64,000 nt of DNA, from positions 30,563-94,562 of the forward strand of contig CAYMJU010000032.1 in assembly GCA_964390555.1 (NCBI GenBank), given 5' to 3'. The notes beneath the pieces are model-generated. The model ran no database searches. It was not told the origin of the DNA and was given only the letters and a program-made list of their open reading frames with translations. A program made the translations under genes and the position numbers. How positions within the stretch are numbered: the first letter of the stretch is position 1; each line of letters begins with the position of its first letter. Shown piece after piece: positions 1 through 64,000 of this stretch. Origin of the DNA: an uncultured Acidimicrobiales bacterium (GTDB taxonomy: Bacteria; Actinomycetota; Acidimicrobiia; Acidimicrobiales; SHLQ01).

Positions 1-257
1 TCGCTCAGCTCGTCGGGCACCGATTCCGGAGTGACACCGAGCGCGTTCAGCCGGTCGACGCCGATCGACTCGACGATGTCGGACGCCATGCACTGGGCGT
101 TCTCGGCGGGGATCGGCAAGTCGTCGGGCTCGTCGGGCGTGGCGATCTCGCCAGCGATCGCCGCTACCAGCTCGGCCGACGCGTCGCCGCCGTCACCCGC
201 GTCGTCACCGCAGGCGACCAGACCGGACAGGACTGCGATGGCGAGCACGATGCGCAT
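1..257 (-). CDS. putative lipoprotein, N-terminal part only (gene runs off the window start)
   Basis: Open-ended, so absent from the ORF track. Reverse-strand reading from ATG (255-257) gives MRIVLAIAVLSGLVACGDDAGDGGDAS..., a signal peptide plus lipobox L-V-A-C followed by an acidic region. Confidence 0.45.
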   Translation of the reverse strand, partial: MRIVLAIAVLSGLVACGDDAGDGGDASAELVAAIAGEIATPDEPDDLPIPAENAQCMASDIVESIGVDRLNALGVTPESVPDELS

Positions 258-566
258 GGCCGGCAGGCTACGCAAACCTTGGTGTCGAAAGTGCGGGGCA
301 CCGTCGGGACCGGTCAGGCTTATCGCTCACCGCGACGGGGCGCCGCCCGTCTGCAGCACCAGACCCTCGACATCGGTCCCCGTTGGGCCCTTGGGGAACA
401 CCAGCCACACCGGCCACGTCGTGGCGGCACGGCTCCACCGATCGAGCGAGCCCAGGGGGTACGGTCAGACATCCGGTCGATGGCCTCCGCGGGGTTTGAC
501 ACCGGGCCCTGGTAGTGTCGAACTCCTGTTCGTTCGCCCGTCCTTTCGTGAGGATCACAACGCTTC

Positions 567-2975
567 ATGCAACAAGAGCTGATCCCGTATGCCCGCGAGG
601 TCATCGACGTGCCCGTGGTCGACGAGCTGAGCGAGTCGTTCCTCGCCTACTCGCTATCGGTCATCACCTCACGGGCCATCCCCGACATCCGTGACGGCCT
701 CAAGCCGGTGCAGCGCCGGATCCTCTACTCGATGCTGCAGATGGGCCTGCGTCCCAACACACCCCATCGCAAGAGCGCGCGCGTGGTGGGCGACACCATG
801 GGCCGCTACCACCCCCACGGCGACTCGGCCATCTACGAGACGCTCGCGCGCATGGGCCAGGACTTCAGCCGCGCCATCACCCTCGTCGACCCGCAGGGCA
901 ACTTCGGCTCGCTCGACGACCCGCCGGCGGCGGCGCGCTACACCGAGTGCCGACTCACCGAGGCCGCCATGGAGCTGGTGCGCGAGCTCGACGAGGACAC
1001 CGTCGAGTTCCGCCCGACCTACGACGGCGACGGCGAGGAGCCCGTGTGCCTGCCGGCGTTGTTGCCGAACCTGCTCGTCAACGGCACCACCGGGATCGCG
1101 GTCGGCATGGCGACGAACATGCCCACGCACAACTTGGGCGAGGTCTACCGAGCGATCGAGTTGGTGCTCACCAAGCGCCGCCCGCGACCGACCATCGACG
1201 AGCTGCTCGCCGTCCTCCCGGGGCCCGACTTCCCCGGAGGCGGGATCATCATCGACGACGGGCTGGCCGAGGCCTACACGACCGGTCGCGGCTCGATCCG
1301 TATCCGGGCCCGGGCCGAGGTCGTCCATCTCGCACGCGGCCGCCAGGGGATCGTCATCACCGAATTGCCGTTTCAGGTCGGGCCCGAGCGGGTGATCGTC
1401 AAGATCAAAGAGCTCGTCGCCGACGGCCGGCTGCCCGGTGTGGCCGAGTTCCTCAACCTGTCCGACAAGTTGGGGCTACGGATCCAGGTCGAGTGCAAAC
1501 CGGGTGTCAATCCCCAGGCCCTGCTCGCCGAGCTCTACCGACTGACCCCGCTCGAAGAGACCTTCGGCATCAACAACGTCGTGCTCGTCGGCGGCGTGCC
1601 CACCACCGTCGGGCTCTACGAGCTGTGCCAGCACTACATCGACCACCGGCTCGAAGTGATCGTCCGGCGCAGCACCCACCGCCGGACCCGCGCCGAGTCG
1701 CGGCTCCACATCGTCGAGGGCCTGCTGATCGCCCTCGATGCCATCGACGAGGTGGTCGCGATCATCCGTTCCTCCCAGGACACCGGCCAGGCCCGGTCAC
1801 GCCTGATCGAACGGTTCGGCCTCTCCGAGATCCAGGCCACGCACATCCTCGACATGCCGTTGCGGCGGCTCACCGCGCTGGCGAAGCTCGAGCTCGACGA
1901 GGAGCGGGGCGAGTTGCAGCGGGCCATCGACGATTTCACCGCCCTGCTCGGGTCCGAGAACCGGCAGCGCAAGCTCGTCAGCACCGAGCTCAGCGAGCTC
2001 GTCACCAAGTACGGGCGACCGCGGCGCAGCCGTATCGTGGCCGCCGACGACGTGCTCGAGCTCGCCGGGCCGGTGCTCGCCCCCGCAGTCGAGGCGCCGC
2101 GGACCGACGAGGCGTGCGTGGTCACCCTGTCGGCGTCGGGCCAGGTGGGTCGGGTCCCCCTCGAAGGTTCCAAGCGCTCCGCCCCCGGCCGCCACGACCT
2201 GCTCGTCACATCGATCGTCACGTCGACCGGCAGCGAGTTGGCGGCTCTCACCACCGACGCCCGTGTGCTGCGGGCGACCGTCGGCGAGCTGGCCGAGGGC
2301 GACGGCCGCAGCCGGGGGTCAGTCGCGGCCCAGGTGTTCGGCACGACCAAGGGCGAATCGGTGCTCGCCGTCGTCGCCGACGGCTCCGAACCGATCGTGC
2401 TCGTCACCGCGGGCGGCATCGTCAAGCGCGTCACCGCGACCGAGGTCGCCGGGACCCGCTCCGGGCGTACCATCGCCGCGCGGCGCGACGGAGATCGTCT
2501 GGTCGCGGCCTTCGCCTGCCCCGAAGGGATCGACGTGATCCTGGTGTCGAGCGACGGTCAGGCGTTGCGCACCCCCTCCGATGGCATATCGGTCCAGGGT
2601 CGAAGCGCCGGCGGCGTCGCCGGCATGAGCCTGCGCGAAGGCGCTTCGGTCGTCGGCGCCGGGCCGGCGCTCGGTGACCCGATGGTCATCGCCATCGGCA
2701 GCCGAGGTACCGCCAAAGTGACCGAGGCGGCCGAGATCCCCGCCAAGGGCCGCGGCGCGCAAGGGGTGCGGCTCGCGCGCTTCGGCGACGGCGAGCGGGT
2801 CACCATGGCGTACGTCGGCGGTGCTGGTGGTCTGTGGGCGCTGATGGGCACCGATGACGACCCAACCAAGCCCGATCCCACGCCGGTGCCGTTCATGATG
2901 GCGGCCACGAAGCGGGATCTGGTTGCGGTGGCGACCGAACGCCAGGTCCTCGCCCTCGGCCCCGGGCGGTGGTGA
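567..2975 (+). CDS. parC: type IIA DNA topoisomerase subunit A, ParC-like (topoisomerase IV / second gyrase-like enzyme)
   Basis: 802 aa. N-terminus has [18 protein letters not shown] and [15 protein letters not shown]; the catalytic Tyr context is [11 protein letters not shown] could not find a GyrA-box (QRRGGKG) in the C-terminal domain, which favours ParC over GyrA. Confidence 0.85.
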
Positions 2976-5035
2976 GCGTGGCTACCAAGGCGCCATCGGG
3001 CGAGTACGGCGCCGACGCCATCCAGACCCTCGAAGGGCTCGAAGCGGTCCGCAAACGACCCGGCATGTACATCGGCGGCACCGGGTCGGCGGGCCTCATC
3101 CACCTCGTGTGGGAGATCATCGACAATGCCGTCGACGAGGCCTCGTCCGGTTTCTGCAACCGCATCGACGTGACGCTGCACCGCGACCGCTCGGTCGAAG
3201 TGTGCGACAACGGTCGCGGCATCCCCGTCGGCCTACACCCCAAGCACAAGGTCTCCGCGCTCGAGGTCGTGTTCACCGAGCTGCACGCCGGCGGCAAGTT
3301 CGGCGGCGGGGCCTACGGCGCGTCGGGCGGCCTGCACGGCGTCGGCGCTTCGGTCGTCAACGCCTTGTCGGCCCGGCTCGTCGCCGACGTCGACCGCGAC
3401 GGCCACACCCACCGGCTGGCGTTCAAGGACCGCCGCGCCGGCCGCGTCACCGACGGTCGCTTCAAGGCGACGCACGAGGTCGAGAAGGTCAAGCGCATCT
3501 CGCCCACCAAGACCGGCACCCGCGTGCGGTTCTGGCCCGACTGGGACATTTTCGATCCCGAGGCACGGATCGACTTCGACGAGATCTGCCAGCGCGCCAC
3601 CCGGTCGTGTTTCCTCGTCCCCGGGCTGCGCATCAAGGTTCAGGACAAGCGGGGCGACACCGACGGTGAGCCGTTCGAGTTCGTCTCCCGCGGCGGCCTG
3701 GCCGACCTCGTCGATCATCTGTCGATCGGCGAGCCCGTGACTCAGGTGATCCGGCTGAGCGGCGTCGAGACGTTCGAGGAGAAGGTTCCCGTCGATGGGA
3801 AGATGACCCTCGTCGAGCGCGAGTGCGCCGTCGACGTCGCCCTACGTTGGGTCAAGGGGTACGACTCGGCGGTGGTGTCGTTCGTGAACACCATCCCGAC
3901 CGGCGAGGGCGGCACCCACCTCGCCGGTTTCGACCGGGCGCTGCTTCGTTCCGTCAGCGACGTGTTGCTCAAGGACACCCGCAAGCTGGCCAAGCTCGCC
4001 AAGGAGCAAAAGGGCCGCGCGACGCGCGAGGACGTCAACGAGGGCCTCGTCGCCGCAGTGAAGGTCACGTTGCCCGAGCCACAGTTCCGGGGCCAGACCA
4101 AGCAGGAACTGGGCACCCCGGCGGTCGAGTCGATCGTGTACCGCATCCTCAAGGATGGCTTGACCGAGTGGATCAACCCGGGTGCCGGCGGCGGCCCGCG
4201 CAGCCACGTGAACGCCGTGCGCGACAAGATCGCGAACGCGATCATCAACCGGGTCGCCAGCAAGCAGGTGCTCGAGAACAAGCGCAAGATGGCCAAGCTC
4301 GGTTCGAGCGGCATGCCCGACAAGCTGGCCGACTGCCGGGTCCATGGGCCCAACGCCGAGCTGATCCTCGTCGAAGGCGACTCCGCCGCCGGCCCGGCCA
4401 AGCAGGGTCGAAACGCCGAGTTCATGGCCATCTTGCCGCTGCGGGGCAAGATCGTGAACGCCGGCAAGGCCAGCACCAAGCAGGTGCTCGACAACGTCGA
4501 GGCCCAGGCGCTGTTCACCGCCATGGGCGGCGGCTCGGGCAAGGACTTCAGCCTGTCCGACTGCCGCTACGGCCGGGTGATCATCTTGTGTGACGCCGAC
4601 GTCGACGGCAGCCACATCCGCTGCCTGCTGCTCACGCTCATGTACCACTACATGCGCCCGCTGCTCACCGCTGGCCGGGTGTTCGCCGCTATGCCACCGC
4701 TGTACACCACTCGCGTAGGCGACGACGTGTACCGGGCCTACTCCGACGCCGAGCGCGACCGCGTGACCGACGACCTGTGCAAGGGCAACCGCAAGCGCGA
4801 GAACATCCGCTGGAACCGATTCAAGGGCCTCGGCGAGATGAACGTCGACGAGCTGGCCCACTGCGCCCTCGACCCGGCCACCCGCACTCTCAAGCGCCTC
4901 ACCATCGAAGACGCCAAACAGGCGACCAGTGCCGCCGAGATGTTCGAGGTGCTGATGGGCAACGACGTCCCGGCCCGGCGCGACTTCCTCGTGCGCAACA
5001 GCGCCCTGTTCGACACCGCCACCCTCGACATCTAG
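2969..5035 (+). CDS. parE: type IIA DNA topoisomerase subunit B, ParE/GyrB family
   Basis: 688 aa. Has [16 protein letters not shown], a GHKL ATPase region ([13 protein letters not shown]), a Toprim region ([24 protein letters not shown]) and a C-terminal KGLGEMN. The start overlaps the parC stop (GTGGTGA at 2969-2975). Confidence 0.9.
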
Positions 5036-5042
5036 ATCACCC

Positions 5043-5079
5043 CACCCGGGTGAACGACCGAGGCAGCGACACCCGGGTG
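5043..5079 (+). terminator. two copies of the perfect 10-bp palindrome CACCCGGGTG, 17 bp apart, just after the parE stop
   Basis: CACCCGGGTG at 5043-5052 and 5070-5079. They can form one 10-bp stem with a 17-nt loop, or two operator-like sites. There is no U-tract. Confidence 0.3.
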
Positions 5080-5234
5080 CGATCCCACAACGGCCAGCGC
5101 CTACACCGGGCTCAGCGAAGCAGCCCCGCCATCGAGAAGCCGGAGCCAATCGCGTTGGTCGTAACCGGTGGCCATCACCCCGACGTGCATCAGACCTTCT
5201 TCGTCCGCGCGTCCGTGACTGACCGTAGCAAGCA

Positions 5235-6128
5235 ATGTCACAGTCCTCGTGTAGAACTACAGCTGTGGAACTCGACGACGAGCGCGACGAGGCGGGGGTC
5301 GACCCGGCGCCGGGCCCGCGATATCTCAGCCCGTCGTCGGCTGACACGTACAACCAGTGCGCCCGGCGGTGGAAGTTCCGCTACGTCGACGGGCTCCCCG
5401 ATCCGCCCGGAGTGGCGGCGTTGGCGGGCACGTTCGCCCACCGCGTGCTCGAGTCGCTCATGCAACTCGATCCCGCCGAACGGACTCTCGACCGGGCTCG
5501 CTCTCTCGCCCGGGAATGCTGGCCCGAGACCGAGGGCCACGCCGACTTCCTAGCGCTCGGCCTCGGCGACGACGAGCGGCGGGCGTTCCGCTGGCGCGGC
5601 TGGTCGGCGATCGAGGGTCTGTGGACACTCGAGGATCCCCAGAAGGTGGTGGTCGAGGCCACCGAGCACCAGGTGCTCACGACGGTGGCCGGCGTGCCGT
5701 TCCGCGGCATCGTCGACCGTCTCGATCGCGACCGCGGCTCGCTGGTCGTTAGCGACTACAAGTCCGGCCGGGCGCCGAGCCCCCGGTTCGCCGACAAGCG
5801 GCTGACCCAGGTGATGCTCTACGCCGCTGCCGTCGAGTCGACGTTCGGCGAGCGACCCGAACGCGTCCGATTGCTCTACCTGGGCCAAAAGACGATCGAG
5901 CGTGCCGTCGATTCCGACGCCATCGACCGGATCGGCGAGGGGCTCAACGACACCTGGAATCGTCTCGGCGCCGACATGGCGACAGGGTCATACGAGCCCA
6001 CGCCGGGCCCATTGTGCGGATGGTGCCCGTACGCGGCTATGTGTCCCGAGGGCCTGGCCGAGGTTCAGCGACGCAACGACCAGGGCCTACTCGACCCTGC
6101 CGCGCCTGCGGCGACCCTCGTCGCCTGA
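5235..6128 (+). CDS. PD-(D/E)XK nuclease, RecB-family exonuclease with Cas4-like 4-Cys cluster
   Basis: 297 aa. Nuclease motifs are IVDRLD...VVSDYKSGR (D...D-x-K) and QVMLYAAAV (QxxxY). One N-terminal Cys (YNQCARRW) plus the C-terminal CGWCPYAAMC form the Cas4/AddB-type Fe-S ligand pattern. Confidence 0.8.
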   Translation: MSQSSCRTTAVELDDERDEAGVDPAPGPRYLSPSSADTYNQCARRWKFRYVDGLPDPPGVAALAGTFAHRVLESLMQLDPAERTLDRARSLARECWPETEGHADFLALGLGDDERRAFRWRGWSAIEGLWTLEDPQKVVVEATEHQVLTTVAGVPFRGIVDRLDRDRGSLVVSDYKSGRAPSPRFADKRLTQVMLYAAAVESTFGERPERVRLLYLGQKTIERAVDSDAIDRIGEGLNDTWNRLGADMATGSYEPTPGPLCGWCPYAAMCPEGLAEVQRRNDQGLLDPAAPAATLVA

Positions 6129-6160
6129 ACCTTGGTCGCCTGAGACTTGGTGCATGACGG

Positions 6161-6310
6161 TCAGCGCCGGCGTCGGCGCAGCCACACCACCAGGCTCGCG
6201 ATGGCCAGCACACCGCCGAGAACGCCGAGCTTGCGCAGGTCGCCCGATGTCGCGGGGTCCGGCACCACCGACCACGGCGGCGCATCTCTCGAGTCGTCGT
6301 CAGTACCCAC
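6161..6310 (-). CDS. possible small membrane protein (49 aa)
   Basis: GTG-initiated ORF below the track's size cut-off: VGTDDDSRDAPPWSVVPDPATSGDLRKLGVLGGVLAIASLVVWLRRRRR. It has one hydrophobic helix followed by a poly-Arg stop-transfer tail. The SD is weak and no homology argument is possible. Confidence 0.25.
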   Translation of the reverse strand: MGTDDDSRDAPPWSVVPDPATSGDLRKLGVLGGVLAIASLVVWLRRRRR

Positions 6311-6396
6311 TCGGCCCCGACACTAGCCGCCGACAGACCGGCAAAACGGGCCCATCGCCTCAGGGACCGAAAGGGGTCGACGTCTACTCTTGAGTC

Positions 6397-7203
6397 GTGA
6401 ACCTACCGACGCGCTCCGGTAAAGGACGAGGGCTGGCCGCCCTGATCCCGTCGGCCGAGAACATCGAGCGGCGCCACTTCACAGGCCCGGAGAGGCTGCT
6501 CGATCAATTGGTGAACGCGGGATTCGACGTGCTGCAGGACGGCACGAACCTGGCCCTGTGCGCCTACCTCCACGCGCCCGCGACCGGCGAGCCCATGTTG
6601 TTCCTGCGAACTCCCGCTTTCGACACACTCACGCCGAGTCGAGCGTTCCGCCTCATGCATCGGCTGGCCACCCTGACCAACCTCGACGCCGCCGAGGGGG
6701 CCTTCGAGTGGGAGCACCTGAACGCCCGCTATGTCCGCACCCATGGCCCGGCCTCTGACGGCATGCACATGGTCGCCCGCGCCCGTGGACGGTTCGATCA
6801 CGGCTCGCTGTCGATCGTTCACGAGATATGTCGGGCCTTCGGCGCGGTGGCCCACCAGATCCAGTCCGGGGAACGATCTGACGACCCGATCATCAGGCTG
6901 GTCGTGTCGACGGTGGGTGATCGAGTGACCGTCGAGGCGGTCATCGCCGACGGTGCGGTGAGCCACATCGGTCGCGGTGGCGGCCATGACAGCTTGCTCG
7001 CGGTGAGCCGGGCGGTGCTCGATGCCGTTGGCGACGGTTACCGATTCATAGACGTCCGCGAGCTTCTTATCGACCACCTCCGCGCCGTGCTGTCCATCGT
7101 GGCCGACCCAACCGGTTCGGTGCGCCTGGGTATGGCGACGGCTATCACCAATGTGAACCACGCCGCGGCCCTCGCCACCTTCCGGGCGATCACCTCCTCC
7201 TAG
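6397..7203 (+). CDS. hypothetical protein with ParB-type N-terminal peptide (GKGRGLAALIPS)
   Basis: 268 aa with a GTG start. Residues 8-19 closely match the conserved actinobacterial ParB N-terminal motif GLGRGLAALIP. I could not recognise a ParB/Srx or HTH domain in the rest. Confidence 0.6.
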   Translation: MNLPTRSGKGRGLAALIPSAENIERRHFTGPERLLDQLVNAGFDVLQDGTNLALCAYLHAPATGEPMLFLRTPAFDTLTPSRAFRLMHRLATLTNLDAAEGAFEWEHLNARYVRTHGPASDGMHMVARARGRFDHGSLSIVHEICRAFGAVAHQIQSGERSDDPIIRLVVSTVGDRVTVEAVIADGAVSHIGRGGGHDSLLAVSRAVLDAVGDGYRFIDVRELLIDHLRAVLSIVADPTGSVRLGMATAITNVNHAAALATFRAITSS

Positions 7204-7204
7204 C

Positions 7205-7400
7205 CGTCGCTGAGGGCTACGCGCCCCCAGACCCCATCGGCACCCTGGGAGCTGCGCTCCCACGGCTGCACACGCTCGCTCCGCTACGCGCGCAGTCGTC
7301 GCTGGGGGCTAGGCGCCCCCAGACCCCATCGGCACCCTGGGAGCTGCGCTCCCTCGGCTGCACTCGCTCGCTCCGCTTCGCGCGCAGTCGTCGCTGGGGG
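7205..7400. repeat. tandem 92-bp intergenic repeat (2 full units plus a partial leading unit), REP/MITE-like
   Basis: Units at 7221-7308 and 7313-7400 are near-identical. Each begins with CCCCCAG, ends with CTGGGGG (inverted termini) and contains the hairpin GGGAGC-TGC-GCTCCC. The array fills the convergent gap between the 7203 stop and the 7401 stop exactly. Confidence 0.9.
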
Positions 7401-8711
7401 TCACGCGTCGAAACTCCCGCCCCATGCTCGGGCGAGCGCTCGGGGCAGTAGCCATACTCCCAGTTCGGTGAGCTGAAGCCGGTCGTCCACGACGCCGGTC
7501 TCGACCCAGGCCGCGGTCGCGCACTCGAAGGCCGCGGCGACCCGAGGCGCGTCGCGCTTTGAAATCGTGGTCGTCACCTCGTCGCAGCGATTGATGGCCC
7601 GAACCAGATCGTCGCCACCAGCCGCGGCTCCGACGCCGGCTCGGACCAACTCGATCGCCGCGCCCAACCAGTCGGCCCACTCCAGCGAGGCGATCAGCTC
7701 GCGATCGGCCGGCGGGTGACCGGAGAGGTCGGCCGGCGCCACGTAGGCCCCGGCCAGGGTCTCGACGAGGTCCGCTCCAGGAACGCCGCTCGACCCACCC
7801 GCCACCCGCAGTAGCGCGACCACCGCCGGCTCCCCGTGAGCGAGTCGCGCCGCCAGTAGAGGAGCTACCGCGCCGAGCGCCTCGGGTGCCGGTCGGTTGC
7901 GCTGCCCCCGCAGCGCCGCGACCAGCACCTCTCGTGCCGCGGCGTCGGCTTCGGCGTCGCGGCCCGACGAGACAACCCACCCGGCGTCGACCGGTGCCGG
8001 GTGAACGAGGGACTGCTCGGCGCCGAATCGCGCCGATACCAAGAAGTGATTCAGCACCACGCCGTCGGTCATCGCCGCCGGCGGACGCTCCAGTGCCGCG
8101 CGGACACACGCCGCGGCGGCGTCGATGGTCAGCTCGACGACGGTGAGCCCGCGCCGTTCATCGGCGTCGGCCTCGGCAAGATCGCCCACCAGCCCCGGCG
8201 GACCGACGTGGAGGTCGAGCAACCGATCGTCGTCGTCGAGCTCGACGAGAACGCTGTGGTCGGCCCGGTCACCAGAACCGAACTCGACGACGATCGTGCG
8301 CGAACCGCCGGGACCCAGCCCGTCCCGAACGATGACCCACGAACTCCGAGCGACCGAACGTCCCAACTCGGCCGCCCACAAGGGCCCGTTCACTCCATGG
8401 TTGCGCAGGGCTCCTGCGGCCTGTGACGCGGCCCGGCTGAGCGCCGCGTCCGGGTAGTTGGCCGCCACCAGCGCGACCGCGAGGGCCGCGGCCGTGGGGA
8501 CCGACGCCAGCTCCGCGAGTAGCTCGCAGCCAAGTTCGTCGGCCTCGAGATCGGCGTCGAGCGCCGAGTCACGCAGCTCGCCGAACAAGCCCGAGATCCA
8601 CGCCTCGGCCCGCGGAGCGTCGGTCAGGTCGTCGAGCTCGTCGAGGCGTTCGATCAGCTCGACCAACCAGTCGGCTCGCGGGGCGGGGCACACGAGTGCG
8701 AAGGATGGCAC
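7401..8711 (-). CDS. hypothetical protein (acidic, Ala/Leu-rich, 436 aa)
   Basis: Long ORF with coding-like composition (MPSFALVCPAPRADWLVELIERLDELDD...). I recognise no motif. Confidence 0.6.
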   Translation of the reverse strand: MPSFALVCPAPRADWLVELIERLDELDDLTDAPRAEAWISGLFGELRDSALDADLEADELGCELLAELASVPTAAALAVALVAANYPDAALSRAASQAAGALRNHGVNGPLWAAELGRSVARSSWVIVRDGLGPGGSRTIVVEFGSGDRADHSVLVELDDDDRLLDLHVGPPGLVGDLAEADADERRGLTVVELTIDAAAACVRAALERPPAAMTDGVVLNHFLVSARFGAEQSLVHPAPVDAGWVVSSGRDAEADAAAREVLVAALRGQRNRPAPEALGAVAPLLAARLAHGEPAVVALLRVAGGSSGVPGADLVETLAGAYVAPADLSGHPPADRELIASLEWADWLGAAIELVRAGVGAAAGGDDLVRAINRCDEVTTTISKRDAPRVAAAFECATAAWVETGVVDDRLQLTELGVWLLPRALARAWGGSFDA

Positions 8712-8851
8712 GACGAAACGGTGGCGGGGTTCTCGGGCACGACGACTCGTGACTTTGTGACGCGTCTTCTGTGCCCGTAACCCGCCGATCGAGCGAGCAC
8801 CGGGGAGCCGAGTGGCGATGGGGGCGCAGACCGAGCAACTAGCGTGTCGCG

Positions 8852-9664
8852 GTGCCGGAGCTGCCCGAGGTCGAGACGGTACGGCGCCAGCTCGCCGACC
8901 GCCTCGCCGGAAGCTCGATCACCGAGGCCTGGGCGCACGCCTCCCCGAAGTTCGCGTCGGCCGCGGGGGCCGTAGGCGCGACGTTCACGGACTTGGGACG
9001 GCGCGGCAAATTCCTGCTCGCCGGCCTGAGCGGTCCCGACGCCGCCGACCGCGAGCTGGTCGTGCACCTGGGGATGACCGGCTCGCTGGCTATCCGACCG
9101 AGCCCGACGGACGATCCCTATGTCCGCTCACGGTGGTGGCTCGACTCGGGCGAGGTGCTCGAGTTCCGCGACGTGCGCCGTTTCGGCCGGACCGTGATCG
9201 TGCCGGCCGGCGACCATCGCTCCCTCCCGACGCTTCACTCGATGGGGCCAGAACCATGGGATCCGGTCCTCGACGGCGACGGGCTCTGGCGCCGTCTCGC
9301 CGGCTCGACCCGGCGGGTCAAGACGGCCCTTCTGAGCCAGGTCCCGATCGCCGGCGTCGGGAACATCTACGCCGACGAGGCGCTGTGGCGGGCACGGGTT
9401 CATCCGGCCGCCCGGCGGGTGTCACGGCCGAAGGCCGCGGCGCTGCTGGCCGAGATCCGGACCGTGCTCGCAGACGGGATCGCCGACGGCGGCACGACGC
9501 TTCGGGACTACCGCGACGCCTTCGACGGCGCCGGCACCCACCAGGATCGGTTGGTCTGCTACGGGCGGGCGGGCTCGCCGTGCTTGCGGTGTGGGACCAC
9601 GCTCGTCCGGCGGATCTACGACGCCCGGTCCACGACATTGTGCCCGAGGTGCCAACCCCGATGA
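8852..9664 (+). CDS. mutM: formamidopyrimidine-DNA glycosylase (Fpg/Nei family)
   Basis: Has the MPELPEVE catalytic N-terminus, an H2TH region and a C-terminal zinc finger CLRCGTTLVRRIYDARSTTLCPRCQ. Confidence 0.9.
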   Translation: MPELPEVETVRRQLADRLAGSSITEAWAHASPKFASAAGAVGATFTDLGRRGKFLLAGLSGPDAADRELVVHLGMTGSLAIRPSPTDDPYVRSRWWLDSGEVLEFRDVRRFGRTVIVPAGDHRSLPTLHSMGPEPWDPVLDGDGLWRRLAGSTRRVKTALLSQVPIAGVGNIYADEALWRARVHPAARRVSRPKAAALLAEIRTVLADGIADGGTTLRDYRDAFDGAGTHQDRLVCYGRAGSPCLRCGTTLVRRIYDARSTTLCPRCQPR

Positions 9665-10923
9665 TCCCGATGACCCCGATGACCACTATTTCGAGCGACC
9701 GGGGACGAGATCTGAAGGTGATGAAGCGCCGGGCGACCGGGTTGTTGGTCCTCGCCGTGATCGGGTTCCTCGTGCTCCAAGTGACCGAACCTTCGGGGGC
9801 CGGATGGGGTTATCTCGAGGCGGCCGCGGAAGCGGGCATGGTTGGTGGTCTGGCCGATTGGTTCGCGGTGACCGCGCTGTTCCGCCATCCCCTGGGGCTC
9901 CCCATACCCCACACGGCGATCATCTCGGAACGCAAGGAGCAGCTTGGCCGAACCCTCGGCGAGTTCGTCGAGGAGAACTTCCTCACGCCCGATGTCGTAG
10001 CCGAGAAGGTCCGCAGTGTGCGCGTCGGCGACCGGGCGGCCGCCTGGTTGGCCGCTGACACCAACCGGGCGACGGCCGGCCGCCATGTCGCGGCGACCCT
10101 GTCCGGTGCCGCCGAGGTGTTGCGTGACGACGACGTTCAGTCCGTCCTGGAATCGGCCCTGCTCGCCCGGATCCGTCGCATCCCGGCAGCCCCCGCCGCG
10201 GGACGGGCGATCGAGCTGCTGACCGCCGACGGCCGGCACCACGACGTCGTCACCGCCGCAACCCGTGGCGCCATCGGCTTCATCGACGACAACCGTCACG
10301 CGCTGCGCGACCAGTTCGGCCGCGAGTCGCCCTGGTGGGTGCCCGAGTCGATCGACGACCGCATATTCACCAAGCTGTTCGACGGATTGCGGGGCTTCCT
10401 GAACGAGGTGGCCAACGATCCCAACCACCTGGTTCGCGATCACCTCGATCGGCGGCTGGCGGTACTGGTGGTCGAACTGCGAACGAGCCCCGACCACCTT
10501 CGTCGCGGCGAGGAGCTCAAGGCCGAGCTGCTCGAGCACCCCGACGTGCGGGCGTGGGTGGCCACGCTGTGGAGCGACCTCAAGACCCGGCTGCTGGCCC
10601 AGAGCGCCGATCCCGACTCCGAACTTCGGCACCGGATCGACGCCTTCGTCGCCCGGCTCGCCGAATCACTGGCTACCGACCCCGCGCTGCGCCGCAAGAT
10701 CGACGGTTGGGTCGAGGGAACGGCGCGCTATCTCGTCGACGCCTACCGCCACGAGGCGACCGAGCTGATCGCCGGCACGGTCGCCCGCTGGGACCCGAGG
10801 GAGGCATCTGACCGCGTCGAAATGGCGGTCGGCTACGACCTCCAGTTCATCCGCATCAACGGCACCCTCGTCGGCGCCGTCGCCGGTTTGGCGATCCACG
10901 GCATCGCCGCCCTGCTGGGCTGA
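9661..10923 (+). CDS. DUF445 family membrane-associated protein
   Basis: The conserved block GGLADWFAVTALFRHPLGLPIPHTAIISERKEQLGRTLGEFV is typical of DUF445/YjiN-like proteins. ATG at 9661 overlaps the mutM stop (ATGA). In-frame alternative ATGs lie at 9670, 9679 and 9721, and the first three sit in a 9-bp CCGATGAyC triplet repeat. Confidence 0.75.
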   Translation: MIPMTPMTTISSDRGRDLKVMKRRATGLLVLAVIGFLVLQVTEPSGAGWGYLEAAAEAGMVGGLADWFAVTALFRHPLGLPIPHTAIISERKEQLGRTLGEFVEENFLTPDVVAEKVRSVRVGDRAAAWLAADTNRATAGRHVAATLSGAAEVLRDDDVQSVLESALLARIRRIPAAPAAGRAIELLTADGRHHDVVTAATRGAIGFIDDNRHALRDQFGRESPWWVPESIDDRIFTKLFDGLRGFLNEVANDPNHLVRDHLDRRLAVLVVELRTSPDHLRRGEELKAELLEHPDVRAWVATLWSDLKTRLLAQSADPDSELRHRIDAFVARLAESLATDPALRRKIDGWVEGTARYLVDAYRHEATELIAGTVARWDPREASDRVEMAVGYDLQFIRINGTLVGAVAGLAIHGIAALLG

Positions 10924-10937
10924 GCTACGTTCCTGCC

Positions 10938-12113
10938 GTGGCGACCGACGACACCGACTTTCGCCAACGGATCGCGCGAAACAAGCGAGCGACGCTGGTG
11001 CTGTTGACCGGGTTCTTCCTGCTCCTGGCCACCGTGTGCAGCGTGGTCGCCCTCGCGATCGGCGGTGGCATCATCGTGGCCGGCATCGGCACCATCGCCG
11101 CGTTCGCCATCGCCTGGGTGAGCTACCGCAACTCGGACCGGCTCGCCCTGTCGTCGACCGGAGCGACACCGGCAGATCCCGCGATGTTCGCCCAGCTGCA
11201 CAACGTGGTCGAGGAGATGTCGATCGCGGCCGGGATTCCCAAGCCCCGGGTCTTTGTCGTGAACGACCCGGCCCCGAACGCCTTTGCCACTGGGCGCGAT
11301 CCCGACCATGCAGCGGTGGCGGTCACGACCGGACTCCTCGAGAAGTTGAACCGCGACGAGCTCCAAGGGGTCATGGCCCACGAACTGGCTCACATCCGCA
11401 ACTACGACATCCGGATCATGACCGTCGCCGTTGCCACCGCCGGCTCGATCGCGCTGATCACCGACCTCGCCTGGCGGCTCCTGTGGTTGGGCGGGGGTCG
11501 CAGCCGGAACAAGAACGCCAACCCGCTCGCCCTGCTCGGGCTGGTGGTCGTGGGGTTCCTGGCGCCGCTCGCGGCCGCGATGTTGAAGGCCGCCATCAGC
11601 CGCCAACGAGAGGGTCTGGCCGACGCCTCGGCGATCGAGTTCACCCGTCACCCGACCGGTCTCAGGAAGGCGCTCGAGAAGCTCGACGCCGACTCGACCG
11701 TCGTGCGACGCACCTCTCACGCCACCTCGCACCTGTGGATCGAGTCGCCCGACACCCACGAGCCCCAAGAGCGGGGTCGGTGGATCAACAACATGTTCGA
11801 CACCCATCCCCCGCTTCGCGAACGCATCGACGTTCTGCGGGCGATGGAGGGCCTGCCCGCCTACACCGGCCCCGACCCCACAATGGTCGCCGAGTTGAGG
11901 GAACGCGCTGCGACCGATGCCGCGCGCCGGGGCCTCGACGGGGCATTCGGGCGCTCCGGTTCGTCGGCGTGGGACACGATGACAGCGCAGTCCGGCGCCG
12001 CGGCGAGCCCGTCGGGCGCCGCACCCGGCTGGTACCCCGATCCGTCCGGCGTGGCGAAGGCGCTGCGCTTCTGGGATGGAACCTCCTGGACCGCGCACCT
12101 CCACCGGCCCTGA
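10938..12113 (+). CDS. htpX: M48 zinc metalloprotease HtpX with C-terminal DUF2510-like tail
   Basis: Has two N-terminal TM helices, the HELAHIRNYD zinc motif and a downstream Glu ligand region. The C-terminus GWYPDPSGVAKALRFWDGTSWTAH matches the DUF2510 signature. Confidence 0.85.
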   Translation: MATDDTDFRQRIARNKRATLVLLTGFFLLLATVCSVVALAIGGGIIVAGIGTIAAFAIAWVSYRNSDRLALSSTGATPADPAMFAQLHNVVEEMSIAAGIPKPRVFVVNDPAPNAFATGRDPDHAAVAVTTGLLEKLNRDELQGVMAHELAHIRNYDIRIMTVAVATAGSIALITDLAWRLLWLGGGRSRNKNANPLALLGLVVVGFLAPLAAAMLKAAISRQREGLADASAIEFTRHPTGLRKALEKLDADSTVVRRTSHATSHLWIESPDTHEPQERGRWINNMFDTHPPLRERIDVLRAMEGLPAYTGPDPTMVAELRERAATDAARRGLDGAFGRSGSSAWDTMTAQSGAAASPSGAAPGWYPDPSGVAKALRFWDGTSWTAHLHRP

Positions 12114-12132
12114 CTGCGGTACCGTCGTCGCC

Positions 12133-13632
12133 GTGGCGGCTCGACTTCTACGCCCAAGGTTCCTTCGCGTCGCGCTCCTCGTAGCGGTCGTCGCCAGCGT
12201 GACGGCCGGCGTCTCGGGGCCCGCCCACGCCGACGAGATCGACGACCTGCAGGCTCGGCTCGCCGAGCTCGACGGCGAGATCGCCGCCGCCGACGCCGAG
12301 CTGGCGACCCTTGAGGACGCGCTCCGTCAGATCAACGCCGACCTGGCGATCACGTCGGCCACGCTCGAGTTGACCGCCGACGAGTACGCCCGCACGGTCG
12401 AGACCCGGCGCGGCCCGGCCGGGATCCGCCACATCGCTGCGATTCAGAGCTACGTCCGTGGTGATCCGCGCTCCGAAGCACTGCTCGAGGAGCTCCAGGG
12501 CCTCGGCAACGATTCGACGCCGGCGATTCGCGCCGAGTTGTTCTCTGCCGTGATCGACGAGACGACAGACGACCTGGCGGCGATCGACGCCGCCCTCGTC
12601 GCGCTGGGCGACGAGGTCGTGTCCCTCCAAGGGTCCCGCACCGAGCACGAGCAACTCCTCGCCACCACCCAGGCCCGCTTCACCGAGGTCACCGTCGCGC
12701 GCCAGGCCCTCGTGACCGAGCGCGCCGAGGTGGAGGATCGCATCGAGTTCCTGCGCTCGCTCGTCAACCGGCCCGTTCTGACCGGCCTCCCCGGTGCCAA
12801 CCCCGACCGGCCGGCGCTGGTGGTCAAGATCGACAATGTCGACCCGGCGCGGCCCCAGGCGGGGATCAACCAGGCCGACATCGTCTACGAGGAGCTGGTG
12901 GAGGGCGGGCTGACCCGCCTGGCCGCCGTGTTCCACTCGACCGACGTCCCTCGAGTCGGCCCGGTCAGGTCGGCCCGCACCACCGACATCGAGCTGCTCG
13001 CCAACCTCGACCGCCCGCTGCTCGCCAGCTCGGGTGCCAACGGGGGTACTCGCGACCTGATCGGTCAGTCGTCGCTCGTGAGCATCGGGCACCCCGACTC
13101 GCCCCAGTCGTACTTCCGCGACAACGGCCGGTCGGCGCCTCACAACCTGTTCTCGACCACCGCCGATCTGTGGGCCCTCGACGGCGGCCGGGGCGGCCGT
13201 CCGTCCGCGCAGTTCACGTTCCGCGCCCCCGAGGGCTCGCTGCCGCCGTCGGCGCGCCCGGCACGGGGTCTGGCGGTCCGGTTCGAGCGGGCGTCGATCA
13301 GCTACTCGTGGGACGGCAGCGGCTGGGCCCGAACCCAGAACGGCCGAGCCCATGTCGATGCCGGTGGCGTCGGGGTGTCCCCCGAGAACGTGATCGTCCA
13401 GTTCATCGAGTACGGCACGAGCCCCGCGGACGCCAACAGCCCCGAGGCTCACGTCACCGGCGAGGGTGACGCCTGGATCTTCACCGCGGGGGCCGTGATC
13501 GAGGGCCGGTGGCGACGCGACTCGGCCGGCGATCGCACGGTGTTCACCGACCCTGACGGCAACGAGGTCACGTTGACACCGGGCCGCACCTGGGTCGAGC
13601 TGGCCGAGCCGGGTACCGGCACGATCAGCTGA
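12133..13632 (+). CDS. DUF3048 domain secreted protein with N-terminal coiled coil
   Basis: PALVVKIDNVDPARPQAGINQADIVYEELVEGGLTRLAAVFHS is the DUF3048 (YerB-like) core. The signal peptide is VAARLLRPRFLRVALLVAVVASVTAGVSGPAHA. The track start at 12076 overlaps htpX by 38 nt, so I prefer GTG 12133, but the start is uncertain. Confidence 0.7.
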   Translation: MAARLLRPRFLRVALLVAVVASVTAGVSGPAHADEIDDLQARLAELDGEIAAADAELATLEDALRQINADLAITSATLELTADEYARTVETRRGPAGIRHIAAIQSYVRGDPRSEALLEELQGLGNDSTPAIRAELFSAVIDETTDDLAAIDAALVALGDEVVSLQGSRTEHEQLLATTQARFTEVTVARQALVTERAEVEDRIEFLRSLVNRPVLTGLPGANPDRPALVVKIDNVDPARPQAGINQADIVYEELVEGGLTRLAAVFHSTDVPRVGPVRSARTTDIELLANLDRPLLASSGANGGTRDLIGQSSLVSIGHPDSPQSYFRDNGRSAPHNLFSTTADLWALDGGRGGRPSAQFTFRAPEGSLPPSARPARGLAVRFERASISYSWDGSGWARTQNGRAHVDAGGVGVSPENVIVQFIEYGTSPADANSPEAHVTGEGDAWIFTAGAVIEGRWRRDSAGDRTVFTDPDGNEVTLTPGRTWVELAEPGTGTIS

Positions 13633-13647
13633 CGTCGAACCGTCCCG

Positions 13648-15120
13648 ATGCCTCACCCCCGATACCGAACGGCAAAACTCGCGAGCTCTGTCGTAGACGA
13701 CGAACCCTTCGAGCGGGCCCTGCGCCGTATCCGTGACGAGCTCGGGCTCCCGGCCGTCTACCCCGCCGAAGCCGCCGCCGAAGCCGCCGACATGGCCCAC
13801 CGGGGTCCTCGGCCGCCCCCGGGGGTCCACGGCGACCCGATAGACGCCACCGACTTGGCGTTGTTGACGATCGACCCCGAAGGGTCGCGCGACCTCGACC
13901 AAGCGGTCGGAATCGAACGCCGCGGCCACGGGTACCGGGTCCACTACGCCATCGCCGACGTCGCCTCGTTCGTAGTGCCGGGCGGCGCCCTCGACACCGA
14001 GGTGCGCCAGCGCGGCCTCACGCTGTACCTGCCCGACGAGCGGGTACCGCTGCACCCACCGGTACTGAGCGAGGGTGCCGCCAGCTTGCTCCCCGACCAG
14101 CACCGGCCGGCGCTGCTGTGGCTCCTGGATCTCGACGCCGACGGCGAGCTCGAACGGGCGACTGTCGAGCGAGCGACCGTGCGCAGCCGGGAGCAGCTGT
14201 CCTACGTCGAGGCCCAGGACCGCATCGACGCCGGGCACCACGACATGCTCCAATTGCTCCGCGAGGTCGGCGAGCGGCGCGTGGCGATCGAGCTGGCCCG
14301 CGGCGGAGTCAGCCTGCGTACGCCGGTTCAGGAGGTGAGCATCGTCGACTCCCCCGGCGCCAAGCAGTACGCGCTGACCTTCGAGACCACCCTCCCGGTC
14401 GAGAACTGGAACGCCCAGATATCGCTGCTCACCGGCATGGCCGCCGCGCGGATCATGCTCGACGCCGGCGTCGGCGTGCTGCGCACGCTTCCCCGACCCC
14501 GCGGCGGCGCCGTGGACGACCTGCGGCACCAGGCGCGCGCCCTCGGCATCGCGTGGCCGGCGAGCCTCCCGTATGCCGAGCGAATGAGCACCCTCGACAT
14601 GTCCCAACCGGCGTCGGTCGCCCTGGCCACGCAAGCGGCGCGCTCGATGCGCGGCGCGGGATATCTCGCTTTCACTAGCCCGCCCGGCGTTGACCACGGC
14701 CATTGGGCCATTGCCGCCGACTATGCCCACGTGACCGCGCCGCTGCGCCGCTTGGTCGACCGGTTCGCCTTGGAGATCGTCGTTGCGGTGTGCGCCGGCC
14801 GGCCGGTCCCGGAGTGGGTCGAGGCCGCCTTGCCGGGTCTACCGCGATTCATGGATCAGGCCCGGTCTCGCGAACGCGCCGTCGAGCGGGCCGTGGTCGA
14901 CGTGACCGAGTGTCTCGTGCTCAGCGGCCGGGTCGGCGAACAGTTCGAGGCCACCGTCACCGCCGTCGACGAGCGTGGCGCGCAGATCGTGCTGTCCGAT
15001 CCGCCGGTGGTGACACTCATCGACGCCGGTGTCGAGCTCGGCTCGCGGGTGGCGGTCACTTTGGCCTCGGTCGACCTCGACCGCCGCCGGGTCACCTTCG
15101 AGCTGAGCGCCCCCCAATAG
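13648..15120 (+). CDS. RNB-domain exoribonuclease (RNase II/R family)
   Basis: 490 aa. Has the RNB motifs IDPEGSRDLDQAV and HYAIADVASFV, plus ...YAHVTAPLRRLVDR. Confidence 0.85.
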   Translation: MPHPRYRTAKLASSVVDDEPFERALRRIRDELGLPAVYPAEAAAEAADMAHRGPRPPPGVHGDPIDATDLALLTIDPEGSRDLDQAVGIERRGHGYRVHYAIADVASFVVPGGALDTEVRQRGLTLYLPDERVPLHPPVLSEGAASLLPDQHRPALLWLLDLDADGELERATVERATVRSREQLSYVEAQDRIDAGHHDMLQLLREVGERRVAIELARGGVSLRTPVQEVSIVDSPGAKQYALTFETTLPVENWNAQISLLTGMAAARIMLDAGVGVLRTLPRPRGGAVDDLRHQARALGIAWPASLPYAERMSTLDMSQPASVALATQAARSMRGAGYLAFTSPPGVDHGHWAIAADYAHVTAPLRRLVDRFALEIVVAVCAGRPVPEWVEAALPGLPRFMDQARSRERAVERAVVDVTECLVLSGRVGEQFEATVTAVDERGAQIVLSDPPVVTLIDAGVELGSRVAVTLASVDLDRRRVTFELSAPQ

Positions 15121-15148
15121 CCCGCGCCGGGCGCCGATCAGGGACGAA

Positions 15149-16078
15149 TCAAGCGAGGTGATCGGCGGCGCACGCGCCAGCCGGCGTGACGGTCATGATC
15201 TCGACCCCGTCATCGGTGACGGCCAGCATGTGCTCGAACTGAGCCGAACGCCCACCGTCGAGGGTCGCCGCGGTCCAGTCGTCGTCCCAGACGTACAGAT
15301 CCGGCGAACCCAGGGTGAGCATCGGCTCCACGGTGAACGTCATGGCCGGCTCGAGCCGGGTGGTCGCCCACCGATCGTAATAGTGCGGGATCTGCAACGA
15401 AGTGTGGAACTCGGTCCCGATGCCGTGGCCGATGAACTCGCGCACGACGCCCAGATTGTGCTGGCGGGCGTGTTGCTCGATGGCGCGGCCGATCACGTTG
15501 ACTGGAACGCCCGAGCGGGCGGCGGCGAGGCCGGCGTACATCGCCGCGCGGGTTTCTCTGACCAACCGCCACGACGCGTCGTCGATGTCGCCGACCGGGA
15601 ACGTGGCCGACGTGTCACCGTGGACGCCGTCGATGAAGATGGTGACGTCGATGTTGATGATGTCGCCCTCGGCGAGCGGGCGGCTGTCGGGGATGCCGTG
15701 GCAGATGACCTCGTTCACCGACGTGCACACCGACTTCGGGAAGCCGCGATAGTTGAGCGGGCTCGGGTATCCGCCGAGCTCGACGGTCCGATCGTGGACC
15801 GCTACGTCGATGCGATCGGTCGTCACGCCCGGGGCCACGAGCGGCATGGCATCGAGCAGGATCTCCGCCGCCAGAGCACCGGCGCGCCGCATCCGAACCA
15901 GCTCGTCGGGCGTGCGGATGGCGCTCGATCGCGATGGGCCCGGATCCCCGGTCAGCGCATAGGGAGGTCGCGAGACCGAGCGCGGCACGGCCCGCCAGCC
16001 ACTCACCAGGCCCGGACGAATCAGGGCGCTGGTGGACTTCACGAGCGTCGTGTTCTGGGATCGGCGACGTTTGGTCAT
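15149..16078 (-). CDS. map: type I methionine aminopeptidase
   Basis: Has CTSVNEVICHGIPD, DIINIDVT, the metal-ligand His in REFIGHGIG, and EPM/EHM motifs. ATG at 16078 overlaps the upstream MaoC stop (ATGA). The track's longer ORF to 16111 is less likely. Confidence 0.9.
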   Translation of the reverse strand: MTKRRRSQNTTLVKSTSALIRPGLVSGWRAVPRSVSRPPYALTGDPGPSRSSAIRTPDELVRMRRAGALAAEILLDAMPLVAPGVTTDRIDVAVHDRTVELGGYPSPLNYRGFPKSVCTSVNEVICHGIPDSRPLAEGDIINIDVTIFIDGVHGDTSATFPVGDIDDASWRLVRETRAAMYAGLAAARSGVPVNVIGRAIEQHARQHNLGVVREFIGHGIGTEFHTSLQIPHYYDRWATTRLEPAMTFTVEPMLTLGSPDLYVWDDDWTAATLDGGRSAQFEHMLAVTDDGVEIMTVTPAGACAADHLA

Positions 16079-16539
16079 CGCAAGAACCGCGAGACGCTCT
16101 CGACGATGCACGCCGGCTTCGAGCCACCCTCGACCTCGACGGTCAAGGTGATGACGGCCTGGACACCGCCGGGTACCTCATCGACCGCTGAGACCTGGCC
16201 ACGAGCCCGGACGCGCGATCCCACGGTGACCGGGGCCGGGAACCGGACCTTGTTCACGCCGTAGTTGATCCCCATCGATGCGCCACGGACGTCGAGGATC
16301 TGAGGGAGGAACAGGTTGGTCAACGACAAGGTGAGATAGCCGTGGGCGATGGTGGAGCCATAGGGCCCGTCGGCGGCCCGTCCCGGGTCGACGTGGATCC
16401 ACTGGTGGTCGCCCGTCGCGTCGGCGAACCGATCGATGCGTCCCTGGTCGATCGTCAGCCAGTCGCTCACCCCGAGATCGGCACCCACGGCACCGGCGAG
16501 GGCGTCGGGTGACTCGAACACTGTAGGGGTAGTCGGCAT
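16075..16539 (-). CDS. MaoC-like (R)-specific enoyl-CoA hydratase / hot-dog fold dehydratase
   Basis: 154 aa. Has FADATGDHQWIHVDP and the ...TIAHGYLTLS hot-dog signature. Confidence 0.8.
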   Translation of the reverse strand: MPTTPTVFESPDALAGAVGADLGVSDWLTIDQGRIDRFADATGDHQWIHVDPGRAADGPYGSTIAHGYLTLSLTNLFLPQILDVRGASMGINYGVNKVRFPAPVTVGSRVRARGQVSAVDEVPGGVQAVITLTVEVEGGSKPACIVESVSRFLR

Positions 16540-16598
16540 CGGACGATCCTCGAGGGCGGCGAGCTCTCAGTGTAGAGAATCGGCCGACGGGGCCGCGG

Positions 16599-19007
16599 TC
16601 AGAGCCCACGGACCGTGGGTACGACGCGCTCGTGCAGCTCGTCCGCCGGGCTCGGTCGCCCGAGAAGGAAGCCCTGACCGTAGAGCCGCGCGCCGAGCCG
16701 GCCCTCGTCGAGCTCGAGTAGGCGGGCGATGTGCGCCTCGGTCTCGACACCTTCGGCCACCACCGACAGGCCGAGGGCCGCAGCCATGTGCAACATGGCC
16801 TGGACAAGGGCGTCGACCTTGGGCTCGGTCTCCAGCGCCGAGACGAAGGACCGGTCGATCTTGACTCGATGGAGTGGGAACCGGTGCAGATACGCGAGCG
16901 ACGAGTAACCGACCCCGAAGTCGTCTAGGGCGATACGGATTCCGAGCGAATCCAGAGCGCTCAGCGTCCGCTGGGTCTGGCCGGTGTCTTCGATCAGAAC
17001 CCGCTCGGTGAGCTCGATCCAGACCCGATCCGGTGGCGCCGCGGTCCGTTCCAGGACCTCGGCGACCTTGGCGACGAAGTTGGCGTCGGTGAACTGGCGA
17101 GCCGACACGTTTACGGCGACCTGGGGAAGCGAGCGGGGTTCGTAGGGCCAACCGATCAGATGCCGGCACGCCTCCTCGAGCACCCACATGTCGATCGCTC
17201 GCACCATGCCGCTGTCTTCAGCCAAAGAGATGAACGTGTCGGGCATGACCAGACCCCGCTTCGGGCTCTGCCAACGCACGAGCGCCTCGCTCGTGCCCAT
17301 CTCGCCGGTCACGAGGCCGAACGACGGCTGGAAGACCAGTCGCATCTCGCCATTGGGGATGGCCGTGGCCAGCTCGTCGCTCAGGAACTTCCGTTCTCTC
17401 ACCAGATCTCGGAACTGCTCGTCAAAGACGATGACCCGCCCTCGTCCCTGCTCCTTCGAGCGGTACATGGCGATGTCCGCGTTGGCCACCAGGCCTTCGG
17501 GGCGGTCGGCCGGCAGTGCCGACGCCACACCGATCGAGACCGAGATCTGCTGCACCCGACCGAGCCCCCGGATCGGCATGTGCACCACCCGCTGGAGCTC
17601 GAACGCCCGCTCGACCGCTGACGCCTGATCGAGTCCCGGGCATACGACGACGAACTCGTCGCCGCTCAACCGGCCGACCATGTCCTCGAGGCGGACCGAT
17701 CCCTCGAGCCGGCGCGCGATCGTGCGGAGCACGGCGTCGCCGAACTGATGACCGAGGGCGTCGTTGATCGGCTTGAAGCGGTCGACATCGATGAACAGAA
17801 CGGCCAGATCCCCGCCGACCACACGGATACGGCGCAGCTCCTCGTCGAGTTGGCGCAGCACCGACGCCCGGTTGGCCAGCCCGGTCAGACTGTCGTGGTT
17901 CGCCTGGTGCACCGCCGACTCGAGCGCCTGGCGCATCGACATCAACGCGCTGGCATCGTTCAGGGCGATCGACACGTGTTCGGCGAACGCTCGGAGGGCT
18001 CCCTCGTCCTCGATGCTGAACGGGGTTCGCCGCCGCCGGGAACCGACGACGAGTGCCCCCGCAAGCTCGTTCTCCCGATAGACCGGCGTCGCCATGCGAA
18101 AGGTCAGGGGATCGCGGGTCGTGACGTCGTCGCCGTGCTCGGCCGCCTCGGTGGCGGCCAGGGCGACCAGGCGCCGGCCCTCCATGGCCACGGCTCCGAC
18201 ACCGTGGCCGACCGGGACCCGGAAGATCGCGCTGCGCTCGCCCTGGTCCAGTCCGAAGGTCGAGACGAGCCTCGTGTACCGAGCGTCCGCGGCATCGATG
18301 AGCCGCAGCACGCAGATCACGTCGTCGCCGAGGATCTCCGACACGCCGTGCGTGATCGAGTCGAGCACGGTCGCGGTCTCGTGTCGCTGCGAGATCGCCC
18401 GCTCGATCGCCGACAGGTGGTCGAACAGGACCTGGCGCTTGCGGAGCGTTGCGACCAGCTCACTCGTCTGGGTCGCAAGCGCTTCGATCGCCTCGCGCGC
18501 CGACTGCTCGGTGTCGAGCGAGCGCTGCTGGCGGAAGTTCATTCCGGCCAGCTGACAAACGACGCTCAGCGTCTCGCTCTCGACCAGTTCGAAGGGCCCC
18601 TCGCGGAGCGCGACCACGAACCGCATCTCGACCGGATCGATCAGCGCGACATAGACGACGAGGGCCGTCCCATGGTCATCGACGATGTTGGTCCAGCCCA
18701 TGCGGGCCGACCGGACGATTCGGGCTCGGGTGTCGGGACGCTGGATCGGTCCCCAGCTGTGCACAATGCGGTCCCCGCACGTGAGAGCGAGCGCCGTGCA
18801 GCCCAAGGACTCGCCGAGCCGGTCGAGCAGTTGCAGGACGGCCCGCTCGTCTTCGACCGCGCTCGAGGAGAGGAGCGTCAATAGCCCTTCGTTGGACCAG
18901 GTCGTCACGGAGTCGTCACCGGTACTCTCATCGGCTCGGACGCCGCACCGATTGAGGTTCAGGAGAGGTGTGGCATCATCGGGCGCCAAACGACCCAGGA
19001 GTGACAT
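16599..19007 (-). CDS. GAF-GAF-GGDEF-EAL cyclic-di-GMP signalling protein
   Basis: The GGDEF domain has the variant SGDEF (GRLSGDEFVVV). The EAL domain is intact (EALVRW, DDFGVGYSSL, EGVET). The start is uncertain. The track start (19190) overlaps the divergent CDF gene, so candidates are ATG 19007 or GTG near 18911. Confidence 0.8.
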   Translation of the reverse strand: MSLLGRLAPDDATPLLNLNRCGVRADESTGDDSVTTWSNEGLLTLLSSSAVEDERAVLQLLDRLGESLGCTALALTCGDRIVHSWGPIQRPDTRARIVRSARMGWTNIVDDHGTALVVYVALIDPVEMRFVVALREGPFELVESETLSVVCQLAGMNFRQQRSLDTEQSAREAIEALATQTSELVATLRKRQVLFDHLSAIERAISQRHETATVLDSITHGVSEILGDDVICVLRLIDAADARYTRLVSTFGLDQGERSAIFRVPVGHGVGAVAMEGRRLVALAATEAAEHGDDVTTRDPLTFRMATPVYRENELAGALVVGSRRRRTPFSIEDEGALRAFAEHVSIALNDASALMSMRQALESAVHQANHDSLTGLANRASVLRQLDEELRRIRVVGGDLAVLFIDVDRFKPINDALGHQFGDAVLRTIARRLEGSVRLEDMVGRLSGDEFVVVCPGLDQASAVERAFELQRVVHMPIRGLGRVQQISVSIGVASALPADRPEGLVANADIAMYRSKEQGRGRVIVFDEQFRDLVRERKFLSDELATAIPNGEMRLVFQPSFGLVTGEMGTSEALVRWQSPKRGLVMPDTFISLAEDSGMVRAIDMWVLEEACRHLIGWPYEPRSLPQVAVNVSARQFTDANFVAKVAEVLERTAAPPDRVWIELTERVLIEDTGQTQRTLSALDSLGIRIALDDFGVGYSSLAYLHRFPLHRVKIDRSFVSALETEPKVDALVQAMLHMAAALGLSVVAEGVETEAHIARLLELDEGRLGARLYGQGFLLGRPSPADELHERVVPTVRGL

Positions 19008-19935
19008 GTCCGCCAGTGGAGGCACCAAGGCGATCCTCGCCGCGTTCTTCGCCAACCTCGGCATCGCCATCGCCAAGTTCGTCGGGTTCCTGTTCACGTC
19101 GTCGGCGTCGCTGCTCGCCGAATCGGTCCATTCGCTGGCCGATACAGGCAACCAGGCCCTGTTGCTGCTCGGCGGGCGACGAGCCGGCAAGGAGGCCTCG
19201 GCCGATCACCCGTTCGGCTACGGCCGCGAGCGGTACTTCTGGTCGTTCGTCGTCGCTCTGGTGCTGTTCTCGCTCGGCTCGCTGTTCGCCATCGCGGAGG
19301 GCGTGTCGAAGATCCGCCATCCTCACGAGCTCGAGGGTCTCGGCTGGGCCATAGGAATTCTGCTGCTCGCCATCGGCCTCGAGAGTTACTCGTTCCGGAC
19401 CGCCATCGTCGAGGCCAACCACGTCCGCGGCTCGGCCTCGTGGGTCGCATTCATCCGTCGGGCCAAGGCCCCGGAGCTGCCGGTGGTGCTTCTCGAGGAT
19501 CTCGGGGCGCTGATCGGCTTGGTCCTCGCACTCGCGGCGGTGATCATCGCTCAGGTCACCGGCGATCCGGTGTGGGACGGCATCGGAACCCTGAGCATCG
19601 GAATCCTTCTCGCCGTCATCGCCGTGGTCCTGGCCATCGAGATGAAGAGCCTGATCATTGGCGAAGGGGCGAGCCCCGACGACCACGACCGCATCGTCGC
19701 GGCGATCTCCGGTCACCCTGACGTCGATGGGATCATCCATCTCAAGACCCAGCACATCGGCCCCGACGAGTTGCTCGTCGCCGCCAAGGTGGCGTTCGGG
19801 CCTCACCTCGATCTGGCCACCGTCGCCAACGCCATCGACGAGATCGAAGCATCGGTCCGGGCCGAGGTCCCGATCGCCCGGCCCATGTACATCGAACCCG
19901 ACATCGCCCGCGGGGGCCGACGCGCGGACGGCTGA
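19006..19935 (+). CDS. cation diffusion facilitator (CDF) family metal exporter
   Basis: MSASGGTKAILAAFFANLGIAIAKFVGF...AESVHSLADTGNQ carries the TM2 HxxxD motif. It has six TM segments and a C-terminal cytoplasmic domain. An AGGAG SD lies 4 nt upstream of ATG 19006. Confidence 0.85.
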   Translation: MSASGGTKAILAAFFANLGIAIAKFVGFLFTSSASLLAESVHSLADTGNQALLLLGGRRAGKEASADHPFGYGRERYFWSFVVALVLFSLGSLFAIAEGVSKIRHPHELEGLGWAIGILLLAIGLESYSFRTAIVEANHVRGSASWVAFIRRAKAPELPVVLLEDLGALIGLVLALAAVIIAQVTGDPVWDGIGTLSIGILLAVIAVVLAIEMKSLIIGEGASPDDHDRIVAAISGHPDVDGIIHLKTQHIGPDELLVAAKVAFGPHLDLATVANAIDEIEASVRAEVPIARPMYIEPDIARGGRRADG

Positions 19936-19957
19936 TACATTCGCCATCACACACGAC

Positions 19958-20062
19958 ATACGGGGAGCTCGGGGTAGCCGGGCTGAGAGGGTGCTCGTAC
20001 CGGCAGAGCCGGCCGGCACCGACTCGAAGAACCTGAACTGGGTAATGCCAGCGGAGGGAAGC
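19958..20062 (+). promoter_or_regulatory. TPP (THI-box) riboswitch
   Basis: Has GGGGTAGCCGGGCTGAGAG followed by a variable P3 stem. Then comes GAACCTGAACTGGGTAATGCCAGCGGAGGGAA, the conserved CUGAGA and ACCUGA..GG.UAAUGCC.GCG.AGGGA blocks. The 3' end (GGAGGGAAGCC-ATG) contains the SD of the downstream binding-protein gene. Confidence 0.9.
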
Positions 20063-20063
20063 C

Positions 20064-21134
20064 ATGCGGTCGGCCACGGTCATCGTCTTGTTCACCATCA
20101 TCGGGTTGCTGGGGTCGTGCAGCGACGACGACTCGACCGAGCGCCGAGCGTGCCTCGACGCTCCCGGCGGTGAGCCGGTGGAACCGGCCGCCACCGATGC
20201 CACCGACACCCTCGTTCTGCTCGCCCACGACTCGTTCGCGGTGTCCCCTGGCGTGCTCGAGACGTTCACCGAGCAGACCGGCATCGACGTCGAGGTCCGC
20301 ACGCTCGGCGACACCGGCCAGCTCGTGTCCGAAGCGGTGCTCACCGCCGGCGAACCGCTCGGCGACGTGCTGTTCGGCGTCGACAACACTTTCCTGTGCC
20401 GGGCGCTCGAAGCGTCGGTGTTCGAGCCGCTCGCCCTCGACCTCACCGCGATCGATCCCACGCTCGACCTCGACCCCCACCACCGGGTCGTGCCCGTCGA
20501 CTTCGGCGACGTATGCCTCAACACCTCGGGCGCCGAACCTGCCCCGGCCAGCTTCCGGGACCTGGTCGACCCCGAGTACGCCGGCGAGCTGGTCACCCAG
20601 GACCCCGAGACTTCGTCGCCGGGCCTGGCCTTTCTGCTCGCCACCATCGCTGTTCTCGGCGACGGCTGGCGCGACTACTGGGCCGGGCTGGTCGCCAACG
20701 ACGTCGAGATCAGCCCCGACTGGACGACGGCCTACTTCGTCGAGTTCGCGGCCAGCGGCGGCGACCGCTCGATCGTTACCTCCTATGCCACCAGCCCGGT
20801 TGCCGAGGTGCTGTTCAGCGATCCGCCGGTGTCCGAACCGAGCACCTCGGTCGTGGTCGACTCGTGCTTCCGCCAAGTCGAGATGGCCGGCGTGCTGCGC
20901 GGAACCGAGCACCCCGAGGCCGCGGCCGCGCTCGTCGAGTTCCTCGTGTCACCCACGTTCCAGGCCGACGTGGCGCTGAGCATGTTCGTGTACCCGGCCC
21001 GCACCGACGTGGAGCTACCACCGGAGTTCGCAGTGGCACCCACGATCGAGGATCCCATCACCATGGACCCGGTCACCATCCACGAGAACCGCGACGCCTG
21101 GACGAGCGAGTGGCGCGAGATCGTGCTCGGCTGA
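20064..21134 (+). CDS. thiB: thiamine ABC transporter substrate-binding lipoprotein
   Basis: Has the lipobox LLGSC. It is a TbpA/FbpA-type periplasmic binding protein. Thiamine specificity is inferred from the TPP riboswitch immediately upstream. Confidence 0.75.
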   Translation: MRSATVIVLFTIIGLLGSCSDDDSTERRACLDAPGGEPVEPAATDATDTLVLLAHDSFAVSPGVLETFTEQTGIDVEVRTLGDTGQLVSEAVLTAGEPLGDVLFGVDNTFLCRALEASVFEPLALDLTAIDPTLDLDPHHRVVPVDFGDVCLNTSGAEPAPASFRDLVDPEYAGELVTQDPETSSPGLAFLLATIAVLGDGWRDYWAGLVANDVEISPDWTTAYFVEFAASGGDRSIVTSYATSPVAEVLFSDPPVSEPSTSVVVDSCFRQVEMAGVLRGTEHPEAAAALVEFLVSPTFQADVALSMFVYPARTDVELPPEFAVAPTIEDPITMDPVTIHENRDAWTSEWREIVLG

Positions 21135-22720
21135 CGTCGGTCGGCGTCGCCGTAGTTCCCCTGGCGGCGATCGCCGTTCTCGTCGGGTACCCGGTCGCCG
21201 GCCTGGCGCGGCGAACGTTCGACCTATCCAACCTGGTGGACACCGTTACGGCGGGCTGGTTCTGGCGGGCATGGCGATTCACGTTGTGGCAGGCCACCGT
21301 GTCCACCGTCGCCACCGCGGTGGTCGGACTGCCGCTCGCCGGGCTGTTGTCGCGGCGCCGCTTCCTCGGGCGTTCCGCGTTGCGGGCGCTGGTGACCGCA
21401 CCGTTCGTGATGCCGACCGTCGTCGTCGCCGGGGCCTACCTGACTCTGTTCCGCCAGCTCGGGCTCGACCGCGAGCCGCTCGATCTCACCGAGAGCACCA
21501 CCGCGATCGTCGCCGCGCACGTCTTTTTCAATCTCGCCGTGGTCGTTCGCGTCGTCGCAACGGCGTGGGAGGGACTCGACCCGACCGCCACGGAGGTGGC
21601 TCAGACGATGGGAGCGAGCCCAGCCCGCGCGTTCGTGGGCGTCACGCTCCCCGCGCTGAGGCCGGCGCTGAGCGCCGCGGCGGCCATCGTGTTCGCGTTC
21701 AGCGTTACGTCCTATGGAGTGGTGCGGGTCCTCGGGGGGCCTCGGCGGGCGACGCTCGAGACCGAGATCTACCGCTTCGGTGTGAGCCGACTCGATGTGG
21801 AAACGGCGACATCGCTGGCGTTCGTGCAGCTGGCGACGGTCGTGCTCGTCGTGTGGGTGGCCGGCCGGGCCGGGGCGTCGGTGGGCTCGGCGACGCTGAG
21901 CCGGTTCAGCGCTCGGGCCGATCGCCCACTCGGGGGCCGTCAGCGGCTCGCCGCCGGTGCCCTCGTGACCGCCGTCGTCGCCTACATCGTGGCGCCGTTG
22001 ACCGCCCTCACCACCGAGGCCTTCCGATACGGCGGCGGCTGGAGCCTTCACCACATGGCCTCGCTCGTCGATCGATCGACGTTGCTGCCCGTCGTGCCCG
22101 CCCGCACCTTGGTCAACTCGCTGCTGGTCGCTGCTGTGGCCGTCATCGCCGCCCTGGTGATCGGAGGTCTGGCAGCGGTCGCATCGAGCCGCCACCGCGG
22201 CCCGCTCGGTCGGGTCGTCGAGGGCGCCGTGACCCTGCCCCTCGCCATCTCGGCGGTGTCGCTAGGTCTCGGCATGCTCGTGACGTTCGACCGACCGATC
22301 GGATTGCGTTCGTCGTGGTGGGTCATACCCCTCGCCCACGCTGTCGTCGGCGCGCCGTTCGTTGCTCGAGCCGTCGGCCCGGCCATGCGGTCGGTTGGTC
22401 CTGACCTCCGCGACGCCGCCAGCGTGCTCGGCGCATCCCCAGCCGTAGTGGCTCGCACTGTCATCGGTCCGCTCGTCAGCCGGTCGGTGGCGGTCGGCGC
22501 CTCGTTCGCGTTCGCGGTGTCGCTCGGCGAGTTCGGTGCCACCTCGTTCCTCGCCCGGCGCGACGACCAGCTCACCGCGCCCATCGCCATCGTCAGGCTC
22601 CTGGGCCGACCCGGCGACGAGCCCCGGGGTCAGGCCGCCGCCATGGGGGTTGTCGTGCTGGCGCTCACTGTCGCCGTGGTGGCCACCGGCGACCGAGTCG
22701 CCCGGAAGCGCCCGTCGTGA
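21110..22720 (+). CDS. thiP: thiamine ABC transporter permease (two fused permease domains)
   Basis: About 536 aa with 12 TM segments and duplicated BPD-transporter domains, as in ThiP. The start is uncertain: GTG 21110 overlaps thiB by 25 nt, and there is no ATG or GTG right after the thiB stop. Confidence 0.7.
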   Translation: MARDRARLTSVGVAVVPLAAIAVLVGYPVAGLARRTFDLSNLVDTVTAGWFWRAWRFTLWQATVSTVATAVVGLPLAGLLSRRRFLGRSALRALVTAPFVMPTVVVAGAYLTLFRQLGLDREPLDLTESTTAIVAAHVFFNLAVVVRVVATAWEGLDPTATEVAQTMGASPARAFVGVTLPALRPALSAAAAIVFAFSVTSYGVVRVLGGPRRATLETEIYRFGVSRLDVETATSLAFVQLATVVLVVWVAGRAGASVGSATLSRFSARADRPLGGRQRLAAGALVTAVVAYIVAPLTALTTEAFRYGGGWSLHHMASLVDRSTLLPVVPARTLVNSLLVAAVAVIAALVIGGLAAVASSRHRGPLGRVVEGAVTLPLAISAVSLGLGMLVTFDRPIGLRSSWWVIPLAHAVVGAPFVARAVGPAMRSVGPDLRDAASVLGASPAVVARTVIGPLVSRSVAVGASFAFAVSLGEFGATSFLARRDDQLTAPIAIVRLLGRPGDEPRGQAAAMGVVVLALTVAVVATGDRVARKRPS

Positions 22721-23736
22721 GCGAGGGGCTGCGCGCCGAAGGCCTGACCGTCGTCATCGATGGCGGCCCTGGCGGCCGCGGTCCCAGTGGCGGCGTGCTG
22801 CTCGACGCGGTGTCGGTCTCGGTCGAACCGGGCGAGGTGCTGGCCGTGCTGGGCCGCAGCGGAGCCGGCAAGTCGACGCTTCTGCGGGCCATCGCTGGTC
22901 TGATCCCGCTCGCCGCCGGACAGATCGAGATCGACGGCGTCGACGTCACGTCCCTGCCGACGCACCGGCGCGGTCTCGGCCTCATGTTCCAGCATCCCGC
23001 CTTGTTCCCCCACCTCGATGTCGGCGAGAACGTCGCCTATGGGCTCAAGGTGCGCGGGTCGAGCCGTACCGCTCGGGCCGCCCGCACCGAGGAGCTGCTC
23101 GATCGGGTCGGGTTGGGCGGGTTCGCCAGGCGATCGGTGGCCGACCTGTCCGGCGGGGAAGCCCAGCGCGTGGCCCTGGCCCGCGCACTCGCACCCAACC
23201 CGCGTGTGCTGATGCTCGACGAGCCTCTCGCCGCCCTCGACCGGCCCCGGCGGGCCGACCTGCTCGACGAGGTGCGGCGGGTTCTCCAAGAGCTGTCACA
23301 AGCTGCGGTGTACGTAACCCACGACCGCGACGAAGCGTTCGCGCTGGCCACGTCGATCATCGTGCTCGACGAGGGTCGGGCCGTGCGCCAGGGCCGGCCT
23401 GCCGACGTGTGGTCGGACCCCGGCTCGGTCCGGGTAGCCGAGCTGCTCGGGCACCGGAACCTGGTGACCCCTGCGGTTCTCCGCGGCGCCGTCGGATCGC
23501 TTCCAACACATCTCGCCGGTGCCAGCCAGATCCTCGTGCCCCACGACGCCGTGACCCTCGGCGGCGACATCGCGGGGTACGTCATCAGCCGCCACATCAC
23601 CTTCGACCAGCCCACCGCCGTCGTCGAGCTCTCGGGCGGGGCCCGTCTGTCGATCGCCTACCCGGCCAGCGGCCCCACCTCTCTCACCGTCGGCATACGG
23701 GTCGATCGACTGGTCCCGCTGAGAGAGCGCCACTAA
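22717..23736 (+). CDS. thiQ: thiamine ABC transporter ATP-binding protein
   Basis: Has Walker A GRSGAGKST, the signature LSGGEAQRVALARAL and Walker B VLMLDEPL. There is a GTGA overlap with thiP. Confidence 0.8.
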   Translation: MSEGLRAEGLTVVIDGGPGGRGPSGGVLLDAVSVSVEPGEVLAVLGRSGAGKSTLLRAIAGLIPLAAGQIEIDGVDVTSLPTHRRGLGLMFQHPALFPHLDVGENVAYGLKVRGSSRTARAARTEELLDRVGLGGFARRSVADLSGGEAQRVALARALAPNPRVLMLDEPLAALDRPRRADLLDEVRRVLQELSQAAVYVTHDRDEAFALATSIIVLDEGRAVRQGRPADVWSDPGSVRVAELLGHRNLVTPAVLRGAVGSLPTHLAGASQILVPHDAVTLGGDIAGYVISRHITFDQPTAVVELSGGARLSIAYPASGPTSLTVGIRVDRLVPLRERH

Positions 23737-23764
23737 GTGAACGTTCGATGTCTGAGCGGTCTCG

Positions 23765-23786
23765 CTCGCCTGCTAGCGCAGGCGAG
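23765..23786 (+). terminator. hairpin downstream of thiQ
   Basis: CTCGCCTGC-TAGC-GCAGGCGAG is a perfect 9-bp stem with a 4-nt loop. It lies 29 nt after the thiQ stop. Confidence 0.5.
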
Positions 23787-23880
23787 AAATGCCACTGTCA
23801 CATCGGAGGGCTCGCCTATCGGCTCGCCCTATGAGCTGACCGATGCCTCCCCGGCACCGGGGTCGTGTGAGAGTGAGCCG

Positions 23881-24351
23881 ATGCGACAGGTCGCAGTGAT
23901 GGTCGACAGCCTTACCGAGCCGGGAGTGCCCGATCAGGTGCCGGGCGAAGCGGCCGCGGCCTGGCTGCTTCGCGGCGATCGCGCCGCGCACCTGTTGCCC
24001 AGCATCGACACCGTGCGCCGAGCCGGCGCCGACGACGTGGTCATCTGGGCCGGCGCCGCCGATGTGCGCCGCGGGCGCCCGATCGCCGACGTGGTCCACC
24101 ACGTCGCTGAGACCATCGACGAGCTCTCCCGGGTGGCACCGGACTCCGTCGTGACCGTAGCCGCGGTTCCGCACGGACGAGGCCGGTGGGCGGGGGCGGT
24201 CACGACCCTCAACGCCGAGTTGGCCCGAGTGGCGCGCGAGCGCGGCGTTCGATGGCTCGATCCTCGTGTCGGTCGCTCCGACGACCGCGGCCGCTCCCTG
24301 GCATCATGGACCAACCGCCGCGGGCGGATCCGTGCCAAGGGGGACGCGTGA
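23881..24351 (+). CDS. hypothetical protein with weak SGNH/GDSL-hydrolase-like motifs
   Basis: MRQVAVMVDSLTE may be a degenerate block I and VVIWAGAADV may be block III. No clear block V DxxH is present. The track start (23737) would run through the terminator hairpin, so the internal ATG at 23881 is preferred. Confidence 0.4.
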   Translation: MRQVAVMVDSLTEPGVPDQVPGEAAAAWLLRGDRAAHLLPSIDTVRRAGADDVVIWAGAADVRRGRPIADVVHHVAETIDELSRVAPDSVVTVAAVPHGRGRWAGAVTTLNAELARVARERGVRWLDPRVGRSDDRGRSLASWTNRRGRIRAKGDA

Positions 24352-25211
24352 ACGCACCAGCCGATCGGCTGCCGGTGATCGACGGTTGGGTCAACGTCTC
24401 CATGGGCGACAGCAAGCCGCCCGAGTACCTCGTTCGCGTGAAGGAGGACTACCTCAAGCAGGGCGACAGCTTCTTTCGCTCGTACGATCCGCCCGAGTTG
24501 CTCGACCTGATGGACTCGCTCGGTGTCGCGAAGTCCGTGATTGCCTATGCGACCCGCGGGCACGGTCGGGGCTCGAACGACAGCGGTTCTGGTCGCGTGC
24601 TGCGATTCGTCGATGAGCACCCCGACCGTTTCGCCCTCGCCGTCCACGTCGATCCCCGGGGCCTCATGAAGGAGCTCTGGGCGCTCGAGGACATCGTGCG
24701 CGATCACCCGGTGGCGTGTGCTCGAGTCGTGCCCTTCGGCATCGATCTGGCCCCGAGCGACGCCCTCTACTACCCGCTGTACGCCAAGTGCGTCGAGATC
24801 GACCTGCCGCTCACGATCAACGCCGGACTGCCCGGTCCACCGATGCCCGGAGAGTGCCAGGACCCGATCCACCTCGACCGGGTCTGTCATCGCTTTCCCG
24901 ACCTCAAGCTGTGCATGGCCCACGGTGCCGACCCTTGGTGGGGGGTGGCCATCCGCCTGATGATCAAGTACCGAAACCTTCACCTGATGACTTCGGCCTG
25001 GTCGCCGAAGCGGTTCCCAGCCGAGCTGTTGCACTTCATGCGCACCCGCGGCGCCGACAAGATCATCTTCGCGTCGGACCACCCGGCGCTTCCCATGCAA
25101 CGCTGCGTGGACGAGGCCCGGGCCCTCGACCTGCCCGAGGACATCCTCGCCAAATATCTCTACACCAACGCCGACCGCTTCTTCTTCGCTCCCCGATCCC
25201 CGCGGTACTGA
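24348..25211 (+). CDS. amidohydrolase-2 family (metal-dependent hydrolase/decarboxylase, ACMSD/LigI-like)
   Basis: GTG 24348 overlaps the previous stop (GTGA). It has a TIM-barrel hydrolase-like pattern: ...LPLTINAG, LKLCMAHGADPWW, IIFASDHP. Confidence 0.7.
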   Translation: MNAPADRLPVIDGWVNVSMGDSKPPEYLVRVKEDYLKQGDSFFRSYDPPELLDLMDSLGVAKSVIAYATRGHGRGSNDSGSGRVLRFVDEHPDRFALAVHVDPRGLMKELWALEDIVRDHPVACARVVPFGIDLAPSDALYYPLYAKCVEIDLPLTINAGLPGPPMPGECQDPIHLDRVCHRFPDLKLCMAHGADPWWGVAIRLMIKYRNLHLMTSAWSPKRFPAELLHFMRTRGADKIIFASDHPALPMQRCVDEARALDLPEDILAKYLYTNADRFFFAPRSPRY

Positions 25212-25231
25212 ACCCGGACGGGAGCGCGCCG

Positions 25232-25696
25232 TCAGGTGCCGTGGGCGACGACGTCGGCGGCGAAGCGTTCGATCAGCGGTGCCAGACGGGCGAGGTCGCG
25301 CTCGCTCCAGGAGTCGAGGGCGTCGGCCACGGTCGACCGCCATGCCGCCCGTAGCTTCTCGGTGAGGTGCTCGCCGGCGGCGCTGAGGGAGATCCTCGAA
25401 GCCCGTCGATCGTCGGGATCGCCTTGGCGGTCGATCAGACCCTTCTGTTCGAGCGCCGCGACCTGCCGGCTGATGGTCGACACGTCGACGGCCAAGTCGG
25501 TCGCGATGTCCGAAAGCCGGGCCGGCGCCAGACGGGAGATGGCCACCAGCACCATGTAGGTCGCCCGGTCGAGGTGGATGCCAGCCCGCTCCCGGACGGC
25601 CTCGGAGAACCGGCTCGAACGGGTCTGGCGCACGATGACGCCGAGCGCCTGCTCGATGCGGTCGATGTCGCCCTCGAGCCCGGTCACGGCCCGCAC
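25232..25696 (-). CDS. MarR family transcriptional regulator
   Basis: 154 aa. The winged-HTH region is ARLSDIATDLAVDVSTISRQVAALEQKGLIDRQGDPDDRRA. It is divergent from the MFS efflux gene. Confidence 0.85.
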   Translation of the reverse strand: MRAVTGLEGDIDRIEQALGVIVRQTRSSRFSEAVRERAGIHLDRATYMVLVAISRLAPARLSDIATDLAVDVSTISRQVAALEQKGLIDRQGDPDDRRASRISLSAAGEHLTEKLRAAWRSTVADALDSWSERDLARLAPLIERFAADVVAHGT

Positions 25697-25731
25697 GCTA
25701 CCGGTACCCGGTGCCGACCGTCACCCGACAG

Positions 25732-25748
25732 TTGTTTGTACCACACAA
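25732..25748. promoter_or_regulatory. candidate MarR operator (imperfect inverted repeat)
   Basis: TTGTTTG-tac-CACACAA matches at 6 of 7 positions per arm. It lies in the 75-bp divergent intergenic region, 24 nt upstream of the MFS ATG. Confidence 0.3.
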
Positions 25749-25771
25749 TCACCTGAGGATAGCCTGTCTGG

Positions 25772-27379
25772 ATGAGCGAAGCCGACGACACGCGCCACCG
25801 AAAGCTGGTGGTGATGATCGTCGGGCTGATGCTGGCCCAGATCATGGCGGGCATCGAAGGCACGATCATCGTGAACGCCCTCGGGTACATCGTTCCCGAG
25901 CTCGGTAGCGTCGAGCTCACCCCGTGGGTCTTCGTGAGCTACAGCTTGGCGTCGGCGACCAGCACGATCGTCTGGGGGAAGCTCTCGGACCTGTACGGGC
26001 GGCGGTGGCTCTACTATCTGTCGATCGTCGTCTTCGTCGTCGGCGCGATCGTGTGCGGTACCGCCACAACGATGGGCCAGCTCATCGCCGGTCGGGGTGT
26101 GCAAGGCGTCGGTGCCGGCGGGCTGATGACGCTCACGATGATCATCATCGCCGACGTGATCTCGCCCCGAGAGCGCGGCCGCTATCAGGGGTACATGGGC
26201 GCGATGTTCGCGGTCGCCACCATGCTCGGACCCTGGGTCGGCGGCATCATCGTCGACACCACGACGTGGCGGTGGATCTTCTACATGAACCTACCGCTCG
26301 GCCTCGTGGGTCTGGCGATGGGTTTGATCACACTGCGCGACGTACCGTTCACGCGCCGGGAGAGCTCGATCGACTGGCTCGGGACCTCCACGCTCATCGT
26401 CTGGGTCTCCGCGAGCGTGCTCGTGGCCACCCGAGGCGCCGAGTGGGGCTGGGGATCGGCGATCACGATCGGCCTCATCGTCGCGTCCGTTGCCGGCGTC
26501 GTCGCGTTCGTCGCCATCGAGCGACGCGCCGCCGAACCCGTGCTGCCCCTCGAGCTGTTCCGGGAACCGGTCTTTTCGACCACATCGGTCCTGGCGTTCT
26601 TCCAGGGCATCACCATGTTCGCGGCGACCGCGCTGTTCCCGCTGTTCCTGCAGATCGTGGTCGGCGTCAGCGCGACCAACTCCGGGCTCCTCCTCGCGCC
26701 CGGCTCACTCGGGATGCTCGCCGGCTCGATCGGGAGCGGCCAACTCATCTCGCGGACCGGCAAGTACCGGCGCTACCCGATCATCGGTGCGATCGCCACG
26801 TCGGTGGCGTTCATCGGCTTCGGGACCATGGACACCGGTACCTCGCTGTGGGAAGCCGTGACCTACTCGACCCTCGCCGGCATAGGACTCGGGCTCGGGT
26901 TCCAGACGGTCATGCTCGCGGTGCAGAACCGGGTCGACCACGCGCACCTGGGCGCGGCGACATCGGCGTCGCAGTTCTTCCGCAGCCTCGGGGCGACCTA
27001 TGGCGGAGCGATCCTGGTCACGATCTACGTGAGCCGGCTCGATTACTGGCTACGCGAGCTGGCCGGCGGTTCGGGGCTGTCGGCCGCGACCCTGCGCGAC
27101 AACCCGACTCAGATCCGGGAGCTCGACCCAGCGGTGCAAGAGGCGGTGATCACCTCGTTCAGCCGGTCGATCACCACCGCGCTGGTCGTCATGTTGCCGG
27201 TGGCGATCGTGTCGATCTTCATCGCTCGCCTGGTGCCGGAGTACCCGCTGCGAGACCAGGCTGCGGTCGGCGACCCTCAACGTCACCGCACGGCCCCCGA
27301 CGACCGCAGTGATGTGATCTCGCTCGACGTCCAGCCGAGTTCCGACAGCACCGAATCGGTGTCGCATCCGACCCATTGA
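25772..27379 (+). CDS. MFS transporter, DHA2 (EmrB/QacA-like, 14-TMS) drug efflux family
   Basis: 535 aa. Has GKLSDLYGRRWLY (motif A-like) and many TM segments. It is paired with a MarR regulator. Confidence 0.85.
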   Translation: MSEADDTRHRKLVVMIVGLMLAQIMAGIEGTIIVNALGYIVPELGSVELTPWVFVSYSLASATSTIVWGKLSDLYGRRWLYYLSIVVFVVGAIVCGTATTMGQLIAGRGVQGVGAGGLMTLTMIIIADVISPRERGRYQGYMGAMFAVATMLGPWVGGIIVDTTTWRWIFYMNLPLGLVGLAMGLITLRDVPFTRRESSIDWLGTSTLIVWVSASVLVATRGAEWGWGSAITIGLIVASVAGVVAFVAIERRAAEPVLPLELFREPVFSTTSVLAFFQGITMFAATALFPLFLQIVVGVSATNSGLLLAPGSLGMLAGSIGSGQLISRTGKYRRYPIIGAIATSVAFIGFGTMDTGTSLWEAVTYSTLAGIGLGLGFQTVMLAVQNRVDHAHLGAATSASQFFRSLGATYGGAILVTIYVSRLDYWLRELAGGSGLSAATLRDNPTQIRELDPAVQEAVITSFSRSITTALVVMLPVAIVSIFIARLVPEYPLRDQAAVGDPQRHRTAPDDRSDVISLDVQPSSDSTESVSHPTH

Positions 27380-28428
27380 GGTGACGGACCCGGAGCGCCG
27401 GGTGTGCGTGACAGTCGAGGTACCGGCACCACCTCGGTACCCCCCTCCTCGGTGAACGCCCCTCGGCTGGTGTGGTGGGGATAGGTGCGGGCCTCGGTGA
27501 AAGTGAGGACCGGGGCGAAGCAGGCGTCGGTTCCCTCGAGCAACTCGCACCATTGGTCGCGCGTCCGGGTTCTCATCACCTCGGCGATCCGGGCCTTCAG
27601 CTCGGGCCAGCGGTCCCGGTCGTACTGAACCGGCAGCCCGGCGTCGCCCAATCCGATGGCGTCGATGAACAGGGCGTAGAAGTGCGGCTCGATCGGCGCG
27701 ACGCTCACGTAGCCGCCGTCGGCGGTCTCATAGATCGTGTAGAACGGCGAGCCACCGTCGAACAGGTTGGTGCCCAGCTCGTCGCTGTGGGAGCCCGAGG
27801 CCGCCATCGCGTAGTACAACGAGGTCAACGACATCACACCGTCGACCATGCCCGCATCGACTACTTGGCCCCGGCCTGACCGTTGGGCCTCGACGAGGGC
27901 GCAGACCACGCCGTACGCCAAGTTGAGCCCACCGCCGGCGAAGTCACCGAGCAGTTGGAGCACCGGGACCGGGGGGCCGCCCGGGGGCCCGACGGCTCGT
28001 ATGGCGCCGGTGATCGCCTCGTAGTTGAGCGAGTGACCCGCAGAGTGAGCGAGCGTCCCCATCTGGCCCCACCCGGTCAGCCGGCCGTACACGATCCGCG
28101 GGTTCCGCCCCATCACCTGCTCGGGACCGACCCCGAGTCGTTCGACGACGCCAGGCCGGAACGACTCGCAGAACACGTCGGCCTGTTCCGCCAGCCGCAG
28201 GACCGTCTCGACTCCATCGGGGTGCTTGAGATCGACACCGATCGATCGGCGGCCCCGGTCCCACGAGCTGTACGGCTTCGGCGCGGGCTCGGCCGGCACC
28301 TCGGCCGCCCGGTCGACGCGGATCACGTCGGCACCCATGTCGGCCAACTTCAGGGTGCCGAACGGCAGCGCGCCGAGCCCCGCCAACTCGACGACCCGCA
28401 CCCCGGCCAATGCTCCAGCGTTTCCCAT
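27283..28428 (-). CDS. family III CoA-transferase (CaiB/BaiF; alpha-methylacyl-CoA racemase-like)
   Basis: Starts MGNAGALAGVRVVELAGLGALPFGTLKLADMGADVIRVDR and has the central ...FDGGSPFYTIYETADGGYVSVA. ATG 28428 is chosen because the track's upstream extension is Arg-rich junk. The 3' end overlaps the convergent MFS gene by 97 nt. Confidence 0.85.
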   Translation of the reverse strand: MGNAGALAGVRVVELAGLGALPFGTLKLADMGADVIRVDRAAEVPAEPAPKPYSSWDRGRRSIGVDLKHPDGVETVLRLAEQADVFCESFRPGVVERLGVGPEQVMGRNPRIVYGRLTGWGQMGTLAHSAGHSLNYEAITGAIRAVGPPGGPPVPVLQLLGDFAGGGLNLAYGVVCALVEAQRSGRGQVVDAGMVDGVMSLTSLYYAMAASGSHSDELGTNLFDGGSPFYTIYETADGGYVSVAPIEPHFYALFIDAIGLGDAGLPVQYDRDRWPELKARIAEVMRTRTRDQWCELLEGTDACFAPVLTFTEARTYPHHTSRGAFTEEGGTEVVPVPRLSRTPGAPGPSPQWVGCDTDSVLSELGWTSSEITSLRSSGAVR

Positions 28429-28499
28429 CACGTCACCCCTTCGGTCGCCTGATCGCGCCATCGCCCGCTCGATCGCGGTTCTGGGAACAGAATGACAGA

Positions 28500-29756
28500 T
28501 CAACCTGGGGAAATGATCTCGAAGTGCATGGGGTCGGGTACGAGCCACACACCGCCCCAGCCGAAGCCGTGCTCGACGAACGCGTCGACGAGTCGAGGGT
28601 CCTTGTTGGAGAAGGTTCCGGCCGGGTTCTCGGCCACGTTCAAGTCGACCGCGATGCCCCACGAATGGCGAGACAACGCGAGCCCGGGACCGATGCGCCG
28701 GGCCGCGTGGCACCCGGCGTAGCCGTCGGGGTCGACCAGATGACCGAGACCGCGGCTCTGGAGCTCAGCCAACACGCCCGCGATCTGATCGACGGCGTCG
28801 ATGTGGCAGCGCGTGGTACCCACGAGCGGCAGATCGACGGTCACGATGTGGGCCGCGACCCACCCGGGATCGATCTCCACGTCACGCCCGGCGAGCGGGC
28901 GGAAGGCGAACTCCCCGAACCGCTCCTTCACCAGCACCAACGGCAGCACCGCGTCGCCGTGACGGAGGAACGGGCTCTCGCCTTGCGCCCGCACCCGGAT
29001 CGGCATCGGGGACGGGAGGGACTCGGTCAGCGCCGCTTCGACCACCAGGCGCGGTTCCTCGGACGTGACGAGCACGAATCGGTCGGTCACGACCCCGATG
29101 GCCGCGCCCGTGGCGTGCGACACGAGCACCTCGGCCCCGGAGCCGGCGACATCGTCGACGATGCCCGTCACCACGAGGTGGTGCCCACCGACGAGCTCCA
29201 GGCGGCCGCCGATACCGACCCCGCGGAGCCGGGCCGACGTCTGCGTCAGCACCGCGCTGTCGTCGCTCCCGATCGTGTCGCCGAACGACGCTTCGAGACC
29301 CACGAGCGCCGCATAGCTGGCGGGATCCACCGCGAGGGTGTCGAGCGGAACCCGCCAGCCGTCATCCCATCGTTCGACGAGTTCGCCGTCGGAGCCGTGG
29401 ACCGCGACGAGTCCGAGTTCCTCCCCGCGGACCACGGTCGACGCCTCGATCTCGGACCGCCCGACCACCGCTTCGCCGTAGGCGGCGGGAAGCCCACCGG
29501 AGGTCCAGGCGAGGAACATCGGCGGCCGCACGGGCACGACCTCGCCGGTCGAATCGATCGCGCTCGTCGGTCCGGCCGACGGGGCGGTGAGCGCCGGGGT
29601 GACGGCCAGGGTGACCGGGGGAGGTGCGGGCACCGCAACGGTTGCCGCGTCGGAACCCGAGGTCGCGAACGCGACCGCGAAACCGGCCACGACGCCGGCC
29701 GCGGCGACGAGGGCGAGGCCGACACCGATGCCCAGGCGTCCGACGACACGACTCAC
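28500..29756 (-). CDS. membrane-anchored M15 (VanY / D-Ala-D-Ala carboxypeptidase-like) peptidase
   Basis: The C-terminal SRHSWGIAVDLN...FVEHGFGWGGVWLVPDPMHFE is the M15B zinc-peptidase signature. There is an N-terminal TM helix. GTG 29756 overlaps the anti-sigma stop (GTGA). Confidence 0.75.
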   Translation of the reverse strand: MSRVVGRLGIGVGLALVAAAGVVAGFAVAFATSGSDAATVAVPAPPPVTLAVTPALTAPSAGPTSAIDSTGEVVPVRPPMFLAWTSGGLPAAYGEAVVGRSEIEASTVVRGEELGLVAVHGSDGELVERWDDGWRVPLDTLAVDPASYAALVGLEASFGDTIGSDDSAVLTQTSARLRGVGIGGRLELVGGHHLVVTGIVDDVAGSGAEVLVSHATGAAIGVVTDRFVLVTSEEPRLVVEAALTESLPSPMPIRVRAQGESPFLRHGDAVLPLVLVKERFGEFAFRPLAGRDVEIDPGWVAAHIVTVDLPLVGTTRCHIDAVDQIAGVLAELQSRGLGHLVDPDGYAGCHAARRIGPGLALSRHSWGIAVDLNVAENPAGTFSNKDPRLVDAFVEHGFGWGGVWLVPDPMHFEIISPG

Positions 29757-31594
29757 CGGTGAAGCCCTCCGGCCACCGCTACCAACTCGGCCAGACCGAG
29801 CCCGTCGGAGCGCACGCTGACCACCCAGCCTCGCTCGACCCACTCGAGGTGGCCGCGATCAGGATCCCAACGGCCGGCCACACCCCTGACGACCACGCCG
29901 ACGACATCGGGCGAAGTGGGCGGGTCGAGCGTCGACCCGGGAAGCTGCACGATCGTGAAGCCGCTCTGCCCCGGGCCGGGCACCAGCACGGTGACCACGC
30001 CGTCATCGACACGCTCGGAGAGAGCCCGATCGCTCGTGAGGGCCCCTTCAGGCAACGACTCGGTTGACGGCGCCTGGAGCCAGCCGCTCGGCAAGGCAGT
30101 CCCGACGACACCGAGCGACGACGCGACCCGGATCAGCGCCGCCGAGCCGATCGACCCCGACACCTCGACGTCGACGGTCCGCCCCCCGCTCGCGGCGTGA
30201 AGACCGACTCGCATGCCCGAAGGATCGAGATACAGGCGACCGCCGCCCGGGACATCGACGGGTCGGGCGAGAGGGTCGATCTCGCCGAACATCCTCGGTT
30301 CCTCCCACTCGCCGGTAGCCCTCACGACGAGCCACGCCCGCCCGTCGGTGTAGGAGCGCAGACCGACCGCGACGCCATCGACGACCCGGCCCGATCGGTA
30401 CGGCTCGAACCCGTCGGGCAGCCAGGCCGGCTCGGGCGCCGGATCGGCCGGCGCCGACGGGTCGAAGCCTTCGGACCGCTCCGCAACTGGCGCCGCTGAC
30501 GGCGGCTCGGGTGTCGGGGCACCGGGCGCCCGAGGGCTGAACGTGGCCTCGATCAGCACCGAGCCGGGCTCGTCCGCATAACCGTGGCGGCGGGCCCAGA
30601 GATCCCGATCGACGCCGTCGGCTGCCGTCACCGTCAGCCCCCGCAGCGTCATGGTCGCGGCATCGAGGTGGACCGTCGCCCGGTCGGTCGGATGGATCGC
30701 GCGCCAGTCTCCGACCGAGAGGAGCCCACCGACGAGCGACTCGAACCGAGCCACCGTCGAGGAGACGATCACCGTGCCCCCGGTGCGGTCGATCGACATC
30801 GACGTGTCGGCCGAGACGCCCGGCGATACGAACGTGCCGGTGGGTACCACCAGATCGAGAGGGAGCGCGACACCGAGCGGTGCCCCGTCGACGGTCGCCC
30901 CGGCCGACGAGAACGGCACCCGGTCCACGACATGACGGACGAGTGGTTCCTCGACTATGCACCCGGGTCGGAGCTGGATCGGGCACCCAAGCCGAGCCAC
31001 GGTCCAAGCCTCGGACTCGTCCACGACGACCAGCACGTCGTTGCGAGGCCACCGCCCGGCGGGATGGTCGGTCGTGTCATCGAGTTCCAGGGTGAGGCGA
31101 TCGGGCGCGGAATACGTCAACCGGCCCCTGAACGTGCGGATCGGGATGGCCGGGTCCCAACCCCGCTCGCTGATCTCCACGTCGACGTCGAGACGTTCCA
31201 CCGCCACTTGGGCGGCGAGCACGTCGTCGGCCAGGTCGGCCACGGCGGTCGACACGCCGCGGTCGAACACGCCCCCGATCGTCGCGCCGGCGAGGCATCC
31301 GGCCAGGAACACAGCAGCCGCGGCTACGGCCAACCGGTTGCGGTGGCGCGGTGCCGATCGTCGGGCCGCTTCGGCGTCGAGCTCCGCGAGGATCCCGGCG
31401 ACGAGATCCGGCGGAGCGACCGCAATCTGGATCCGCGCCGCGGCCCGCAGTTCGAGAGCTTGCCGTCGAAACGCCTCGGCGCCCGGTGGGAGCGGATCGG
31501 GAAGCGCCACGGGTTCCTCGCCGTCGAGCGCCGCCGACACGCGGACCAACAGGAGATCGTGGTCAGACATGGCTCGCCTCATCCCGCTCGTCAC
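29753..31594 (-). CDS. putative anti-sigma factor with large extracytoplasmic domain
   Basis: Lies directly downstream of the ECF sigma gene and overlaps it (GTGA). It has a short cytoplasmic N-terminus, one TM helix (LAVAAAAVFLAGCLAGATIGGVF) and an extracytoplasmic region of about 500 aa. An alternative ATG start at 31570 has a GAGG SD. Confidence 0.65.
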   Translation of the reverse strand: MTSGMRRAMSDHDLLLVRVSAALDGEEPVALPDPLPPGAEAFRRQALELRAAARIQIAVAPPDLVAGILAELDAEAARRSAPRHRNRLAVAAAAVFLAGCLAGATIGGVFDRGVSTAVADLADDVLAAQVAVERLDVDVEISERGWDPAIPIRTFRGRLTYSAPDRLTLELDDTTDHPAGRWPRNDVLVVVDESEAWTVARLGCPIQLRPGCIVEEPLVRHVVDRVPFSSAGATVDGAPLGVALPLDLVVPTGTFVSPGVSADTSMSIDRTGGTVIVSSTVARFESLVGGLLSVGDWRAIHPTDRATVHLDAATMTLRGLTVTAADGVDRDLWARRHGYADEPGSVLIEATFSPRAPGAPTPEPPSAAPVAERSEGFDPSAPADPAPEPAWLPDGFEPYRSGRVVDGVAVGLRSYTDGRAWLVVRATGEWEEPRMFGEIDPLARPVDVPGGGRLYLDPSGMRVGLHAASGGRTVDVEVSGSIGSAALIRVASSLGVVGTALPSGWLQAPSTESLPEGALTSDRALSERVDDGVVTVLVPGPGQSGFTIVQLPGSTLDPPTSPDVVGVVVRGVAGRWDPDRGHLEWVERGWVVSVRSDGLGLAELVAVAGGLHR

Positions 31595-32163
31595 CCACGG
31601 CCCACCTCGCCCGGCTTGGAGGTGTCGTCCTGGCCGGCATCGAACCAGGCGACGAGGTCCCGACGCGCATGGAACACCCGGCTCTTCACCGTCCCTTCGG
31701 GAACGTTCAGGATCGACGCGACCTCGCGGTAGGTCATGCCGAGCACCTCGACGAGAACGAACGGCTCGCGCAGCCGCGGCGACAGCGAGTCGAGCGCCGC
31801 CTGCAACTCGTGACGCTGCTCGGCGATCGAAGGCGCCCGGCCCTCATCGGCGCGAAGCGCTCGCACGCGGAGGTGGCGGTCGCGCTGATCCCGCCGTCGT
31901 TGCGCCCGCATGTCGTCGATGGCCAAGTTGCGAGCGATGCGCAACAACCACGACGAGAACCGGGACTCGAACCGGTACCCCGGCAACCCGCGATAGGCGC
32001 GAACGAACGTGTCCTGAGCGAGCTCGGCGGCCCGCTCCGGGTCACCGACGAGATGGCACAGGAACCGCCACACGTCGGTCTGGCAGTGCCGGACCAACTC
32101 GGCGAAGGCGTCGCGGTCGCCCGTCGCGGCAGCCTGCACGACGACCGGGTCGGGCTCGTCCAT
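31591..32163 (-). CDS. ECF-type RNA polymerase sigma-70 family factor
   Basis: Region 2 is FAELVRHCQTDVWRFLCHLVGD...AQDTFVRAY and SWLLRIARNLAIDD. Region 4 is REPFVLVEVLGMTYREVASILNVPEGTVKSRVFHARR. ATG 32163 is preceded by GGAGGGGAG; the track start at 32196 is also possible. Confidence 0.9.
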   Translation of the reverse strand: MDEPDPVVVQAAATGDRDAFAELVRHCQTDVWRFLCHLVGDPERAAELAQDTFVRAYRGLPGYRFESRFSSWLLRIARNLAIDDMRAQRRRDQRDRHLRVRALRADEGRAPSIAEQRHELQAALDSLSPRLREPFVLVEVLGMTYREVASILNVPEGTVKSRVFHARRDLVAWFDAGQDDTSKPGEVGRG

Positions 32164-32233
32164 CCGTCGCTCCCCTCCGCGGACAGCCTGCCCCATCGAT
32201 CGCCAGCTGTCAGGCCGCCGTCACGGGGTCGGC

Positions 32234-33655
32234 TCAACAGGCGCATTTGAGAACTGAGCCCCACGTCAACAGAAAGCCCGGTGGTCCGGCGAAGGTGACG
32301 CCGCCCCCGTCGCCGGGCAGCGAGAACGTCGCCAGTGCGAGCTGCCGAGCCGGGTCCCAGATCACCACCTGCCCGTTCAATGCCACGCGGAGCTGCGAAC
32401 CGTCGGCGGTCACGTCGAGGTCGGTGATCGAACCGGCGGACGGATCCGCGGGGCTGATCGTCATGAGCGGCGTGGTCAAGTCGGGCGAGTAGCTCGTGAC
32501 CCAGTAGGAGTCGCCGACGTACAGCACCCCGTCGTTGGTGACCGCAGCATGCACTTGCGGCGGGGTGTACCCCGGTCCGGGGACCGGCATCGACGCGACC
32601 CAGGTGTTCGACCGCACGGTCAGCGCTTCGAGGTCGACGATGGCCACGTGTTGGGTAGACGGGTCGACGACGTACAGCGACCGGCCGTCGGGCGTGATCG
32701 TGAGGCTCACCGACTCCGGCGCCCCGGTCCCGATCGGTACGGGGAGGAACACGCAGAACGACCAGTCCTCGGTGAGGCTCAACACGTGCACGAACGCCCA
32801 GCGCTCACCGCCGCCGGTCTCGGCACCGGCCGGGTCGAGCACCGGTGCATCACCTCTCGGGATCGTGTAGAGGGTGTACAGGAACTGATGGTCGGGCGCG
32901 AGGACCTGGGCTCGGGCCCGGCCCCGCATCTCGGGACCGAGCTCGACCTCGGGGCTGAACACGTCGGCCACCGTGCCGCTGGCCAGATCGAGACGGCGCA
33001 CGAAGTAGCGGTCCGGGTCGAGCGGAGGCCAGAACTCGAGCAGGTACAGAGTCTGCTCGTCGAGCGTGAAGGTCTCGGGCTCGAAGTTCCCTTCGAGCTC
33101 ATAGGTCGCCGGCTCGGGCCGGTCGCGCCAATACACGGTGAGCGACGTGGTCGCCCGCGACTCCGGTTCGTACAGTCCCGACGCCTGCCGCGGCGCCATG
33201 AGCACGGCGGCGTCGCCGTCCGGTGACACGTTCCTGATCTCGAGATCGCCGGGCAGCGTGGCCGTCACCTCGGCCGCCCCGGTGGCGGGGTCGACCTGGG
33301 ACAGTTCCGTGGCGACGCCGTCGGACTCCGCTTGGTACAACGTCGAACCATCCGCGGACACCGCGCCGCCCTCGACGGTAAAGGTCGACACGCCCGAGAC
33401 CGGGTCGAGGGCCGAGACGGATCCCTCGGCATCGCTCACCAGCACGAGGGGTGACGGACCGTCGTCGTCGACGAGTGAGGCAATCGTCGCGCCCGCCACC
33501 GCCAGCGCGGCGACCAGCGCGACAACTACAAGCCCGGCTCGGGGCTCGGTCCGGCGCGGCTGATCCCGGTCGCCGGTCGACACCAGTCGACCCAGATCAG
33601 TTGCCTTGTCGAAGGCGACCTCGATGTCTTCGGGAGGGTTCAGGAGTGCCGTCAT
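32234..33655 (-). CDS. membrane-anchored/secreted beta-propeller repeat protein
   Basis: ATG 33655 gives a short N-terminus followed by a TM helix (GLVVVALVAALAVAGATIASLV). The rest contains repeated ..DG..LYV.D.. and V.VDL strand-like blocks, as in YVTN/PQQ-type propellers. It is the first gene of the sigma/anti-sigma operon. Confidence 0.55.
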   Translation of the reverse strand: MTALLNPPEDIEVAFDKATDLGRLVSTGDRDQPRRTEPRAGLVVVALVAALAVAGATIASLVDDDGPSPLVLVSDAEGSVSALDPVSGVSTFTVEGGAVSADGSTLYQAESDGVATELSQVDPATGAAEVTATLPGDLEIRNVSPDGDAAVLMAPRQASGLYEPESRATTSLTVYWRDRPEPATYELEGNFEPETFTLDEQTLYLLEFWPPLDPDRYFVRRLDLASGTVADVFSPEVELGPEMRGRARAQVLAPDHQFLYTLYTIPRGDAPVLDPAGAETGGGERWAFVHVLSLTEDWSFCVFLPVPIGTGAPESVSLTITPDGRSLYVVDPSTQHVAIVDLEALTVRSNTWVASMPVPGPGYTPPQVHAAVTNDGVLYVGDSYWVTSYSPDLTTPLMTISPADPSAGSITDLDVTADGSQLRVALNGQVVIWDPARQLALATFSLPGDGGGVTFAGPPGFLLTWGSVLKCAC

Positions 33656-33708
33656 GTCCAACCAGACGATCGAACCATCCCGATGGTTCTCGCCTAACGT
33701 TCGCGGCA

Positions 33709-34554
33709 ATGTCGCCGTCTCTTCCCGGGCCGCTCGTCGATGGTCCATGGTTGGTCGACCATCTCGACGACGTCGCGGCCCGACGGCTGGTCGTCGTCGA
33801 CTCCCGCTGGTACCTCGACGGTCGCAGCGGACGGGCGGCGTACGGGGAAGGACACCTACCTGGTGCCCGATGGGTCGACCTCGATACCGAACTCGCCGCA
33901 CCTTCGGGGCCCGTCGTCGGCCGTCATCCCCTGCCTGAGCCTGCGGTGTTCGCGGGCGCCATGCGCCGCGTGGGTGTCGACGCGGGAACGCCGGTCGTCG
34001 TCTACGACGACCAGCACGGGGCGGTCGCCGCGCGGTTGTGGTGGATGCTCGACGCGCTCGGTCACCCCGCGGCGGTGCTCGACGGCGGCATGGCCGCGTG
34101 GCCGGGCCTTCTGACGACTGACCTGCCGGCCGTCGTCACCGGCGACTTCGAGGAACGATCGTGGCCCACCGATCGGCTGGCGACGGCCGACGAGCTGATG
34201 ACCGGCTCGGCGACGGTCATCGACGCCAGAGCACGCGCCCGCTACACGGGCGAGGACACATCGATCGATGCTCGGGCCGGACACGTGCCGGGCGCGCGGA
34301 ACGTGCCGTGGGCCGAACTGGTCGACCCCGGGATCGGGACGATGCGCGGCTCCGCCGAGCTCGCGGAGGTGTTCGAAGCCGTCGGCGTCACCGCTGGCAC
34401 CCCGGTGATCGCCTACTGCGGGTCGGGAGTCACCGCATGTTTCGACCTGCTGGCGCTTCGCTCCCTCGGGGTGACCGATGCCCGCCTGTACCCGGCGAGC
34501 TGGTCCGGATGGGCAACCGACCCCACCCGCCCCGCCGCGCTCGGCGACACCTGA
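33709..34554 (+). CDS. sseA: tandem-rhodanese sulfurtransferase (3-mercaptopyruvate/thiosulfate sulfurtransferase)
   Basis: Has two rhodanese domains, with GHLPGARWVD and GHVPGARNVP. The active-site loop YCGSGVTAC is the MST-type CGSGVTA. Confidence 0.85.
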   Translation: MSPSLPGPLVDGPWLVDHLDDVAARRLVVVDSRWYLDGRSGRAAYGEGHLPGARWVDLDTELAAPSGPVVGRHPLPEPAVFAGAMRRVGVDAGTPVVVYDDQHGAVAARLWWMLDALGHPAAVLDGGMAAWPGLLTTDLPAVVTGDFEERSWPTDRLATADELMTGSATVIDARARARYTGEDTSIDARAGHVPGARNVPWAELVDPGIGTMRGSAELAEVFEAVGVTAGTPVIAYCGSGVTACFDLLALRSLGVTDARLYPASWSGWATDPTRPAALGDT

Positions 34555-34611
34555 ACGCATTCGTCGCAGTTACCCGGGGGCGAGACCAGAGCTACCGCGA
34601 GACCGCCAGAG

Positions 34612-36969
34612 TCACAGCGCGAACCAACCGACGAGGTCGGTGACGAGGTGAACGTTGCCGGTGTTGTTGTAGAGCGACACCTTGCCGTCGGCGCCGACTT
34701 TGGCGATCACCAGGTTGGGTACGTCCTGGCCGACCTGGGTGTTGAGGCTCGAGGCATTCGGCCGGCCCTCCCCGGTCGGCCACACGGTTACGAACGAGCG
34801 GGCGGTGGCCTGCGTCGACGTGACGTTGAGGGCGACGGCCGCGACCCCCGACGCCGGCGCACCACCGACGCCGACGACCTGGAGGTCGAACGAACGGCCC
34901 GCGCCGAGGGGGATACCGAACCCCTCGCGGGTGTCGAACAGTCGAGCGGGCGTGAGGGGCGTGTAGCCCGAGCCGTTGGCGAAGTACCCGACGACGTCGG
35001 CCACCAGGTGAACACTGCCCGAGGCGTTGAACAGCGACACCTTGCCGCCGGTACCGACCTTGGCTATGACCAGGTTCGGGACGTCTTCACCGACCTGGGT
35101 GTTGAGGCTCGACGCCGTCGGTCGGCTCTCTCCGGTCGGCCACACGGTCACGTAGGAGCGATTGGACGCCTCGGTCGAGGTCACGTTCAAGACCACGGCA
35201 CCGACGCCCGAGCCGGGCACGCCGCCGACGCCGAGCACGCCCAGGTCGACCTGGCCGCCGGGACCGAGCGCAGCGGGCGCCGGGAGACCGGTTCCGTCGC
35301 GGGTATCGAGCACGCGAGCCGGGGTCAGCGGCGTACAGCCCTGACCGGTCGGGAACCAGCCCACGGCGTCCGCGATGAGGTGGACCGATCCGGCGTTGTT
35401 GAACATCGACACCTTGCCGTTGGCGCCGACCTTGGCGATCACCAGGTTCGGCACGTCCTCGCCGACCTGGGTGTTCAGGCTCGACGCCCGTGGCCGCTCC
35501 TCGCCGGTCGGCCAGACCGTCACGAACGACGGGTGCGTCGCCTGGGTCGACGTCACGTTGAGCACGACAGCACCGACCCCCGATGCCGGGGTCCCGGCGA
35601 TGCCGAGCACGGTGACGTCGATCGACGACTGTCCGGCCAGCGGACCGACAGGAGCCCCGGTGCCGTCACGAGTGTCGAGCACCCGGTTCGGTGACAGCGG
35701 CGCGTAGCCCCCGGTGTAGGCGAGCACGGGCGGGACGTTGCCACCACCGCTCGCGGCCTGGAAGAGGTCGAGCTTGGTGTGCGTCGCGCCGAGGATCGCC
35801 GAGTCGTCACCACCGAGCCACGTGCCGAGCAACGTTGCGTACACGGATCGGAAGTCGACGTGGTGCTCGAGATCGCCTCGTTGGTCGAGAGCGCTGACCG
35901 ACGGGTAGAGGCCGTGATGGCCTCCCCGCACCTGAGACCCGACGACGAGCAACGTGTTCGCGGTGCCGTGGTCGGTGCCGCCGCCATCATTGGCCTCGAC
36001 CCGGCGACCGAACTCGCTGAAGACGAACAGCGTCACTCGATCACGGAACTGCGGCGACAGGCTGTTGAAGAACAGTTCGATGGATTGGTCGAGCTCGGTC
36101 AGCAGATCGCGGTGGGTACCGTCCTGGGCGTCGTGGGTGTCGTACCCGCCCTGTTCGACGCCGAGGACACGGACGCCGATGTCGGTGTTGATGAGCTGAG
36201 CACAGATCTGGAGGTTCCGCGGCAGGTGCCCATCGGTGAGGTTCTGGAAAGCGGGTTGCACCTGGGCCGCGACCGCGGTCGCGACACCGGTGGTCGACGC
36301 CACCCGGTTGGCCCATTGCCCCTTCCCGAAATCGTCCTGGCCCATGGCCTCGATGGTGGCGTAGAGACCCTGCTCCCACGGCTCGTCGCGGTCGGCGCCG
36401 AGCAACGATCCCGACGACGGCAGGGCGATCGCGGTCGTCTGGGCTCCCTTGAGGTACAGCGGCACGCTTCCCCACGACACGTGAACTCCGGCCAGGTCGT
36501 CCATGGCGAGGGCATCGAGGTAGCGGCCGAGCCACCCGGTCGTCGGTGGCAAGTTGCCCGGTCGCCCGCCCATCCACCGGGCCGCGGACGTGAAGTGGCT
36601 GTGGTCGTCGAGAGGGTCACCGACCCCGTGGACCAACGCCACGTCGCCGGCGTTGAACCGGCTGTGGAGGAGCGGCAGGTTCGGGTGCAGGTACAGCCCG
36701 CCGCCGACTGGCCTCCCCGTCGCCGGGCTCACGGCGAGGGGTCCCCGCAAGCTTTGGTAGACGCCGTTCTCGGCTGGGGCCACCGTGTTCAGACCGTCGT
36801 TGCCGCCCGACAGGAAGACGTTGACGAGGATCCGCTCGGTCGGACCGAGTGGCGGGCCGGCGAGGGCGTGGCCGCGAAACCAGCCCGGGTCGACGAGCGC
36901 GGCGCCGCCGAGGGCTATGGCGCCCTGCAGGAACGAGCGGCGGGCGAAGGCGGAAGGTAAGTGGGCCAT
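34612..36969 (-). CDS. Tat-exported DUF1501 (sulfatase-fold) protein fused to three C-terminal ~120-aa repeats
   Basis: MAHLPSAFARRSFLQGAIALGGAAL is a twin-arginine signal. The DUF1501 core has GGNDGLN, GGYDTH, FSEFGRR and GTDHGT. It is followed by 3 repeats of YTPLTPARVLDTRDG...VLNVTSTQA...FVTVWPTGE.RP.ASSLNTQVG.DVPNLVIAKVG..GKVS..N..G.VHL..D.VG.F. The SD GAGAGGA precedes ATG 36969. Confidence 0.85.
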   Translation of the reverse strand: MAHLPSAFARRSFLQGAIALGGAALVDPGWFRGHALAGPPLGPTERILVNVFLSGGNDGLNTVAPAENGVYQSLRGPLAVSPATGRPVGGGLYLHPNLPLLHSRFNAGDVALVHGVGDPLDDHSHFTSAARWMGGRPGNLPPTTGWLGRYLDALAMDDLAGVHVSWGSVPLYLKGAQTTAIALPSSGSLLGADRDEPWEQGLYATIEAMGQDDFGKGQWANRVASTTGVATAVAAQVQPAFQNLTDGHLPRNLQICAQLINTDIGVRVLGVEQGGYDTHDAQDGTHRDLLTELDQSIELFFNSLSPQFRDRVTLFVFSEFGRRVEANDGGGTDHGTANTLLVVGSQVRGGHHGLYPSVSALDQRGDLEHHVDFRSVYATLLGTWLGGDDSAILGATHTKLDLFQAASGGGNVPPVLAYTGGYAPLSPNRVLDTRDGTGAPVGPLAGQSSIDVTVLGIAGTPASGVGAVVLNVTSTQATHPSFVTVWPTGEERPRASSLNTQVGEDVPNLVIAKVGANGKVSMFNNAGSVHLIADAVGWFPTGQGCTPLTPARVLDTRDGTGLPAPAALGPGGQVDLGVLGVGGVPGSGVGAVVLNVTSTEASNRSYVTVWPTGESRPTASSLNTQVGEDVPNLVIAKVGTGGKVSLFNASGSVHLVADVVGYFANGSGYTPLTPARLFDTREGFGIPLGAGRSFDLQVVGVGGAPASGVAAVALNVTSTQATARSFVTVWPTGEGRPNASSLNTQVGQDVPNLVIAKVGADGKVSLYNNTGNVHLVTDLVGWFAL
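34615..35706 (-). repeat. three tandem ~360-bp coding repeats (C-terminal domain triplication)
   Basis: DNA-level similarity is visible by eye, for example GACCTGGGTGTTGAGGCTCGA at 34732-34752 and 35092-35112, and a one-mismatch copy (GACCTGGGTGTTCAGGCTCGA) at 35464-35484. CCGGTCGGCCACACGGT recurs at 34771-34787 and 35131-35147, with a diverged copy (CCGGTCGGCCAGACCGT) at 35503-35519. The period is about 360-370 bp. Confidence 0.85.
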
Positions 36970-36982
36970 GATCGTTGTCCTC

Positions 36983-38338
36983 TCACGCCACCTGGAAGTC
37001 GGGGGATAGCGCCCCGAGGACGACGCCATAGGGCTGGATGGACCACGAGTACTGCTGTCGAGACGTCAACCACCACGCCTCGAACCGTGTCCGGGTCGCG
37101 GCCGACGGCTCGTTGACGCCGAAGTCGTCGAACATCCGGTTGACGGCTGTGGTCGCGGACCCTTGTGTCGCGGTGCCGGCCGAGAGTCCGTCGAAAAATC
37201 CGTAGTCGTCTGCTCGCCACCCGAGGTGTCCGGCGAAGGCCCCGCGCGCCCACGAATTGGCGGTCGATATCCAAAAGCCGTTCTGCGGCCATCCGGCGAC
37301 GCTCGGCGGGTCGAAGGGAGCCATCCCCATCTCCGAGAGCTGGTAGTGGACGTGCTCCGACGACGCGATACGGGTCCGCCGGAGGGCGCTGACCACGAAC
37401 TCGATCGGGTTCTTCACCAGCTGGTACCGGCTGGCGGCATCCCAGAACTCGTCGCGCATCAGCACCGCCTCGACGAGGACACCGATGTCCCAGTTGGCGG
37501 CGATGAACGAGTCGGCGAGTTGGTTCACCGCGGCGTCACTCGGCGTGATGTGGATGAAGTACTTGAAGAGCTTGCGGGCGATGAACCGGGCAGTCAGCAG
37601 TCCCCGCGCACCGGTGCAGAGCTCGGTGATCGTGCTGTTGCCACCCGCCAGTCCGGTGCCGTCCCAGTTGCCGGTGATTCCGAAGAGGGTCTTCTGGCCG
37701 TGGTCGTGATCCTCGCTGTGGAATTCGAAGTCGATGTCGTAGAAGACCCCGTTCCAGCCGACCACGTTGTACCCGGTCCACGCCCGAGCCATCGCCACCA
37801 CGTCAGCCTCGGTGAAGTTGCCGACGCCGATGGTGTACAGCTCCATCAGTTCCCGGGCGAAGTTCTCCTGGATGCCGCTGGCCACGTTCGACTCGTTGTC
37901 GAGGGCGACGAGCATCGCCGAGCCGAGCGACACCTGGGTCAACAGGGTGGGGAAATGACCGAGGGCGTGAGTCCGGAAGAGATCGAACTGGTTCCGCATG
38001 GCGGGCCAGTCGCCGACCTTCTCGAACGAACATGCGAAGTGGCTGTGCCAGAAGAGGATCATCTTCTCGACGAGCGGCGCTGGCGTGGTGATCATGCGAT
38101 CGACCCACCATCTGGTCGTGTTCACCCAGTCGAGCCAGTCCCCTTCGACGCTCGGGGCTGGGTAGGCGACGGCGGGTGGAGCCTGTCCCATCACGTAGTC
38201 GACCGCTTGCTGGCGGCTCAGGGCTGTCAGATGGATGATGCGCCACGGGTCCGACGCTGCGGACTCTCCGGTGAGCAGGCGCCGCTCCCCGAATCCGGTA
38301 CGTCGAAGCAGGTGCGCCGCTTCCGCGGTGGTGACCAT
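36983..38338 (-). CDS. DUF1800 family protein
   Basis: The N-terminal MVTTAEAAHLLRRTGFG is the hallmark DUF1800 start. It sits immediately upstream of DUF1501, the usual DUF1800-DUF1501 gene pair. Confidence 0.85.
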   Translation of the reverse strand: MVTTAEAAHLLRRTGFGERRLLTGESAASDPWRIIHLTALSRQQAVDYVMGQAPPAVAYPAPSVEGDWLDWVNTTRWWVDRMITTPAPLVEKMILFWHSHFACSFEKVGDWPAMRNQFDLFRTHALGHFPTLLTQVSLGSAMLVALDNESNVASGIQENFARELMELYTIGVGNFTEADVVAMARAWTGYNVVGWNGVFYDIDFEFHSEDHDHGQKTLFGITGNWDGTGLAGGNSTITELCTGARGLLTARFIARKLFKYFIHITPSDAAVNQLADSFIAANWDIGVLVEAVLMRDEFWDAASRYQLVKNPIEFVVSALRRTRIASSEHVHYQLSEMGMAPFDPPSVAGWPQNGFWISTANSWARGAFAGHLGWRADDYGFFDGLSAGTATQGSATTAVNRMFDDFGVNEPSAATRTRFEAWWLTSRQQYSWSIQPYGVVLGALSPDFQVA

Positions 38339-38494
38339 CGATCTCCCCTTGCTGTGAGGCCGCGCTCGACGGGCGATCGCTCACCCGCTTGCCCGCCGGA
38401 CTGGGTCCGGCGATTCACCCGCATGAGTCATCGGCACCACGGGGGCGGACCTTGAGCACTACAGGGGGGGCTTTGCGTCTCTACACTCCGCCTC

Positions 38495-39754
38495 ATGGCA
38501 TCGCGCAACGCACCCCTGGCCGGTATCGATCTGCTCGACATGGACCGCTTCGTGCGGGGCGAGCACCACGAGATGTTCCGCCGACTCCGGTCCGAGTCAC
38601 CGGTGTACTGGCACGCCGGGCCCGGGGCGGACGGGTTCTGGAACGTGACCAAGCACGCTGACCTGATCGAGGTGAACCGCGACGCGGTGACGTTCTCCTC
38701 CGAGGTCGGCGGGATCAGCATCTTCGACTTCGACCAGCACGAGGGCACGGGCGGTGGGATGGACCCGCGCGGCCTGATGATGCTGTACATGGATCCGCCG
38801 CGACACACGCGCTACCGGCTCCTCGTGAACAAGGGCTTCACGCCTCGCATGATCGGGTTGATCGAGCAGTACCTGCGGCACCGATCCACGCTGATCATCG
38901 ACAACGTGATCGAGAGCGGTTCCATCGACTTCGTCGACGACGTGGCGTCAGAACTGCCGCTTCAAGCCATCGCCGAGATCATGGGCGTCCCCCAGGAGGA
39001 TCGGCGGCTGTTGTTCGAGTGGTCCAACGCCATGATCGGCGCCGACGACCCCGAGTACCAGAACGAGGACAACGGCCTGGCGGTCATGCAGCTTTACGCC
39101 TACGTGAACGAGTTGGCCAAGGCGCGCGCCGCCGATCCCCGCGACGACATCGTCACCAAGCTGATCAACTCCGAGGTCGAAGGCGACAAGCTGTCCGAGA
39201 TCGAGTTCGACATGTTCATGATGCTGTTGACGGTGGCCGGCAACGAGACGACCCGCAACACCACATCCCACGGAATGCACGCCCTTCTCACCAACCCCGA
39301 CCAACTCGAATGGCTGATGGCCGATATCGACGGCCGGCTCGACTCGGCGATCGAGGAGATCCTGCGGTGGGCGTCGCCGGTGCTTCACTTCCGGCGAACG
39401 GCGACGGCCGATGCCGAGATTCGTGGGGTACCGATCTCGGCGGGCGACAAGGTCGTGATGTGGCACATCTCGGCCAACCGCGACGAGGAGGTGTTCGTCG
39501 ATCCCTACGAGTTCCGGCTCGACCGGTCGCCGAACGACCACATCGCGTTCGGCGGCGGTGGGCCGCACTTCTGCCTGGGAGCCAACCTGGCGCGCATGGA
39601 GCTGCGGCTGATCTTCCACGAGATCCTCACCCGGATCCCCGACATGACGCTCGCTGGCGAGCCCAAGTACCTGCGATCCAACTTCATCGGCGGCATCAAG
39701 CACATGCCGGTGCGGTTCGCGCCGGGCGCGAGAGCCGAGCCGGTGCCCGTCTGA
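38495..39754 (+). CDS. cytochrome P450 (CYP124/125/142-like)
   Basis: The heme loop is FGGGGPHFCLGANLARME, the I-helix is LLTVAGNETTRN and the ExxR motif is EEILRW. Confidence 0.9.
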   Translation: MASRNAPLAGIDLLDMDRFVRGEHHEMFRRLRSESPVYWHAGPGADGFWNVTKHADLIEVNRDAVTFSSEVGGISIFDFDQHEGTGGGMDPRGLMMLYMDPPRHTRYRLLVNKGFTPRMIGLIEQYLRHRSTLIIDNVIESGSIDFVDDVASELPLQAIAEIMGVPQEDRRLLFEWSNAMIGADDPEYQNEDNGLAVMQLYAYVNELAKARAADPRDDIVTKLINSEVEGDKLSEIEFDMFMMLLTVAGNETTRNTTSHGMHALLTNPDQLEWLMADIDGRLDSAIEEILRWASPVLHFRRTATADAEIRGVPISAGDKVVMWHISANRDEEVFVDPYEFRLDRSPNDHIAFGGGGPHFCLGANLARMELRLIFHEILTRIPDMTLAGEPKYLRSNFIGGIKHMPVRFAPGARAEPVPV

Positions 39755-39763
39755 CCCGCGCGA

Positions 39764-40279
39764 TCAGGCCGCGATCAGATCCAGAACCTCATCCTCGGGG
39801 ATCGCTCCTCGCCACGCCCCGAGGATCTCACCATCGGCCGCGAAGAGCGCCGCGGCTGGCTGCCCGGTGATGCCGAGCTGAGTCCACGACTCGAACGTCG
39901 CGTCCCAGTACATCGAGAGCGTCAGGTCGTGCCGATCGACGAACGCGATCGCGTCGTCGAGGTTGTCCTGGGTACCGAGTCCGATGACTCGGAGCTGGTC
40001 CGCGTTCTGTCGAGCGAACTGCTCGACGCCGGGGGCTTCCCCGTTGCACGCACTTCAGTGCGGGGCCCAGAACCACACGAGCAGCGGCTTGTCGGCCGGT
40101 AGCTGCGCCGCCAGCGACGCCGGCTCACCGGTGTGGAGATCGGCGACGTCGACCGCTGGCAACGGTGACCCCGATGACGCCTCGCTCGCCGTGTCGATCG
40201 CCGTCGGGCCAGCGCCGCCGCCGCAGGCGCCCATCGGCACCATGACGAGGGCGGCGACCGCCAGCAACCGTGAGCGCAT
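39764..40279 (-). CDS. TlpA/ResA-like thioredoxin-fold lipoprotein with in-frame TGA (predicted selenocysteine, UxxC motif)
   Basis: MRSRLLAVAALVMVPMGAC provides a lipobox. The sequence runs ...KPLLVWFWAPH-TGA-SACNGEAPGVEQFARQNADQLRVIGLGTQDNLDDAIAFVDRH...GITGQPAAALFAADGEILGAWRG. The TGA at 40055-40057 is codon 75 and aligns with the first Cys of FWAxWCxxC. The frame stays open with family-like sequence for 96 more codons to the stop at 39764. Confidence 0.75.
40026..40049 (-). promoter_or_regulatory. candidate bacterial SECIS hairpin downstream of the TlpA-like UGA
   Basis: mRNA: UGA-AGUGC-GUGC[AA]CGGGG-AAGC-CCCGGCGU. The stem has about 9 pairs (2 G-U), an AA bulge, and an apical loop containing G 19 nt after the UGA. 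Confidence 0.5.
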
Positions 40280-40350
40280 CGCTTGGACTGTACCGGCCTC
40301 GACGCCACCCCCGGAGCGCGCCGGGTGACGGGTTTCGCGATTGTTGTCGC

Positions 40351-41061
40351 TCAGGACGCGCCGACGCCCAAGAGGCTGCCGATCACATAGGTGGCCGCGC
40401 AGGCACCGGCCGCGACCGCGACCTGGCGGGCCGCCGTGCGCACGATCGATCGCTCCGTGAACCGGGCCAGAGCCACGCCGACGAGCACGGCCGCGATCAT
40501 CCCGATCACGACCGATGCCATCGCGGCCGCGGTTCCGCCGCCCATGAACCAGGGCACGAGCGGCAGCACGGCGCCGAGCGCGAAACCGAAGAACGAGGTG
40601 CCAGCCGCCCGGATCGCGCTGCCGAGGCCCGCCGGGTCGATGCCGAGCTCCTCGCGTGCATGGACGTCGAGCGCCACGACGGGGTCGGCATGGAAGTGAC
40701 GCGATACGACGTCGGCCTGTTCCCGAGACAGGCCACGGGAGCGGTAGATCGCCGCCAGCTCCTCCTGTTCGAGCCCTGGGTTCTCGGCCAACGAACGACG
40801 CTCGATCTCGAGCTCCCGCTCGATCAGCTCGTTCTGGGCGGTGACCGACACCCATTCCCCGGCCGCCATCGACAGTGCGCCGGCGAGCAGGCCCGACAGG
40901 CCCGCGAGTCGCACGAGCGAAGCGTCGGTGGAGGCGCCGGCGATGCCGAGCACCAACGCGACGTTCGACACCAGCCCATCGCTGACGCCGAACACCAACG
41001 CCCGCGCGGTGCCCCCCTGCACGTCACGATGCCGGTGCACCTGGTCGAAGGCTCGAGCCAC
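40351..41061 (-). CDS. VIT1/CCC1 family iron/manganese transporter
   Basis: Has ARALVFGVSDGLVSNVALVLGIAGAS and C-terminal TM helices with ...FALGAVLPLVPW. GTG 41061 lies 4 nt after the thiolase stop. The track's longer N-terminus overlaps the upstream gene. Confidence 0.8.
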   Translation of the reverse strand: MARAFDQVHRHRDVQGGTARALVFGVSDGLVSNVALVLGIAGASTDASLVRLAGLSGLLAGALSMAAGEWVSVTAQNELIERELEIERRSLAENPGLEQEELAAIYRSRGLSREQADVVSRHFHADPVVALDVHAREELGIDPAGLGSAIRAAGTSFFGFALGAVLPLVPWFMGGGTAAAMASVVIGMIAAVLVGVALARFTERSIVRTAARQVAVAAGACAATYVIGSLLGVGAS

Positions 41062-41065
41062 GTCG

Positions 41066-42520
41066 TCAGTCTCGCACCGACCGCGACGCGGTGCCGTGCC
41101 CGACCACCACTCGGGCGCCGCAAAGCTCGTCGCGCCTGGAGCGGCGCGCCGTCTCGGCGTCGAGCCGGGCCAGGGTCCGGCGGCCGTCGGCGAGATCGAC
41201 GATCGCCCAGCCGGTGTCGTCGGGAAGCGCGGTGTAGGTGACAACCCGGCCGGGGCCGTCGATGGCGGCCACGCACGGGACCCGGGGCGTCGCCGCTTCG
41301 ACCGCGCCGGTCACGTCGGCGTGCCAGTAGCCGTCGCCGGGCTCGCTCGACCACACCATCGCCCCCTGCTTGGTCAACATCCCGCTCACCGCGGTAACGA
41401 GTCCAACGCGGCCCGGTTCGGCCCGCAGTCGGCGCGCCATCACCGCCGTGCTCCAGAGGGTGTAGTGGTTGAACGGGCCACCGGCGAACGCCATGCCGCC
41501 GGTGACCGTGAGGTCCTGATGTTCGGGGTCGAGCCCGATCTCTCGCGCTTGCAGCCCGACGGCGACCGGAAAGCACGAATACAGATCGACCAGGTCGACG
41601 TCGTCGAGGTCGAGGTCGGCCAGCCCGAGCGCGGCCCGAGTGACCTGGCCAGCGCCCGGGCACCGCCACGGCTCGGCCCGTTCGGTCAGGGGGACTACGC
41701 AGTCGTGATCGGCGCCCGCGAGTGGGAAGACCCACCTGTCCGGCGCCACACCCGCCGCCCGGGCCGCGCCGACCGACATCAACAACAGCGCCGTCGACTG
41801 GTCGATCGTCCATTGGGTGCTGTGCCACTTGTTGTACGGGAAGGCGAGCGGCCGGTTACCCGGCGACGCGGCGGCGATCCCGCCAGCAGTACGGGCTCCG
41901 GCGAACCACGCTTCGGGATTCGTCGCGGCGATCTCGTCGAACCGGGACCACAAGGCGGCGACCTCGGCGGCGTGAGCGTCGAGCGTCAGGCCATCGTGAT
42001 GGCGAACGGCGTTCTCGATCATGGCGTACTGGTACACGGCTTCGATCAACCGGGCGTCGATCTCCAGCAGCGAGACCGGGATGTCGCTGGGCCGCCAGAG
42101 CTCGTCGGGATCGCGACCGGCGCGCGCCTCGGGGGCCTCGACCCCCGACCGGGCGGCGCGCTGAGCCCGGGCACGGTTCTCGACACCGAGCACCACGACC
42201 GAGTCGTGCTCACCTGACAGGATCGCCTCGCAGGCCCGGGCCAGAATCGCGGTCTGCGCGATTCCGAGCTGGGCGACCACGCTGGTAGCCCGCTCCGGCA
42301 CGCCGGCGGCGCGCGCTGCCGCGCCCCCGATATCGTCGCCTGACCAACTCCCCTTGGCCGTGAGGATCAGTGTCGTCGCGCCGGCCACGCCGACTCCGCC
42401 GGCATCGGCGAACGCTCCGTTGATCGCGCCCGTGGCGAGTGAGATCCGGTCGAGGTCGAGCCCCGGGTGACCAGCGGTGCCCACGCCGACCAGCACCGGC
42501 TGGCGATCGTCATCACCCAC
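41066..42520 (-). CDS. thiolase-superfamily protein (acetyl-CoA acetyltransferase / SCP-x-like)
   Basis: 484 aa. Has PVLVGVG..., DLVDLYSCFPVAV and GGMAFAGGPFNHY motifs, as in non-canonical actinobacterial thiolase-like (Ltp-type) proteins. Confidence 0.7.
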   Translation of the reverse strand: MGDDDRQPVLVGVGTAGHPGLDLDRISLATGAINGAFADAGGVGVAGATTLILTAKGSWSGDDIGGAAARAAGVPERATSVVAQLGIAQTAILARACEAILSGEHDSVVVLGVENRARAQRAARSGVEAPEARAGRDPDELWRPSDIPVSLLEIDARLIEAVYQYAMIENAVRHHDGLTLDAHAAEVAALWSRFDEIAATNPEAWFAGARTAGGIAAASPGNRPLAFPYNKWHSTQWTIDQSTALLLMSVGAARAAGVAPDRWVFPLAGADHDCVVPLTERAEPWRCPGAGQVTRAALGLADLDLDDVDLVDLYSCFPVAVGLQAREIGLDPEHQDLTVTGGMAFAGGPFNHYTLWSTAVMARRLRAEPGRVGLVTAVSGMLTKQGAMVWSSEPGDGYWHADVTGAVEAATPRVPCVAAIDGPGRVVTYTALPDDTGWAIVDLADGRRTLARLDAETARRSRRDELCGARVVVGHGTASRSVRD

Positions 42521-42598
42521 GGCGACCCCACCCGAACTGGCACGCTAGCCCGGTCGCCCGCGACGCATTTCGTGCGCCAGCACGCGTGGCGGGGTCGG

Positions 42599-43372
42599 TC
42601 ACGAACCGGCCTGGCTGCGGCCTCGATCTTGGATGGCCTGACGCTTCTCGGCGAGGTCGTCGGGGTTGAAGCTCTGCATCCACTCCGCCGACCGGCGCGC
42701 CTCGACGAGCCACGCTTCGGCACCGGTCGTGTCGGACGTGAGCCGGTAGGTGTCGCGAATGGCGGTGATCGCGTTCGGATCGATCGACGCGATGTCGCGG
42801 CCGAGCTGGATCGCCCTAGGCAGCAGCTCACCGTGGGGCACGACCTCGTTCACCAACCCCCATTGCAAGGCGGTGTCGGCATCGATGTAGTTGCCGGTGA
42901 ACGACATCTGCCGGGCCCGCCGGATACCGATCGCCTCCTGGAGGTTCACCGTGAGTCCCCACCCGGGCATGATCCCCACCCGGCTGTGCGTGTCCGCGAA
43001 CCGGGCCCGCTCCGACGCGACGAGGAAGTCGCACGCCAGGGCGTACTCGAACCCGCCGGTCACCGCGGGCCCGTTGACGGCGCCGATCAACGGGGTCGAC
43101 AGATCGGGGAACGGCCCGCGCTCCTGGGTGACGAACGCGGCGCTCCGCCCGGCGCCGGACCCGCTGATCTCCTTGAGATCGAGGCCGGCACAGAACGCGG
43201 GGTCGGCGCCGGTCAGCACGATCGCCCCGACGGTGGGGTCGGCGTCGAGCTGGCGTATGGCCGCGGTGGTGCCCTCGCGGAGCGCCTGGTTGAGCGCATT
43301 GCGCGCCTCGGGCCGGTTCATGGTGACCACACCCACGCCACCATCGATCTCGACCAACACCAGGTCGCTCAT
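42599..43372 (-). CDS. enoyl-CoA hydratase/isomerase (crotonase) family
   Basis: Has MSDLVLVEIDGGVGVVTMNRPEARNAL, LTGADPAFCAGLDLKE and AVNGPAVTGGFEYALACD. ATG is at 43372. Confidence 0.9.
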   Translation of the reverse strand: MSDLVLVEIDGGVGVVTMNRPEARNALNQALREGTTAAIRQLDADPTVGAIVLTGADPAFCAGLDLKEISGSGAGRSAAFVTQERGPFPDLSTPLIGAVNGPAVTGGFEYALACDFLVASERARFADTHSRVGIMPGWGLTVNLQEAIGIRRARQMSFTGNYIDADTALQWGLVNEVVPHGELLPRAIQLGRDIASIDPNAITAIRDTYRLTSDTTGAEAWLVEARRSAEWMQSFNPDDLAEKRQAIQDRGRSQAGS

Positions 43373-43385
43373 GATCGGCATCCGG

Positions 43386-43427
43386 GGAGCTGCGCTCCCA
43401 CGGCTGCACTCGCTCGCTGCGCTTCGC
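43386..43427. repeat. dispersed partial copy of the 7205-7400 repeat element
   Basis: GGAGCTGCGCTCCCACGGCTGCACTCGCTCGCTGCGCTTCGC matches the core of both units at 7249-7290 and 7341-7382. It lies in the divergent intergenic region between the crotonase and SDR genes. Confidence 0.8.
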
Positions 43428-43504
43428 TCATGACGTCCCCTTTCGACAACCGGCCTCGGACCCGGCAGGCTAACCAGGGTCGACGAACCCGGACGAGGTG
43501 TGCG

Positions 43505-44290
43505 ATGAGGTTGCAGGACAAGGTCGCCATCGTTACCGGTGGAGGCAGCGGAATCGGGCTGGCATATTGCCGCCGATTCCTCATGGAGGGCGCGACAGTC
43601 ATGATCGCCGACATCGGCGAGGAACAAGGCCGTCGGGCGGCCGACGAGCTCGCGCCGATCGGCGACGTCGCCTTCGTGAAGACCGACATCGCCGACGAGG
43701 CATCGGCCGCCAACGCCGTCGCCGCCACGATCGAGCGGTTCGAGCGAGTGGACATCCTGGTCAACAACGCTGCTATCTACGGTGACTACGAGGGCCAGAA
43801 CCAGTCGCTCGCGTACCTGAAGCGGGTGTTCGACGTGAACGTGCACGGCCAGTGGCTCATGGCCCGAGCCGCGGCGCCTCACATGGTGCGCCAAGGGTGG
43901 GGGCGCATCATCAACATCGCGTCGATCGCGGCCTACCTGCACCAGCTCTCCTCGGGCGCCGGGGGATCGCCCGACGACTTCGAGCTGTCGAGCTTCTCCT
44001 ACCAGCAGTCGAAGTGGGGTGTGGTCGGCCTGACCCGCCATCTGGCCGGACAGCTCGGTCAGTACAACGTGACCTGCAACTGCATCGCGCCCGGCCTGGT
44101 GAACACCGCGGCCACCGAGAAGCAGGTCCCCGGCGACTTCCAGCCGATGTTCGCCGTGATGTCGGCCATGCGTCGCAACACCGAACCCGAGCACATGGTC
44201 GGCCCCGCCGTGTTCTTCGCCAGCAGCGACGCCGACATGGTCAACGGTCAAACGCTAGTCGTCGACGGCGGCAACGTGATGCTGTCGTGA
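43505..44290 (+). CDS. SDR family oxidoreductase
   Basis: Has MRLQDKVAIVTGGGSGIG (TGxxxGxG), NNAA and the YxxxK motif (YQQSKWG). Confidence 0.9.
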   Translation: MRLQDKVAIVTGGGSGIGLAYCRRFLMEGATVMIADIGEEQGRRAADELAPIGDVAFVKTDIADEASAANAVAATIERFERVDILVNNAAIYGDYEGQNQSLAYLKRVFDVNVHGQWLMARAAAPHMVRQGWGRIINIASIAAYLHQLSSGAGGSPDDFELSSFSYQQSKWGVVGLTRHLAGQLGQYNVTCNCIAPGLVNTAATEKQVPGDFQPMFAVMSAMRRNTEPEHMVGPAVFFASSDADMVNGQTLVVDGGNVMLS

Positions 44291-44315
44291 CTCGCCGAAA
44301 CGCCGCTCTCGGACC

Positions 44316-45416
44316 GTGACCCGCACCGCGCTGGTAGTCGGCGGCACGGGGCCCACCGGCCCGCTGATCCTGCGCGGGCTGGAGGCACGGGGATACTCCG
44401 TGACCATCCTGCACACCGGTGCCCACGAGATCCCCGAGGTGGCCCACGTCCCGCACCTGCACTGCGACGTGAAGTCAGCCGAGGCGCTGACCGACGCCAT
44501 CCGTAGCCTCACGTTCGATGCTGCCGTGGTCACCTACGGCCGCCTGCGGACGGTGGCCGAGGTACTGGTCGGCAAGGTCGGCCAGTTCGTGTCCGTCGGC
44601 GGTGTGCCGGCGCACCGCGGCTTCTTCGACGCCGCTCGCTACGACCCGCCCGGCATGCCCGTTCCCGCGCGGGAGGACGGGCTCGCCGCCGACGAGGACG
44701 ACGACGGCAAGAGCTACCGGATCGCCCGCACCGAGCAGTTGGTGATGGACGTCCAGCCCCGGGCCGCACACTTCCGCTACCCGTACCTTTACGGGCCCCG
44801 GCAACCGGTCCCGCGCGAATGGCTGGTCGTGCGCCGCATCCTCGACGGCCGGCGCCGCATGATCGTCCCCGACGGCGGGCTCACGTTGCAGTCGTTCGCC
44901 TACGCCGAGAACGCGGCCCATGCGGTGCTGTGCGCTCTCGATCACCCCGAAGCCGCCGCCGGCCAGATCTTCAACGTGGCCGACGAGGAGACGCTCTCAC
45001 TAGCCCAGGTGATCGCCCTGTGCGCCGAAGAGCTCGGCGTCGAGATGGAGCAGGTGTCGATGCCGACCGCGCTGGCCGTCGCGGCCCGCCCGTTGCTCAT
45101 GGCGCAGTCGCCGACGCACCGGGTGCTCGACACAGCCAAGCTGCGAACCCTGCTGGGTTACCGCGACCTGGTGCCGGCTCGCCGGGCCATCGGGCTGGTC
45201 GCCCGCTGGTTGGCCGACAACCCACTCGCCCCGGGGGGCATGGAGGAACGGGTCCTCGAGGACCCGTTCGACTACGCCGCCGAGGACGCGGCGATGGACT
45301 CGTGGCGATCTGCGCTAGCCGGATTCGAGCAGCCGGCCTACGCAGTGACCCCCGGGTACGGGCTGCATTACGCCGGCCCCGGGGCCAGCTACGCACGCCC
45401 TGACACCCGCATCTGA
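44316..45416 (+). CDS. NAD-dependent epimerase/dehydratase family protein
   Basis: The N-terminal Rossmann motif is ALVVGGTGPTGPLILRGL. The protein is 366 aa. Confidence 0.7.
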   Translation: MTRTALVVGGTGPTGPLILRGLEARGYSVTILHTGAHEIPEVAHVPHLHCDVKSAEALTDAIRSLTFDAAVVTYGRLRTVAEVLVGKVGQFVSVGGVPAHRGFFDAARYDPPGMPVPAREDGLAADEDDDGKSYRIARTEQLVMDVQPRAAHFRYPYLYGPRQPVPREWLVVRRILDGRRRMIVPDGGLTLQSFAYAENAAHAVLCALDHPEAAAGQIFNVADEETLSLAQVIALCAEELGVEMEQVSMPTALAVAARPLLMAQSPTHRVLDTAKLRTLLGYRDLVPARRAIGLVARWLADNPLAPGGMEERVLEDPFDYAAEDAAMDSWRSALAGFEQPAYAVTPGYGLHYAGPGASYARPDTRI

Positions 45417-45483
45417 CAGACGGGTGACTCGCCGGTCAAATCCCGCCGGATTGGCTACATCGGCCCCGGCCTAGGCTCGGGGC

Positions 45484-47487
45484 ATGAGCACGCGGACGGT
45501 TCTCGGTACCTGCCACCACGATTGCCCGGACTCGTGCGGGTGGGTGGTCACCGTCGAAGGGGATCGGGCCGTGAAGCTGCGCGGCAACCCCGATCACCCG
45601 TACTCCCTGGGCGAGTTGTGCCCCAAGGTCAACCGGTTCCTCGACCGGGTCTACGCCGACGACCGACTCCTTCACCCCCTCGTCCGCAGTGGCCCCAAAG
45701 GCACGGGCGAGTTCCGGACGGTGACGTGGGCCGAGGCGACCGCGCTGGTCGCGGAGCGGGTGGGCGCCGTCATCGCCGAGCACGGCGGCGAGGCCGTGCT
45801 GCCATGGTGGGATGCCGGCACGCAGGGGCTGATCCAGATGTCCAGCCTGGACCGGCGCTTCTTCGCCCAGCTCGGCGCATCTCGGCTCACCGGCTCGATC
45901 TGCGGAGCGACCGCTGGAGCCGGCACCGCCGCGACCTACGGAACCGGCCGCACCGCCGACCCACTCGACGTGGTGCACGCCGAGGTGGTGATCCTGTGGG
46001 GCACCAACACGCGGCTGACCAACCGGCACCTCTGGCCCTTCGTTGAACAGGCCCGGGCCAACGGGGCGCAGGTCGTCGTCATCGACCCGATGCGCACCGT
46101 CACCGCCGAGTCGGCCGATTGGTTCATCCAACCGCGGCCCGGCACCGACGTGGCTCTGATGCTCGCGATCATGCATGTGCTCGTCCGCGACGACCTGGTC
46201 GACCACCGCTACGTCGATGACCACGCCACCGGATACGAGGACCTGGCGGACCGCGTCGCCGACTGGACGCCCGAGCGCGCCGCGGCCGAAACCGGAATCG
46301 GGGCCGACGAGATCGAACGCCTGGCCCGGCTGTATGGCTCGACCAAGCGCACGTTCATCCGCACCCTGATCGGGGCCGAGCACCACGCCAACGGCGCCAT
46401 GTTCTTCCGCACCCTCGCGTGCCTACCGGTGCTCACCGGAGCGTGGACCGTCCTCGGCGGGGGCCTGGCCCGCTCGACCGGCATCTGGTCCGAGGCCCAC
46501 ACCGACAGCTCGGTGTTCGACCCCGTCGACCGACCGGCGACCCGGGCGATCAACATGAACCACCTCGGGCGAGCGCTCACCGACCCGTCGATCGGCATCC
46601 ACGCCCTGTTCGTGTGGTGCGCCAACCCATTGGTTTCGGTCCCCAACTCGACGCAGGTCCGGGCCGGCCTCGAGCGTGACGACCTGTTCTGCGTGGTGTC
46701 AGAGCAGTTCCTCACCGACACCGCCCGCTACGCCGACGTGGTGTTCCCGGCCACCACCCAGATCGAGCAGGTCGACGTGATCCCTTCGTGGGGGTCGATG
46801 CACATGGGATGGAACGAAGCGGCGATCGCCCCGCTAGGCGAGGCGGTGCCCAACACCGAACTGTGGCGGCGACTGGCGCGGGCGTTCGGGATGAGCGACC
46901 CGCTGTTCGATCTCGACGACGAGGCCCTGATCCAGCTGGCGATCAGGGGCCACGACGTTGCCGAGTTCCGCACGCAGGGGTGGCTGGAGCATGACCTCGT
47001 CCGCCCCCACCTCCCATACGCACATGGAGGATTCGCCACTGCTGACGGCCGGGCTCAGCTCCGCGCCGACGGGCTCTCCGGCATCGGCGCCGATCCTCTG
47101 CCCGTCTACCAGGCCCCACCCGCGCCCACCGCCGAGCATCCACTGGTTCTGTTGTCGCCCAAGACCCACGCGCGATTCCTCAACTCCACCTATTCACACC
47201 ACCACGGCCCTCTCGAAAGCGGTCCCTACGTCGAGCTCGACCCCGCCGATGCGGCCGAGCGGGACATCGCCGAGGGCGACCCGGTCCGGATCCACAACGA
47301 CCGAGCAAGCCTCACGCTCCCGGCCCGGTTCACCGGCCGAGTGCGCCCCGGCGTCGTCGCGGTGCCGTGGGCGTGGTGGGGCGAGGTCGCCAACGTCAAC
47401 GCCCTCACCGACGACACCCTCACCGAGTGGGGCGGCGGCGTCGGCTACTCCGACACCCTGGTGCAGGTCTCCCCCGTCATACGCTGA
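45484..47487 (+). CDS. molybdopterin (bis-MGD) oxidoreductase, MopB superfamily
   Basis: The N-terminal 4Fe-4S motif is CHHDCPDSCGW...C. MGD-binding blocks and a C-terminal beta-barrel (GDPVRIHNDRASL) are present. The candidate Mo-ligand residue is Cys (GSICGAT), not TGA. Confidence 0.85.
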   Translation: MSTRTVLGTCHHDCPDSCGWVVTVEGDRAVKLRGNPDHPYSLGELCPKVNRFLDRVYADDRLLHPLVRSGPKGTGEFRTVTWAEATALVAERVGAVIAEHGGEAVLPWWDAGTQGLIQMSSLDRRFFAQLGASRLTGSICGATAGAGTAATYGTGRTADPLDVVHAEVVILWGTNTRLTNRHLWPFVEQARANGAQVVVIDPMRTVTAESADWFIQPRPGTDVALMLAIMHVLVRDDLVDHRYVDDHATGYEDLADRVADWTPERAAAETGIGADEIERLARLYGSTKRTFIRTLIGAEHHANGAMFFRTLACLPVLTGAWTVLGGGLARSTGIWSEAHTDSSVFDPVDRPATRAINMNHLGRALTDPSIGIHALFVWCANPLVSVPNSTQVRAGLERDDLFCVVSEQFLTDTARYADVVFPATTQIEQVDVIPSWGSMHMGWNEAAIAPLGEAVPNTELWRRLARAFGMSDPLFDLDDEALIQLAIRGHDVAEFRTQGWLEHDLVRPHLPYAHGGFATADGRAQLRADGLSGIGADPLPVYQAPPAPTAEHPLVLLSPKTHARFLNSTYSHHHGPLESGPYVELDPADAAERDIAEGDPVRIHNDRASLTLPARFTGRVRPGVVAVPWAWWGEVANVNALTDDTLTEWGGGVGYSDTLVQVSPVIR

Positions 47488-47491
47488 CCGC

Positions 47492-48163
47492 GTGCGACGG
47501 CCCAAAGCGTCCAAGCTCGCCAAGGCTGAGCGGATCGGCGAGATCCTCGACGATCTCTACCCTGACCCGCCCGTTCCTCTCGACCACAACGACCCCTACA
47601 CCCTGCTGGTCGCGGTCGCCCTGTCGGCACAGACCACCGACAAGAAGGTCAACCAGGTCACGCCAGCGCTGTTTGCCGTGGCCGACACCCCCGAGAAGAT
47701 GGCGGCACTGTCCCCCGACGAGATCCTCGCCCTCATCCGCGAGGTCGGGCTGGCCCCGACGAAGGCCAAGAACCTGTGGTTGGCCGCCAACCAGATCGTC
47801 GATGCCGGGGAGGAAGTGCGCGCGGACTGGGCGTTGCTCGAGTCGCTCCCCGGGGTGGGGCACAAGACGGCGAGCGTGGTGATGGCCCAGGCGTTCGGCG
47901 TACCGGCCTTCCCGGTCGATACGCACATCCACCGCTTGGCGGCCCGCTGGGGGTTGTCGGACGGAACCAACGTGGTTGCCACCGAGCGCGACCTCAAGGC
48001 CGTGTTCCCCGAGCACACGTGGAACGTCCGGCACCTCCAGATCATATTCTTCGGTCGCGAGCACTGCCCGGCGCTGCGCCACGACCCGCTGGGGTGCCCG
48101 ATCTGTAGCTGGGCGGCAAACCCCCCGACCAGGACGAGCCGACAGGCGAGCCCTCCAATGTGA
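47492..48163 (+). CDS. nth: endonuclease III
   Basis: Has PYTLLVAVALSAQTTDKKVN, the HhH-GPD region LPGVGHKTASVV...DTHIHR and a C-terminal Fe-S Cys cluster (CPALRHDPLGCPICS). The GTG start is at 47492. Confidence 0.9.
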   Translation: MRRPKASKLAKAERIGEILDDLYPDPPVPLDHNDPYTLLVAVALSAQTTDKKVNQVTPALFAVADTPEKMAALSPDEILALIREVGLAPTKAKNLWLAANQIVDAGEEVRADWALLESLPGVGHKTASVVMAQAFGVPAFPVDTHIHRLAARWGLSDGTNVVATERDLKAVFPEHTWNVRHLQIIFFGREHCPALRHDPLGCPICSWAANPPTRTSRQASPPM

Positions 48164-48172
48164 CGCGAGGGC

Positions 48173-49027
48173 TTAGCCGCGGACGTTCTCGATGAGCTCC
48201 AAGCAGGCGCCGTCGGGGTCGTCGAAGAACAGGGCCTTCAGATCTGAGGGCAGTCCCGGACCCATGTCGAGAGCGAGCGGCGGCGAGTAGCACGCAACAC
48301 CCATCGCGACAAGCCGCTTGTACTCGGCCTCGATGTCGGAGCAGAACAAGGCGTGACGGAAGATGCCCAGCTCGTTGGCCCGTCGCGGCGACCGAGCCAC
48401 CATCTCTGGCGAGCGCCAGTCGCGAAGGGCGATCTGCCACGGCACGCCGGGCACGGACAGGTAGCACGTCCGGGCGCGGTCGGGCAGGTCGACGACCGGA
48501 CCGGCCAGGCCGAGCACCCGCTCGTACCAGGTGCGCGACTCGTCGAGGTCGCCCACGTTGATCACGACGTGGGTGAGCCGACACGACCCGACCTCGACCA
48601 GCTCGACGAGTTGCCCATCGGGATCTGCCACGATCGATACCCGGGGTCCCGGGGGGCGCGGGATGAACGGTTCGTCGGGCGAGCTTCCGGCGTCGCGCAG
48701 AGCGGTGACGGTGGCGTCGATGTCGGCCACGCCCACGCCAAGCAGCGAGTACCCCTGCTCCCGGCGGGTCGCCGGACGGCCGATCGGCACCGGCACCTTC
48801 CACTCGAGCAGGTCGAGCACCACGCCGCCCGCAGCACCGCCGGCGCCCGCGAGGATCCAGGCGTCCCACTGGGCCTGTTCGAGCCCGAACGCGGTGCCGG
48901 GCTGCACCGGAGGCCTGGTCCGGACGATAGGTGCCAGGCCGAGGATGTCGGCGTAGAAGGCACGAGAGCGATCGAGGTCCGAGCAGTTGACGTTCAGGTG
49001 GTAGGCGCGTTCGACGGCAACTGACAT
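48173..49027 (-). CDS. two-domain VOC (glyoxalase/bleomycin-resistance/extradiol dioxygenase) family protein
   Basis: 284 aa. Has duplicated H..NV.DLD.SR.FY..VLGL modules (HLNVNCSDLDRSRAFY and HVVINVGDLDESRTWY). Confidence 0.75.
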   Translation of the reverse strand: MSVAVERAYHLNVNCSDLDRSRAFYADILGLAPIVRTRPPVQPGTAFGLEQAQWDAWILAGAGGAAGGVVLDLLEWKVPVPIGRPATRREQGYSLLGVGVADIDATVTALRDAGSSPDEPFIPRPPGPRVSIVADPDGQLVELVEVGSCRLTHVVINVGDLDESRTWYERVLGLAGPVVDLPDRARTCYLSVPGVPWQIALRDWRSPEMVARSPRRANELGIFRHALFCSDIEAEYKRLVAMGVACYSPPLALDMGPGLPSDLKALFFDDPDGACLELIENVRG

Positions 49028-49037
49028 GTGACCGGCT

Positions 49038-49934
49038 CTACCGTCTCGACACCTGGGTCGCGAACCACGCGCCGACGAGCACGACGGCCCCGCCGACGAG
49101 CACCCAACTACCGAGCGTCTCGTCGCGGAACACCCGACCCAGCACCGTCGACACGATCGGGATGAAGTAGGCGATTACGGCCATCGGCAACGCACCGTGG
49201 CGGCGACCGAGCGCCGACGAGCACACGAACGCAATACCCGTTCCGAGGGCGCCGAGCCAGATGCATTGCAGGAGCGCGGACCAGGCGAAGGTCGAGCCGG
49301 TGGCGCCGACTATGCCCCCCGGGGTGACGAGCACGAGAGCGACGCCGAGGGCGTGGGCCAGCACGGGGAGCAGCGAGTACTCGGCCTGCAGTGGTGCCGA
49401 GATGTTCACCGCCACGCCATAGGACGCCACCGCCGCGAGCACCAACACGACCCCGAGGGCGCTAGTGCCGTCGACCCGCGCAGTGGGCACGCCGATCAAG
49501 AGGATCCCGCTGAACCCGATCATGACCCCGGCCAGACGCCGTCCGGTCGTCGACACCCTGAACACGGACCAACCGATGAGCGCCGTGAACAACGGCATCG
49601 AGGCGTTGAGCAACCCGGCGATCGACGAATTGATCCACTGTTGGGCGATAGGGAACAAGGTGAGCGGGAACGCCATCCAGAAGAACCCGACCAGCGCGGC
49701 CTTGGGCCGCGCGGCCCGGGGAAGCGGGCGCCGGGCGCCGGGCAGAGCCATCACCATGCAGAAGCCGAACAAGACCCGGAGCCAGGTCACCAGTCCGGGC
49801 TCGAAGTGCTCGAGGGCTTCGGCGGTGAAGAGGAACGACGATCCCCAGATCGCCGCGGGCGCCAGCAGCAGCGCCCAATCGCTCGCTACGAACGCCCGAC
49901 TCTGGGTCAGCGTCGGTGCGGGGACGGTCGTCAC
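49038..49934 (-). CDS. DMT superfamily (EamA-like) transporter
   Basis: 298 aa with ten predicted TM segments and a duplicated EamA pattern. Confidence 0.75.
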   Translation of the reverse strand: MTTVPAPTLTQSRAFVASDWALLLAPAAIWGSSFLFTAEALEHFEPGLVTWLRVLFGFCMVMALPGARRPLPRAARPKAALVGFFWMAFPLTLFPIAQQWINSSIAGLLNASMPLFTALIGWSVFRVSTTGRRLAGVMIGFSGILLIGVPTARVDGTSALGVVLVLAAVASYGVAVNISAPLQAEYSLLPVLAHALGVALVLVTPGGIVGATGSTFAWSALLQCIWLGALGTGIAFVCSSALGRRHGALPMAVIAYFIPIVSTVLGRVFRDETLGSWVLVGGAVVLVGAWFATQVSRR

Positions 49935-49985
49935 CGCCGCAACCTATCGGCGGCATCCTCCGCTCGTTGACGGAATTCCGACACG

Positions 49986-50789
49986 ATGGTGAGGGCATAC
50001 CATTCGGCCATGTTTGGTCTCTCGTCGCTCAGTCGCTCTGTCGCCGGACGAGTGGTGCTCATCACCGGCGCCGCCTCGGGAATGGGGCGCGCCACCGCCC
50101 GCTTGTTCGCCGCCGAAGGAGCGCATGTCGCGGTGACCGACCTTCGCGCCGCCGACGTGGACCGCGAGGTGGCCGACATCGTCGCCGAGGGCGGGGTTGC
50201 GGCGGGTTGGGAGCTCGATGTCACCGACCGGACCGCTATCGACCGTGTCGTCGGCGAGGTCGCCGAGCGGTGGGGACGCCTCGACGTGCTGGTCAACAAC
50301 GCGGGCATCGGTGTCGGCGCCGACATCGCGTCGCCGGACTTCCTCGACGCCTGGCAACTGGCCCTCGACGTGATGCTCACCGCCCACGTCCACACGGTGC
50401 AGGCGTGCCTGCCCCACCTTCGGGTGAGCGATGCCGGTCGCGTGATCAACATCTCCTCGACCGAGGGGCTGTCGGCCAGCCGCAACATGGCTCCGTACAC
50501 GACGGCCAAGCACGGCGTGATCGGCCTCACCCGGTCGCTCGCGGTGCAGTTGGGCCGCGACGGGATCACGGTCAACGCCATCTGCCCGGGCCCGATCCAC
50601 ACCGGACTGACGGCGGCGATCCCCGACGAACACAAGCAGCGCTACGCCCGCCGCAAACTTGCCATCCCCCGCTACGGCGAGCCCGAGGAGATCGCCCACA
50701 TGGTGCTGTCGCTGGCGCTGCCAGCAGCGTCCTATGTCACCGGCGTGGCCCTCCCCGTCGACGGCGGCCTGACCGTCCGAGGCGACTGA
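49986..50789 (+). CDS. SDR family oxidoreductase
   Basis: Has VVLITGAASGMGRA, NNAG and YTTAKHG (YxxxK). An alternative ATG lies at 50010. Confidence 0.9.
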   Translation: MVRAYHSAMFGLSSLSRSVAGRVVLITGAASGMGRATARLFAAEGAHVAVTDLRAADVDREVADIVAEGGVAAGWELDVTDRTAIDRVVGEVAERWGRLDVLVNNAGIGVGADIASPDFLDAWQLALDVMLTAHVHTVQACLPHLRVSDAGRVINISSTEGLSASRNMAPYTTAKHGVIGLTRSLAVQLGRDGITVNAICPGPIHTGLTAAIPDEHKQRYARRKLAIPRYGEPEEIAHMVLSLALPAASYVTGVALPVDGGLTVRGD

Positions 50790-51932
50790 TCACCGAACCA
50801 CTAGGCCGGCGGGGCGGAACCAGGGCGAGCGGATGAGGGTCAGCGCGAGAGCTGCCATGGCCGCAACGGTGCCGTACATGACCCGGTAGCCGGCCAACTC
50901 GGCCACGCCACCGAGCACCAAGGCGCCCGTGGTGTTGGCGATGTCGCCGAACACGACCACGGTGGCGACCACACGCGACCGCTCCTCCGGCGCCGCGCTG
51001 TCCGCCGCGATCAGCACCATCAACGGCACGGTGAGGGCGATCCCGAAGGCCAGGAGGAACCCGCCGAGATAGAGGACTGACGGTTCGGCGACAGCGGCCA
51101 GCAGCGCAGTGGCCGACATCACGCAGGCGGCTGATCCGGTGGCGATGGCCAGCCGGTGGTCGCCATCGAGGTACCGCCCCCCGATCGCGCGTATCACCAG
51201 CACGGTGGCGGCGAACGTGAAGAGGATCCACTTGGTCTCGTCGAGACCCAGGTCCTCGGCGTATGGGGTGACGAACGCTCCGAAGCTCACGAAGCTGACC
51301 CCGAGCAGGAAGTTGATGACCCCGATTCGAAAAACCGCCGGGTGAACGATGCTGCCCAGCCCTTCCAGCCGGGCCACGGTGTCGGGCGGGCGGGTCTCGG
51401 GCAGCAGGAACCCCGCGACGGCGCTCACGCCCGCGCACACCGCGGCCGAACCGAAAGCGGCACCGAACCCGCCGGCGTCGAGCATCGTCTCGCCGAGCAC
51501 CGGGCCGAGCGCGAACCCGAGATACACCGACGTGGAGAACGCGGCGAAGATCGCCGCTCGGCTCGCCGCCGAGCCGATCTCGGTGGCCACCGTCGCGTGG
51601 GCGAGGTACATCGCCGACCCGGCCATGCCGAACACGAAGCGCAGCGCTAGCAACAAGCCGAGCCCGCCCGATCGAGCCGCCGGCAGCTGGAGGAGTTGGG
51701 CGCCCGCGATGACGATCGCCCCGGCGACCATGAGGGGCCGACGTCCGATCCGATCGCCGAGGTACCCGGCGAACGGGCGAGCGGCGAGCATGCCCAGCGA
51801 CTGGATGCCGAACACCAGCCCGAGCTCGCCACTGCCTCCGCCGAGCTCTCGCTCCACCAGGCGGGGCAGCACGGGGAAACCGACGCCCGCCGACACGAAG
51901 TAGGCGCTCGCCGCCAGGATCAGCATCAACAC
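50790..51932 (-). CDS. MFS transporter (12-TMS)
   Basis: This is the C-terminal part of the 1230-aa track ORF. VLMLILAASAYFVSAGVGF...GYLGDRIGRRPLM (motif A) is MFS-like. Candidate starts are GTG 51932, TTG 51929 and ATG 51926. Everything upstream in that ORF is antisense to the helicase and was rejected. Confidence 0.75.
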   Translation of the reverse strand: MLMLILAASAYFVSAGVGFPVLPRLVERELGGGSGELGLVFGIQSLGMLAARPFAGYLGDRIGRRPLMVAGAIVIAGAQLLQLPAARSGGLGLLLALRFVFGMAGSAMYLAHATVATEIGSAASRAAIFAAFSTSVYLGFALGPVLGETMLDAGGFGAAFGSAAVCAGVSAVAGFLLPETRPPDTVARLEGLGSIVHPAVFRIGVINFLLGVSFVSFGAFVTPYAEDLGLDETKWILFTFAATVLVIRAIGGRYLDGDHRLAIATGSAACVMSATALLAAVAEPSVLYLGGFLLAFGIALTVPLMVLIAADSAAPEERSRVVATVVVFGDIANTTGALVLGGVAELAGYRVMYGTVAAMAALALTLIRSPWFRPAGLVVR

Positions 51933-52031
51933 CCGGACATCGGTGACCGACTCGGCTGGCGGGCGAGCGGTCGGCGACGGATCCAAGACCGGCAAGCGTA
52001 CCGATCCGGCCGGAGGGGACGAGAATGGGGG

Positions 52032-54557
52032 ATCGCCACCGCCTCGCTCCTTGATCGACTCCGCCCGACACCCGACGACGACTCGCTGCTCGGCGGCTTC
52101 GTCGACTGGGTCACCGAACGGGGTCTCCGCCTCTACCCGGCCCAGGAGGAAGCGATCCTCGAGGTGCTCTCGGGGTCCAACGTCATCCTCGCCACGCCGA
52201 CGGGTTCGGGGAAGTCGCTCGTCGCGCTGGCCGCCCACGTAGCTGCGGTCGCCCGCGGGGGGCGCAGCGTGTACACCGCGCCGATCAAGGCGCTGGTGAG
52301 CGAGAAGTTCTTCGAACTGTGCCGCGAGCTCGGCGCCGACAACGTCGGCATGGTCACCGGAGACGCCGCGGTCAACCCGGGCGCCCCGGTGATCTGCTGT
52401 ACGGCCGAGATCCTGGCCAACCAGGCGTTGCGCCTCGGCAGCGCGACGCCGTTCACCCAGGTCGTGATCGACGAGTTCCACTACTACGGCGACCCGCAGC
52501 GGGGCGTGGCGTGGCAGATACCACTCCTCGAACTGCCCCGCTGCGCGTTCTTGCTGCTGTCGGCCACGCTCGGCCCGACCCGATTCTTCGAGGAGGATCT
52601 GCGGCGCCGGACCGGACGCCCGACGGTGCTCGTCGGCGGGAAGGACCGCCCGGTGCCGCTCGACTTCGTGTACCGGGAGACGTTGATCCACGAGTCCCTC
52701 GACGAGCTGCTCACCCTCGACCGGGCACCGATCTACCTCGTGCACTTCACCCAGAAAGCCGCGGCTGAAGCGGCGCAGAACTTGATGAGCGTCAACGTCG
52801 CCACCAAGGACGACAAGAACCGCATCAAAGAAGCTGTCGGCGGGTTTCGGTTCGACAGTCCGGCCGGACGCGACCTGCACCGCTGGATCGGCCACGGCAT
52901 CGGCATCCACCACGCCGGCTTGTTGCCCAAGTATCGGCTGCTCGTCGAGAAGCTGGCGCAGGACGGACTGTTGAAGGTGATCTGCGGCACCGACACGCTC
53001 GGTGTCGGGGTCAACGTGCCCATCCGCACGGTGCTGTTCACCCAGCTGTGCAAGTACGACGGGTCGACGACGCGGGTCCTGAGTGCTCGCGAGTTCCAGC
53101 AGATCGCCGGCCGGGCCGGCCGCAAGGGCTTCGACGATCGTGGCTACGTGTGGGTACAGGCCCCGCCCCACGTCGCGGAGAACCGCCGGCTCGAACTGTT
53201 GGCGACCACCGACCCGGCCAAGCGCAGGAAGCTGGTGAAGCGCAAGCCGCCCGACAAGGGCTACGCCCACTGGAGCGAGGACACGTTCGTGAAGCTCGCG
53301 ACGGGCGAACCCGAGCCGCTGGTGTCGAGCTTCAAGGTCTCCCACCAGATGATCATGAACCTGCTCGACCGGCCCGGCGACGGCTGCGCCGCCGTCCGCA
53401 AGTTGATGGTCGACAATCACGAGCCCCGCAAGCAGCAGCGCCGGCACATCCGCCGGGCCATCGCCATCTTCCGCTCGCTCGTCGATGCCGGCGTCGTCGA
53501 GCGACTCGACGAACCCGACGAGCTCGGCCGTCGGGTCCGCGTCACCGTCGACCTGCAAGACGACTTCAAGCTCAACCAGCCGCTGTCGCTGTTCGTGCTC
53601 GATGCCCTGGAGATGCTCGACACCGCCACGCCCCAATACCCGCTCGACGTGTTGTCGGTCGTCGAGTCGGTCATCGAGAACCCCGGCGTCGTACTGATGG
53701 CGCAGCTCGACAAGGCTCGCGACGACGCCATGGCTCGCATGAAGGCCGCCGGCGTCGAGTACGAGGAGCGGATGGCCGAGCTGGCCGAGGTCGAGTACCC
53801 CAAGCCTCTGCGCGACGAGATCTACGACCTGTTCAACCGCTTCCGGGCGACGCATCCCTGGGTCGAAGGCGACAACGTCAAGCCCAAGTCGGTCGCCCGC
53901 GAGATGTTCGAGCGGGGCATGACGTTTCGCGAGTACGTCAACCACTACGGCTTGCGCCGTTCCGAGGGCCTGCTGCTGCGCACTCTCACCGACGCGTACA
54001 AGGGTCTCGTGCAGAACGTGCCCGACGCCTACAAGACCGACGAGGTCGACGATCTGACCGAGTGGCTGGGCGAGCTGGTGCGCCAGACCGACTCCAGCCT
54101 GCTCGACGAGTGGGAACGGCTCCGCAACCCCGAGCCCGACCTGTCGGTCGTGCGGGCGACGGTGGCCGAGCGCCGCGACGTCACGACCAACACCCGGGCG
54201 TTCATGGTCATGGTCCGCAACGAGTTGTTCCGCTGGGTGCAGCTCCTGGCGCGTCGGGACCACGAGACGCTGGCCGAGGTACCGGCGCCGCCGGACGCCG
54301 CTCGTTGGAAGGCCGCGGTGCTGGCCGAGGCGTTCGCGCCCTACTGGGCCGAACACGACGAGATCCGGCTCGACGCCGACGCCCGCGGCCCCGCATTGCT
54401 GATCATCGACCGGCACGCCGATCGGTGGGACGTCCGCCAGATCATCGCCGACCCGGCCGGCCACCACGAGTGGAGCCTGCACGGCCGTGTCGACCTGGCC
54501 GCCTCACGCGACTCGGGCGAAGCCGTCGTCCAATTGATTGGTGTCGACCGCGCGTGA
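52032..54557 (+). CDS. DEAD/DEAH-box helicase with C-terminal DUF3516-like region
   Basis: Has the Q-motif YPAQEEA, motif I ATPTGSGKS, motif II DEFH, motif III SAT and motif VI QIAGRAGRKG. The start is unresolved (see findings). 52032 is an in-frame ATC. The track's ATG at 51696 lies inside the divergent MFS gene. Confidence 0.8.
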   Translation: MATASLLDRLRPTPDDDSLLGGFVDWVTERGLRLYPAQEEAILEVLSGSNVILATPTGSGKSLVALAAHVAAVARGGRSVYTAPIKALVSEKFFELCRELGADNVGMVTGDAAVNPGAPVICCTAEILANQALRLGSATPFTQVVIDEFHYYGDPQRGVAWQIPLLELPRCAFLLLSATLGPTRFFEEDLRRRTGRPTVLVGGKDRPVPLDFVYRETLIHESLDELLTLDRAPIYLVHFTQKAAAEAAQNLMSVNVATKDDKNRIKEAVGGFRFDSPAGRDLHRWIGHGIGIHHAGLLPKYRLLVEKLAQDGLLKVICGTDTLGVGVNVPIRTVLFTQLCKYDGSTTRVLSAREFQQIAGRAGRKGFDDRGYVWVQAPPHVAENRRLELLATTDPAKRRKLVKRKPPDKGYAHWSEDTFVKLATGEPEPLVSSFKVSHQMIMNLLDRPGDGCAAVRKLMVDNHEPRKQQRRHIRRAIAIFRSLVDAGVVERLDEPDELGRRVRVTVDLQDDFKLNQPLSLFVLDALEMLDTATPQYPLDVLSVVESVIENPGVVLMAQLDKARDDAMARMKAAGVEYEERMAELAEVEYPKPLRDEIYDLFNRFRATHPWVEGDNVKPKSVAREMFERGMTFREYVNHYGLRRSEGLLLRTLTDAYKGLVQNVPDAYKTDEVDDLTEWLGELVRQTDSSLLDEWERLRNPEPDLSVVRATVAERRDVTTNTRAFMVMVRNELFRWVQLLARRDHETLAEVPAPPDAARWKAAVLAEAFAPYWAEHDEIRLDADARGPALLIIDRHADRWDVRQIIADPAGHHEWSLHGRVDLAASRDSGEAVVQLIGVDRA

Positions 54558-54583
54558 CGCTCGGCTCCAGCTCCTGCCCCGCT

Positions 54584-54633
54584 GAACTGGGTGGGGCACT
54601 GGGGCCACCGGCACCATGTCCCCCACCCAGTTC
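54584..54633. terminator. bidirectional hairpin between convergent helicase and amidohydrolase genes
   Basis: GAACTGGGTGGGG (54584-54596) and CCCCACCCAGTTC (54621-54633) form a perfect 13-bp stem with a 24-nt loop. Confidence 0.5.
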
Positions 54634-54670
54634 GGCGTGGCGGCGTGGGTGGCGCTGGGCTGGTTCGGTA

Positions 54671-55876
54671 CTAGGCGACCTTCATGAGGCGGCCGAGGTT
54701 GCCGCCCATGACCTTGGCCTGGTCGTCGTGGGTGAGGTTTTCGAGCTCGTCGACGAACGTGATCGGGTCGGCCATGCCCTCGGGGTGCGGGTAGTCCGAT
54801 CCGAATATCACGTTGTCGACCCCGACCAGGTCGACCAGCTCGGACGTGTCTTCCTCGTGGAACGGGTGAACGAAGATGTTGCGCTTGAACATGGCGATCG
54901 GGTCCTCGGCGAACACGTGCGGGGTGCGTTCGTAGAGGCTCTCGAGACGCTGCAGCATCGGCCGCACCCACGCCGAACCGTTCTCGACCGGCGCGAACCG
55001 CAGCTTGGGGAAGCGGTGCGCCAGGCCGTGCCCGATGATCGACGCCACCGTGTCGAAGATCTCGCGCGAGTCGCCGTGGACGATGGCCGAGAACCCGGAG
55101 TAGCCGACGAACGGCAAGAACTCGCCGTGGTGGCCCTCCCACTCGTTGAGGTGCCGCTGGTAGCCGCTGTCAGATGCGTGGAGCCCGACCAGCACGTCGG
55201 CTTCTTCGACCTTCTTCCAGAACGGGTCGAATTCGGGCAAAGCGAAAGAGCGCCGGCCCTCGAACCCCGGAACCGGCGCCGGGCGGATCAGGATCACGCG
55301 GGCACCGCGCTCGACGACCCACTCCAGCTCCTCGATCGCCTTGTCGACGATCGGGAGCGTGATGATCGGCGTGGGGAAGATGCGGTCCTGGTAGTTGAAC
55401 GTCCACTCCTCGTGCATCCACTGGTTGAGCGCGTGGATGACGACGTGGGTGGCCCGCGGGTCGTCGATCAGCCGCTCCTCGAGCAGCGACGCGAGCGTGG
55501 GCCACATCAGCGAGCGGTCGATTCCCAGCTCGTCCATCAGCGAGACGCGCGCGTCGGGCCCGAAGAATCCCGGCAGCGACCGGATGTACCGGGGCGGCGG
55601 GGTGAGCTCGACCGTGTCGGCCGCGGAGCGCGACGACGGGTTCTTCAGCTTGAACTCGATCTCCTGGGCGCCGGGGGGAGCGACCACGTTGAACGTGGGG
55701 TTGGGGATGTATTCGCTGATCTTGTTGTTGATCGCGATCTTGGTGCGACCGTTCACCTCGACGTACTTGATGTAGCCGGCGTACTCCTTGGGGAGGTGGC
55801 GGGTGAACGCCTCGACGGTCTCGTACATGTGGTTGTCGGCGTCGAAGATCGGATAATCGAGGATGCGTGATGGCAT
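54671..55876 (-). CDS. amidohydrolase-2 family protein (paralogue of 60290-61474)
   Basis: Starts MPSRILDYPIFDADNHMYE. The IPNPTF and FGSDYPHPEG motifs are shared with the paralogue. ATG 55876 is preceded by GAAGGGAG; the track start at 55900 is possible. Confidence 0.8.
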   Translation of the reverse strand: MPSRILDYPIFDADNHMYETVEAFTRHLPKEYAGYIKYVEVNGRTKIAINNKISEYIPNPTFNVVAPPGAQEIEFKLKNPSSRSAADTVELTPPPRYIRSLPGFFGPDARVSLMDELGIDRSLMWPTLASLLEERLIDDPRATHVVIHALNQWMHEEWTFNYQDRIFPTPIITLPIVDKAIEELEWVVERGARVILIRPAPVPGFEGRRSFALPEFDPFWKKVEEADVLVGLHASDSGYQRHLNEWEGHHGEFLPFVGYSGFSAIVHGDSREIFDTVASIIGHGLAHRFPKLRFAPVENGSAWVRPMLQRLESLYERTPHVFAEDPIAMFKRNIFVHPFHEEDTSELVDLVGVDNVIFGSDYPHPEGMADPITFVDELENLTHDDQAKVMGGNLGRLMKVA

Positions 55877-55949
55877 GGTGGGGCTCCCTTCGTCCGACAT
55901 CCATCATCGTCGGTGGGCCTTGATTTCGCTAGCCCAGTAGGGTTCGGAG

Positions 55950-57617
55950 ATGGATCGTCTCCCCCCAATGAATCGCCGCCAGTTCCTCGCTGCGACCATC
56001 GCCGCCGCGATCGCCGCCGCGTGCAGCGACGACGACGACACGTCGTCCGGTCAGTCGACCACCTCGGGCCCCGGCGAGAGCACCACGACCGCGACACCCG
56101 ACACCACGACGACCGCGTCTGAACCGGCCGTCGAGCTCCCGGGCGATCCCTTCTACCTCGGTGTGGCGTCGGGCGACCCGACCGCCGAGTCGGTGATCCT
56201 GTGGACCCGGCTCGCCTATCCGCCCGCCGACGGGATCGGGCTTCCGGGCGCGGACATCCCCGTCGACTGGGAAGTCGCCAGCGACGACGCGTTCGGCACC
56301 GTCGTCGCGAGCGGCACCGCGGCTGCGACCGCGGCGCTCGGCTACTCGCTCCACGTCGATGCGACCGGGCTCGAACCCGACGGCACGTACTTCTACCGCT
56401 TCGCGACCGCCGGCTACACCAGCCCGGTCGGCCGCACCCGCACGTTCGCGGCTGCGGGGTCGTCGCCCGATCAGTTCCGCTTCGCGGTCTCGTCGTGCCA
56501 GAACTGGCAGGCCGGCCACTACGCGGCGTGGCGCGATGTCGCCACGCTCGAAGAGCTCGACGCCGTCGTGTTCCTCGGCGACTACATCTACGAGTACGCC
56601 GACGGGGCCTACGAGCAAGACGGCGGCCGGCCGCTCGACGGCTCGGCCGAGGTCGCCAGCCTCGACGACTACCGGGCCCGCTACGCCTTCTACAAGACCG
56701 ACACCAACCTCCAGGCCGCGCACGCCGCCGCACCGTGGATCGTCACCTGGGACGACCACGAGGTCGACAACGACTACGCCGGCGACATCAGCGAGGAGAA
56801 CACGCCCGTCGAGGACTTCCGGGCCCGCCGCGCCGCCGCCTACCAAGCCTGGTATGAGCACATGCCGGTCCGCCTCGACGCCCCCGACGGCCCCGATTGG
56901 CCGATCTACCGAGCGGTATCGAGCGGTGACCTGGTGAGCTTCTACGTGCTCGACACGCGCCAGTACCGCAGCGACCAGCCGAGCGAAGGCGCCACGCTCG
57001 ACATTCCGGCCGTCGGCGACGCGGTGCGCCAGATCGACCCGGCGACCCTCACCGACCAATCGATGCTCGGCGACGATCAGGAAGCGTGGCTCGTCGATGC
57101 CGCATCGTCGTCGGGGTCGGCCTGGAACGTGCTCGCCCAGCAGGTGTTCATGTTCGGGGCCAGCGTCTTGCCGGGCCAGTCACCACCGTATGTCGTGGTG
57201 GATACCTGGGACGGCTATTCGGTGGCCCGGCGGCGGTTGTTCGAATCGCTCACCGCGAACGCGGTGCCGAACATCGTGGTGCTCACCGGCGACTTCCACT
57301 CCGGTGCCGTCGCCGACGTGCGGCTCGACCCGTTCGACCCGGCCGGCGCCGCCGTGGCGACCGAGTTCATGGCGCCGTCGATCTCGTCGGGCTTCTTCGA
57401 CGGCGCCGAGGACCTGGCCGGCGCGGCCCTGGCCGCCAACACGCAGGTGAAGTTTTTCACGGCGCGCAACGGCTACACGCTGTGCACCGTGACCGCCGAT
57501 ACCTGGACCAGCGAGTACCGCGCCGTCGCCGACCGTGGTGACCCCGACTCCCCCGTTGAGACCATCTCGACCTGGGAAGTCACCGCCGGCACCCCCGGCG
57601 CGGTAGAGGTGGTGTAG
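55950..57617 (+). CDS. phoD: alkaline phosphatase D family (PhoD), Tat-lipoprotein
   Basis: The twin-arginine signal NRRQFLAATIAAAIAAAC also contains a lipobox Cys. PhoD blocks are FYLGVASGDP, VFLGDYIYEY, WDDHEVDNDY and VLTGDFH. Confidence 0.9.
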   Translation: MDRLPPMNRRQFLAATIAAAIAAACSDDDDTSSGQSTTSGPGESTTTATPDTTTTASEPAVELPGDPFYLGVASGDPTAESVILWTRLAYPPADGIGLPGADIPVDWEVASDDAFGTVVASGTAAATAALGYSLHVDATGLEPDGTYFYRFATAGYTSPVGRTRTFAAAGSSPDQFRFAVSSCQNWQAGHYAAWRDVATLEELDAVVFLGDYIYEYADGAYEQDGGRPLDGSAEVASLDDYRARYAFYKTDTNLQAAHAAAPWIVTWDDHEVDNDYAGDISEENTPVEDFRARRAAAYQAWYEHMPVRLDAPDGPDWPIYRAVSSGDLVSFYVLDTRQYRSDQPSEGATLDIPAVGDAVRQIDPATLTDQSMLGDDQEAWLVDAASSSGSAWNVLAQQVFMFGASVLPGQSPPYVVVDTWDGYSVARRRLFESLTANAVPNIVVLTGDFHSGAVADVRLDPFDPAGAAVATEFMAPSISSGFFDGAEDLAGAALAANTQVKFFTARNGYTLCTVTADTWTSEYRAVADRGDPDSPVETISTWEVTAGTPGAVEVV

Positions 57618-57692
57618 ACCTCGGAGACGTCGGGACGCGACCGGGTGTCAGACGGCTTCGCCGTGGTTGCGCCGAGATCAGCGGCGCCCCGT

Positions 57693-58565
57693 CTATGTGC
57701 CGGGTTCCTCGGCGAGGTGGGCGAGGAGGAGCTCGTTGAAGCGGTCGGGGACGAGCTCTTGGACCCAGTGGTCGACGTCGTCGATCACCTCGAGACGGTA
57801 TGGGCCCTCGACGCATCGGCCCGTCGCCTCGGCACCGTCACGGCCGAGGGCCGGGTCGTCGGTGCTCCACACGTGCAGGGTGCGACACGTGACGGGGCCG
57901 AGGCCGTCGAACATCTCGGGTAGCGAGGCTCGGTACCAGCTCACGGTCGCCCGCATGGCCTCGACCGAGCCGAGGGTGGCGAGGTAGCGGTCGAGCTCGT
58001 CGCCGGTCACGTTGGCTGCGTCGGCGATGCGCCGGAGCAACGCGCAGTCGTCGGCCACGAAGTCGTTCTCGGAGCCCGGAGTTCGGAACCAGTCGAAGTA
58101 CGACGACCGCTCGCGCTGGTCACCGAACTCGCACGCGTGGAGATAGGCCCAGGGGTGGGGCACCGAGACGGCGGTCCAGGTGAGCAACCGGTCGCTGTGG
58201 CGACACGCCACCTGCCACCCGACCACGCAGCCGAAGTCGTGCCCGACGAGGTGGAACCGGTCGGCCCCGAGCGCGTCGGCGACGCCCAGGGTGTCTCGCA
58301 CCAGTGCCGACTGCCGGTAGGCGAGCTCGTCGTGGGGCCGAGCGCCCGGCGAGTAGCCGCGCTGGTCGACGGCCACCGCCCGGTAGCCCGCGGCAGCGAG
58401 GGCCGGCACCTGGTGGCGCCAGCTCCGGCGGGTCTGCGGGAACCCGTGGAGCAACAACACGAGCGGCCCGTCGGCCGGGCCAGATGCGGTGGCGTCGAAC
58501 ACGAGCCGCCCGACCTCGGGGTCGTCGAGCACGATCTCGATGTCCTCTACGGCGATGTCGGTCAC
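57693..58565 (-). CDS. alpha/beta hydrolase (epoxide hydrolase / haloalkane dehalogenase-like)
   Basis: Has LLLHGFPQTRRSWRHQ and the nucleophile elbow LVGHDFG. GTG 58565 overlaps the HAD stop (GTGA). Confidence 0.8.
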   Translation of the reverse strand: MTDIAVEDIEIVLDDPEVGRLVFDATASGPADGPLVLLLHGFPQTRRSWRHQVPALAAAGYRAVAVDQRGYSPGARPHDELAYRQSALVRDTLGVADALGADRFHLVGHDFGCVVGWQVACRHSDRLLTWTAVSVPHPWAYLHACEFGDQRERSSYFDWFRTPGSENDFVADDCALLRRIADAANVTGDELDRYLATLGSVEAMRATVSWYRASLPEMFDGLGPVTCRTLHVWSTDDPALGRDGAEATGRCVEGPYRLEVIDDVDHWVQELVPDRFNELLLAHLAEEPGT

Positions 58566-59164
58566 GCGGTCAGACCCCTGGCCGCGAGCTCGGCCCGTAG
58601 AAGAGTCGCTTCGGTGAACAAGAGGCTGTCGAACCCGAGCGCCGCGGCGGCGTCGATGTTGGCGACGGAGTCGTCGACGAACACCGCGTCGCCAGGCCGG
58701 AAGCCGTAGCGCCCGCACAAGAGCTCGTAGATGGCGGGCTCCGGTTTGACCACGCCCTCGAAGCCCGAGATCACCATGCCCTCGAACCAGTCGAGGAACG
58801 GGTAGCGGTTCCGGATCATGGCGAAGGTGTCACGACCCCAGTTCGACAGCGCGAAGCACCGGTGGCCCGCGGCAACCAACTCGCCCAGCAGCTCGACGAC
58901 ATCGTCGAGTGCGGGACCCAACGTGTCGGTCCAGCGTGTCTCGAACGCCTCGAACGCGTGCTGGTACTGCGGGTACCGGCGGGTGAGGTCGGCCGCGACG
59001 TGACCCAGCTCGACGCCGCGGTCGAGGACCGCGTTCTCGTCGAGCGTGTAGATGTGGTCGAGGAAGTGGTCGAGCTCGCCGGGGTCGTGGATGACCCGCT
59101 CGAACAGTCGCCGGCGATCCCACGGGATCAACACGTTGCCGAGGTCGAACACCACGACACCCAT
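58562..59164 (-). CDS. HAD-IA family hydrolase
   Basis: Motif I is VVFDLGNVL, motif II is ALSNW and motif III/IV is KPEP...VFVDDS. ATG overlaps the selD stop (ATGA). Confidence 0.85.
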   Translation of the reverse strand: MGVVVFDLGNVLIPWDRRRLFERVIHDPGELDHFLDHIYTLDENAVLDRGVELGHVAADLTRRYPQYQHAFEAFETRWTDTLGPALDDVVELLGELVAAGHRCFALSNWGRDTFAMIRNRYPFLDWFEGMVISGFEGVVKPEPAIYELLCGRYGFRPGDAVFVDDSVANIDAAAALGFDSLLFTEATLLRAELAARGLTA

Positions 59165-60198
59165 CAGCGCAACATCATCCTTCCGGAGCCCGGACCCTCG
59201 ACCCGGCCGACCGCCGCCGCCGCATGTCCGGTGCGGCCGAGCTCGGCGAGCACCTCGGCCGCCCGATCGGCGTCGACACCGAACACCAGACCACCGGAGG
59301 TCTGGGCATCAGCGAGCAAGGTCACGGTCAGCTCGTCGATGGCCCCCCGCTCGAGTCGGGCCTCGACGGCCGCGAGGTTGCGGGCCGACCCGCCGGGCAC
59401 GAACCCGGCCGCCGCCAGCTCGCGGGCGCCGGGGAGCAGCGGCACCGCGGCGGCGTCGAGCGCGACATCGACGGCGGACTCGACCGCCATCCGGCCGAGG
59501 TGGCCAAGAAGCCCGAACCCGGTCACGTCGGTCGCGCCCGTCGCGCCGGCGGCGAGCGCTACCGCGCTCGCCACATCGTTGAGACGGGTCATCGACGCCA
59601 CCGCAGCGTCGACCGAATCGCTGGAAGCCTTGCCGCGTTTGATCGCGGTGGCGATAACACCGATGCCGAGCGGCTTGGTGAGCACGAGCACCTGACCGGC
59701 CCGGAGACCGGCGTTGGTCAACAGCCGATCGGGGTGGACCTCGCCGACCACGGCCATGCCGTACTTCGGTTCGGGATCATCGACGGTGTGGCCGCCGGCG
59801 ATGACGAACCCGGCTTCGGCGGCGATCGAGGCTCCACCTTCGAGGACATCGCCCAGCAGATCGGTCGAGAGCTCGTCGTTGTTCCAGCACACGAGGTTCA
59901 ACGCCAGCAGCGGCCGGCCGCCCATGGCGTACACGTCGCTCACCGAGTTGGCTGCGGCGATCCGGCCCCACGTGCGCGCGTCGTCAACGAGCGGTGTGAT
60001 GAAGTCGGCGGTGACCACCAGGGCGCGCGAGTCGTCGAGCCGCCAGACGGCGGCATCGTCGCCGGTGTCCGAACCGACCAGCAGATCGGGGTGCGGAGAG
60101 GCGGGTTGGAGGCGGCGCACGACCTGCGCCAGCGCATCAGGCGCCAGCTTGCAGGCTCAGCCCGCGCCGTGGCTGTACTGGGTGAGTCGACGAGTCAC
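59164..60198 (-). CDS. selD: selenide, water dikinase (selenophosphate synthetase) with in-frame TGA = selenocysteine
   Basis: GTG 60198 has the SD GGGGGAGG 7-9 nt upstream. The translation is VTRRLTQYSHGAG-TGA-ACKLAPDALAQVV..PDLLVGSDTGDDAAV...TADFITPLVDD...GRIAAANSVSDVYAMGG. It is collinear with the E. coli SelD LTQYSHGAGCGCKI region, with TGA (60157-60159, codon 14) at the Cys17 position. The track only shows the truncated 59164-60120 ORF. Confidence 0.9.
60122..60156 (-). promoter_or_regulatory. candidate SECIS hairpin immediately downstream of the selD UGA
   Basis: mRNA: UGA-GCCUGC[AA]GCUGGCGC-CUGAU-GCGCUGGCGCAGGU. The stem has about 14 pairs (several G-U), an AA bulge and a G-containing apical loop about 19 nt after the UGA. 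Confidence 0.55.
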
Positions 60199-60223
60199 TC
60201 GAATTCACCTCCCCCTCTACCTA

Positions 60224-60282
60224 CTGGCGGCTCGCTTCGAGAAGCTCGCCCGTGGTGTCACTTGCTGGCGGCTCGCTCCGAG
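60224..60282. repeat. two 18-bp direct repeats in the selD upstream region
   Basis: CTGGCGGCTCGCTTCGAG (60224-60241) and CTGGCGGCTCGCTCCGAG (60265-60282) match at 17 of 18 positions. Their starts are 41 bp apart. They lie between the amidohydrolase stop and the selD SD. Confidence 0.6.
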
Positions 60283-60289
60283 CGTCGGG

Positions 60290-61474
60290 CTAGGCAACCC
60301 GCGAGGTGAGCGCCAGACCGTTGTCTCGCATGATCAACTTGATGTCGGCGTCGGAGAAGCCGTCGAGATCGTGCACGAACGACAAGGGATCGGCGAGACC
60401 CTCGGCGTGGGGGAAATCGGAGCCGAACAGCATGTGGTCGGCGCCGATCATCTCGGCCAGGGCCGGGAGGTCGTCCTCGTAGTACGGCGACACCCAGATC
60501 GCTCGCCGGAACGTGTCGATCGGATCCTCCGCGAAGGCGTAGGCGTGCTGGCCATACGTCTTCTTCAGCTTCTTGAACAGCGGACCGACCCATTCCGAGC
60601 CGGTCTCGATCGTGGCGACACGGATGTTGCGGTGCGTGGTGAGCACGTGCTCGCCGATGAGCGACGCCATGGCATCGGCGATCGGCGACAACGTGAGCAG
60701 CGACTTGAGGGGGTTGAACCGGAACGACTCGAATTCGGTCGGCAGCCCCCAGTGCTCGTAGATGAACGAGTAGCCGGCGTCGCCGGAGTGGATGGCGAGG
60801 GTGATGCCCGACGCGTCGAGCGCCTTCCAGAACTTCTCGTGGGCGGGGTGGCCGAGCGACCGGCGACCGCCCGCTCCGTCGGGCACCGACGAGGCGCGGA
60901 TGTTGACGACGCGCACGTCGCGCTCGATCGCCCAGCTCAGCTCGTCGAGGGCCCAGTCGGGATCGGCGAGGGTGATGTACGGCGCGGCGAAGATCCGGTT
61001 CTGGTGGGCCATCCCCCAGTCGTCGTCGAGCCACCGGTTGAACGCCGAGAACGCGGCCAGCATCGCCGGCACGTCGTGCTCGAGCGACGACTCCATACCG
61101 ACGCCGAGCGTCGGGAACATGAAGCACCCGTCGATTCCTTGCCCGTCCATCATCTCCAGCCGGGCATCGCGGTTGCGGTACGCCGCCGGTATCGCGACCA
61201 ACTCGCCGAACGCGGCCCGCATGTCCGGTGCCGATTCCTTGGCTCGGAAGTAGGCGTCGAGGCTGCCGGGCCGGGCTACCGGATCGAACGTCGGGTTCGG
61301 GATGAACCGGTTGACCTTGCCGCCGACCAGCAGGCGCTGCTTGCCGTCGATGGTCGCCCACTGCATGGCCCGCTTCGCCATCTTGGGGTCGATGTGGCGG
61401 GTGAACGCGTCTTCGGCCTCGTAGTAGTGGTTGTCGGCGTCGAAGGCCTGATACCCGAGATCGGTCATGCGCAC
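60290..61474 (-). CDS. amidohydrolase-2 family protein (paralogue of 54671-55876)
   Basis: Starts MRMTDLGYQAFDADNHYYE and carries the RFIPNPTF and FGSDFPHAEG motifs. Confidence 0.8.
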   Translation of the reverse strand: MRMTDLGYQAFDADNHYYEAEDAFTRHIDPKMAKRAMQWATIDGKQRLLVGGKVNRFIPNPTFDPVARPGSLDAYFRAKESAPDMRAAFGELVAIPAAYRNRDARLEMMDGQGIDGCFMFPTLGVGMESSLEHDVPAMLAAFSAFNRWLDDDWGMAHQNRIFAAPYITLADPDWALDELSWAIERDVRVVNIRASSVPDGAGGRRSLGHPAHEKFWKALDASGITLAIHSGDAGYSFIYEHWGLPTEFESFRFNPLKSLLTLSPIADAMASLIGEHVLTTHRNIRVATIETGSEWVGPLFKKLKKTYGQHAYAFAEDPIDTFRRAIWVSPYYEDDLPALAEMIGADHMLFGSDFPHAEGLADPLSFVHDLDGFSDADIKLIMRDNGLALTSRVA

Positions 61475-61513
61475 AGCTCCTGGAACGTGATGCCGCGAGC
61501 GTACAGTTGCGCA

Positions 61514-62746
61514 ATGGCTGACCGTCCACCGCTGCTCGCCGGCGTCCGCGTGATCGAGGTCTCACTCCTTGGCCCCGGCTTGTTGTCCACGTTCCTCTCC
61601 GACATGGGCGCCGACGTCATCAAGGTCGAATCTCCTGCCGGCGACTACATCCGCCAGATGACCTGGCCGATCGTCAACGGCGTCTCGCTGCTGCACCTCC
61701 ACACCCATCGGGGCAAGCGGTCGGTCACCTTGAACCTCAAGACCGCCGAGGCCGTCGAGGTGTTCACCGAGCTCGTGGCCGGCGCCGACGCAGTCGTCGA
61801 GGCCATGCGCCCCGGGTCACTCGCCAAGCTCGGCCTCGGCTACGACAAGTTGCGCGCCGTGAACCCCCGCCTGGTGTTCTGCACCATCTCCGGTTACGGC
61901 GCGACCGGGCCTTACCGCGACATGCCGAGCCACGGCATCGCCTATGACACGTGGGCCGGCCAGGTCACCCCGGCGTATGACGACGAGGGGTTCTGCCACA
62001 TCCCCGACGGGACGAACGTCGGCATCAACGTTGGTCCCATGATCGGCGCCCTCGGCGTGATGGCCGGCATCATCCGAGCTCGGGCGACCGGCGAGGGCTG
62101 CGAGATGGAGATCGCCCAGTCCGACGCCGCCGCGTACACCGACTGGTACCGCATCGAGTCGTATCGGGCCTACGACCGGCCGCAGTCCGAGGTCACCGGC
62201 AACCCGTCGGACAACCACGAGCGCCGCCCGCCCGGGCTGGCCGGCATGTGGGAAGCCGTGCGCTACCAGGTCTACGAGGCGAGCGACGGCCACGTGCTGT
62301 TCATGGCCAGCGAGCAGGCGTTCTGGAAGAACTTCTGCGCTGGCATCGACCGCATGGACCTGTTCGACCGGTGGCCCGGCAGCACCTACGCCGACCACGC
62401 TCGCGGCAACACGGAGCTGCACGCGATCCTGCGCGACGTTTTCCGCTCCCGTACCTGCGCCGAGTGGCTCGAGTTCGGCAACGCCCAGAACACCCCGATC
62501 GCGCCGGTCAACACGCCCAAGACCGTCGTCGACGACCCACAGTTCCGGCACCGCATGCCGTTCCTGCCCATCTCAGCTGTCGGCGCCGAGCAGCTTCCGC
62601 TACCCATCAAGATCACCGGCGAGCAACTGCCGGTTCCGACCATGGCGCCCGAAGCCGGCCAGCACACCGACGAGGTCCTCACTGAGGTCCTCGGCTACGA
62701 CGCCGATCGAGTGGGCGTGCTGCGCGCCGCCGGCGCGCTCGGCTGA
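61514..62746 (+). CDS. family III CoA-transferase (CaiB/BaiF)
   Basis: Starts MADRPPLLAGVRVIEVSLLGPGLLSTFLSDMGADVIKVE and has ...ISGYGATGPY. ATG is at 61514. The upstream 600 codons of the 1010-aa track ORF are antisense artefact. Confidence 0.85.
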   Translation: MADRPPLLAGVRVIEVSLLGPGLLSTFLSDMGADVIKVESPAGDYIRQMTWPIVNGVSLLHLHTHRGKRSVTLNLKTAEAVEVFTELVAGADAVVEAMRPGSLAKLGLGYDKLRAVNPRLVFCTISGYGATGPYRDMPSHGIAYDTWAGQVTPAYDDEGFCHIPDGTNVGINVGPMIGALGVMAGIIRARATGEGCEMEIAQSDAAAYTDWYRIESYRAYDRPQSEVTGNPSDNHERRPPGLAGMWEAVRYQVYEASDGHVLFMASEQAFWKNFCAGIDRMDLFDRWPGSTYADHARGNTELHAILRDVFRSRTCAEWLEFGNAQNTPIAPVNTPKTVVDDPQFRHRMPFLPISAVGAEQLPLPIKITGEQLPVPTMAPEAGQHTDEVLTEVLGYDADRVGVLRAAGALG

Positions 62747-62808
62747 GCGAACGCTGTTGACCGTGCCGCAATGAACGAACGCCCTTGACCGAACCGCGGG
62801 TCGCTCGG

Positions 62809-64000
62809 GTGCGCTTGTCGGGAGCGGTCAGCGCCGACGGCCGGGTGCTGCTGCTCACCCGGGGGCTTCGGGCGTTCGCCGACGGGCTGGTGTCGGTCGT
62901 TCTTCCCGTCTACCTGCTCGAGCTCGGGTACTCGCCGCTGCAGATCGGCGCCATAGCCACGTCGACCCTGCTCGGCTCGGCTGCTCTCACGATGGCTGTT
63001 GGCGTGCGAGGCCATCGAATCGCTCGGCGGTTCCTGCTCCAGACCGTCGCCCTGTTGATGGTGGTGACCGGCCTGGCGTTCACCGGGCTCACGGCGTTCT
63101 GGGCCCTGCTCGCCGTCGCCGCGCTGGGAACGATCAATCCGTCGAGCGGCGACGTCAGCGTGTTCTTGCCCACCGAGCAGGCGCTGCTCCCCGCGACGGC
63201 GCCCGACGACCGGCGCACGGCGTTGTTCGCCCGCTACGCCCTGGTCGGGTACGCGATGGCGGCCGTCGGTTCGCTCGTCGCTGGAGTCCCCCAATGGGTC
63301 GCCGATCACACCACGGTCGGCGATCGGACGGCGCTGCGTCTGGTGTTCGTCGTGTACTCGCTGATCGGCCTGAGCGTGTGGGTCAACTACCGCCGGCTCT
63401 CAACCCGGCTCGAAGGCGAAACAGCGGTCGCCGGTCCGCTCGGGCCGTCGCGGCGGATCGTCTACCGGTTGGCCGCGCTCTTCTCACTCGACTCGTTCGG
63501 GGGCGGGTTCGTGGTTCAGTCGCTGCTCGTCGTGTGGCTCGCCGACCGCCACGATCTGTCCGCGGGCGCCTCGGGGCTGATCTTCTTCGGCGCCGGGCTG
63601 CTCTCGGCGGCTTCGACGTTGCTGGCCGCGCCGCTCGCCCGCCGGATCGGGCTGGTGCGCACCATGGTGTTCACGCACCTGCCCGCCAACGGCTTCCTCA
63701 TCGCCGCCGCGTTCATGCCCAACGCGCCGCTCGCGGTGGCCATGCTGTTCGCCCGGGCGATGCTCAGCCAGATGGACGTCCCCGCCCGGACCAGCTACGT
63801 GATGGCGGTGGTGACGCCGCCCGAGCGGGCCGCGGCGGCGAGCATCACCAACGTCCCTCGAAGTCTGGCCGCCGCGGCGGCGCCGTTTGCCGCCGGGTGG
63901 ATGCTCGACCAATCCTCGTTCGGCTGGCCCCTCGTCGTCGCCGGCACCCTCAAGGTCGTGTACGACCTCGCCCTCCTGGCCATGTTCCGCCACATCCGCC
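62809..64000 (+). CDS. MFS transporter, C-terminal end beyond the window
   Basis: Open-ended, so not in the ORF track. GTG 62809 gives VRLSGAVSADGRVLLLTRGLRAFADGLVSVVLPVYLLELGYSPLQIGAIATS.... The frame is still open at 64000 (...LKVVYDLALLAMFRHIR). Confidence 0.7.
   Translation, partial: MRLSGAVSADGRVLLLTRGLRAFADGLVSVVLPVYLLELGYSPLQIGAIATSTLLGSAALTMAVGVRGHRIARRFLLQTVALLMVVTGLAFTGLTAFWALLAVAALGTINPSSGDVSVFLPTEQALLPATAPDDRRTALFARYALVGYAMAAVGSLVAGVPQWVADHTTVGDRTALRLVFVVYSLIGLSVWVNYRRLSTRLEGETAVAGPLGPSRRIVYRLAALFSLDSFGGGFVVQSLLVVWLADRHDLSAGASGLIFFGAGLLSAASTLLAAPLARRIGLVRTMVFTHLPANGFLIAAAFMPNAPLAVAMLFARAMLSQMDVPARTSYVMAVVTPPERAAAASITNVPRSLAAAAAPFAAGWMLDQSSFGWPLVVAGTLKVVYDLALLAMFRHIR

What the first reader, a model, noticed from the sequence alone, without database searches (positions are those of the whole stretch)
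39764..40279. TlpA-like lipoprotein with TGA at the first Cys of its CxxC motif: predicted UxxC selenoprotein
The track ORF 40055-40855 ends ...KPLLVWFWAPH at a TGA (40055-40057). Reading on in the same frame gives SACNGEAPGVEQFARQNADQLRVIGLGTQDNLDDAIAFVDRHDLTLSMYWDATFESWTQLGITGQPAAALFAADGEILGAWRGAIPEDEVLDLIAA, with the stop at 39764. Joined to the lipobox N-terminus (MRSRLLAVAALVMVPMGAC), this is a complete 171-aa TlpA/ResA-type redoxin. The TGA sits exactly where FWAxW-C-xxC has its nucleophilic Cys. A hairpin with an AA bulge and a G-containing loop starts about 6 nt after the UGA. selD, 20 kb away in the same window, is itself TGA-encoded. An exported UxxC lipoprotein in an actinobacterial-type genome would be missed or called a pseudogene by standard annotation.
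Basis: partly seen in the sequence, partly recalled or inferred. Interest (0 to 1): 0.8.

Follow-up and report, generated by a model that had tools for sequence, protein, structure and literature searches.

The report
Selenocysteine TlpA-like lipoprotein gene, real
The in-frame TGA is almost certainly a selenocysteine codon in an exported, lipid-anchored thiol-disulfide oxidoreductase that is conserved across Acidimicrobiia, but this kind of selenoprotein was already predicted from marine metagenomes in 2005, so it is a solid new member rather than a new kind.

Summary
On the minus strand, 40279-39764 reads as one 171-codon TlpA/DsbE-type redoxin. It has a lipobox signal peptide and a TGA (40057-40055) exactly at the first Cys of CxxC (FWAPH-U-SAC).

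The selenoprotein reading is strongly supported:
- In 80 species-level genomes of Acidimicrobiia-type bacteria, the same codon is TGA in 78 and TGC/TGT in 2.
- dN/dS is about 0.16 on both sides of the TGA.
- 76 of 81 genes keep a lipobox.
- Two conserved hairpins follow the TGA. Both are kept by rare synonymous codons and are absent from the two Cys forms.

It has a 7-bp stem, an AGUUC loop and a 34-nt spacing.

selD in the window (59164-60198, minus strand) is also UGA-encoded. Its Sec-type relatives carry the same tandem-hairpin layout with clear covariation.

selA, selB and tRNA-Sec could not be checked for this genome.

The kind is known. 'Thiol-disulfide isomerase-like' UxxC selenoproteins with WFWAPWuGGCNREA motifs were listed in 2005. 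What may be undescribed is the subfamily's breadth in Acidimicrobiia, its lipoprotein nature, its systematic split annotation and the tandem-hairpin signal shared with selD.

The parts
39764..40279 (-). Complete gene for a 171-residue TlpA/DsbE-like lipoprotein with Sec at residue 75 (ATG 40279-40277; terminal stop TGA 39766-39764).
   Evidence: Translation. Pfam Redoxin and AhpC-TSA match across the TGA. Orthologues in 80 genomes.
40223..40279 (-). Signal peptide with lipobox (MRSRLLAVAALVMVPMGA-C19). Cys19 is the predicted lipidated residue.
   Evidence: Read from the sequence. A lipobox-type motif such as LAAC, LSAC or VGAC is present in 76 of 81 family members. It was identified by pattern only; no SignalP or LipoP was available.
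40055..40057 (-). In-frame TGA, the predicted selenocysteine codon (residue 75, first position of U-S-A-C).
   Evidence: The homologous codon is TGA in 78 of 80 genomes and TGC or TGT in 2. It aligns with the first Cys of CxxC in M. tuberculosis DsbE and DsbF.
40046..40048 (-). TGC, the resolving Cys78 of the UxxC motif.
   Evidence: Invariant in alignment A1 and in all 74 distinct DNA sequences (TGC 63, TGT 11).
40028..40047 (-). Hairpin 1 (nt 11-30 after the U of UGA): GC-AA-CGGGG / AAGC / CCCCG-GC. It is probably an accessory or spacer helix.
   Evidence: -9.8 kcal/mol. A hairpin is kept here in the family in three different pairing registers. It is more stable than synonymous recodings in 47 of 74 sequences. 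The loop G is at position 3, so the SECIS loop criterion is not met in the window.
40009..40027 (-). Hairpin 2 (nt 31-49): GUCGAGC / AGUUC / GCUCGAC. This is the best SECIS-core candidate (GU in the apical loop, 34 nt after the UGA).
   Evidence: -12.4 kcal/mol, z = -5.3. 97.5% of cells are paired in 74 sequences, with CG->UA (4) and AU->GC (1) compensations. Rare codons GCT (70/74 against 7% background) and CGA (56/70 against 15%) are fixed. 66 of 74 sequences are beyond the 5% tail of synonymous recodings. It fits the bSECIS criteria quoted.
39767..40054 (-). C-terminal 96 codons of the thioredoxin fold, translated only if the UGA is recoded. They include GLGTQD and Q140-P141 (39857-39862), which aligns with the QP of M. 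tuberculosis DsbE/DsbF.
   Evidence: Invariant columns in A1. dN/dS is 0.16. Alignment to PDB 1LU4 and 3IOS covers residues 62-166.
59164..60198 (-). selD (selenide, water dikinase) with Sec codon TGA at 60157-60159. The only selenium-pathway gene found in the window, and a second selenoprotein gene.
   Evidence: NCBIfam TIGR00476 scores 379 bits against a cut-off of 125.
60114..60146 (-). Tandem hairpins after the selD UGA: nt 15-29 (GGCGC/CUGAU/GCGCU) and nt 30-46 (GGCGCA/GGUCG/UGCGCC, GU in the loop).
   Evidence: -6.1 and -10.0 kcal/mol. The same two helices in 54 Sec-type selD relatives are 94.3% paired, with 7 pairs showing compensatory changes and 0 of 500 shuffles as high. They are absent from Cys-type selD.

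Best explanation
The region 40279-39764 (minus strand) is one functional gene. It encodes an exported, lipid-anchored thioredoxin-fold oxidoreductase of the TlpA/DsbE family. Its attacking active-site residue is selenocysteine (FWAPH-U-S-A-C).

Shown here:
- The UGA sits at the first Cys of CxxC.
- It is conserved as TGA across the family.
- Both halves are under equal purifying selection.
- mRNA structure directly downstream is under selection at synonymous sites.
- The Sec-type selD relatives, and the window's own selD by its own folds, carry the same kind of downstream structure.

Inferred mechanism of decoding: when the ribosome reaches UGA-75, SelB carrying Sec-tRNA(Sec) binds the in-frame SECIS and inserts Sec instead of terminating. 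The most likely SelB target is hairpin 2 (nt 31-49, loop A-G-U-U-C). Hairpin 1 (nt 11-30) probably acts as a structured spacer or helper. My estimates are about 0.6 that hairpin 2 alone is the SelB site, about 0.25 that both are needed, and about 0.15 that hairpin 1 is the site.

Inferred function: the pre-protein is exported and lipidated at Cys19. Outside the membrane, the Sec75 selenolate attacks a substrate disulfide, sulfenate or peroxide. Cys78 resolves the adduct to an intramolecular Se-S bond, which a membrane electron donor re-reduces. The substrate and the donor are unknown. No ccdA/resB-type partner is linked to the gene.
For: - Single ORF with one internal TGA; the Pfam match spans it.
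- TGA at the homologous codon in 78 of 80 species genomes, Cys codon in 2.
- Cys-type full-length homologues exist.
- dN/dS is 0.16 upstream and 0.16 downstream. dS is halved (0.42 against 0.83) in the 16 codons after the TGA.
- Rare synonymous codons are fixed where they pair.
- Both hairpins are more stable than synonymous recodings (H2 in 66/74, H1 in 47/74), and the Cys forms lack them.
- Compensatory changes occur in H2.
- H2 meets all four criteria of the published bSECIS model.
- selD in the window is Sec-type. 54 Sec-type selD relatives have the same tandem-hairpin layout with strong covariation and GU loops at nt 37-38, against nt 39-40 here.
- TGA cannot be a sense codon genome-wide: this gene and more than half of its orthologues also end in TGA.
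- A simple descriptor (open high-GC3 frame plus H2-type hairpin) picked 64 TlpA-like, 6 selD and only 6 junk sites among 24,366 TGA triplets.
- A lipobox is present in 76 of 81.
- The nearest solved structures are the M. tuberculosis extracytoplasmic proteins DsbE/MPT53 and DsbF.
- Acidimicrobiia (Actinomarinales) are reported to carry selA/B/C/D and a Sec-type SelD.
Against: - selA, selB and tRNA-Sec were not seen. The window has no tRNA gene and the source genome is not in the searchable collections.
- No Rfam SECIS family matches. These models are reported to cover bacterial SECIS poorly.
- Hairpin 1 changes pairing register between subclades, so the fixed-register count is only 76% paired.
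- Which hairpin binds SelB is not determined.
- There is no experimental evidence of selenium incorporation for any member.
- The lipoprotein call rests on a sequence pattern only.
- Function beyond 'thiol-disulfide oxidoreductase' is inference. There is no conserved partner gene.
Confidence: 0.88

Rival explanations
1. Pseudogene, nonsense mutation or sequencing error. On this view the TGA terminates a dead TlpA-like gene and the downstream 96 codons are a decaying remnant.
For: Standard gene callers stop at the TGA. Public annotations give two fragments.
Against: The same TGA is in 78 of 80 independent genome assemblies from different species. dN/dS downstream is 0.16, the same as upstream. 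Catalytic and structural residues downstream are invariant.
Confidence: 0.01
2. Selenium-independent read-through. On this view the hairpins stimulate near-cognate decoding of UGA (Trp, Cys, Arg or Gly), giving a non-selenium full-length protein.
For: Downstream hairpins can promote read-through in general (own knowledge). No Sec-specific factor was seen in the window other than selD.
Against: The UGA replaces exactly the nucleophilic Cys of CxxC, the classical Cys/Sec exchange site, and Cys-codon orthologues exist. The same hairpin layout follows the UGA of Sec-type selD relatives, at the site where published work describes a Sec/Cys polymorphism of SelD. Hairpin 2 fits the SelB-type SECIS consensus. 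Trp, Arg or Gly at this site would kill catalysis.
Confidence: 0.05
3. Two separately translated polypeptides. On this view a 74-residue lipoprotein fragment ends at the TGA and an independent ~96-residue protein is re-initiated just after it. This matches the database models that start 'MCRAEAP...'.
For: Many database entries start at the codon before the second Cys.
Against: That codon is not a conserved start. It is ATC in 21, ACC in 14, GTG in 8 and GTC in 7 sequences, and it is GCG in the window. The break would cut a single thioredoxin fold between strand beta-1 and the active-site helix, and would leave the C-terminal piece without an export signal.
Confidence: 0.02
4. It is a real selenoprotein, but hairpin 1 is the SelB-binding SECIS and hairpin 2 is only a translational pause or stability element.
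For: Hairpin 1's loop lies at nt 20-23, the same distance from the UGA as the E. coli fdhF loop bases G23/U24 (own knowledge of fdhF). Hairpin 1 is maintained in three pairing registers across the family. selD relatives also keep a first hairpin at nt 11-29.
Against: [quoted passage not shown] Hairpin 2 loops are AGUUC or GUU in all 74, and the selD second-hairpin loops all contain GU. Hairpin 2 shows the stronger synonymous-site constraint.
Confidence: 0.15

Closest known systems
'Thiol-disulfide isomerase-like protein' selenoprotein family (UxxC, cd02966 TlpA-like). Zhang, Fomenko & Gladyshev 2005, Sargasso Sea; listed in the 2026 catalogue of prokaryotic selenoproteins.
   Same: Same fold, same motif context and same Sec position. 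The Sargasso reads AACY01523057 (LLWFWAPWuGGCNREAAAV...) and AACY01075364 (MWFWSPNuGQCRAEASAV...) align with the window protein at 35% identity, E = 2e-14, across the U. The family is catalogued as UxxC.
   Different: The window belongs to a distinct subfamily (WAPH-U-[PST]x-C-[RN][RA]EAPGVEQFAR) found in Acidimicrobiia-type genomes. The Sargasso members have a single hairpin with an E. coli-like GGUC loop at nt 25-38, not the tandem hairpins with an AGUUC loop at nt 38-42. The 2005 reads were fragments without N-termini, so no lipobox or taxonomic range could be read from them.
Mycobacterium tuberculosis DsbE (MPT53, PDB 1LU4) and DsbF (PDB 3IOS).
   Same: They are the best solved-structure matches (E = 2e-13 and 6e-13). 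The aligned active site is WFW(T/A)PWC(P)xC(N/Q)(A/G)EAP, and QP aligns with Q140-P141. They are extracytoplasmic actinobacterial thioredoxin-fold proteins.
   Different: They use Cys-x-x-Cys and have Trp, not His, before the first Cys. Identity is only about 30-35%. The window protein is not shown to share their substrates or redox direction.
TlpA (Bradyrhizobium), ResA (Bacillus) and CcmG/DsbE (Gram-negative) cytochrome-maturation reductases.
   Same: Membrane-tethered extracytoplasmic thioredoxin folds with a WxxWCxxC-type site. There are weak NCBIfam hits to DsbE, ResA and TlpA models.
   Different: All those hits are far below the curated cut-offs (for example DsbE 43.7 against 123, ResA 32.4 against 170, TlpA 23.5 against 230). 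No ccdA/resB/resC neighbours are present in the window or in 80 related loci.
Bacterial SECIS of E. coli fdhF and the consensus bSECIS model (Zhang & Gladyshev, as summarised in PMC13188914).
   Same: An in-frame stem-loop directly after the UGA. Hairpin 2 has a 7-bp stem, a 5-nt loop with G at position 2 followed by U, a 34-nt spacing and -12.4 kcal/mol, so all four model criteria are met.
   Different: Two adjacent conserved hairpins instead of one. The GU loop is about 15 nt further from the UGA than in fdhF (own knowledge of fdhF numbering). No Rfam SECIS model matches.

Membership tests
Bacterial selenoprotein gene (Sec-UGA) | The in-frame UGA aligns with Cys in homologues and is conserved as UGA in orthologues. 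| tested here: met
   78 TGA, 1 TGC and 1 TGT among 80 genomes. Cys-type homologues with HCPAC or HCSAC exist.
Bacterial selenoprotein gene (Sec-UGA) | Protein-level purifying selection continues downstream of the UGA. | tested here: met
   Median dN/dS is 0.16 for codons +17 to +96 and 0.16 for codons -30 to -1. Downstream residues are invariant.
Bacterial selenoprotein gene (Sec-UGA) | bSECIS stem-loop: 3-9 nt loop, 4-16 bp stem, G in the first two loop positions, 16-37 nt spacing, MFE <= -7.5 kcal/mol (criteria as quoted). | tested here: met
   Hairpin 2 has a 7-bp stem, loop AGUUC, 34-nt spacing and -12.4 kcal/mol. It is conserved with compensatory changes and synonymous-site constraint. 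Hairpin 1 alone fails the loop-G criterion in the window.
Bacterial selenoprotein gene (Sec-UGA) | selA, selB and tRNA-Sec (selC) are present in the same genome. | not testable with these tools
   Only 64 kb is available. It contains no tRNA gene, and no selA or selB among the ORFs that were scanned; not every ORF in the window was scanned. The source genome is not in the collections. Indirect support: selD in the window is itself Sec-type, and published Acidimicrobiia genomes carry the full machinery.
Bacterial selenoprotein gene (Sec-UGA) | Selenium is actually incorporated (75Se labelling or mass spectrometry). | not testable with these tools
   This needs an experiment.
TlpA-like / redoxin thioredoxin-fold family (Pfam PF08534, PF00578; CDD cd02966) | The profile match is above the curated threshold and covers the whole domain. 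| tested here: met
   AhpC-TSA scores 36.2 bits (cut-off 26) and Redoxin 34.1 bits (cut-off 26.6), over residues 36-161. CDD itself was not searched.
TlpA-like / redoxin thioredoxin-fold family | C-x-x-C active site after a hydrophobic WxxW-type strand, and a conserved Pro at the position of the thioredoxin-fold cis-Pro loop. | tested here: met
   WFWAPH-U-SAC aligns with WFWTPWCPFC and WFWAPWCPTC of 1LU4 and 3IOS. Q140-P141 is invariant and aligns with their QP. Sec replaces the first Cys. That this Pro is the cis-Pro is my own reading of the fold; no structure was obtained here.
Bacterial lipoprotein | N-terminal signal peptide ending in a lipobox [LVI][ASTVI][GAS]-C. | tested here: inconclusive
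   The window has M-G-A-C19 after a basic n-region and a hydrophobic core. 76 of 81 relatives have LAAC, LSAC or VGAC-type boxes. This is a pattern match only; no dedicated predictor and no lgt/lspA check.
Cytochrome-c maturation reductases (ResA / CcmG-DsbE / TlpA equivalogs) | Score above the NCBIfam equivalog or subfamily cut-off, and linkage to ccdA/resB/resC or ccm genes. | tested here: not met
   All NCBIfam hits are far below cut-off. No such neighbours are present in the window and there is no conserved partner in 80 loci.
Rfam SECIS families | Covariance-model match at or near the gathering score. | tested here: not met
   There is no SECIS hit in the window at gathering thresholds, nor at E <= 10 in 39700-40300.

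The most novel reading that the evidence does not exclude
In Acidimicrobiia-type actinobacteria the selenocysteine insertion signal may be a tandem-hairpin element. It would consist of a register-flexible first helix at nt ~11-31 that abuts a GU-loop helix at nt ~30-48. It is shared by unrelated genes (selD and this TlpA-like gene) and is not captured by the single-hairpin bSECIS model or by Rfam. The TlpA-like UxxC lipoprotein it serves may be a very widespread, lipid-anchored, cell-surface selenoenzyme of largely aerobic marine, soil and sponge-symbiont actinobacteria. That runs against the view, stated in the 2026 review, that aerobes rarely retain selenoproteins.
Probability: 0.3. Interest if true: 0.55.

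Novelty: new member of a known kind. Interest (0 to 1): 0.4.

Why it matters
The finding gives a clean, comparatively validated selenoprotein gene that current annotation pipelines split into a 'hypothetical protein' and a truncated 'TlpA family protein' in many Acidimicrobiia genomes. Fixing this changes the predicted selenoproteome and the cell-envelope redox inventory of an abundant marine, soil and sponge-associated class.

It also provides two independent gene families with the same two-hairpin signal after the UGA. That is a ready-made training set for a lineage-specific SECIS model, and a test case for how SelB reads a GU loop placed 35-40 nt from the UGA.

It does not open a new category. 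UxxC TlpA-like selenoproteins were predicted in 2005.

Tried and rejected
- Rfam at gathering and at permissive thresholds: no SECIS match.
- tRNA scan of the window: no tRNA-Sec.
- Look-up of the neighbouring P450 to identify the source contig: not on record. The organism is therefore inferred only from its nearest relatives (Acidimicrobiia MAGs).
I relied on sequence alignment to PDB 1LU4 and 3IOS instead.
- RNAalifold on the full alignment: it recovered only hairpin 2, because hairpin 1 shifts register between subclades. Hairpin 1 was therefore assessed by per-sequence folding and synonymous recoding.
- Search for a conserved partner gene (ccdA, resB, msrAB and the like) next to the gene in the window and in 80 related loci: none found, only clade-level synteny with a gcvT-like gene.
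- Scan of the window for other in-frame TGA genes by GC3 continuity: only this gene came up, plus selD found separately. The other three candidates were antisense-frame artefacts.
- Descriptor scan of all roughly 1 Mb of fetched loci for more UGA-plus-hairpin-2 genes: no further credible selenoprotein.
- Rejected readings: pseudogene or sequencing error, re-initiation giving two proteins, and global TGA reassignment. The last is excluded because TGA is also this gene's own stop.
Full report
**1. The observation**

The minus strand from 40279 to 39764 translates as MRSRLLAVAALVMVPMGACGGG...ADKPLLVWFWAPH*SACNGEAPGVEQFARQNADQLRVIGLGTQD...EDEVLDLIAA*. The only internal stop is TGA at 40057-40055, and the terminal stop is TGA at 39766-39764.

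With the stop replaced by Cys, Pfam AhpC-TSA and Redoxin both pass their gathering scores. Both matches cover residues about 36-161, straight through the TGA. The window is 69% G+C with GC3 of 0.84-0.88 on both sides of the TGA.

selD is present at 59164-60198 (minus strand) and has its own in-frame TGA in RLTQYSHGAG-U-ACK. It scores 379 bits on the NCBIfam selD equivalog, whose cut-off is 125. All factual elements of the finding are therefore correct.

**2. Is the TGA conserved?**

A protein search gave two kinds of relatives:
- Full-length proteins of 170-230 residues with HCPAC or HCSAC.
- About 50 clusters of fragments of about 96 residues beginning 'MCRAEAPGVEQFAR'. These are gene models that start one codon before the second Cys.

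A scan of one genome per species (GTDB representatives) found 330 relatives. The best 80 loci are all Acidimicrobiia-type MAGs: Ilumatobacteraceae, Microthrixaceae, the sponge symbiont Ca. Poriferisocius, and Sva0996. A few of them carry bin labels from other phyla.

The codon at the first Cys position is TGA in 78 loci, TGC in one and TGT in one. The flanks WFWAPH-*-xxC-[RN][RA]EAPGVEQF are conserved.

Nei-Gojobori estimates on 31 gap-free Sec-type genes give a median dN/dS of 0.16 for codons +17 to +96 after the TGA. The value for the 30 codons before it is also 0.16. The window gene against its nearest relatives gives dN of 0.20-0.22 and dS of 0.93-1.05.

This removes the pseudogene and sequencing-error readings. 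TGA cannot be a general sense codon either, because this gene and more than half of its orthologues also terminate with TGA.

**3. RNA structure after the UGA**

Per-sequence folding of 74 distinct orthologues shows two adjacent hairpins.

*Hairpin 1* lies at nt 11-31, counting the U of UGA as 1.
- Across the family it is kept in three pairing registers. Examples are CCGGG..CCCGG, GGGCG..CGCCC and UCGGG..CCCGA.
- A fixed-register count therefore gives only 76% pairing, with 18 compensated cells.

*Hairpin 2* lies at nt 31/32-48/49. In the window it is GUCGAGC/AGUUC/GCUCGAC (40027-40009), with -12.4 kcal/mol, z = -5.3 and 0 of 200 shuffles as stable.
- It is 97.5% paired across the family.
- It shows CG->UA compensation in 4 sequences and AU->GC in 1.

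Synonymous sites are constrained where they pair:

| Codon after the TGA | Observed | Family background |
|---|---|---|
| Ala codon 14 | GCT in 70 of 74 | 7% |
| Arg codon 15 | CGA in 56 of 70 | 15% |
| Glu codon 6 | GAA in 61 of 73 | 28% |

dS in the first 16 codons after the TGA is half that of the rest of the gene.

I recoded each sequence synonymously with family codon usage:

| Hairpin | Real mean MFE (kcal/mol) | Recoded mean MFE (kcal/mol) | Sequences within the 5% tail |
|---|---|---|---|
| Hairpin 2 | -9.9 | -3.7 | 66 of 74 |
| Hairpin 1 | -12.4 | -7.0 | 47 of 74 |

The two Cys-codon orthologues fold weakly at both positions. The Cys-type proteins also lack the VEQFAR peptide that encodes hairpin 2.

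**4. Which hairpin is the SECIS?**

The published consensus, quoted from PMC13188914, asks for four things:
- a 3-9 nt loop on a 4-16 bp stem;
- a G in the first two loop positions, usually followed by G or U;
- 16-37 nt between the UGA and the loop;
- an MFE of -7.5 kcal/mol or lower.

Hairpin 2 meets all four. It has a 7-bp stem, loop A-G-U-U-C, 34 nt of spacing and -12.4 kcal/mol. Hairpin 1 in the window has its G at loop position 3, and its loops vary across the family.

An independent check came from selD. Of 80 metagenomic relatives of the window's SelD, 57 have TGA and 23 have a Cys codon.
- The 54 distinct Sec-type sequences carry two tandem hairpins at nt 11-29 and 30-46.
- These are 94.3% paired, and 7 pairs show compensatory changes.
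- No shuffle of 500 reaches the observed covariation, and every slid control falls to 30-39% pairing.
- The second-hairpin loops are GUC, GUG, GUU, GGUCU, GGUCG or AGUUG, with GU at nt 37-38. In the TlpA-like family the GU is at nt 39-40.
- A second hairpin of -7.5 kcal/mol or better occurs in 94% of Sec-type but only 14% of Cys-type selD.
- The window's own selD fits: GGCGCA/GGUCG/UGCGCC at 60130-60114, -10.0 kcal/mol.

So two unrelated genes in this lineage share one architecture. I take the GU-loop second hairpin as the probable SelB site and the first as a helper, without being able to prove it.

A crude descriptor (open high-GC3 frame plus a hairpin-2-type stem-loop) was run on 24,366 TGA triplets in all fetched DNA. 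It picked 64 TlpA-like sites, 6 selD sites and 6 evident false positives. No Rfam SECIS model matches. A recent preprint on another Acidimicrobiia order reports the same failure.

**5. The protein**

The N-terminus is a signal peptide ending in a lipobox (M-G-A-C19). 76 of 81 family members have LAAC, LSAC or VGAC-type boxes. In many, a low-complexity linker follows; one example is the Pro/Thr/Asp-rich linker in L081.

The nearest solved structures are M. tuberculosis MPT53/DsbE (1LU4, E = 2e-13) and DsbF (3IOS, E = 6e-13). In these, WFWTPWCPFCNAEAP and WFWAPWCPTCQGEAP align with WFWAPH-U-SACNGEAP. Q140-P141, which I take to be the thioredoxin-fold cis-Pro position, is invariant and aligns with their QP.

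All NCBIfam equivalogs for DsbE, ResA and TlpA score far below their cut-offs.

The gene neighbourhood is not conserved. In the window the neighbours are a VIT1-family gene upstream and a convergent P450. DUF1800/DUF1501, a rhodanese-domain protein and a molybdopterin oxidoreductase lie further away. In 80 loci only a clade-level gcvT-like neighbour recurs, and no ccdA/resB-type gene appears.

The inferred chemistry follows from established thioredoxin-fold mechanisms, not from data here. The Sec75 selenolate attacks, Cys78 resolves, and the Se-S bond is re-reduced by an unknown donor.

**6. What could not be tested**

The window has no tRNA gene, and no selA or selB was found among the ORFs I scanned. 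The source genome is not in the collections.

The case for a working Sec pathway rests on three points:
- the Sec-type selD in the same window;
- the SECIS-like architecture shared between the TlpA-like gene, the Sec-type selD relatives and the window's own selD;
- a report that another Acidimicrobiia order universally encodes selA/B/C/D with a Sec-type SelD.

tRNA-SeC lies next to selD in three of the metagenomic loci, all of them Cys-type selD.

**7. Comparison with what is known**

The 2005 Sargasso Sea selenoproteome listed four 'thiol-disulfide isomerase-like' UxxC selenoproteins. Its supplement includes AACY01523057 (LLWFWAPWuGGCNREAAAV...) and AACY01075364 (MWFWSPNuGQCRAEASAV...). The former aligns with the window protein at 35% identity, E = 2e-14, across the U.

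[quoted passage not shown] It also lists a PF08534 'Redoxin family protein, UxxC' and a 'UGC-containing TlpA' family. The kind is therefore known, though only as a prediction.

I did not find the following described in the papers I searched:
- The WAPH-U subfamily's near-universal TGA state in Acidimicrobiia genomes.
- Its lipoprotein N-terminus.
- Its routine mis-annotation. For example, GCA_033344875.1 has two CDSs, L081 9425-9997 and 10001-10291.
- The tandem-hairpin signal shared with selD. The Sargasso relatives instead fold a single hairpin with an fdhF-like GGUC loop at nt 25-38.

My literature search was limited, so absence of a description is weak evidence.

**8. Verdict**

I put the probability that this is a genuine selenoprotein gene at about 0.88. 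It is a new member of a known kind, with moderate interest (0.4). The most novel surviving reading is the lineage-specific tandem-hairpin SECIS together with a widespread surface-anchored selenoenzyme in mostly aerobic actinobacteria (probability about 0.3).

Noticed in passing
window 59164-60198 (-); hairpins 60114-60146: selD is itself a selenoprotein gene (TGA at 60157-60159). Among 80 metagenomic relatives, 57 have TGA and 23 have a Cys codon. The Sec forms carry two covarying tandem hairpins after the UGA and the Cys forms do not.
   Followed up: yes
L081 9425-9997 and 10001-10291; proteins P0042, P0054, P0055, P0081: Public annotations (NCBI, JGI, ENA) split the orthologues into an N-terminal 'hypothetical' CDS and a fragment of about 96 aa. 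The fragment is named 'TlpA family protein disulfide reductase', 'peroxiredoxin' or 'hypothetical', and it often starts at the codon before the second Cys.
   Followed up: partly
P0056, P0058, P0067 (217-223 aa fragments); L009 (224 codons after the TGA): A subfamily carries a C-terminal extension of about 125 residues after the thioredoxin fold, with no Pfam domain on record. Its function is unknown.
   Followed up: no
Sargasso Sea reads AACY01523057 and AACY01075364 (supplement of PMC1088965): These more distant UxxC relatives fold a single hairpin with an E. coli fdhF-like GGUC loop at nt 25-38 after the UGA, not the tandem hairpins. This suggests the SECIS was remodelled or acquired separately within the broader family.
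   Followed up: partly
L114 5537-5632, L115 5449-5544, L118 5026-5121: tRNA-SeC (anticodon TCA) lies within about 0.5 kb downstream of Cys-type selD genes in three metagenomic contigs. None of the TGA-type selD loci that were scanned has it adjacent.
   Followed up: no
window 61290-61366 (+): A borderline Rfam hit to the Mycobacterium sRNA Ms_AS-1 (37.6 bits, gathering score 37). It lies opposite the amidohydrolase gene at 60293-61561 (-). It may be a chance match in G+C-rich coding sequence.
   Followed up: no
window 45484-47487 (+): A 667-aa molybdopterin oxidoreductase (Fe4S4, Molybdopterin and Molydop_binding domains) with no in-frame TGA. I did not check whether it is a Cys-type formate-dehydrogenase-like enzyme.
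   Followed up: no
window 33451-34554 (+) and 34612-38338 (-): A rhodanese-domain protein and a DUF1501/DUF1800 gene pair lie 2-6 kb from the selenoprotein gene. No evidence links them to it, and the neighbourhood is not conserved in relatives.
   Followed up: partly
L040 versus L041; L001 and L002: A 2.8-kb contig binned as 'Phenylobacterium sp.' shows the same protein segment around the Sec codon, and the same 66 nt after the TGA, as a contig binned as Acidimicrobiales. The two closest relatives of the window gene are labelled 'Acidobacteriota'. Both look like MAG binning or labelling errors.
   Followed up: no
window 41066-42520 (-), 21271-22404 (+), 22536-23834 (+): Long ORFs with no Pfam match at E <= 0.001. 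Of these, 41066-42520 passed the GC3 filter for likely genes. It lies two genes upstream of the selenoprotein gene.
   Followed up: no

Follow-up and report, generated by a model that had tools for sequence, protein, structure and literature searches.

Here, we report that the minus-strand gene at 60198-59164 of the stretch analysed (64,000 nucleotides from an uncultured Acidimicrobiales bacterium, called the window below) is a full-length and ordinary selD, the gene for selenide, water dikinase. We hold it very probable that its product is a complete SelD with a selenocysteine (Sec) encoded by UGA, and that this UGA is followed by a recoding signal of two tandem hairpins, the second of which (hairpin 2) is most likely the core bound by SelB. 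It is not a new kind of gene, and the short open reading frame in the ORF track is an annotation artefact.

The identity of the gene is clear at the protein level. The translated product scores 379.3 bits with the NCBIfam model TIGR00476 (selD), where the cut-off is 125 and positions 1-310 of the 311 in the profile fall on residues 4-312, and the match is thus far beyond chance. NF002098 (selD product) gives 371.4 bits against a cut-off of 299, the alignment with E. coli SelD (3u0o) covers residues 7-344, and the PurM-like domains AIRS (PF00586) and AIRS_C (PF02769) are recorded as well. Weaker profile matches are to ThiL, HypE and PurM relatives. As a member of the SelD family, the protein is expected to make selenophosphate from selenide in an ATP-dependent manner.

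On the minus strand, the sequence from 60198 reads GTG ACT CGT CGA CTC ACC CAG TAC AGC CAC GGC GCG GGC TGA GCC TGC AAG. It translates as VTRRLTQYSHGAG-U-ACKLAPDALAQVV and runs in the same frame into the track ORF 59164-60120. The TGA within it is the sole interruption of the selD reading frame, and the 318-codon track ORF arises because this codon is read as a stop. Since another in-frame TGA lies at 60207-60205, GTG 60198 is the only standard start (GTG, ATG or TTG) 5' of the Sec codon; homologues that begin with MTRRLT were found and support this start. An earlier note on this DNA, made from the sequence alone, had called the gene selD, placed the TGA at the catalytic Cys/Sec position, regarded the track ORF as truncated and proposed GTG 60198 as a start behind a strong Shine-Dalgarno sequence, and in all of this it was right. 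The coordinates of the features are collected in the following table.

Table 1. Features of the selD locus, in positions of the window; nt are counted from the U of the UGA.
Feature	Position	Strand	Description
Shine-Dalgarno-like sequence	60208..60215	(-)	GGGGGAGG, 9 nt 5' of the GTG start; read from the sequence
In-frame TGA	60205..60207	(-)	closes the upstream frame; from translation
Full selD CDS	59164..60198	(-)	344 codons + stop; GTG start; Sec (U) at codon 14; stop TGA 59166-59164; from translation
UGA Sec codon	60157..60159	(-)	codon 14; counterpart of Cys17 in E. coli SelD
Long hairpin	60122..60156	(-)	nt 4-38; lower stem, AA bulge, 8-bp upper stem, loop CUGAU
Conserved hairpin 2	60114..60130	(-)	nt 30-46, GGCGCA-GGUCG-UGCGCC; best candidate for the SelB-binding SECIS core
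HAD-family hydrolase gene	58562..59164	(-)	directly 3' of selD; its ATG overlaps the selD stop (TGATG)

Because of the overlap of start and stop codon, selD and the hydrolase gene are probably co-transcribed and translationally coupled. The same gene order recurs in L081, and just two further loci, L030 and L091, have a HAD gene 3' of selD; no selenium-related gene was seen as a conserved neighbour of selD. Exact-protein look-ups with the truncated SelD and with the HAD product gave a single 4.3-kb Logan contig. This assembly, from run SRR9952630 and possibly derived from the same sample as the window, is identical across 4295 nt including the TGA.

The codon in question sits at the catalytic position. 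RLTQYSHGAG-U-ACK aligns with E. coli RLTQYSHGAGCGCK such that U falls on Cys17 and Lys17 here corresponds to E. coli Lys20, and the glycine-rich loop motif SHGAG-(C/U)-x-C-K is present (SHGAG-U-ACK here, SHGAGCGCK in 3u0o). Among the matches listed, the equivalent of codon 14 is TGA in 54 of 80 genome loci and in 57 of 80 metagenome loci, with a Cys codon in the rest; pooled, this makes 111 of 160 related loci with TGA and 49 with TGC or TGT. In these 111 loci the TGA is flanked by conserved RLTxFSHGAG and xCKL, and the closest relatives among the matches listed in the genome and metagenome scans are 72-74% identical. Hence one and the same position carries an in-frame UGA here and Cys in those 49 listed loci as well as in E. 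coli, which is the pairing of Sec and Cys known for selenoproteins. We strongly infer from these alignments that the catalytic residue of the N-terminal loop is a Sec encoded by UGA 60159-60157. In-frame UGA codons for Sec in selD are common and well documented among bacteria, SelD being their second most widespread selenoprotein.

There is likewise strong reason, on the comparative evidence, to conclude that the organism decodes UGA as Sec. Together with a TlpA-like gene at 40057 that encodes a UxxC motif, selD identifies this Acidimicrobiales-like organism as one that uses selenocysteine, and other in-frame TGAs at catalytic Cys positions of the genome should therefore be read accordingly. 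The decoding machinery itself was searched for within the window. ARAGORN reports no tRNA of any kind, and thus no tRNA-Sec, in the whole 64 kb; neither selA nor selB appears in Pfam scans of the 39 window ORFs and the TlpA-like protein, or in tblastn searches of the window with verified SelA and SelB from L048 and L037; no selU-like gene was seen there either. In these two relatives tRNA-Sec adjoins selD, and in L017, a member of the Ilumatobacteraceae with a Sec-type selD, selA and selB follow directly 3' in the order selD(U)-selA-selB. The statement of the earlier note that selD establishes Sec decoding thus stands as a strong inference but goes too far as a demonstration, with selA, selB and tRNA-Sec absent from the window.

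Downstream of the UGA, Sec-type relatives have two tandem hairpins in common, each with compensatory changes. An alignment of 52 distinct Sec-type sequences gives 92.7% pairing for the tandem structure, with changes on both sides in 64 cells. This was not reached in any of 500 shuffles, slid controls are 30-42% paired, and RNAalifold independently predicts the same two hairpins. Relatives of the Cys type lack the structure, being 57% paired in it, a value matched by 72 of 500 shuffles. The same difference is found hairpin by hairpin: on average 7.25 of 8 pairs of hairpin 1 can form in Sec-type versus 4.9 in Cys-type sequences, and 6.7 versus 3.7 of the 7 pairs of hairpin 2, while mean fold energies are -22.2 versus -14.7 kcal/mol. 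Synonymous sites are frozen in the Sec-type group only; column 42, for instance, is G in 95 of 95 Sec-type and in 24 of 47 Cys-type sequences.

In the window, 4 of the 8 family pairs of hairpin 1 are possible, and hairpin 2 keeps 6 of 7. Across the Sec-type family the helix of hairpin 2 is 95% paired, and four of its seven pairs are changed on both sides. In the relatives the loop reads C-GUC-G, its closing base pair being formed, and all of 95 distinct Sec-type sequences have G37 and U38; this invariance is partly a protein constraint, as G37-U38 also belongs to a Val codon. In PMC13188914 (Fig. 2), the bacterial SECIS consensus is given with a loop of 3-9 nt, an upper stem of 4-16 bp, 16-37 nt from UGA to loop, an energy of at most -7.5 kcal/mol, and a G as the first or second loop nucleotide, as a rule with G or U after it. 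Measured against the consensus in this form, hairpin 2 agrees on all four counts, with a 5-nt loop on a 6-bp stem, a loop beginning GG, a distance of 32 nt and -11.5 kcal/mol. The spacing (32 nt in the window, 33 nt in the relatives) lies at the far end of the range given there. We regard hairpin 2 as most likely the SelB-binding core; hairpin 1 most likely acts as a structural spacer or makes the ribosome pause.

A tandem arrangement of the same kind is seen in the TlpA-like selenoprotein gene at 40057, a first hairpin being followed by a second one of the form GUCGAGC-AGUUC-GCUCGAC. In all of 10 Sec-type homologues this second hairpin is unchanged, synonymous sites included, and because the helix is invariant no covariation can be obtained for it. 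Its support comes from the frozen synonymous sites and from the contrast with Cys-type TlpA-like proteins, which vary across the protein stretch that the hairpin encodes.

The 48 nt from the UGA have a different minimum-energy fold. Here 6 + 8 = 14 pairs, interrupted by the AA bulge, form the long hairpin at -22.4 kcal/mol; its pairs reach a probability of about 0.98 in free RNA, where the tandem form is 4.2 kcal/mol less stable and hairpin 2 forms with a probability of about 0.01. The upper part sits at the site of family hairpin 1, its 3' side being out of register by 3 nt. Fold energy was dropped as evidence for a SECIS element: the z-scores against dinucleotide shuffles are -0.31 (48 nt) and -1.93 (56 nt), a control stretch within selD gives -0.18, and such values are too weak in a sequence of about 69-70% G+C. 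Rfam returns no SECIS match for the whole window at gathering thresholds, nor for 59900-60300 at E <= 10, where the matches are at chance level; we read this as the limited coverage of bacterial coding-region SECIS elements in the library and not as evidence against a SECIS. A borderline Ms_AS-1 match was seen elsewhere in the window.

Which of these structures acts on the UGA, and whether the UGA is recoded at all, can be weighed against three other explanations. Most in need of discussion is the possibility that the long hairpin is the functional SECIS, this lineage having switched from the tandem to a nested form as in proteobacterial selD, for which nested elements are described in PMC4561486. 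Apart from its dominance in free RNA, this would suit the position of its loop (nt 20-24), close to that of E. coli fdhF (nt 22-25), as well as the first hairpin of the TlpA-like gene, where a single-sequence fold has a comparable AA bulge and places a G at nt 22. In loop and stem size (5 nt and 8 bp), spacing (16 nt) and energy the long hairpin also agrees with three of the four points of the consensus; the loop CUGAU, with its G third and then an A, departs from the rule on the loop G stated there. Conservation speaks against it: over 55 Sec-type sequences the structure is 69% paired with weak covariation, for which reason it was discarded as a conserved structure, and the variant of the window, LAPDAL, is absent from all 111 TGA-type relatives among the matches listed. 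Moreover, with the UGA in the A site, nt 4-9 of the lower stem lie inside the ribosome, and their loss moves the ensemble towards hairpin 2, which is still intact in the window. Removing 6 to 14 nt from the 5' end raises the probability of hairpin 2 from 0.01-0.02 to 0.66-0.97, so that it is the dominant fold when at least nt 1-6 are withdrawn. On balance we consider a SECIS function of the long hairpin unlikely; it is probably not the SelB-binding element. The hairpin is thus real as the earlier note had drawn it, in pairs, bulge, loop and extent, but it is probably not the reference SECIS proposed there, and the range 60122-60156 suggested for modelling cuts off the 3' arm of hairpin 2. Similarly, the likeness to the TlpA-like gene that the note saw in bulge and loop G exists in single-sequence folds, but the downstream second hairpin with its GU loop is the more telling one.

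Far less probable are the readings in which no Sec is inserted. In the ORF track as in the Logan contig, gene callers took the internal GTG 60120 as the start, and the Sec machinery is not seen in the window, as would suit a TGA that is a true stop, with a 318-residue protein made from GTG 60120 or a pseudogene in decay. Yet such a product would be devoid of the glycine-rich loop with the catalytic Sec/Cys and Lys, which the family profile covers, and the 13 codons 5' of the TGA are conserved at the protein level in the 111 same-TGA loci among the matches listed. A Shine-Dalgarno sequence precedes GTG 60198, no GGAGG-like sequence occurs in the 18 nt 5' of GTG 60120, and the remainder of selD is intact and scores as a full equivalog, so that we give this reading hardly any credence. 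Just as improbable is an insertion of Cys or Trp at the UGA, by near-cognate reading or a variant code, or a TGC misread as TGA in sequencing. A homologue of the TlpA-like protein in the databases (P0034) does have W aligned with U; however, TGA serves as an ordinary stop for genes of the window, including selD itself and the TlpA-like gene. In-frame TGAs with a good coding signal to either side are rare: a coding-potential scan yields two candidates, of which only the one in the TlpA-like gene falls at a catalytic Cys, and selD has the other TGA at such a position. The hairpins 3' of the TGA are specific to Sec-type sequences, the second assembly is identical, TGA recurs in 111 relatives among the matches listed, and selA and selB adjoin the Sec-type selD in L017.

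For the preferred reading, Sec insertion guided by tandem hairpins, the following course can be proposed. As in other bacteria, SelB, carrying Sec-tRNA(Sec), would bind an mRNA hairpin just 3' of the UGA and deliver Sec to the A site. In the SelD lineage of Acidimicrobiales, Gemmatimonadales and others, the recoding signal would consist of two adjacent hairpins: hairpin 1 at about nt 11-29 from the U of the UGA, and hairpin 2 at nt 30-46 with G37-U38 in a loop of 3-5 nt. In the window, hairpin 1 appears remodelled and in free mRNA would merge with the 5' arm of hairpin 2 into the one long hairpin. As soon as a ribosome sits on the nucleotides immediately 3' of the UGA, formation of the lower stem would be blocked, and hairpin 2 (60130-60114, loop GGUCG) is predicted to take over. 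More generally, though with somewhat less than even confidence, we suggest that Acidimicrobiia and their SelD relatives use a two-part SECIS: a spacer hairpin free in sequence and register, followed immediately by an fdhF-like hairpin whose GU loop lies about 32-34 nt from the UGA. This layout would be common to selD and the TlpA-like lipoprotein gene, and the selD of the window would be a conformational switch. If this is true, SelB of this lineage works at roughly twice the UGA-to-loop distance of E. coli, and hairpin 1 is a required architectural or pausing element.

From a practical point of view, selD should be annotated as a selenoprotein of 344 residues with a translation exception at codon 14, the 318-residue fragment being without the active-site loop. 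That SelD needs its own product for its synthesis is a known self-reinforcing loop in selenium metabolism. What is added here is modest, namely a covarying tandem-hairpin SECIS for this selD lineage together with a testable candidate for the hairpin bound by SelB. The tandem model could sharpen the prediction of selenoprotein genes in Actinomycetota of high G+C content, in which fold energy by itself tells little.

Sec-type SelD/SPS2 proteins have been catalogued by Zhang et al. 2006 (PMC1794560), Peng et al. 2016 (PMC5029168) and Mariotti et al. 2015 (PMC4561486), and the selD of the window does not differ from them in kind. They belong to the same enzyme family with Sec at the position of E. 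coli Cys17, have coding-region hairpins after the UGA, and show Sec and Cys orthologues alternating among related lineages, as is the case here. The SelD SECIS models of Mariotti et al. cover Clostridiales, Campylobacter, Deltaproteobacteria and Pasteurellales, and the papers compared give no model for actinobacterial selD. The consensus for bacterial SECIS elements by Zhang and Gladyshev 2005 (bSECISearch), as given in PMC13188914, accommodates hairpin 2 including its G[G/U] loop, fails to accommodate the loop G of the long hairpin, and does not provide for an obligatory hairpin 1 ahead of it. The fdhF SECIS of E. coli lies within the coding sequence 3' of the UGA, as hairpin 2 does, and its apex GCA-GGUC-UGC is nearly repeated in the window by GCA-GGUCG-UGC, the loop being one nucleotide longer. 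In fdhF, however, a single long hairpin follows the UGA directly and its loop starts at nt 22, i.e., 18 nt after the UGA, whereas in the window the GGUC loop starts at nt 36 and a separate hairpin precedes it. The selD SECIS of the Clostridiales, compared by its description in PMC4561486 (Supplement S6), comes from a different phylum and follows the same tandem logic: an un-nested stem2 is located 3' of stem1, and, according to that description, stem2 alone fits the bacterial SECIS model.

The selD frame runs on the minus strand from GTG 60198 through VTRRLTQYSHGAG to TGA 60159-60157, continues with ACKLAPDALAQVV and stays open as far as the stop at 59166-59164. A Shine-Dalgarno sequence, GGGGGAGG, lies at 60215-60208 with a spacing of 9 nt to the GTG. 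Because of the in-frame TGA at 60207-60205, GTG 60198 is the sole standard start (GTG, ATG or TTG) 5' of the UGA, and the N-terminus MTRRLT of several SelD homologues agrees with it. The earlier note had read frame, start, Shine-Dalgarno sequence and TGA correctly throughout, as direct reading of the sequence confirms. It also rightly called the gene truncated in the ORF list, where selD begins at the internal GTG 60120 (318 aa versus the 344-residue product). The selD stop overlaps the start of a HAD hydrolase gene, and a further hydrolase gene follows (see table); selD, the HAD gene and this hydrolase gene probably form an operon. Two related loci, L030 and L091, likewise have a HAD gene downstream of selD.

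Features of the selD and TlpA-like regions (window positions)
Feature	Position	Strand	Details
selD stop / HAD hydrolase start overlap (TGATG)	59162-59166	-	sequence
alpha/beta hydrolase gene, next after HAD gene	57693-58565	-	
TlpA/DsbE-like thioredoxin-fold lipoprotein gene, lipobox PMGAC	39764-40279	-	Sec codon TGA 40057-40055, motif WAPH-U-SAC
TlpA-like hp1	40043-40030	-	predicted fold
TlpA-like hp2 GUCGAGC-AGUUC-GCUCGAC, nt 31-49	40027-40009	-	directly downstream; GU at nt 39-40, 34 nt from UGA

Profile and structure searches were run with the 344-residue product, Cys being put in for the UGA. The NCBIfam SelD equivalog TIGR00476 scores 379 bits (cut-off 125), its positions 1-310 matching SelD residues 4-312; since the alignment begins at profile position 1, the short segment upstream of the UGA belongs to the family model. 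Among solved structures, E. coli SelD ranks first (3u0o, E = 8.5e-80). Here, RLTQYSHGAG-U-ACK aligns with RLTQYSHGAGCGCK, which places the UGA at Cys17 and the next Lys at Lys20. This is in good agreement with the proposed location of the TGA at the catalytic Cys/Sec position of the N-terminal loop.

The genome scan took one genome per species and listed 80 loci, the best matches listed being MAGs of Ilumatobacteraceae and other Acidimicrobiales with 65-74% identity. Among the matches listed, the homologous codon is TGA at 54 loci and TGC/TGT at 26, and in the metagenome scan TGA stands at 57 loci and a Cys codon at 23; RLTxFSHGAG upstream of the codon is kept in all TGA loci listed. In terms of sequence, TGA and Cys codons alternating at the same position are the classical signature of a Sec/Cys pair. 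With TGA in at least 54 genome and at least 57 metagenome loci and Cys elsewhere, comparison supports the main reading of selD as a selenoprotein gene and of the TGA as its Sec codon. The Logan assembly of run SRR9952630, which may share its sample with the window, equals window 56751-61045 without difference, TGA included.

Sec-type relatives (TGA) share two tandem hairpins downstream of the UGA, hp1 at nt 11-18/22-29 and hp2 at nt 30-36/40-46, counted from the U of the UGA; unguided RNAalifold returns the same two. Jointly they are 92.7% paired, with changes on both sides at 9 of 15 pairs (64 cells). None of 500 shuffles matched this pairing and covariation, and slid controls are 30-42% paired. 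In Cys-type relatives (TGC/TGT) the tandem structure is 57% paired and carries no signal. Their mean pairs number 4.9/8 and 3.7/7 versus 7.25/8 and 6.7/7 in the Sec-type, their fold energies average -14.7 versus -22.2 kcal/mol, and frozen synonymous sites occur in the Sec-type set only. Three Cys-type loci (L037, L038, L042) are nearer to the window than the Sec-type Gemmatimonadales genes, which retain both hairpins; the difference thus goes beyond shared ancestry alone. As judged from these alignments, the tandem hairpins are tied to the TGA. Three Cys-type selD genes, L047, L076 and the metagenomic L123 (8/8 and 7/7 pairs), have both hairpins nearly whole, as if they had recently switched from Sec to Cys and kept the SECIS as a relic.

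The earlier note had proposed another element, a long hairpin at 60156-60122 (nt 4-38), as an internal reference SECIS. Its predicted fold was reproduced (14 pairs, AA bulge, loop CUGAU, -22.4 kcal/mol). The energy is ordinary for such composition (z-scores -0.31 and -1.93), and across 55 Sec-type sequences aligned without gaps its pairing reaches only 69%, with weak covariation. The loop has its G third, followed by A, and lies outside the bacterial SECIS consensus with G at loop position 1 or 2, mostly with G or U next (PMC13188914). These points disfavour the long hairpin as the recoding signal, and the reference SECIS should move to, or extend to take in, 60130-60114.

This is the window's hp2, GGCGCA-GGUCG-UGCGCC, with 6 of 7 family pairs retained; hp1 keeps only 4 of 8 in the family register. 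The local LAPGEL-to-LAPDAL change gives rise to a new hairpin, its 3' side shifted by 3 nt, whose lower stem incorporates the 5' arm of hp2. The long form is predicted to be favoured by 4.2 kcal/mol in free window RNA. The probability of hp2 rises from 0.01-0.02 to 0.66-0.97 once the first 6 to 14 nt (the UGA and its immediate 3' neighbours) are unavailable. When a UGA occupies the ribosomal A site, it and the next bases sit in the mRNA channel. Applied here, this geometry suggests that a ribosome at the UGA would cover the first nucleotides and free hp2. Moreover, hp2 agrees with the consensus in all four features (5-nt loop on a 6-bp stem, GG-then-U loop, 32 nt from the UGA, -11.5 kcal/mol), and its apex GCA-GGUCG-UGC resembles GCA-GGUC-UGC of the E. 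coli fdhF SECIS (NC_000913.3). SelB may possibly bind at the hp1 position instead, given that the fdhF loop starts 18 nt after its UGA versus 32 nt for hp2. Conservation, consensus fit, the fdhF-like apex and the modelled rise in probability favour hp2, which is the likelier SelB-binding core; hp1, or its remodelled form, may act as a spacer or pause element.

The TlpA-like gene, which also has an in-frame TGA, offers a comparison. The likeness in AA bulge and loop G noted before is present in its fold. Nine relatives at the DNA level have TGA at the same codon (9/9). Across the ten sequences hp2 is identical at nt 31-47, even at the third positions in GCU and CGA, which are G+C-poor, and nt 48 deviates in one; hp1 varies in sequence and register. 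Covariation is absent from hp2 in this set since the helix is invariant. The same protein stretch reads VEQFAR in the Sec-type versus MVAFAE, MKEFAE or VKRFAD in the Cys-type. Two unrelated selenoprotein genes thus share, at the sequence level, one layout: a variable hairpin, then a fixed GU-loop hairpin. Many database fragments of about 96 aa starting MCRAEAPGVEQFAR belong to the TlpA-like family and represent Sec-type genes truncated at the UGA. One JGI homologue (P0034) reads WAPW-W-TICRREAPDVEQFAR, where the W at the others' U position probably arose when gene calling at the source translated the TGA as Trp.

In the 64-kb window no tRNA gene, including tRNA-Sec, was found, and SelA and SelB were found neither among 39 of its ORFs (Pfam) nor by tblastn with verified probes. 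An Ilumatobacteraceae MAG (L017) carries Sec-type selD (993-2009) with selA (2539-3696) and selB (3719-4843) directly downstream, all within 993-4843, so Sec machinery exists in this family. A tRNA-SeC adjoins Cys-type selD in L037 (731-826) and in L048 (2631-2725), where selD, selA and selB are consecutive. By analogy, these loci lend indirect support to Sec decoding. A molybdopterin oxidoreductase gene at 45475-47484 (+) has formate dehydrogenase alpha as top NCBIfam match (244 bits versus a cut-off of 666); it contains no in-frame TGA, which rules it out as a Sec-type FdhA. A borderline Rfam match to the Mycobacterium sRNA Ms_AS-1 (37.6 bits, gathering 37) lies at 61290-61366 (+), antisense to an amidohydrolase gene (60290-61474).

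Overall, the initial observation on selD is confirmed and its main interpretation supported. Sec-type selD is already a known class, of which the window gene is another instance; across more than 5200 genomes, 394 SelD selenoproteins are recorded from 383 organisms (PMC5029168). For the bacterial SECIS elements of Sec-type selD, Mariotti et al. (PMC4561486, Supplement S6) reported nested stems in proteobacteria, and in Clostridiales a stem2 that is located downstream of stem1 and alone matches the consensus. A tandem architecture therefore has a precedent in principle. The present additions are covariation evidence for tandem hairpins in selD of Acidimicrobiales and Gemmatimonadales, and their lineage-specific remodelling in the window.
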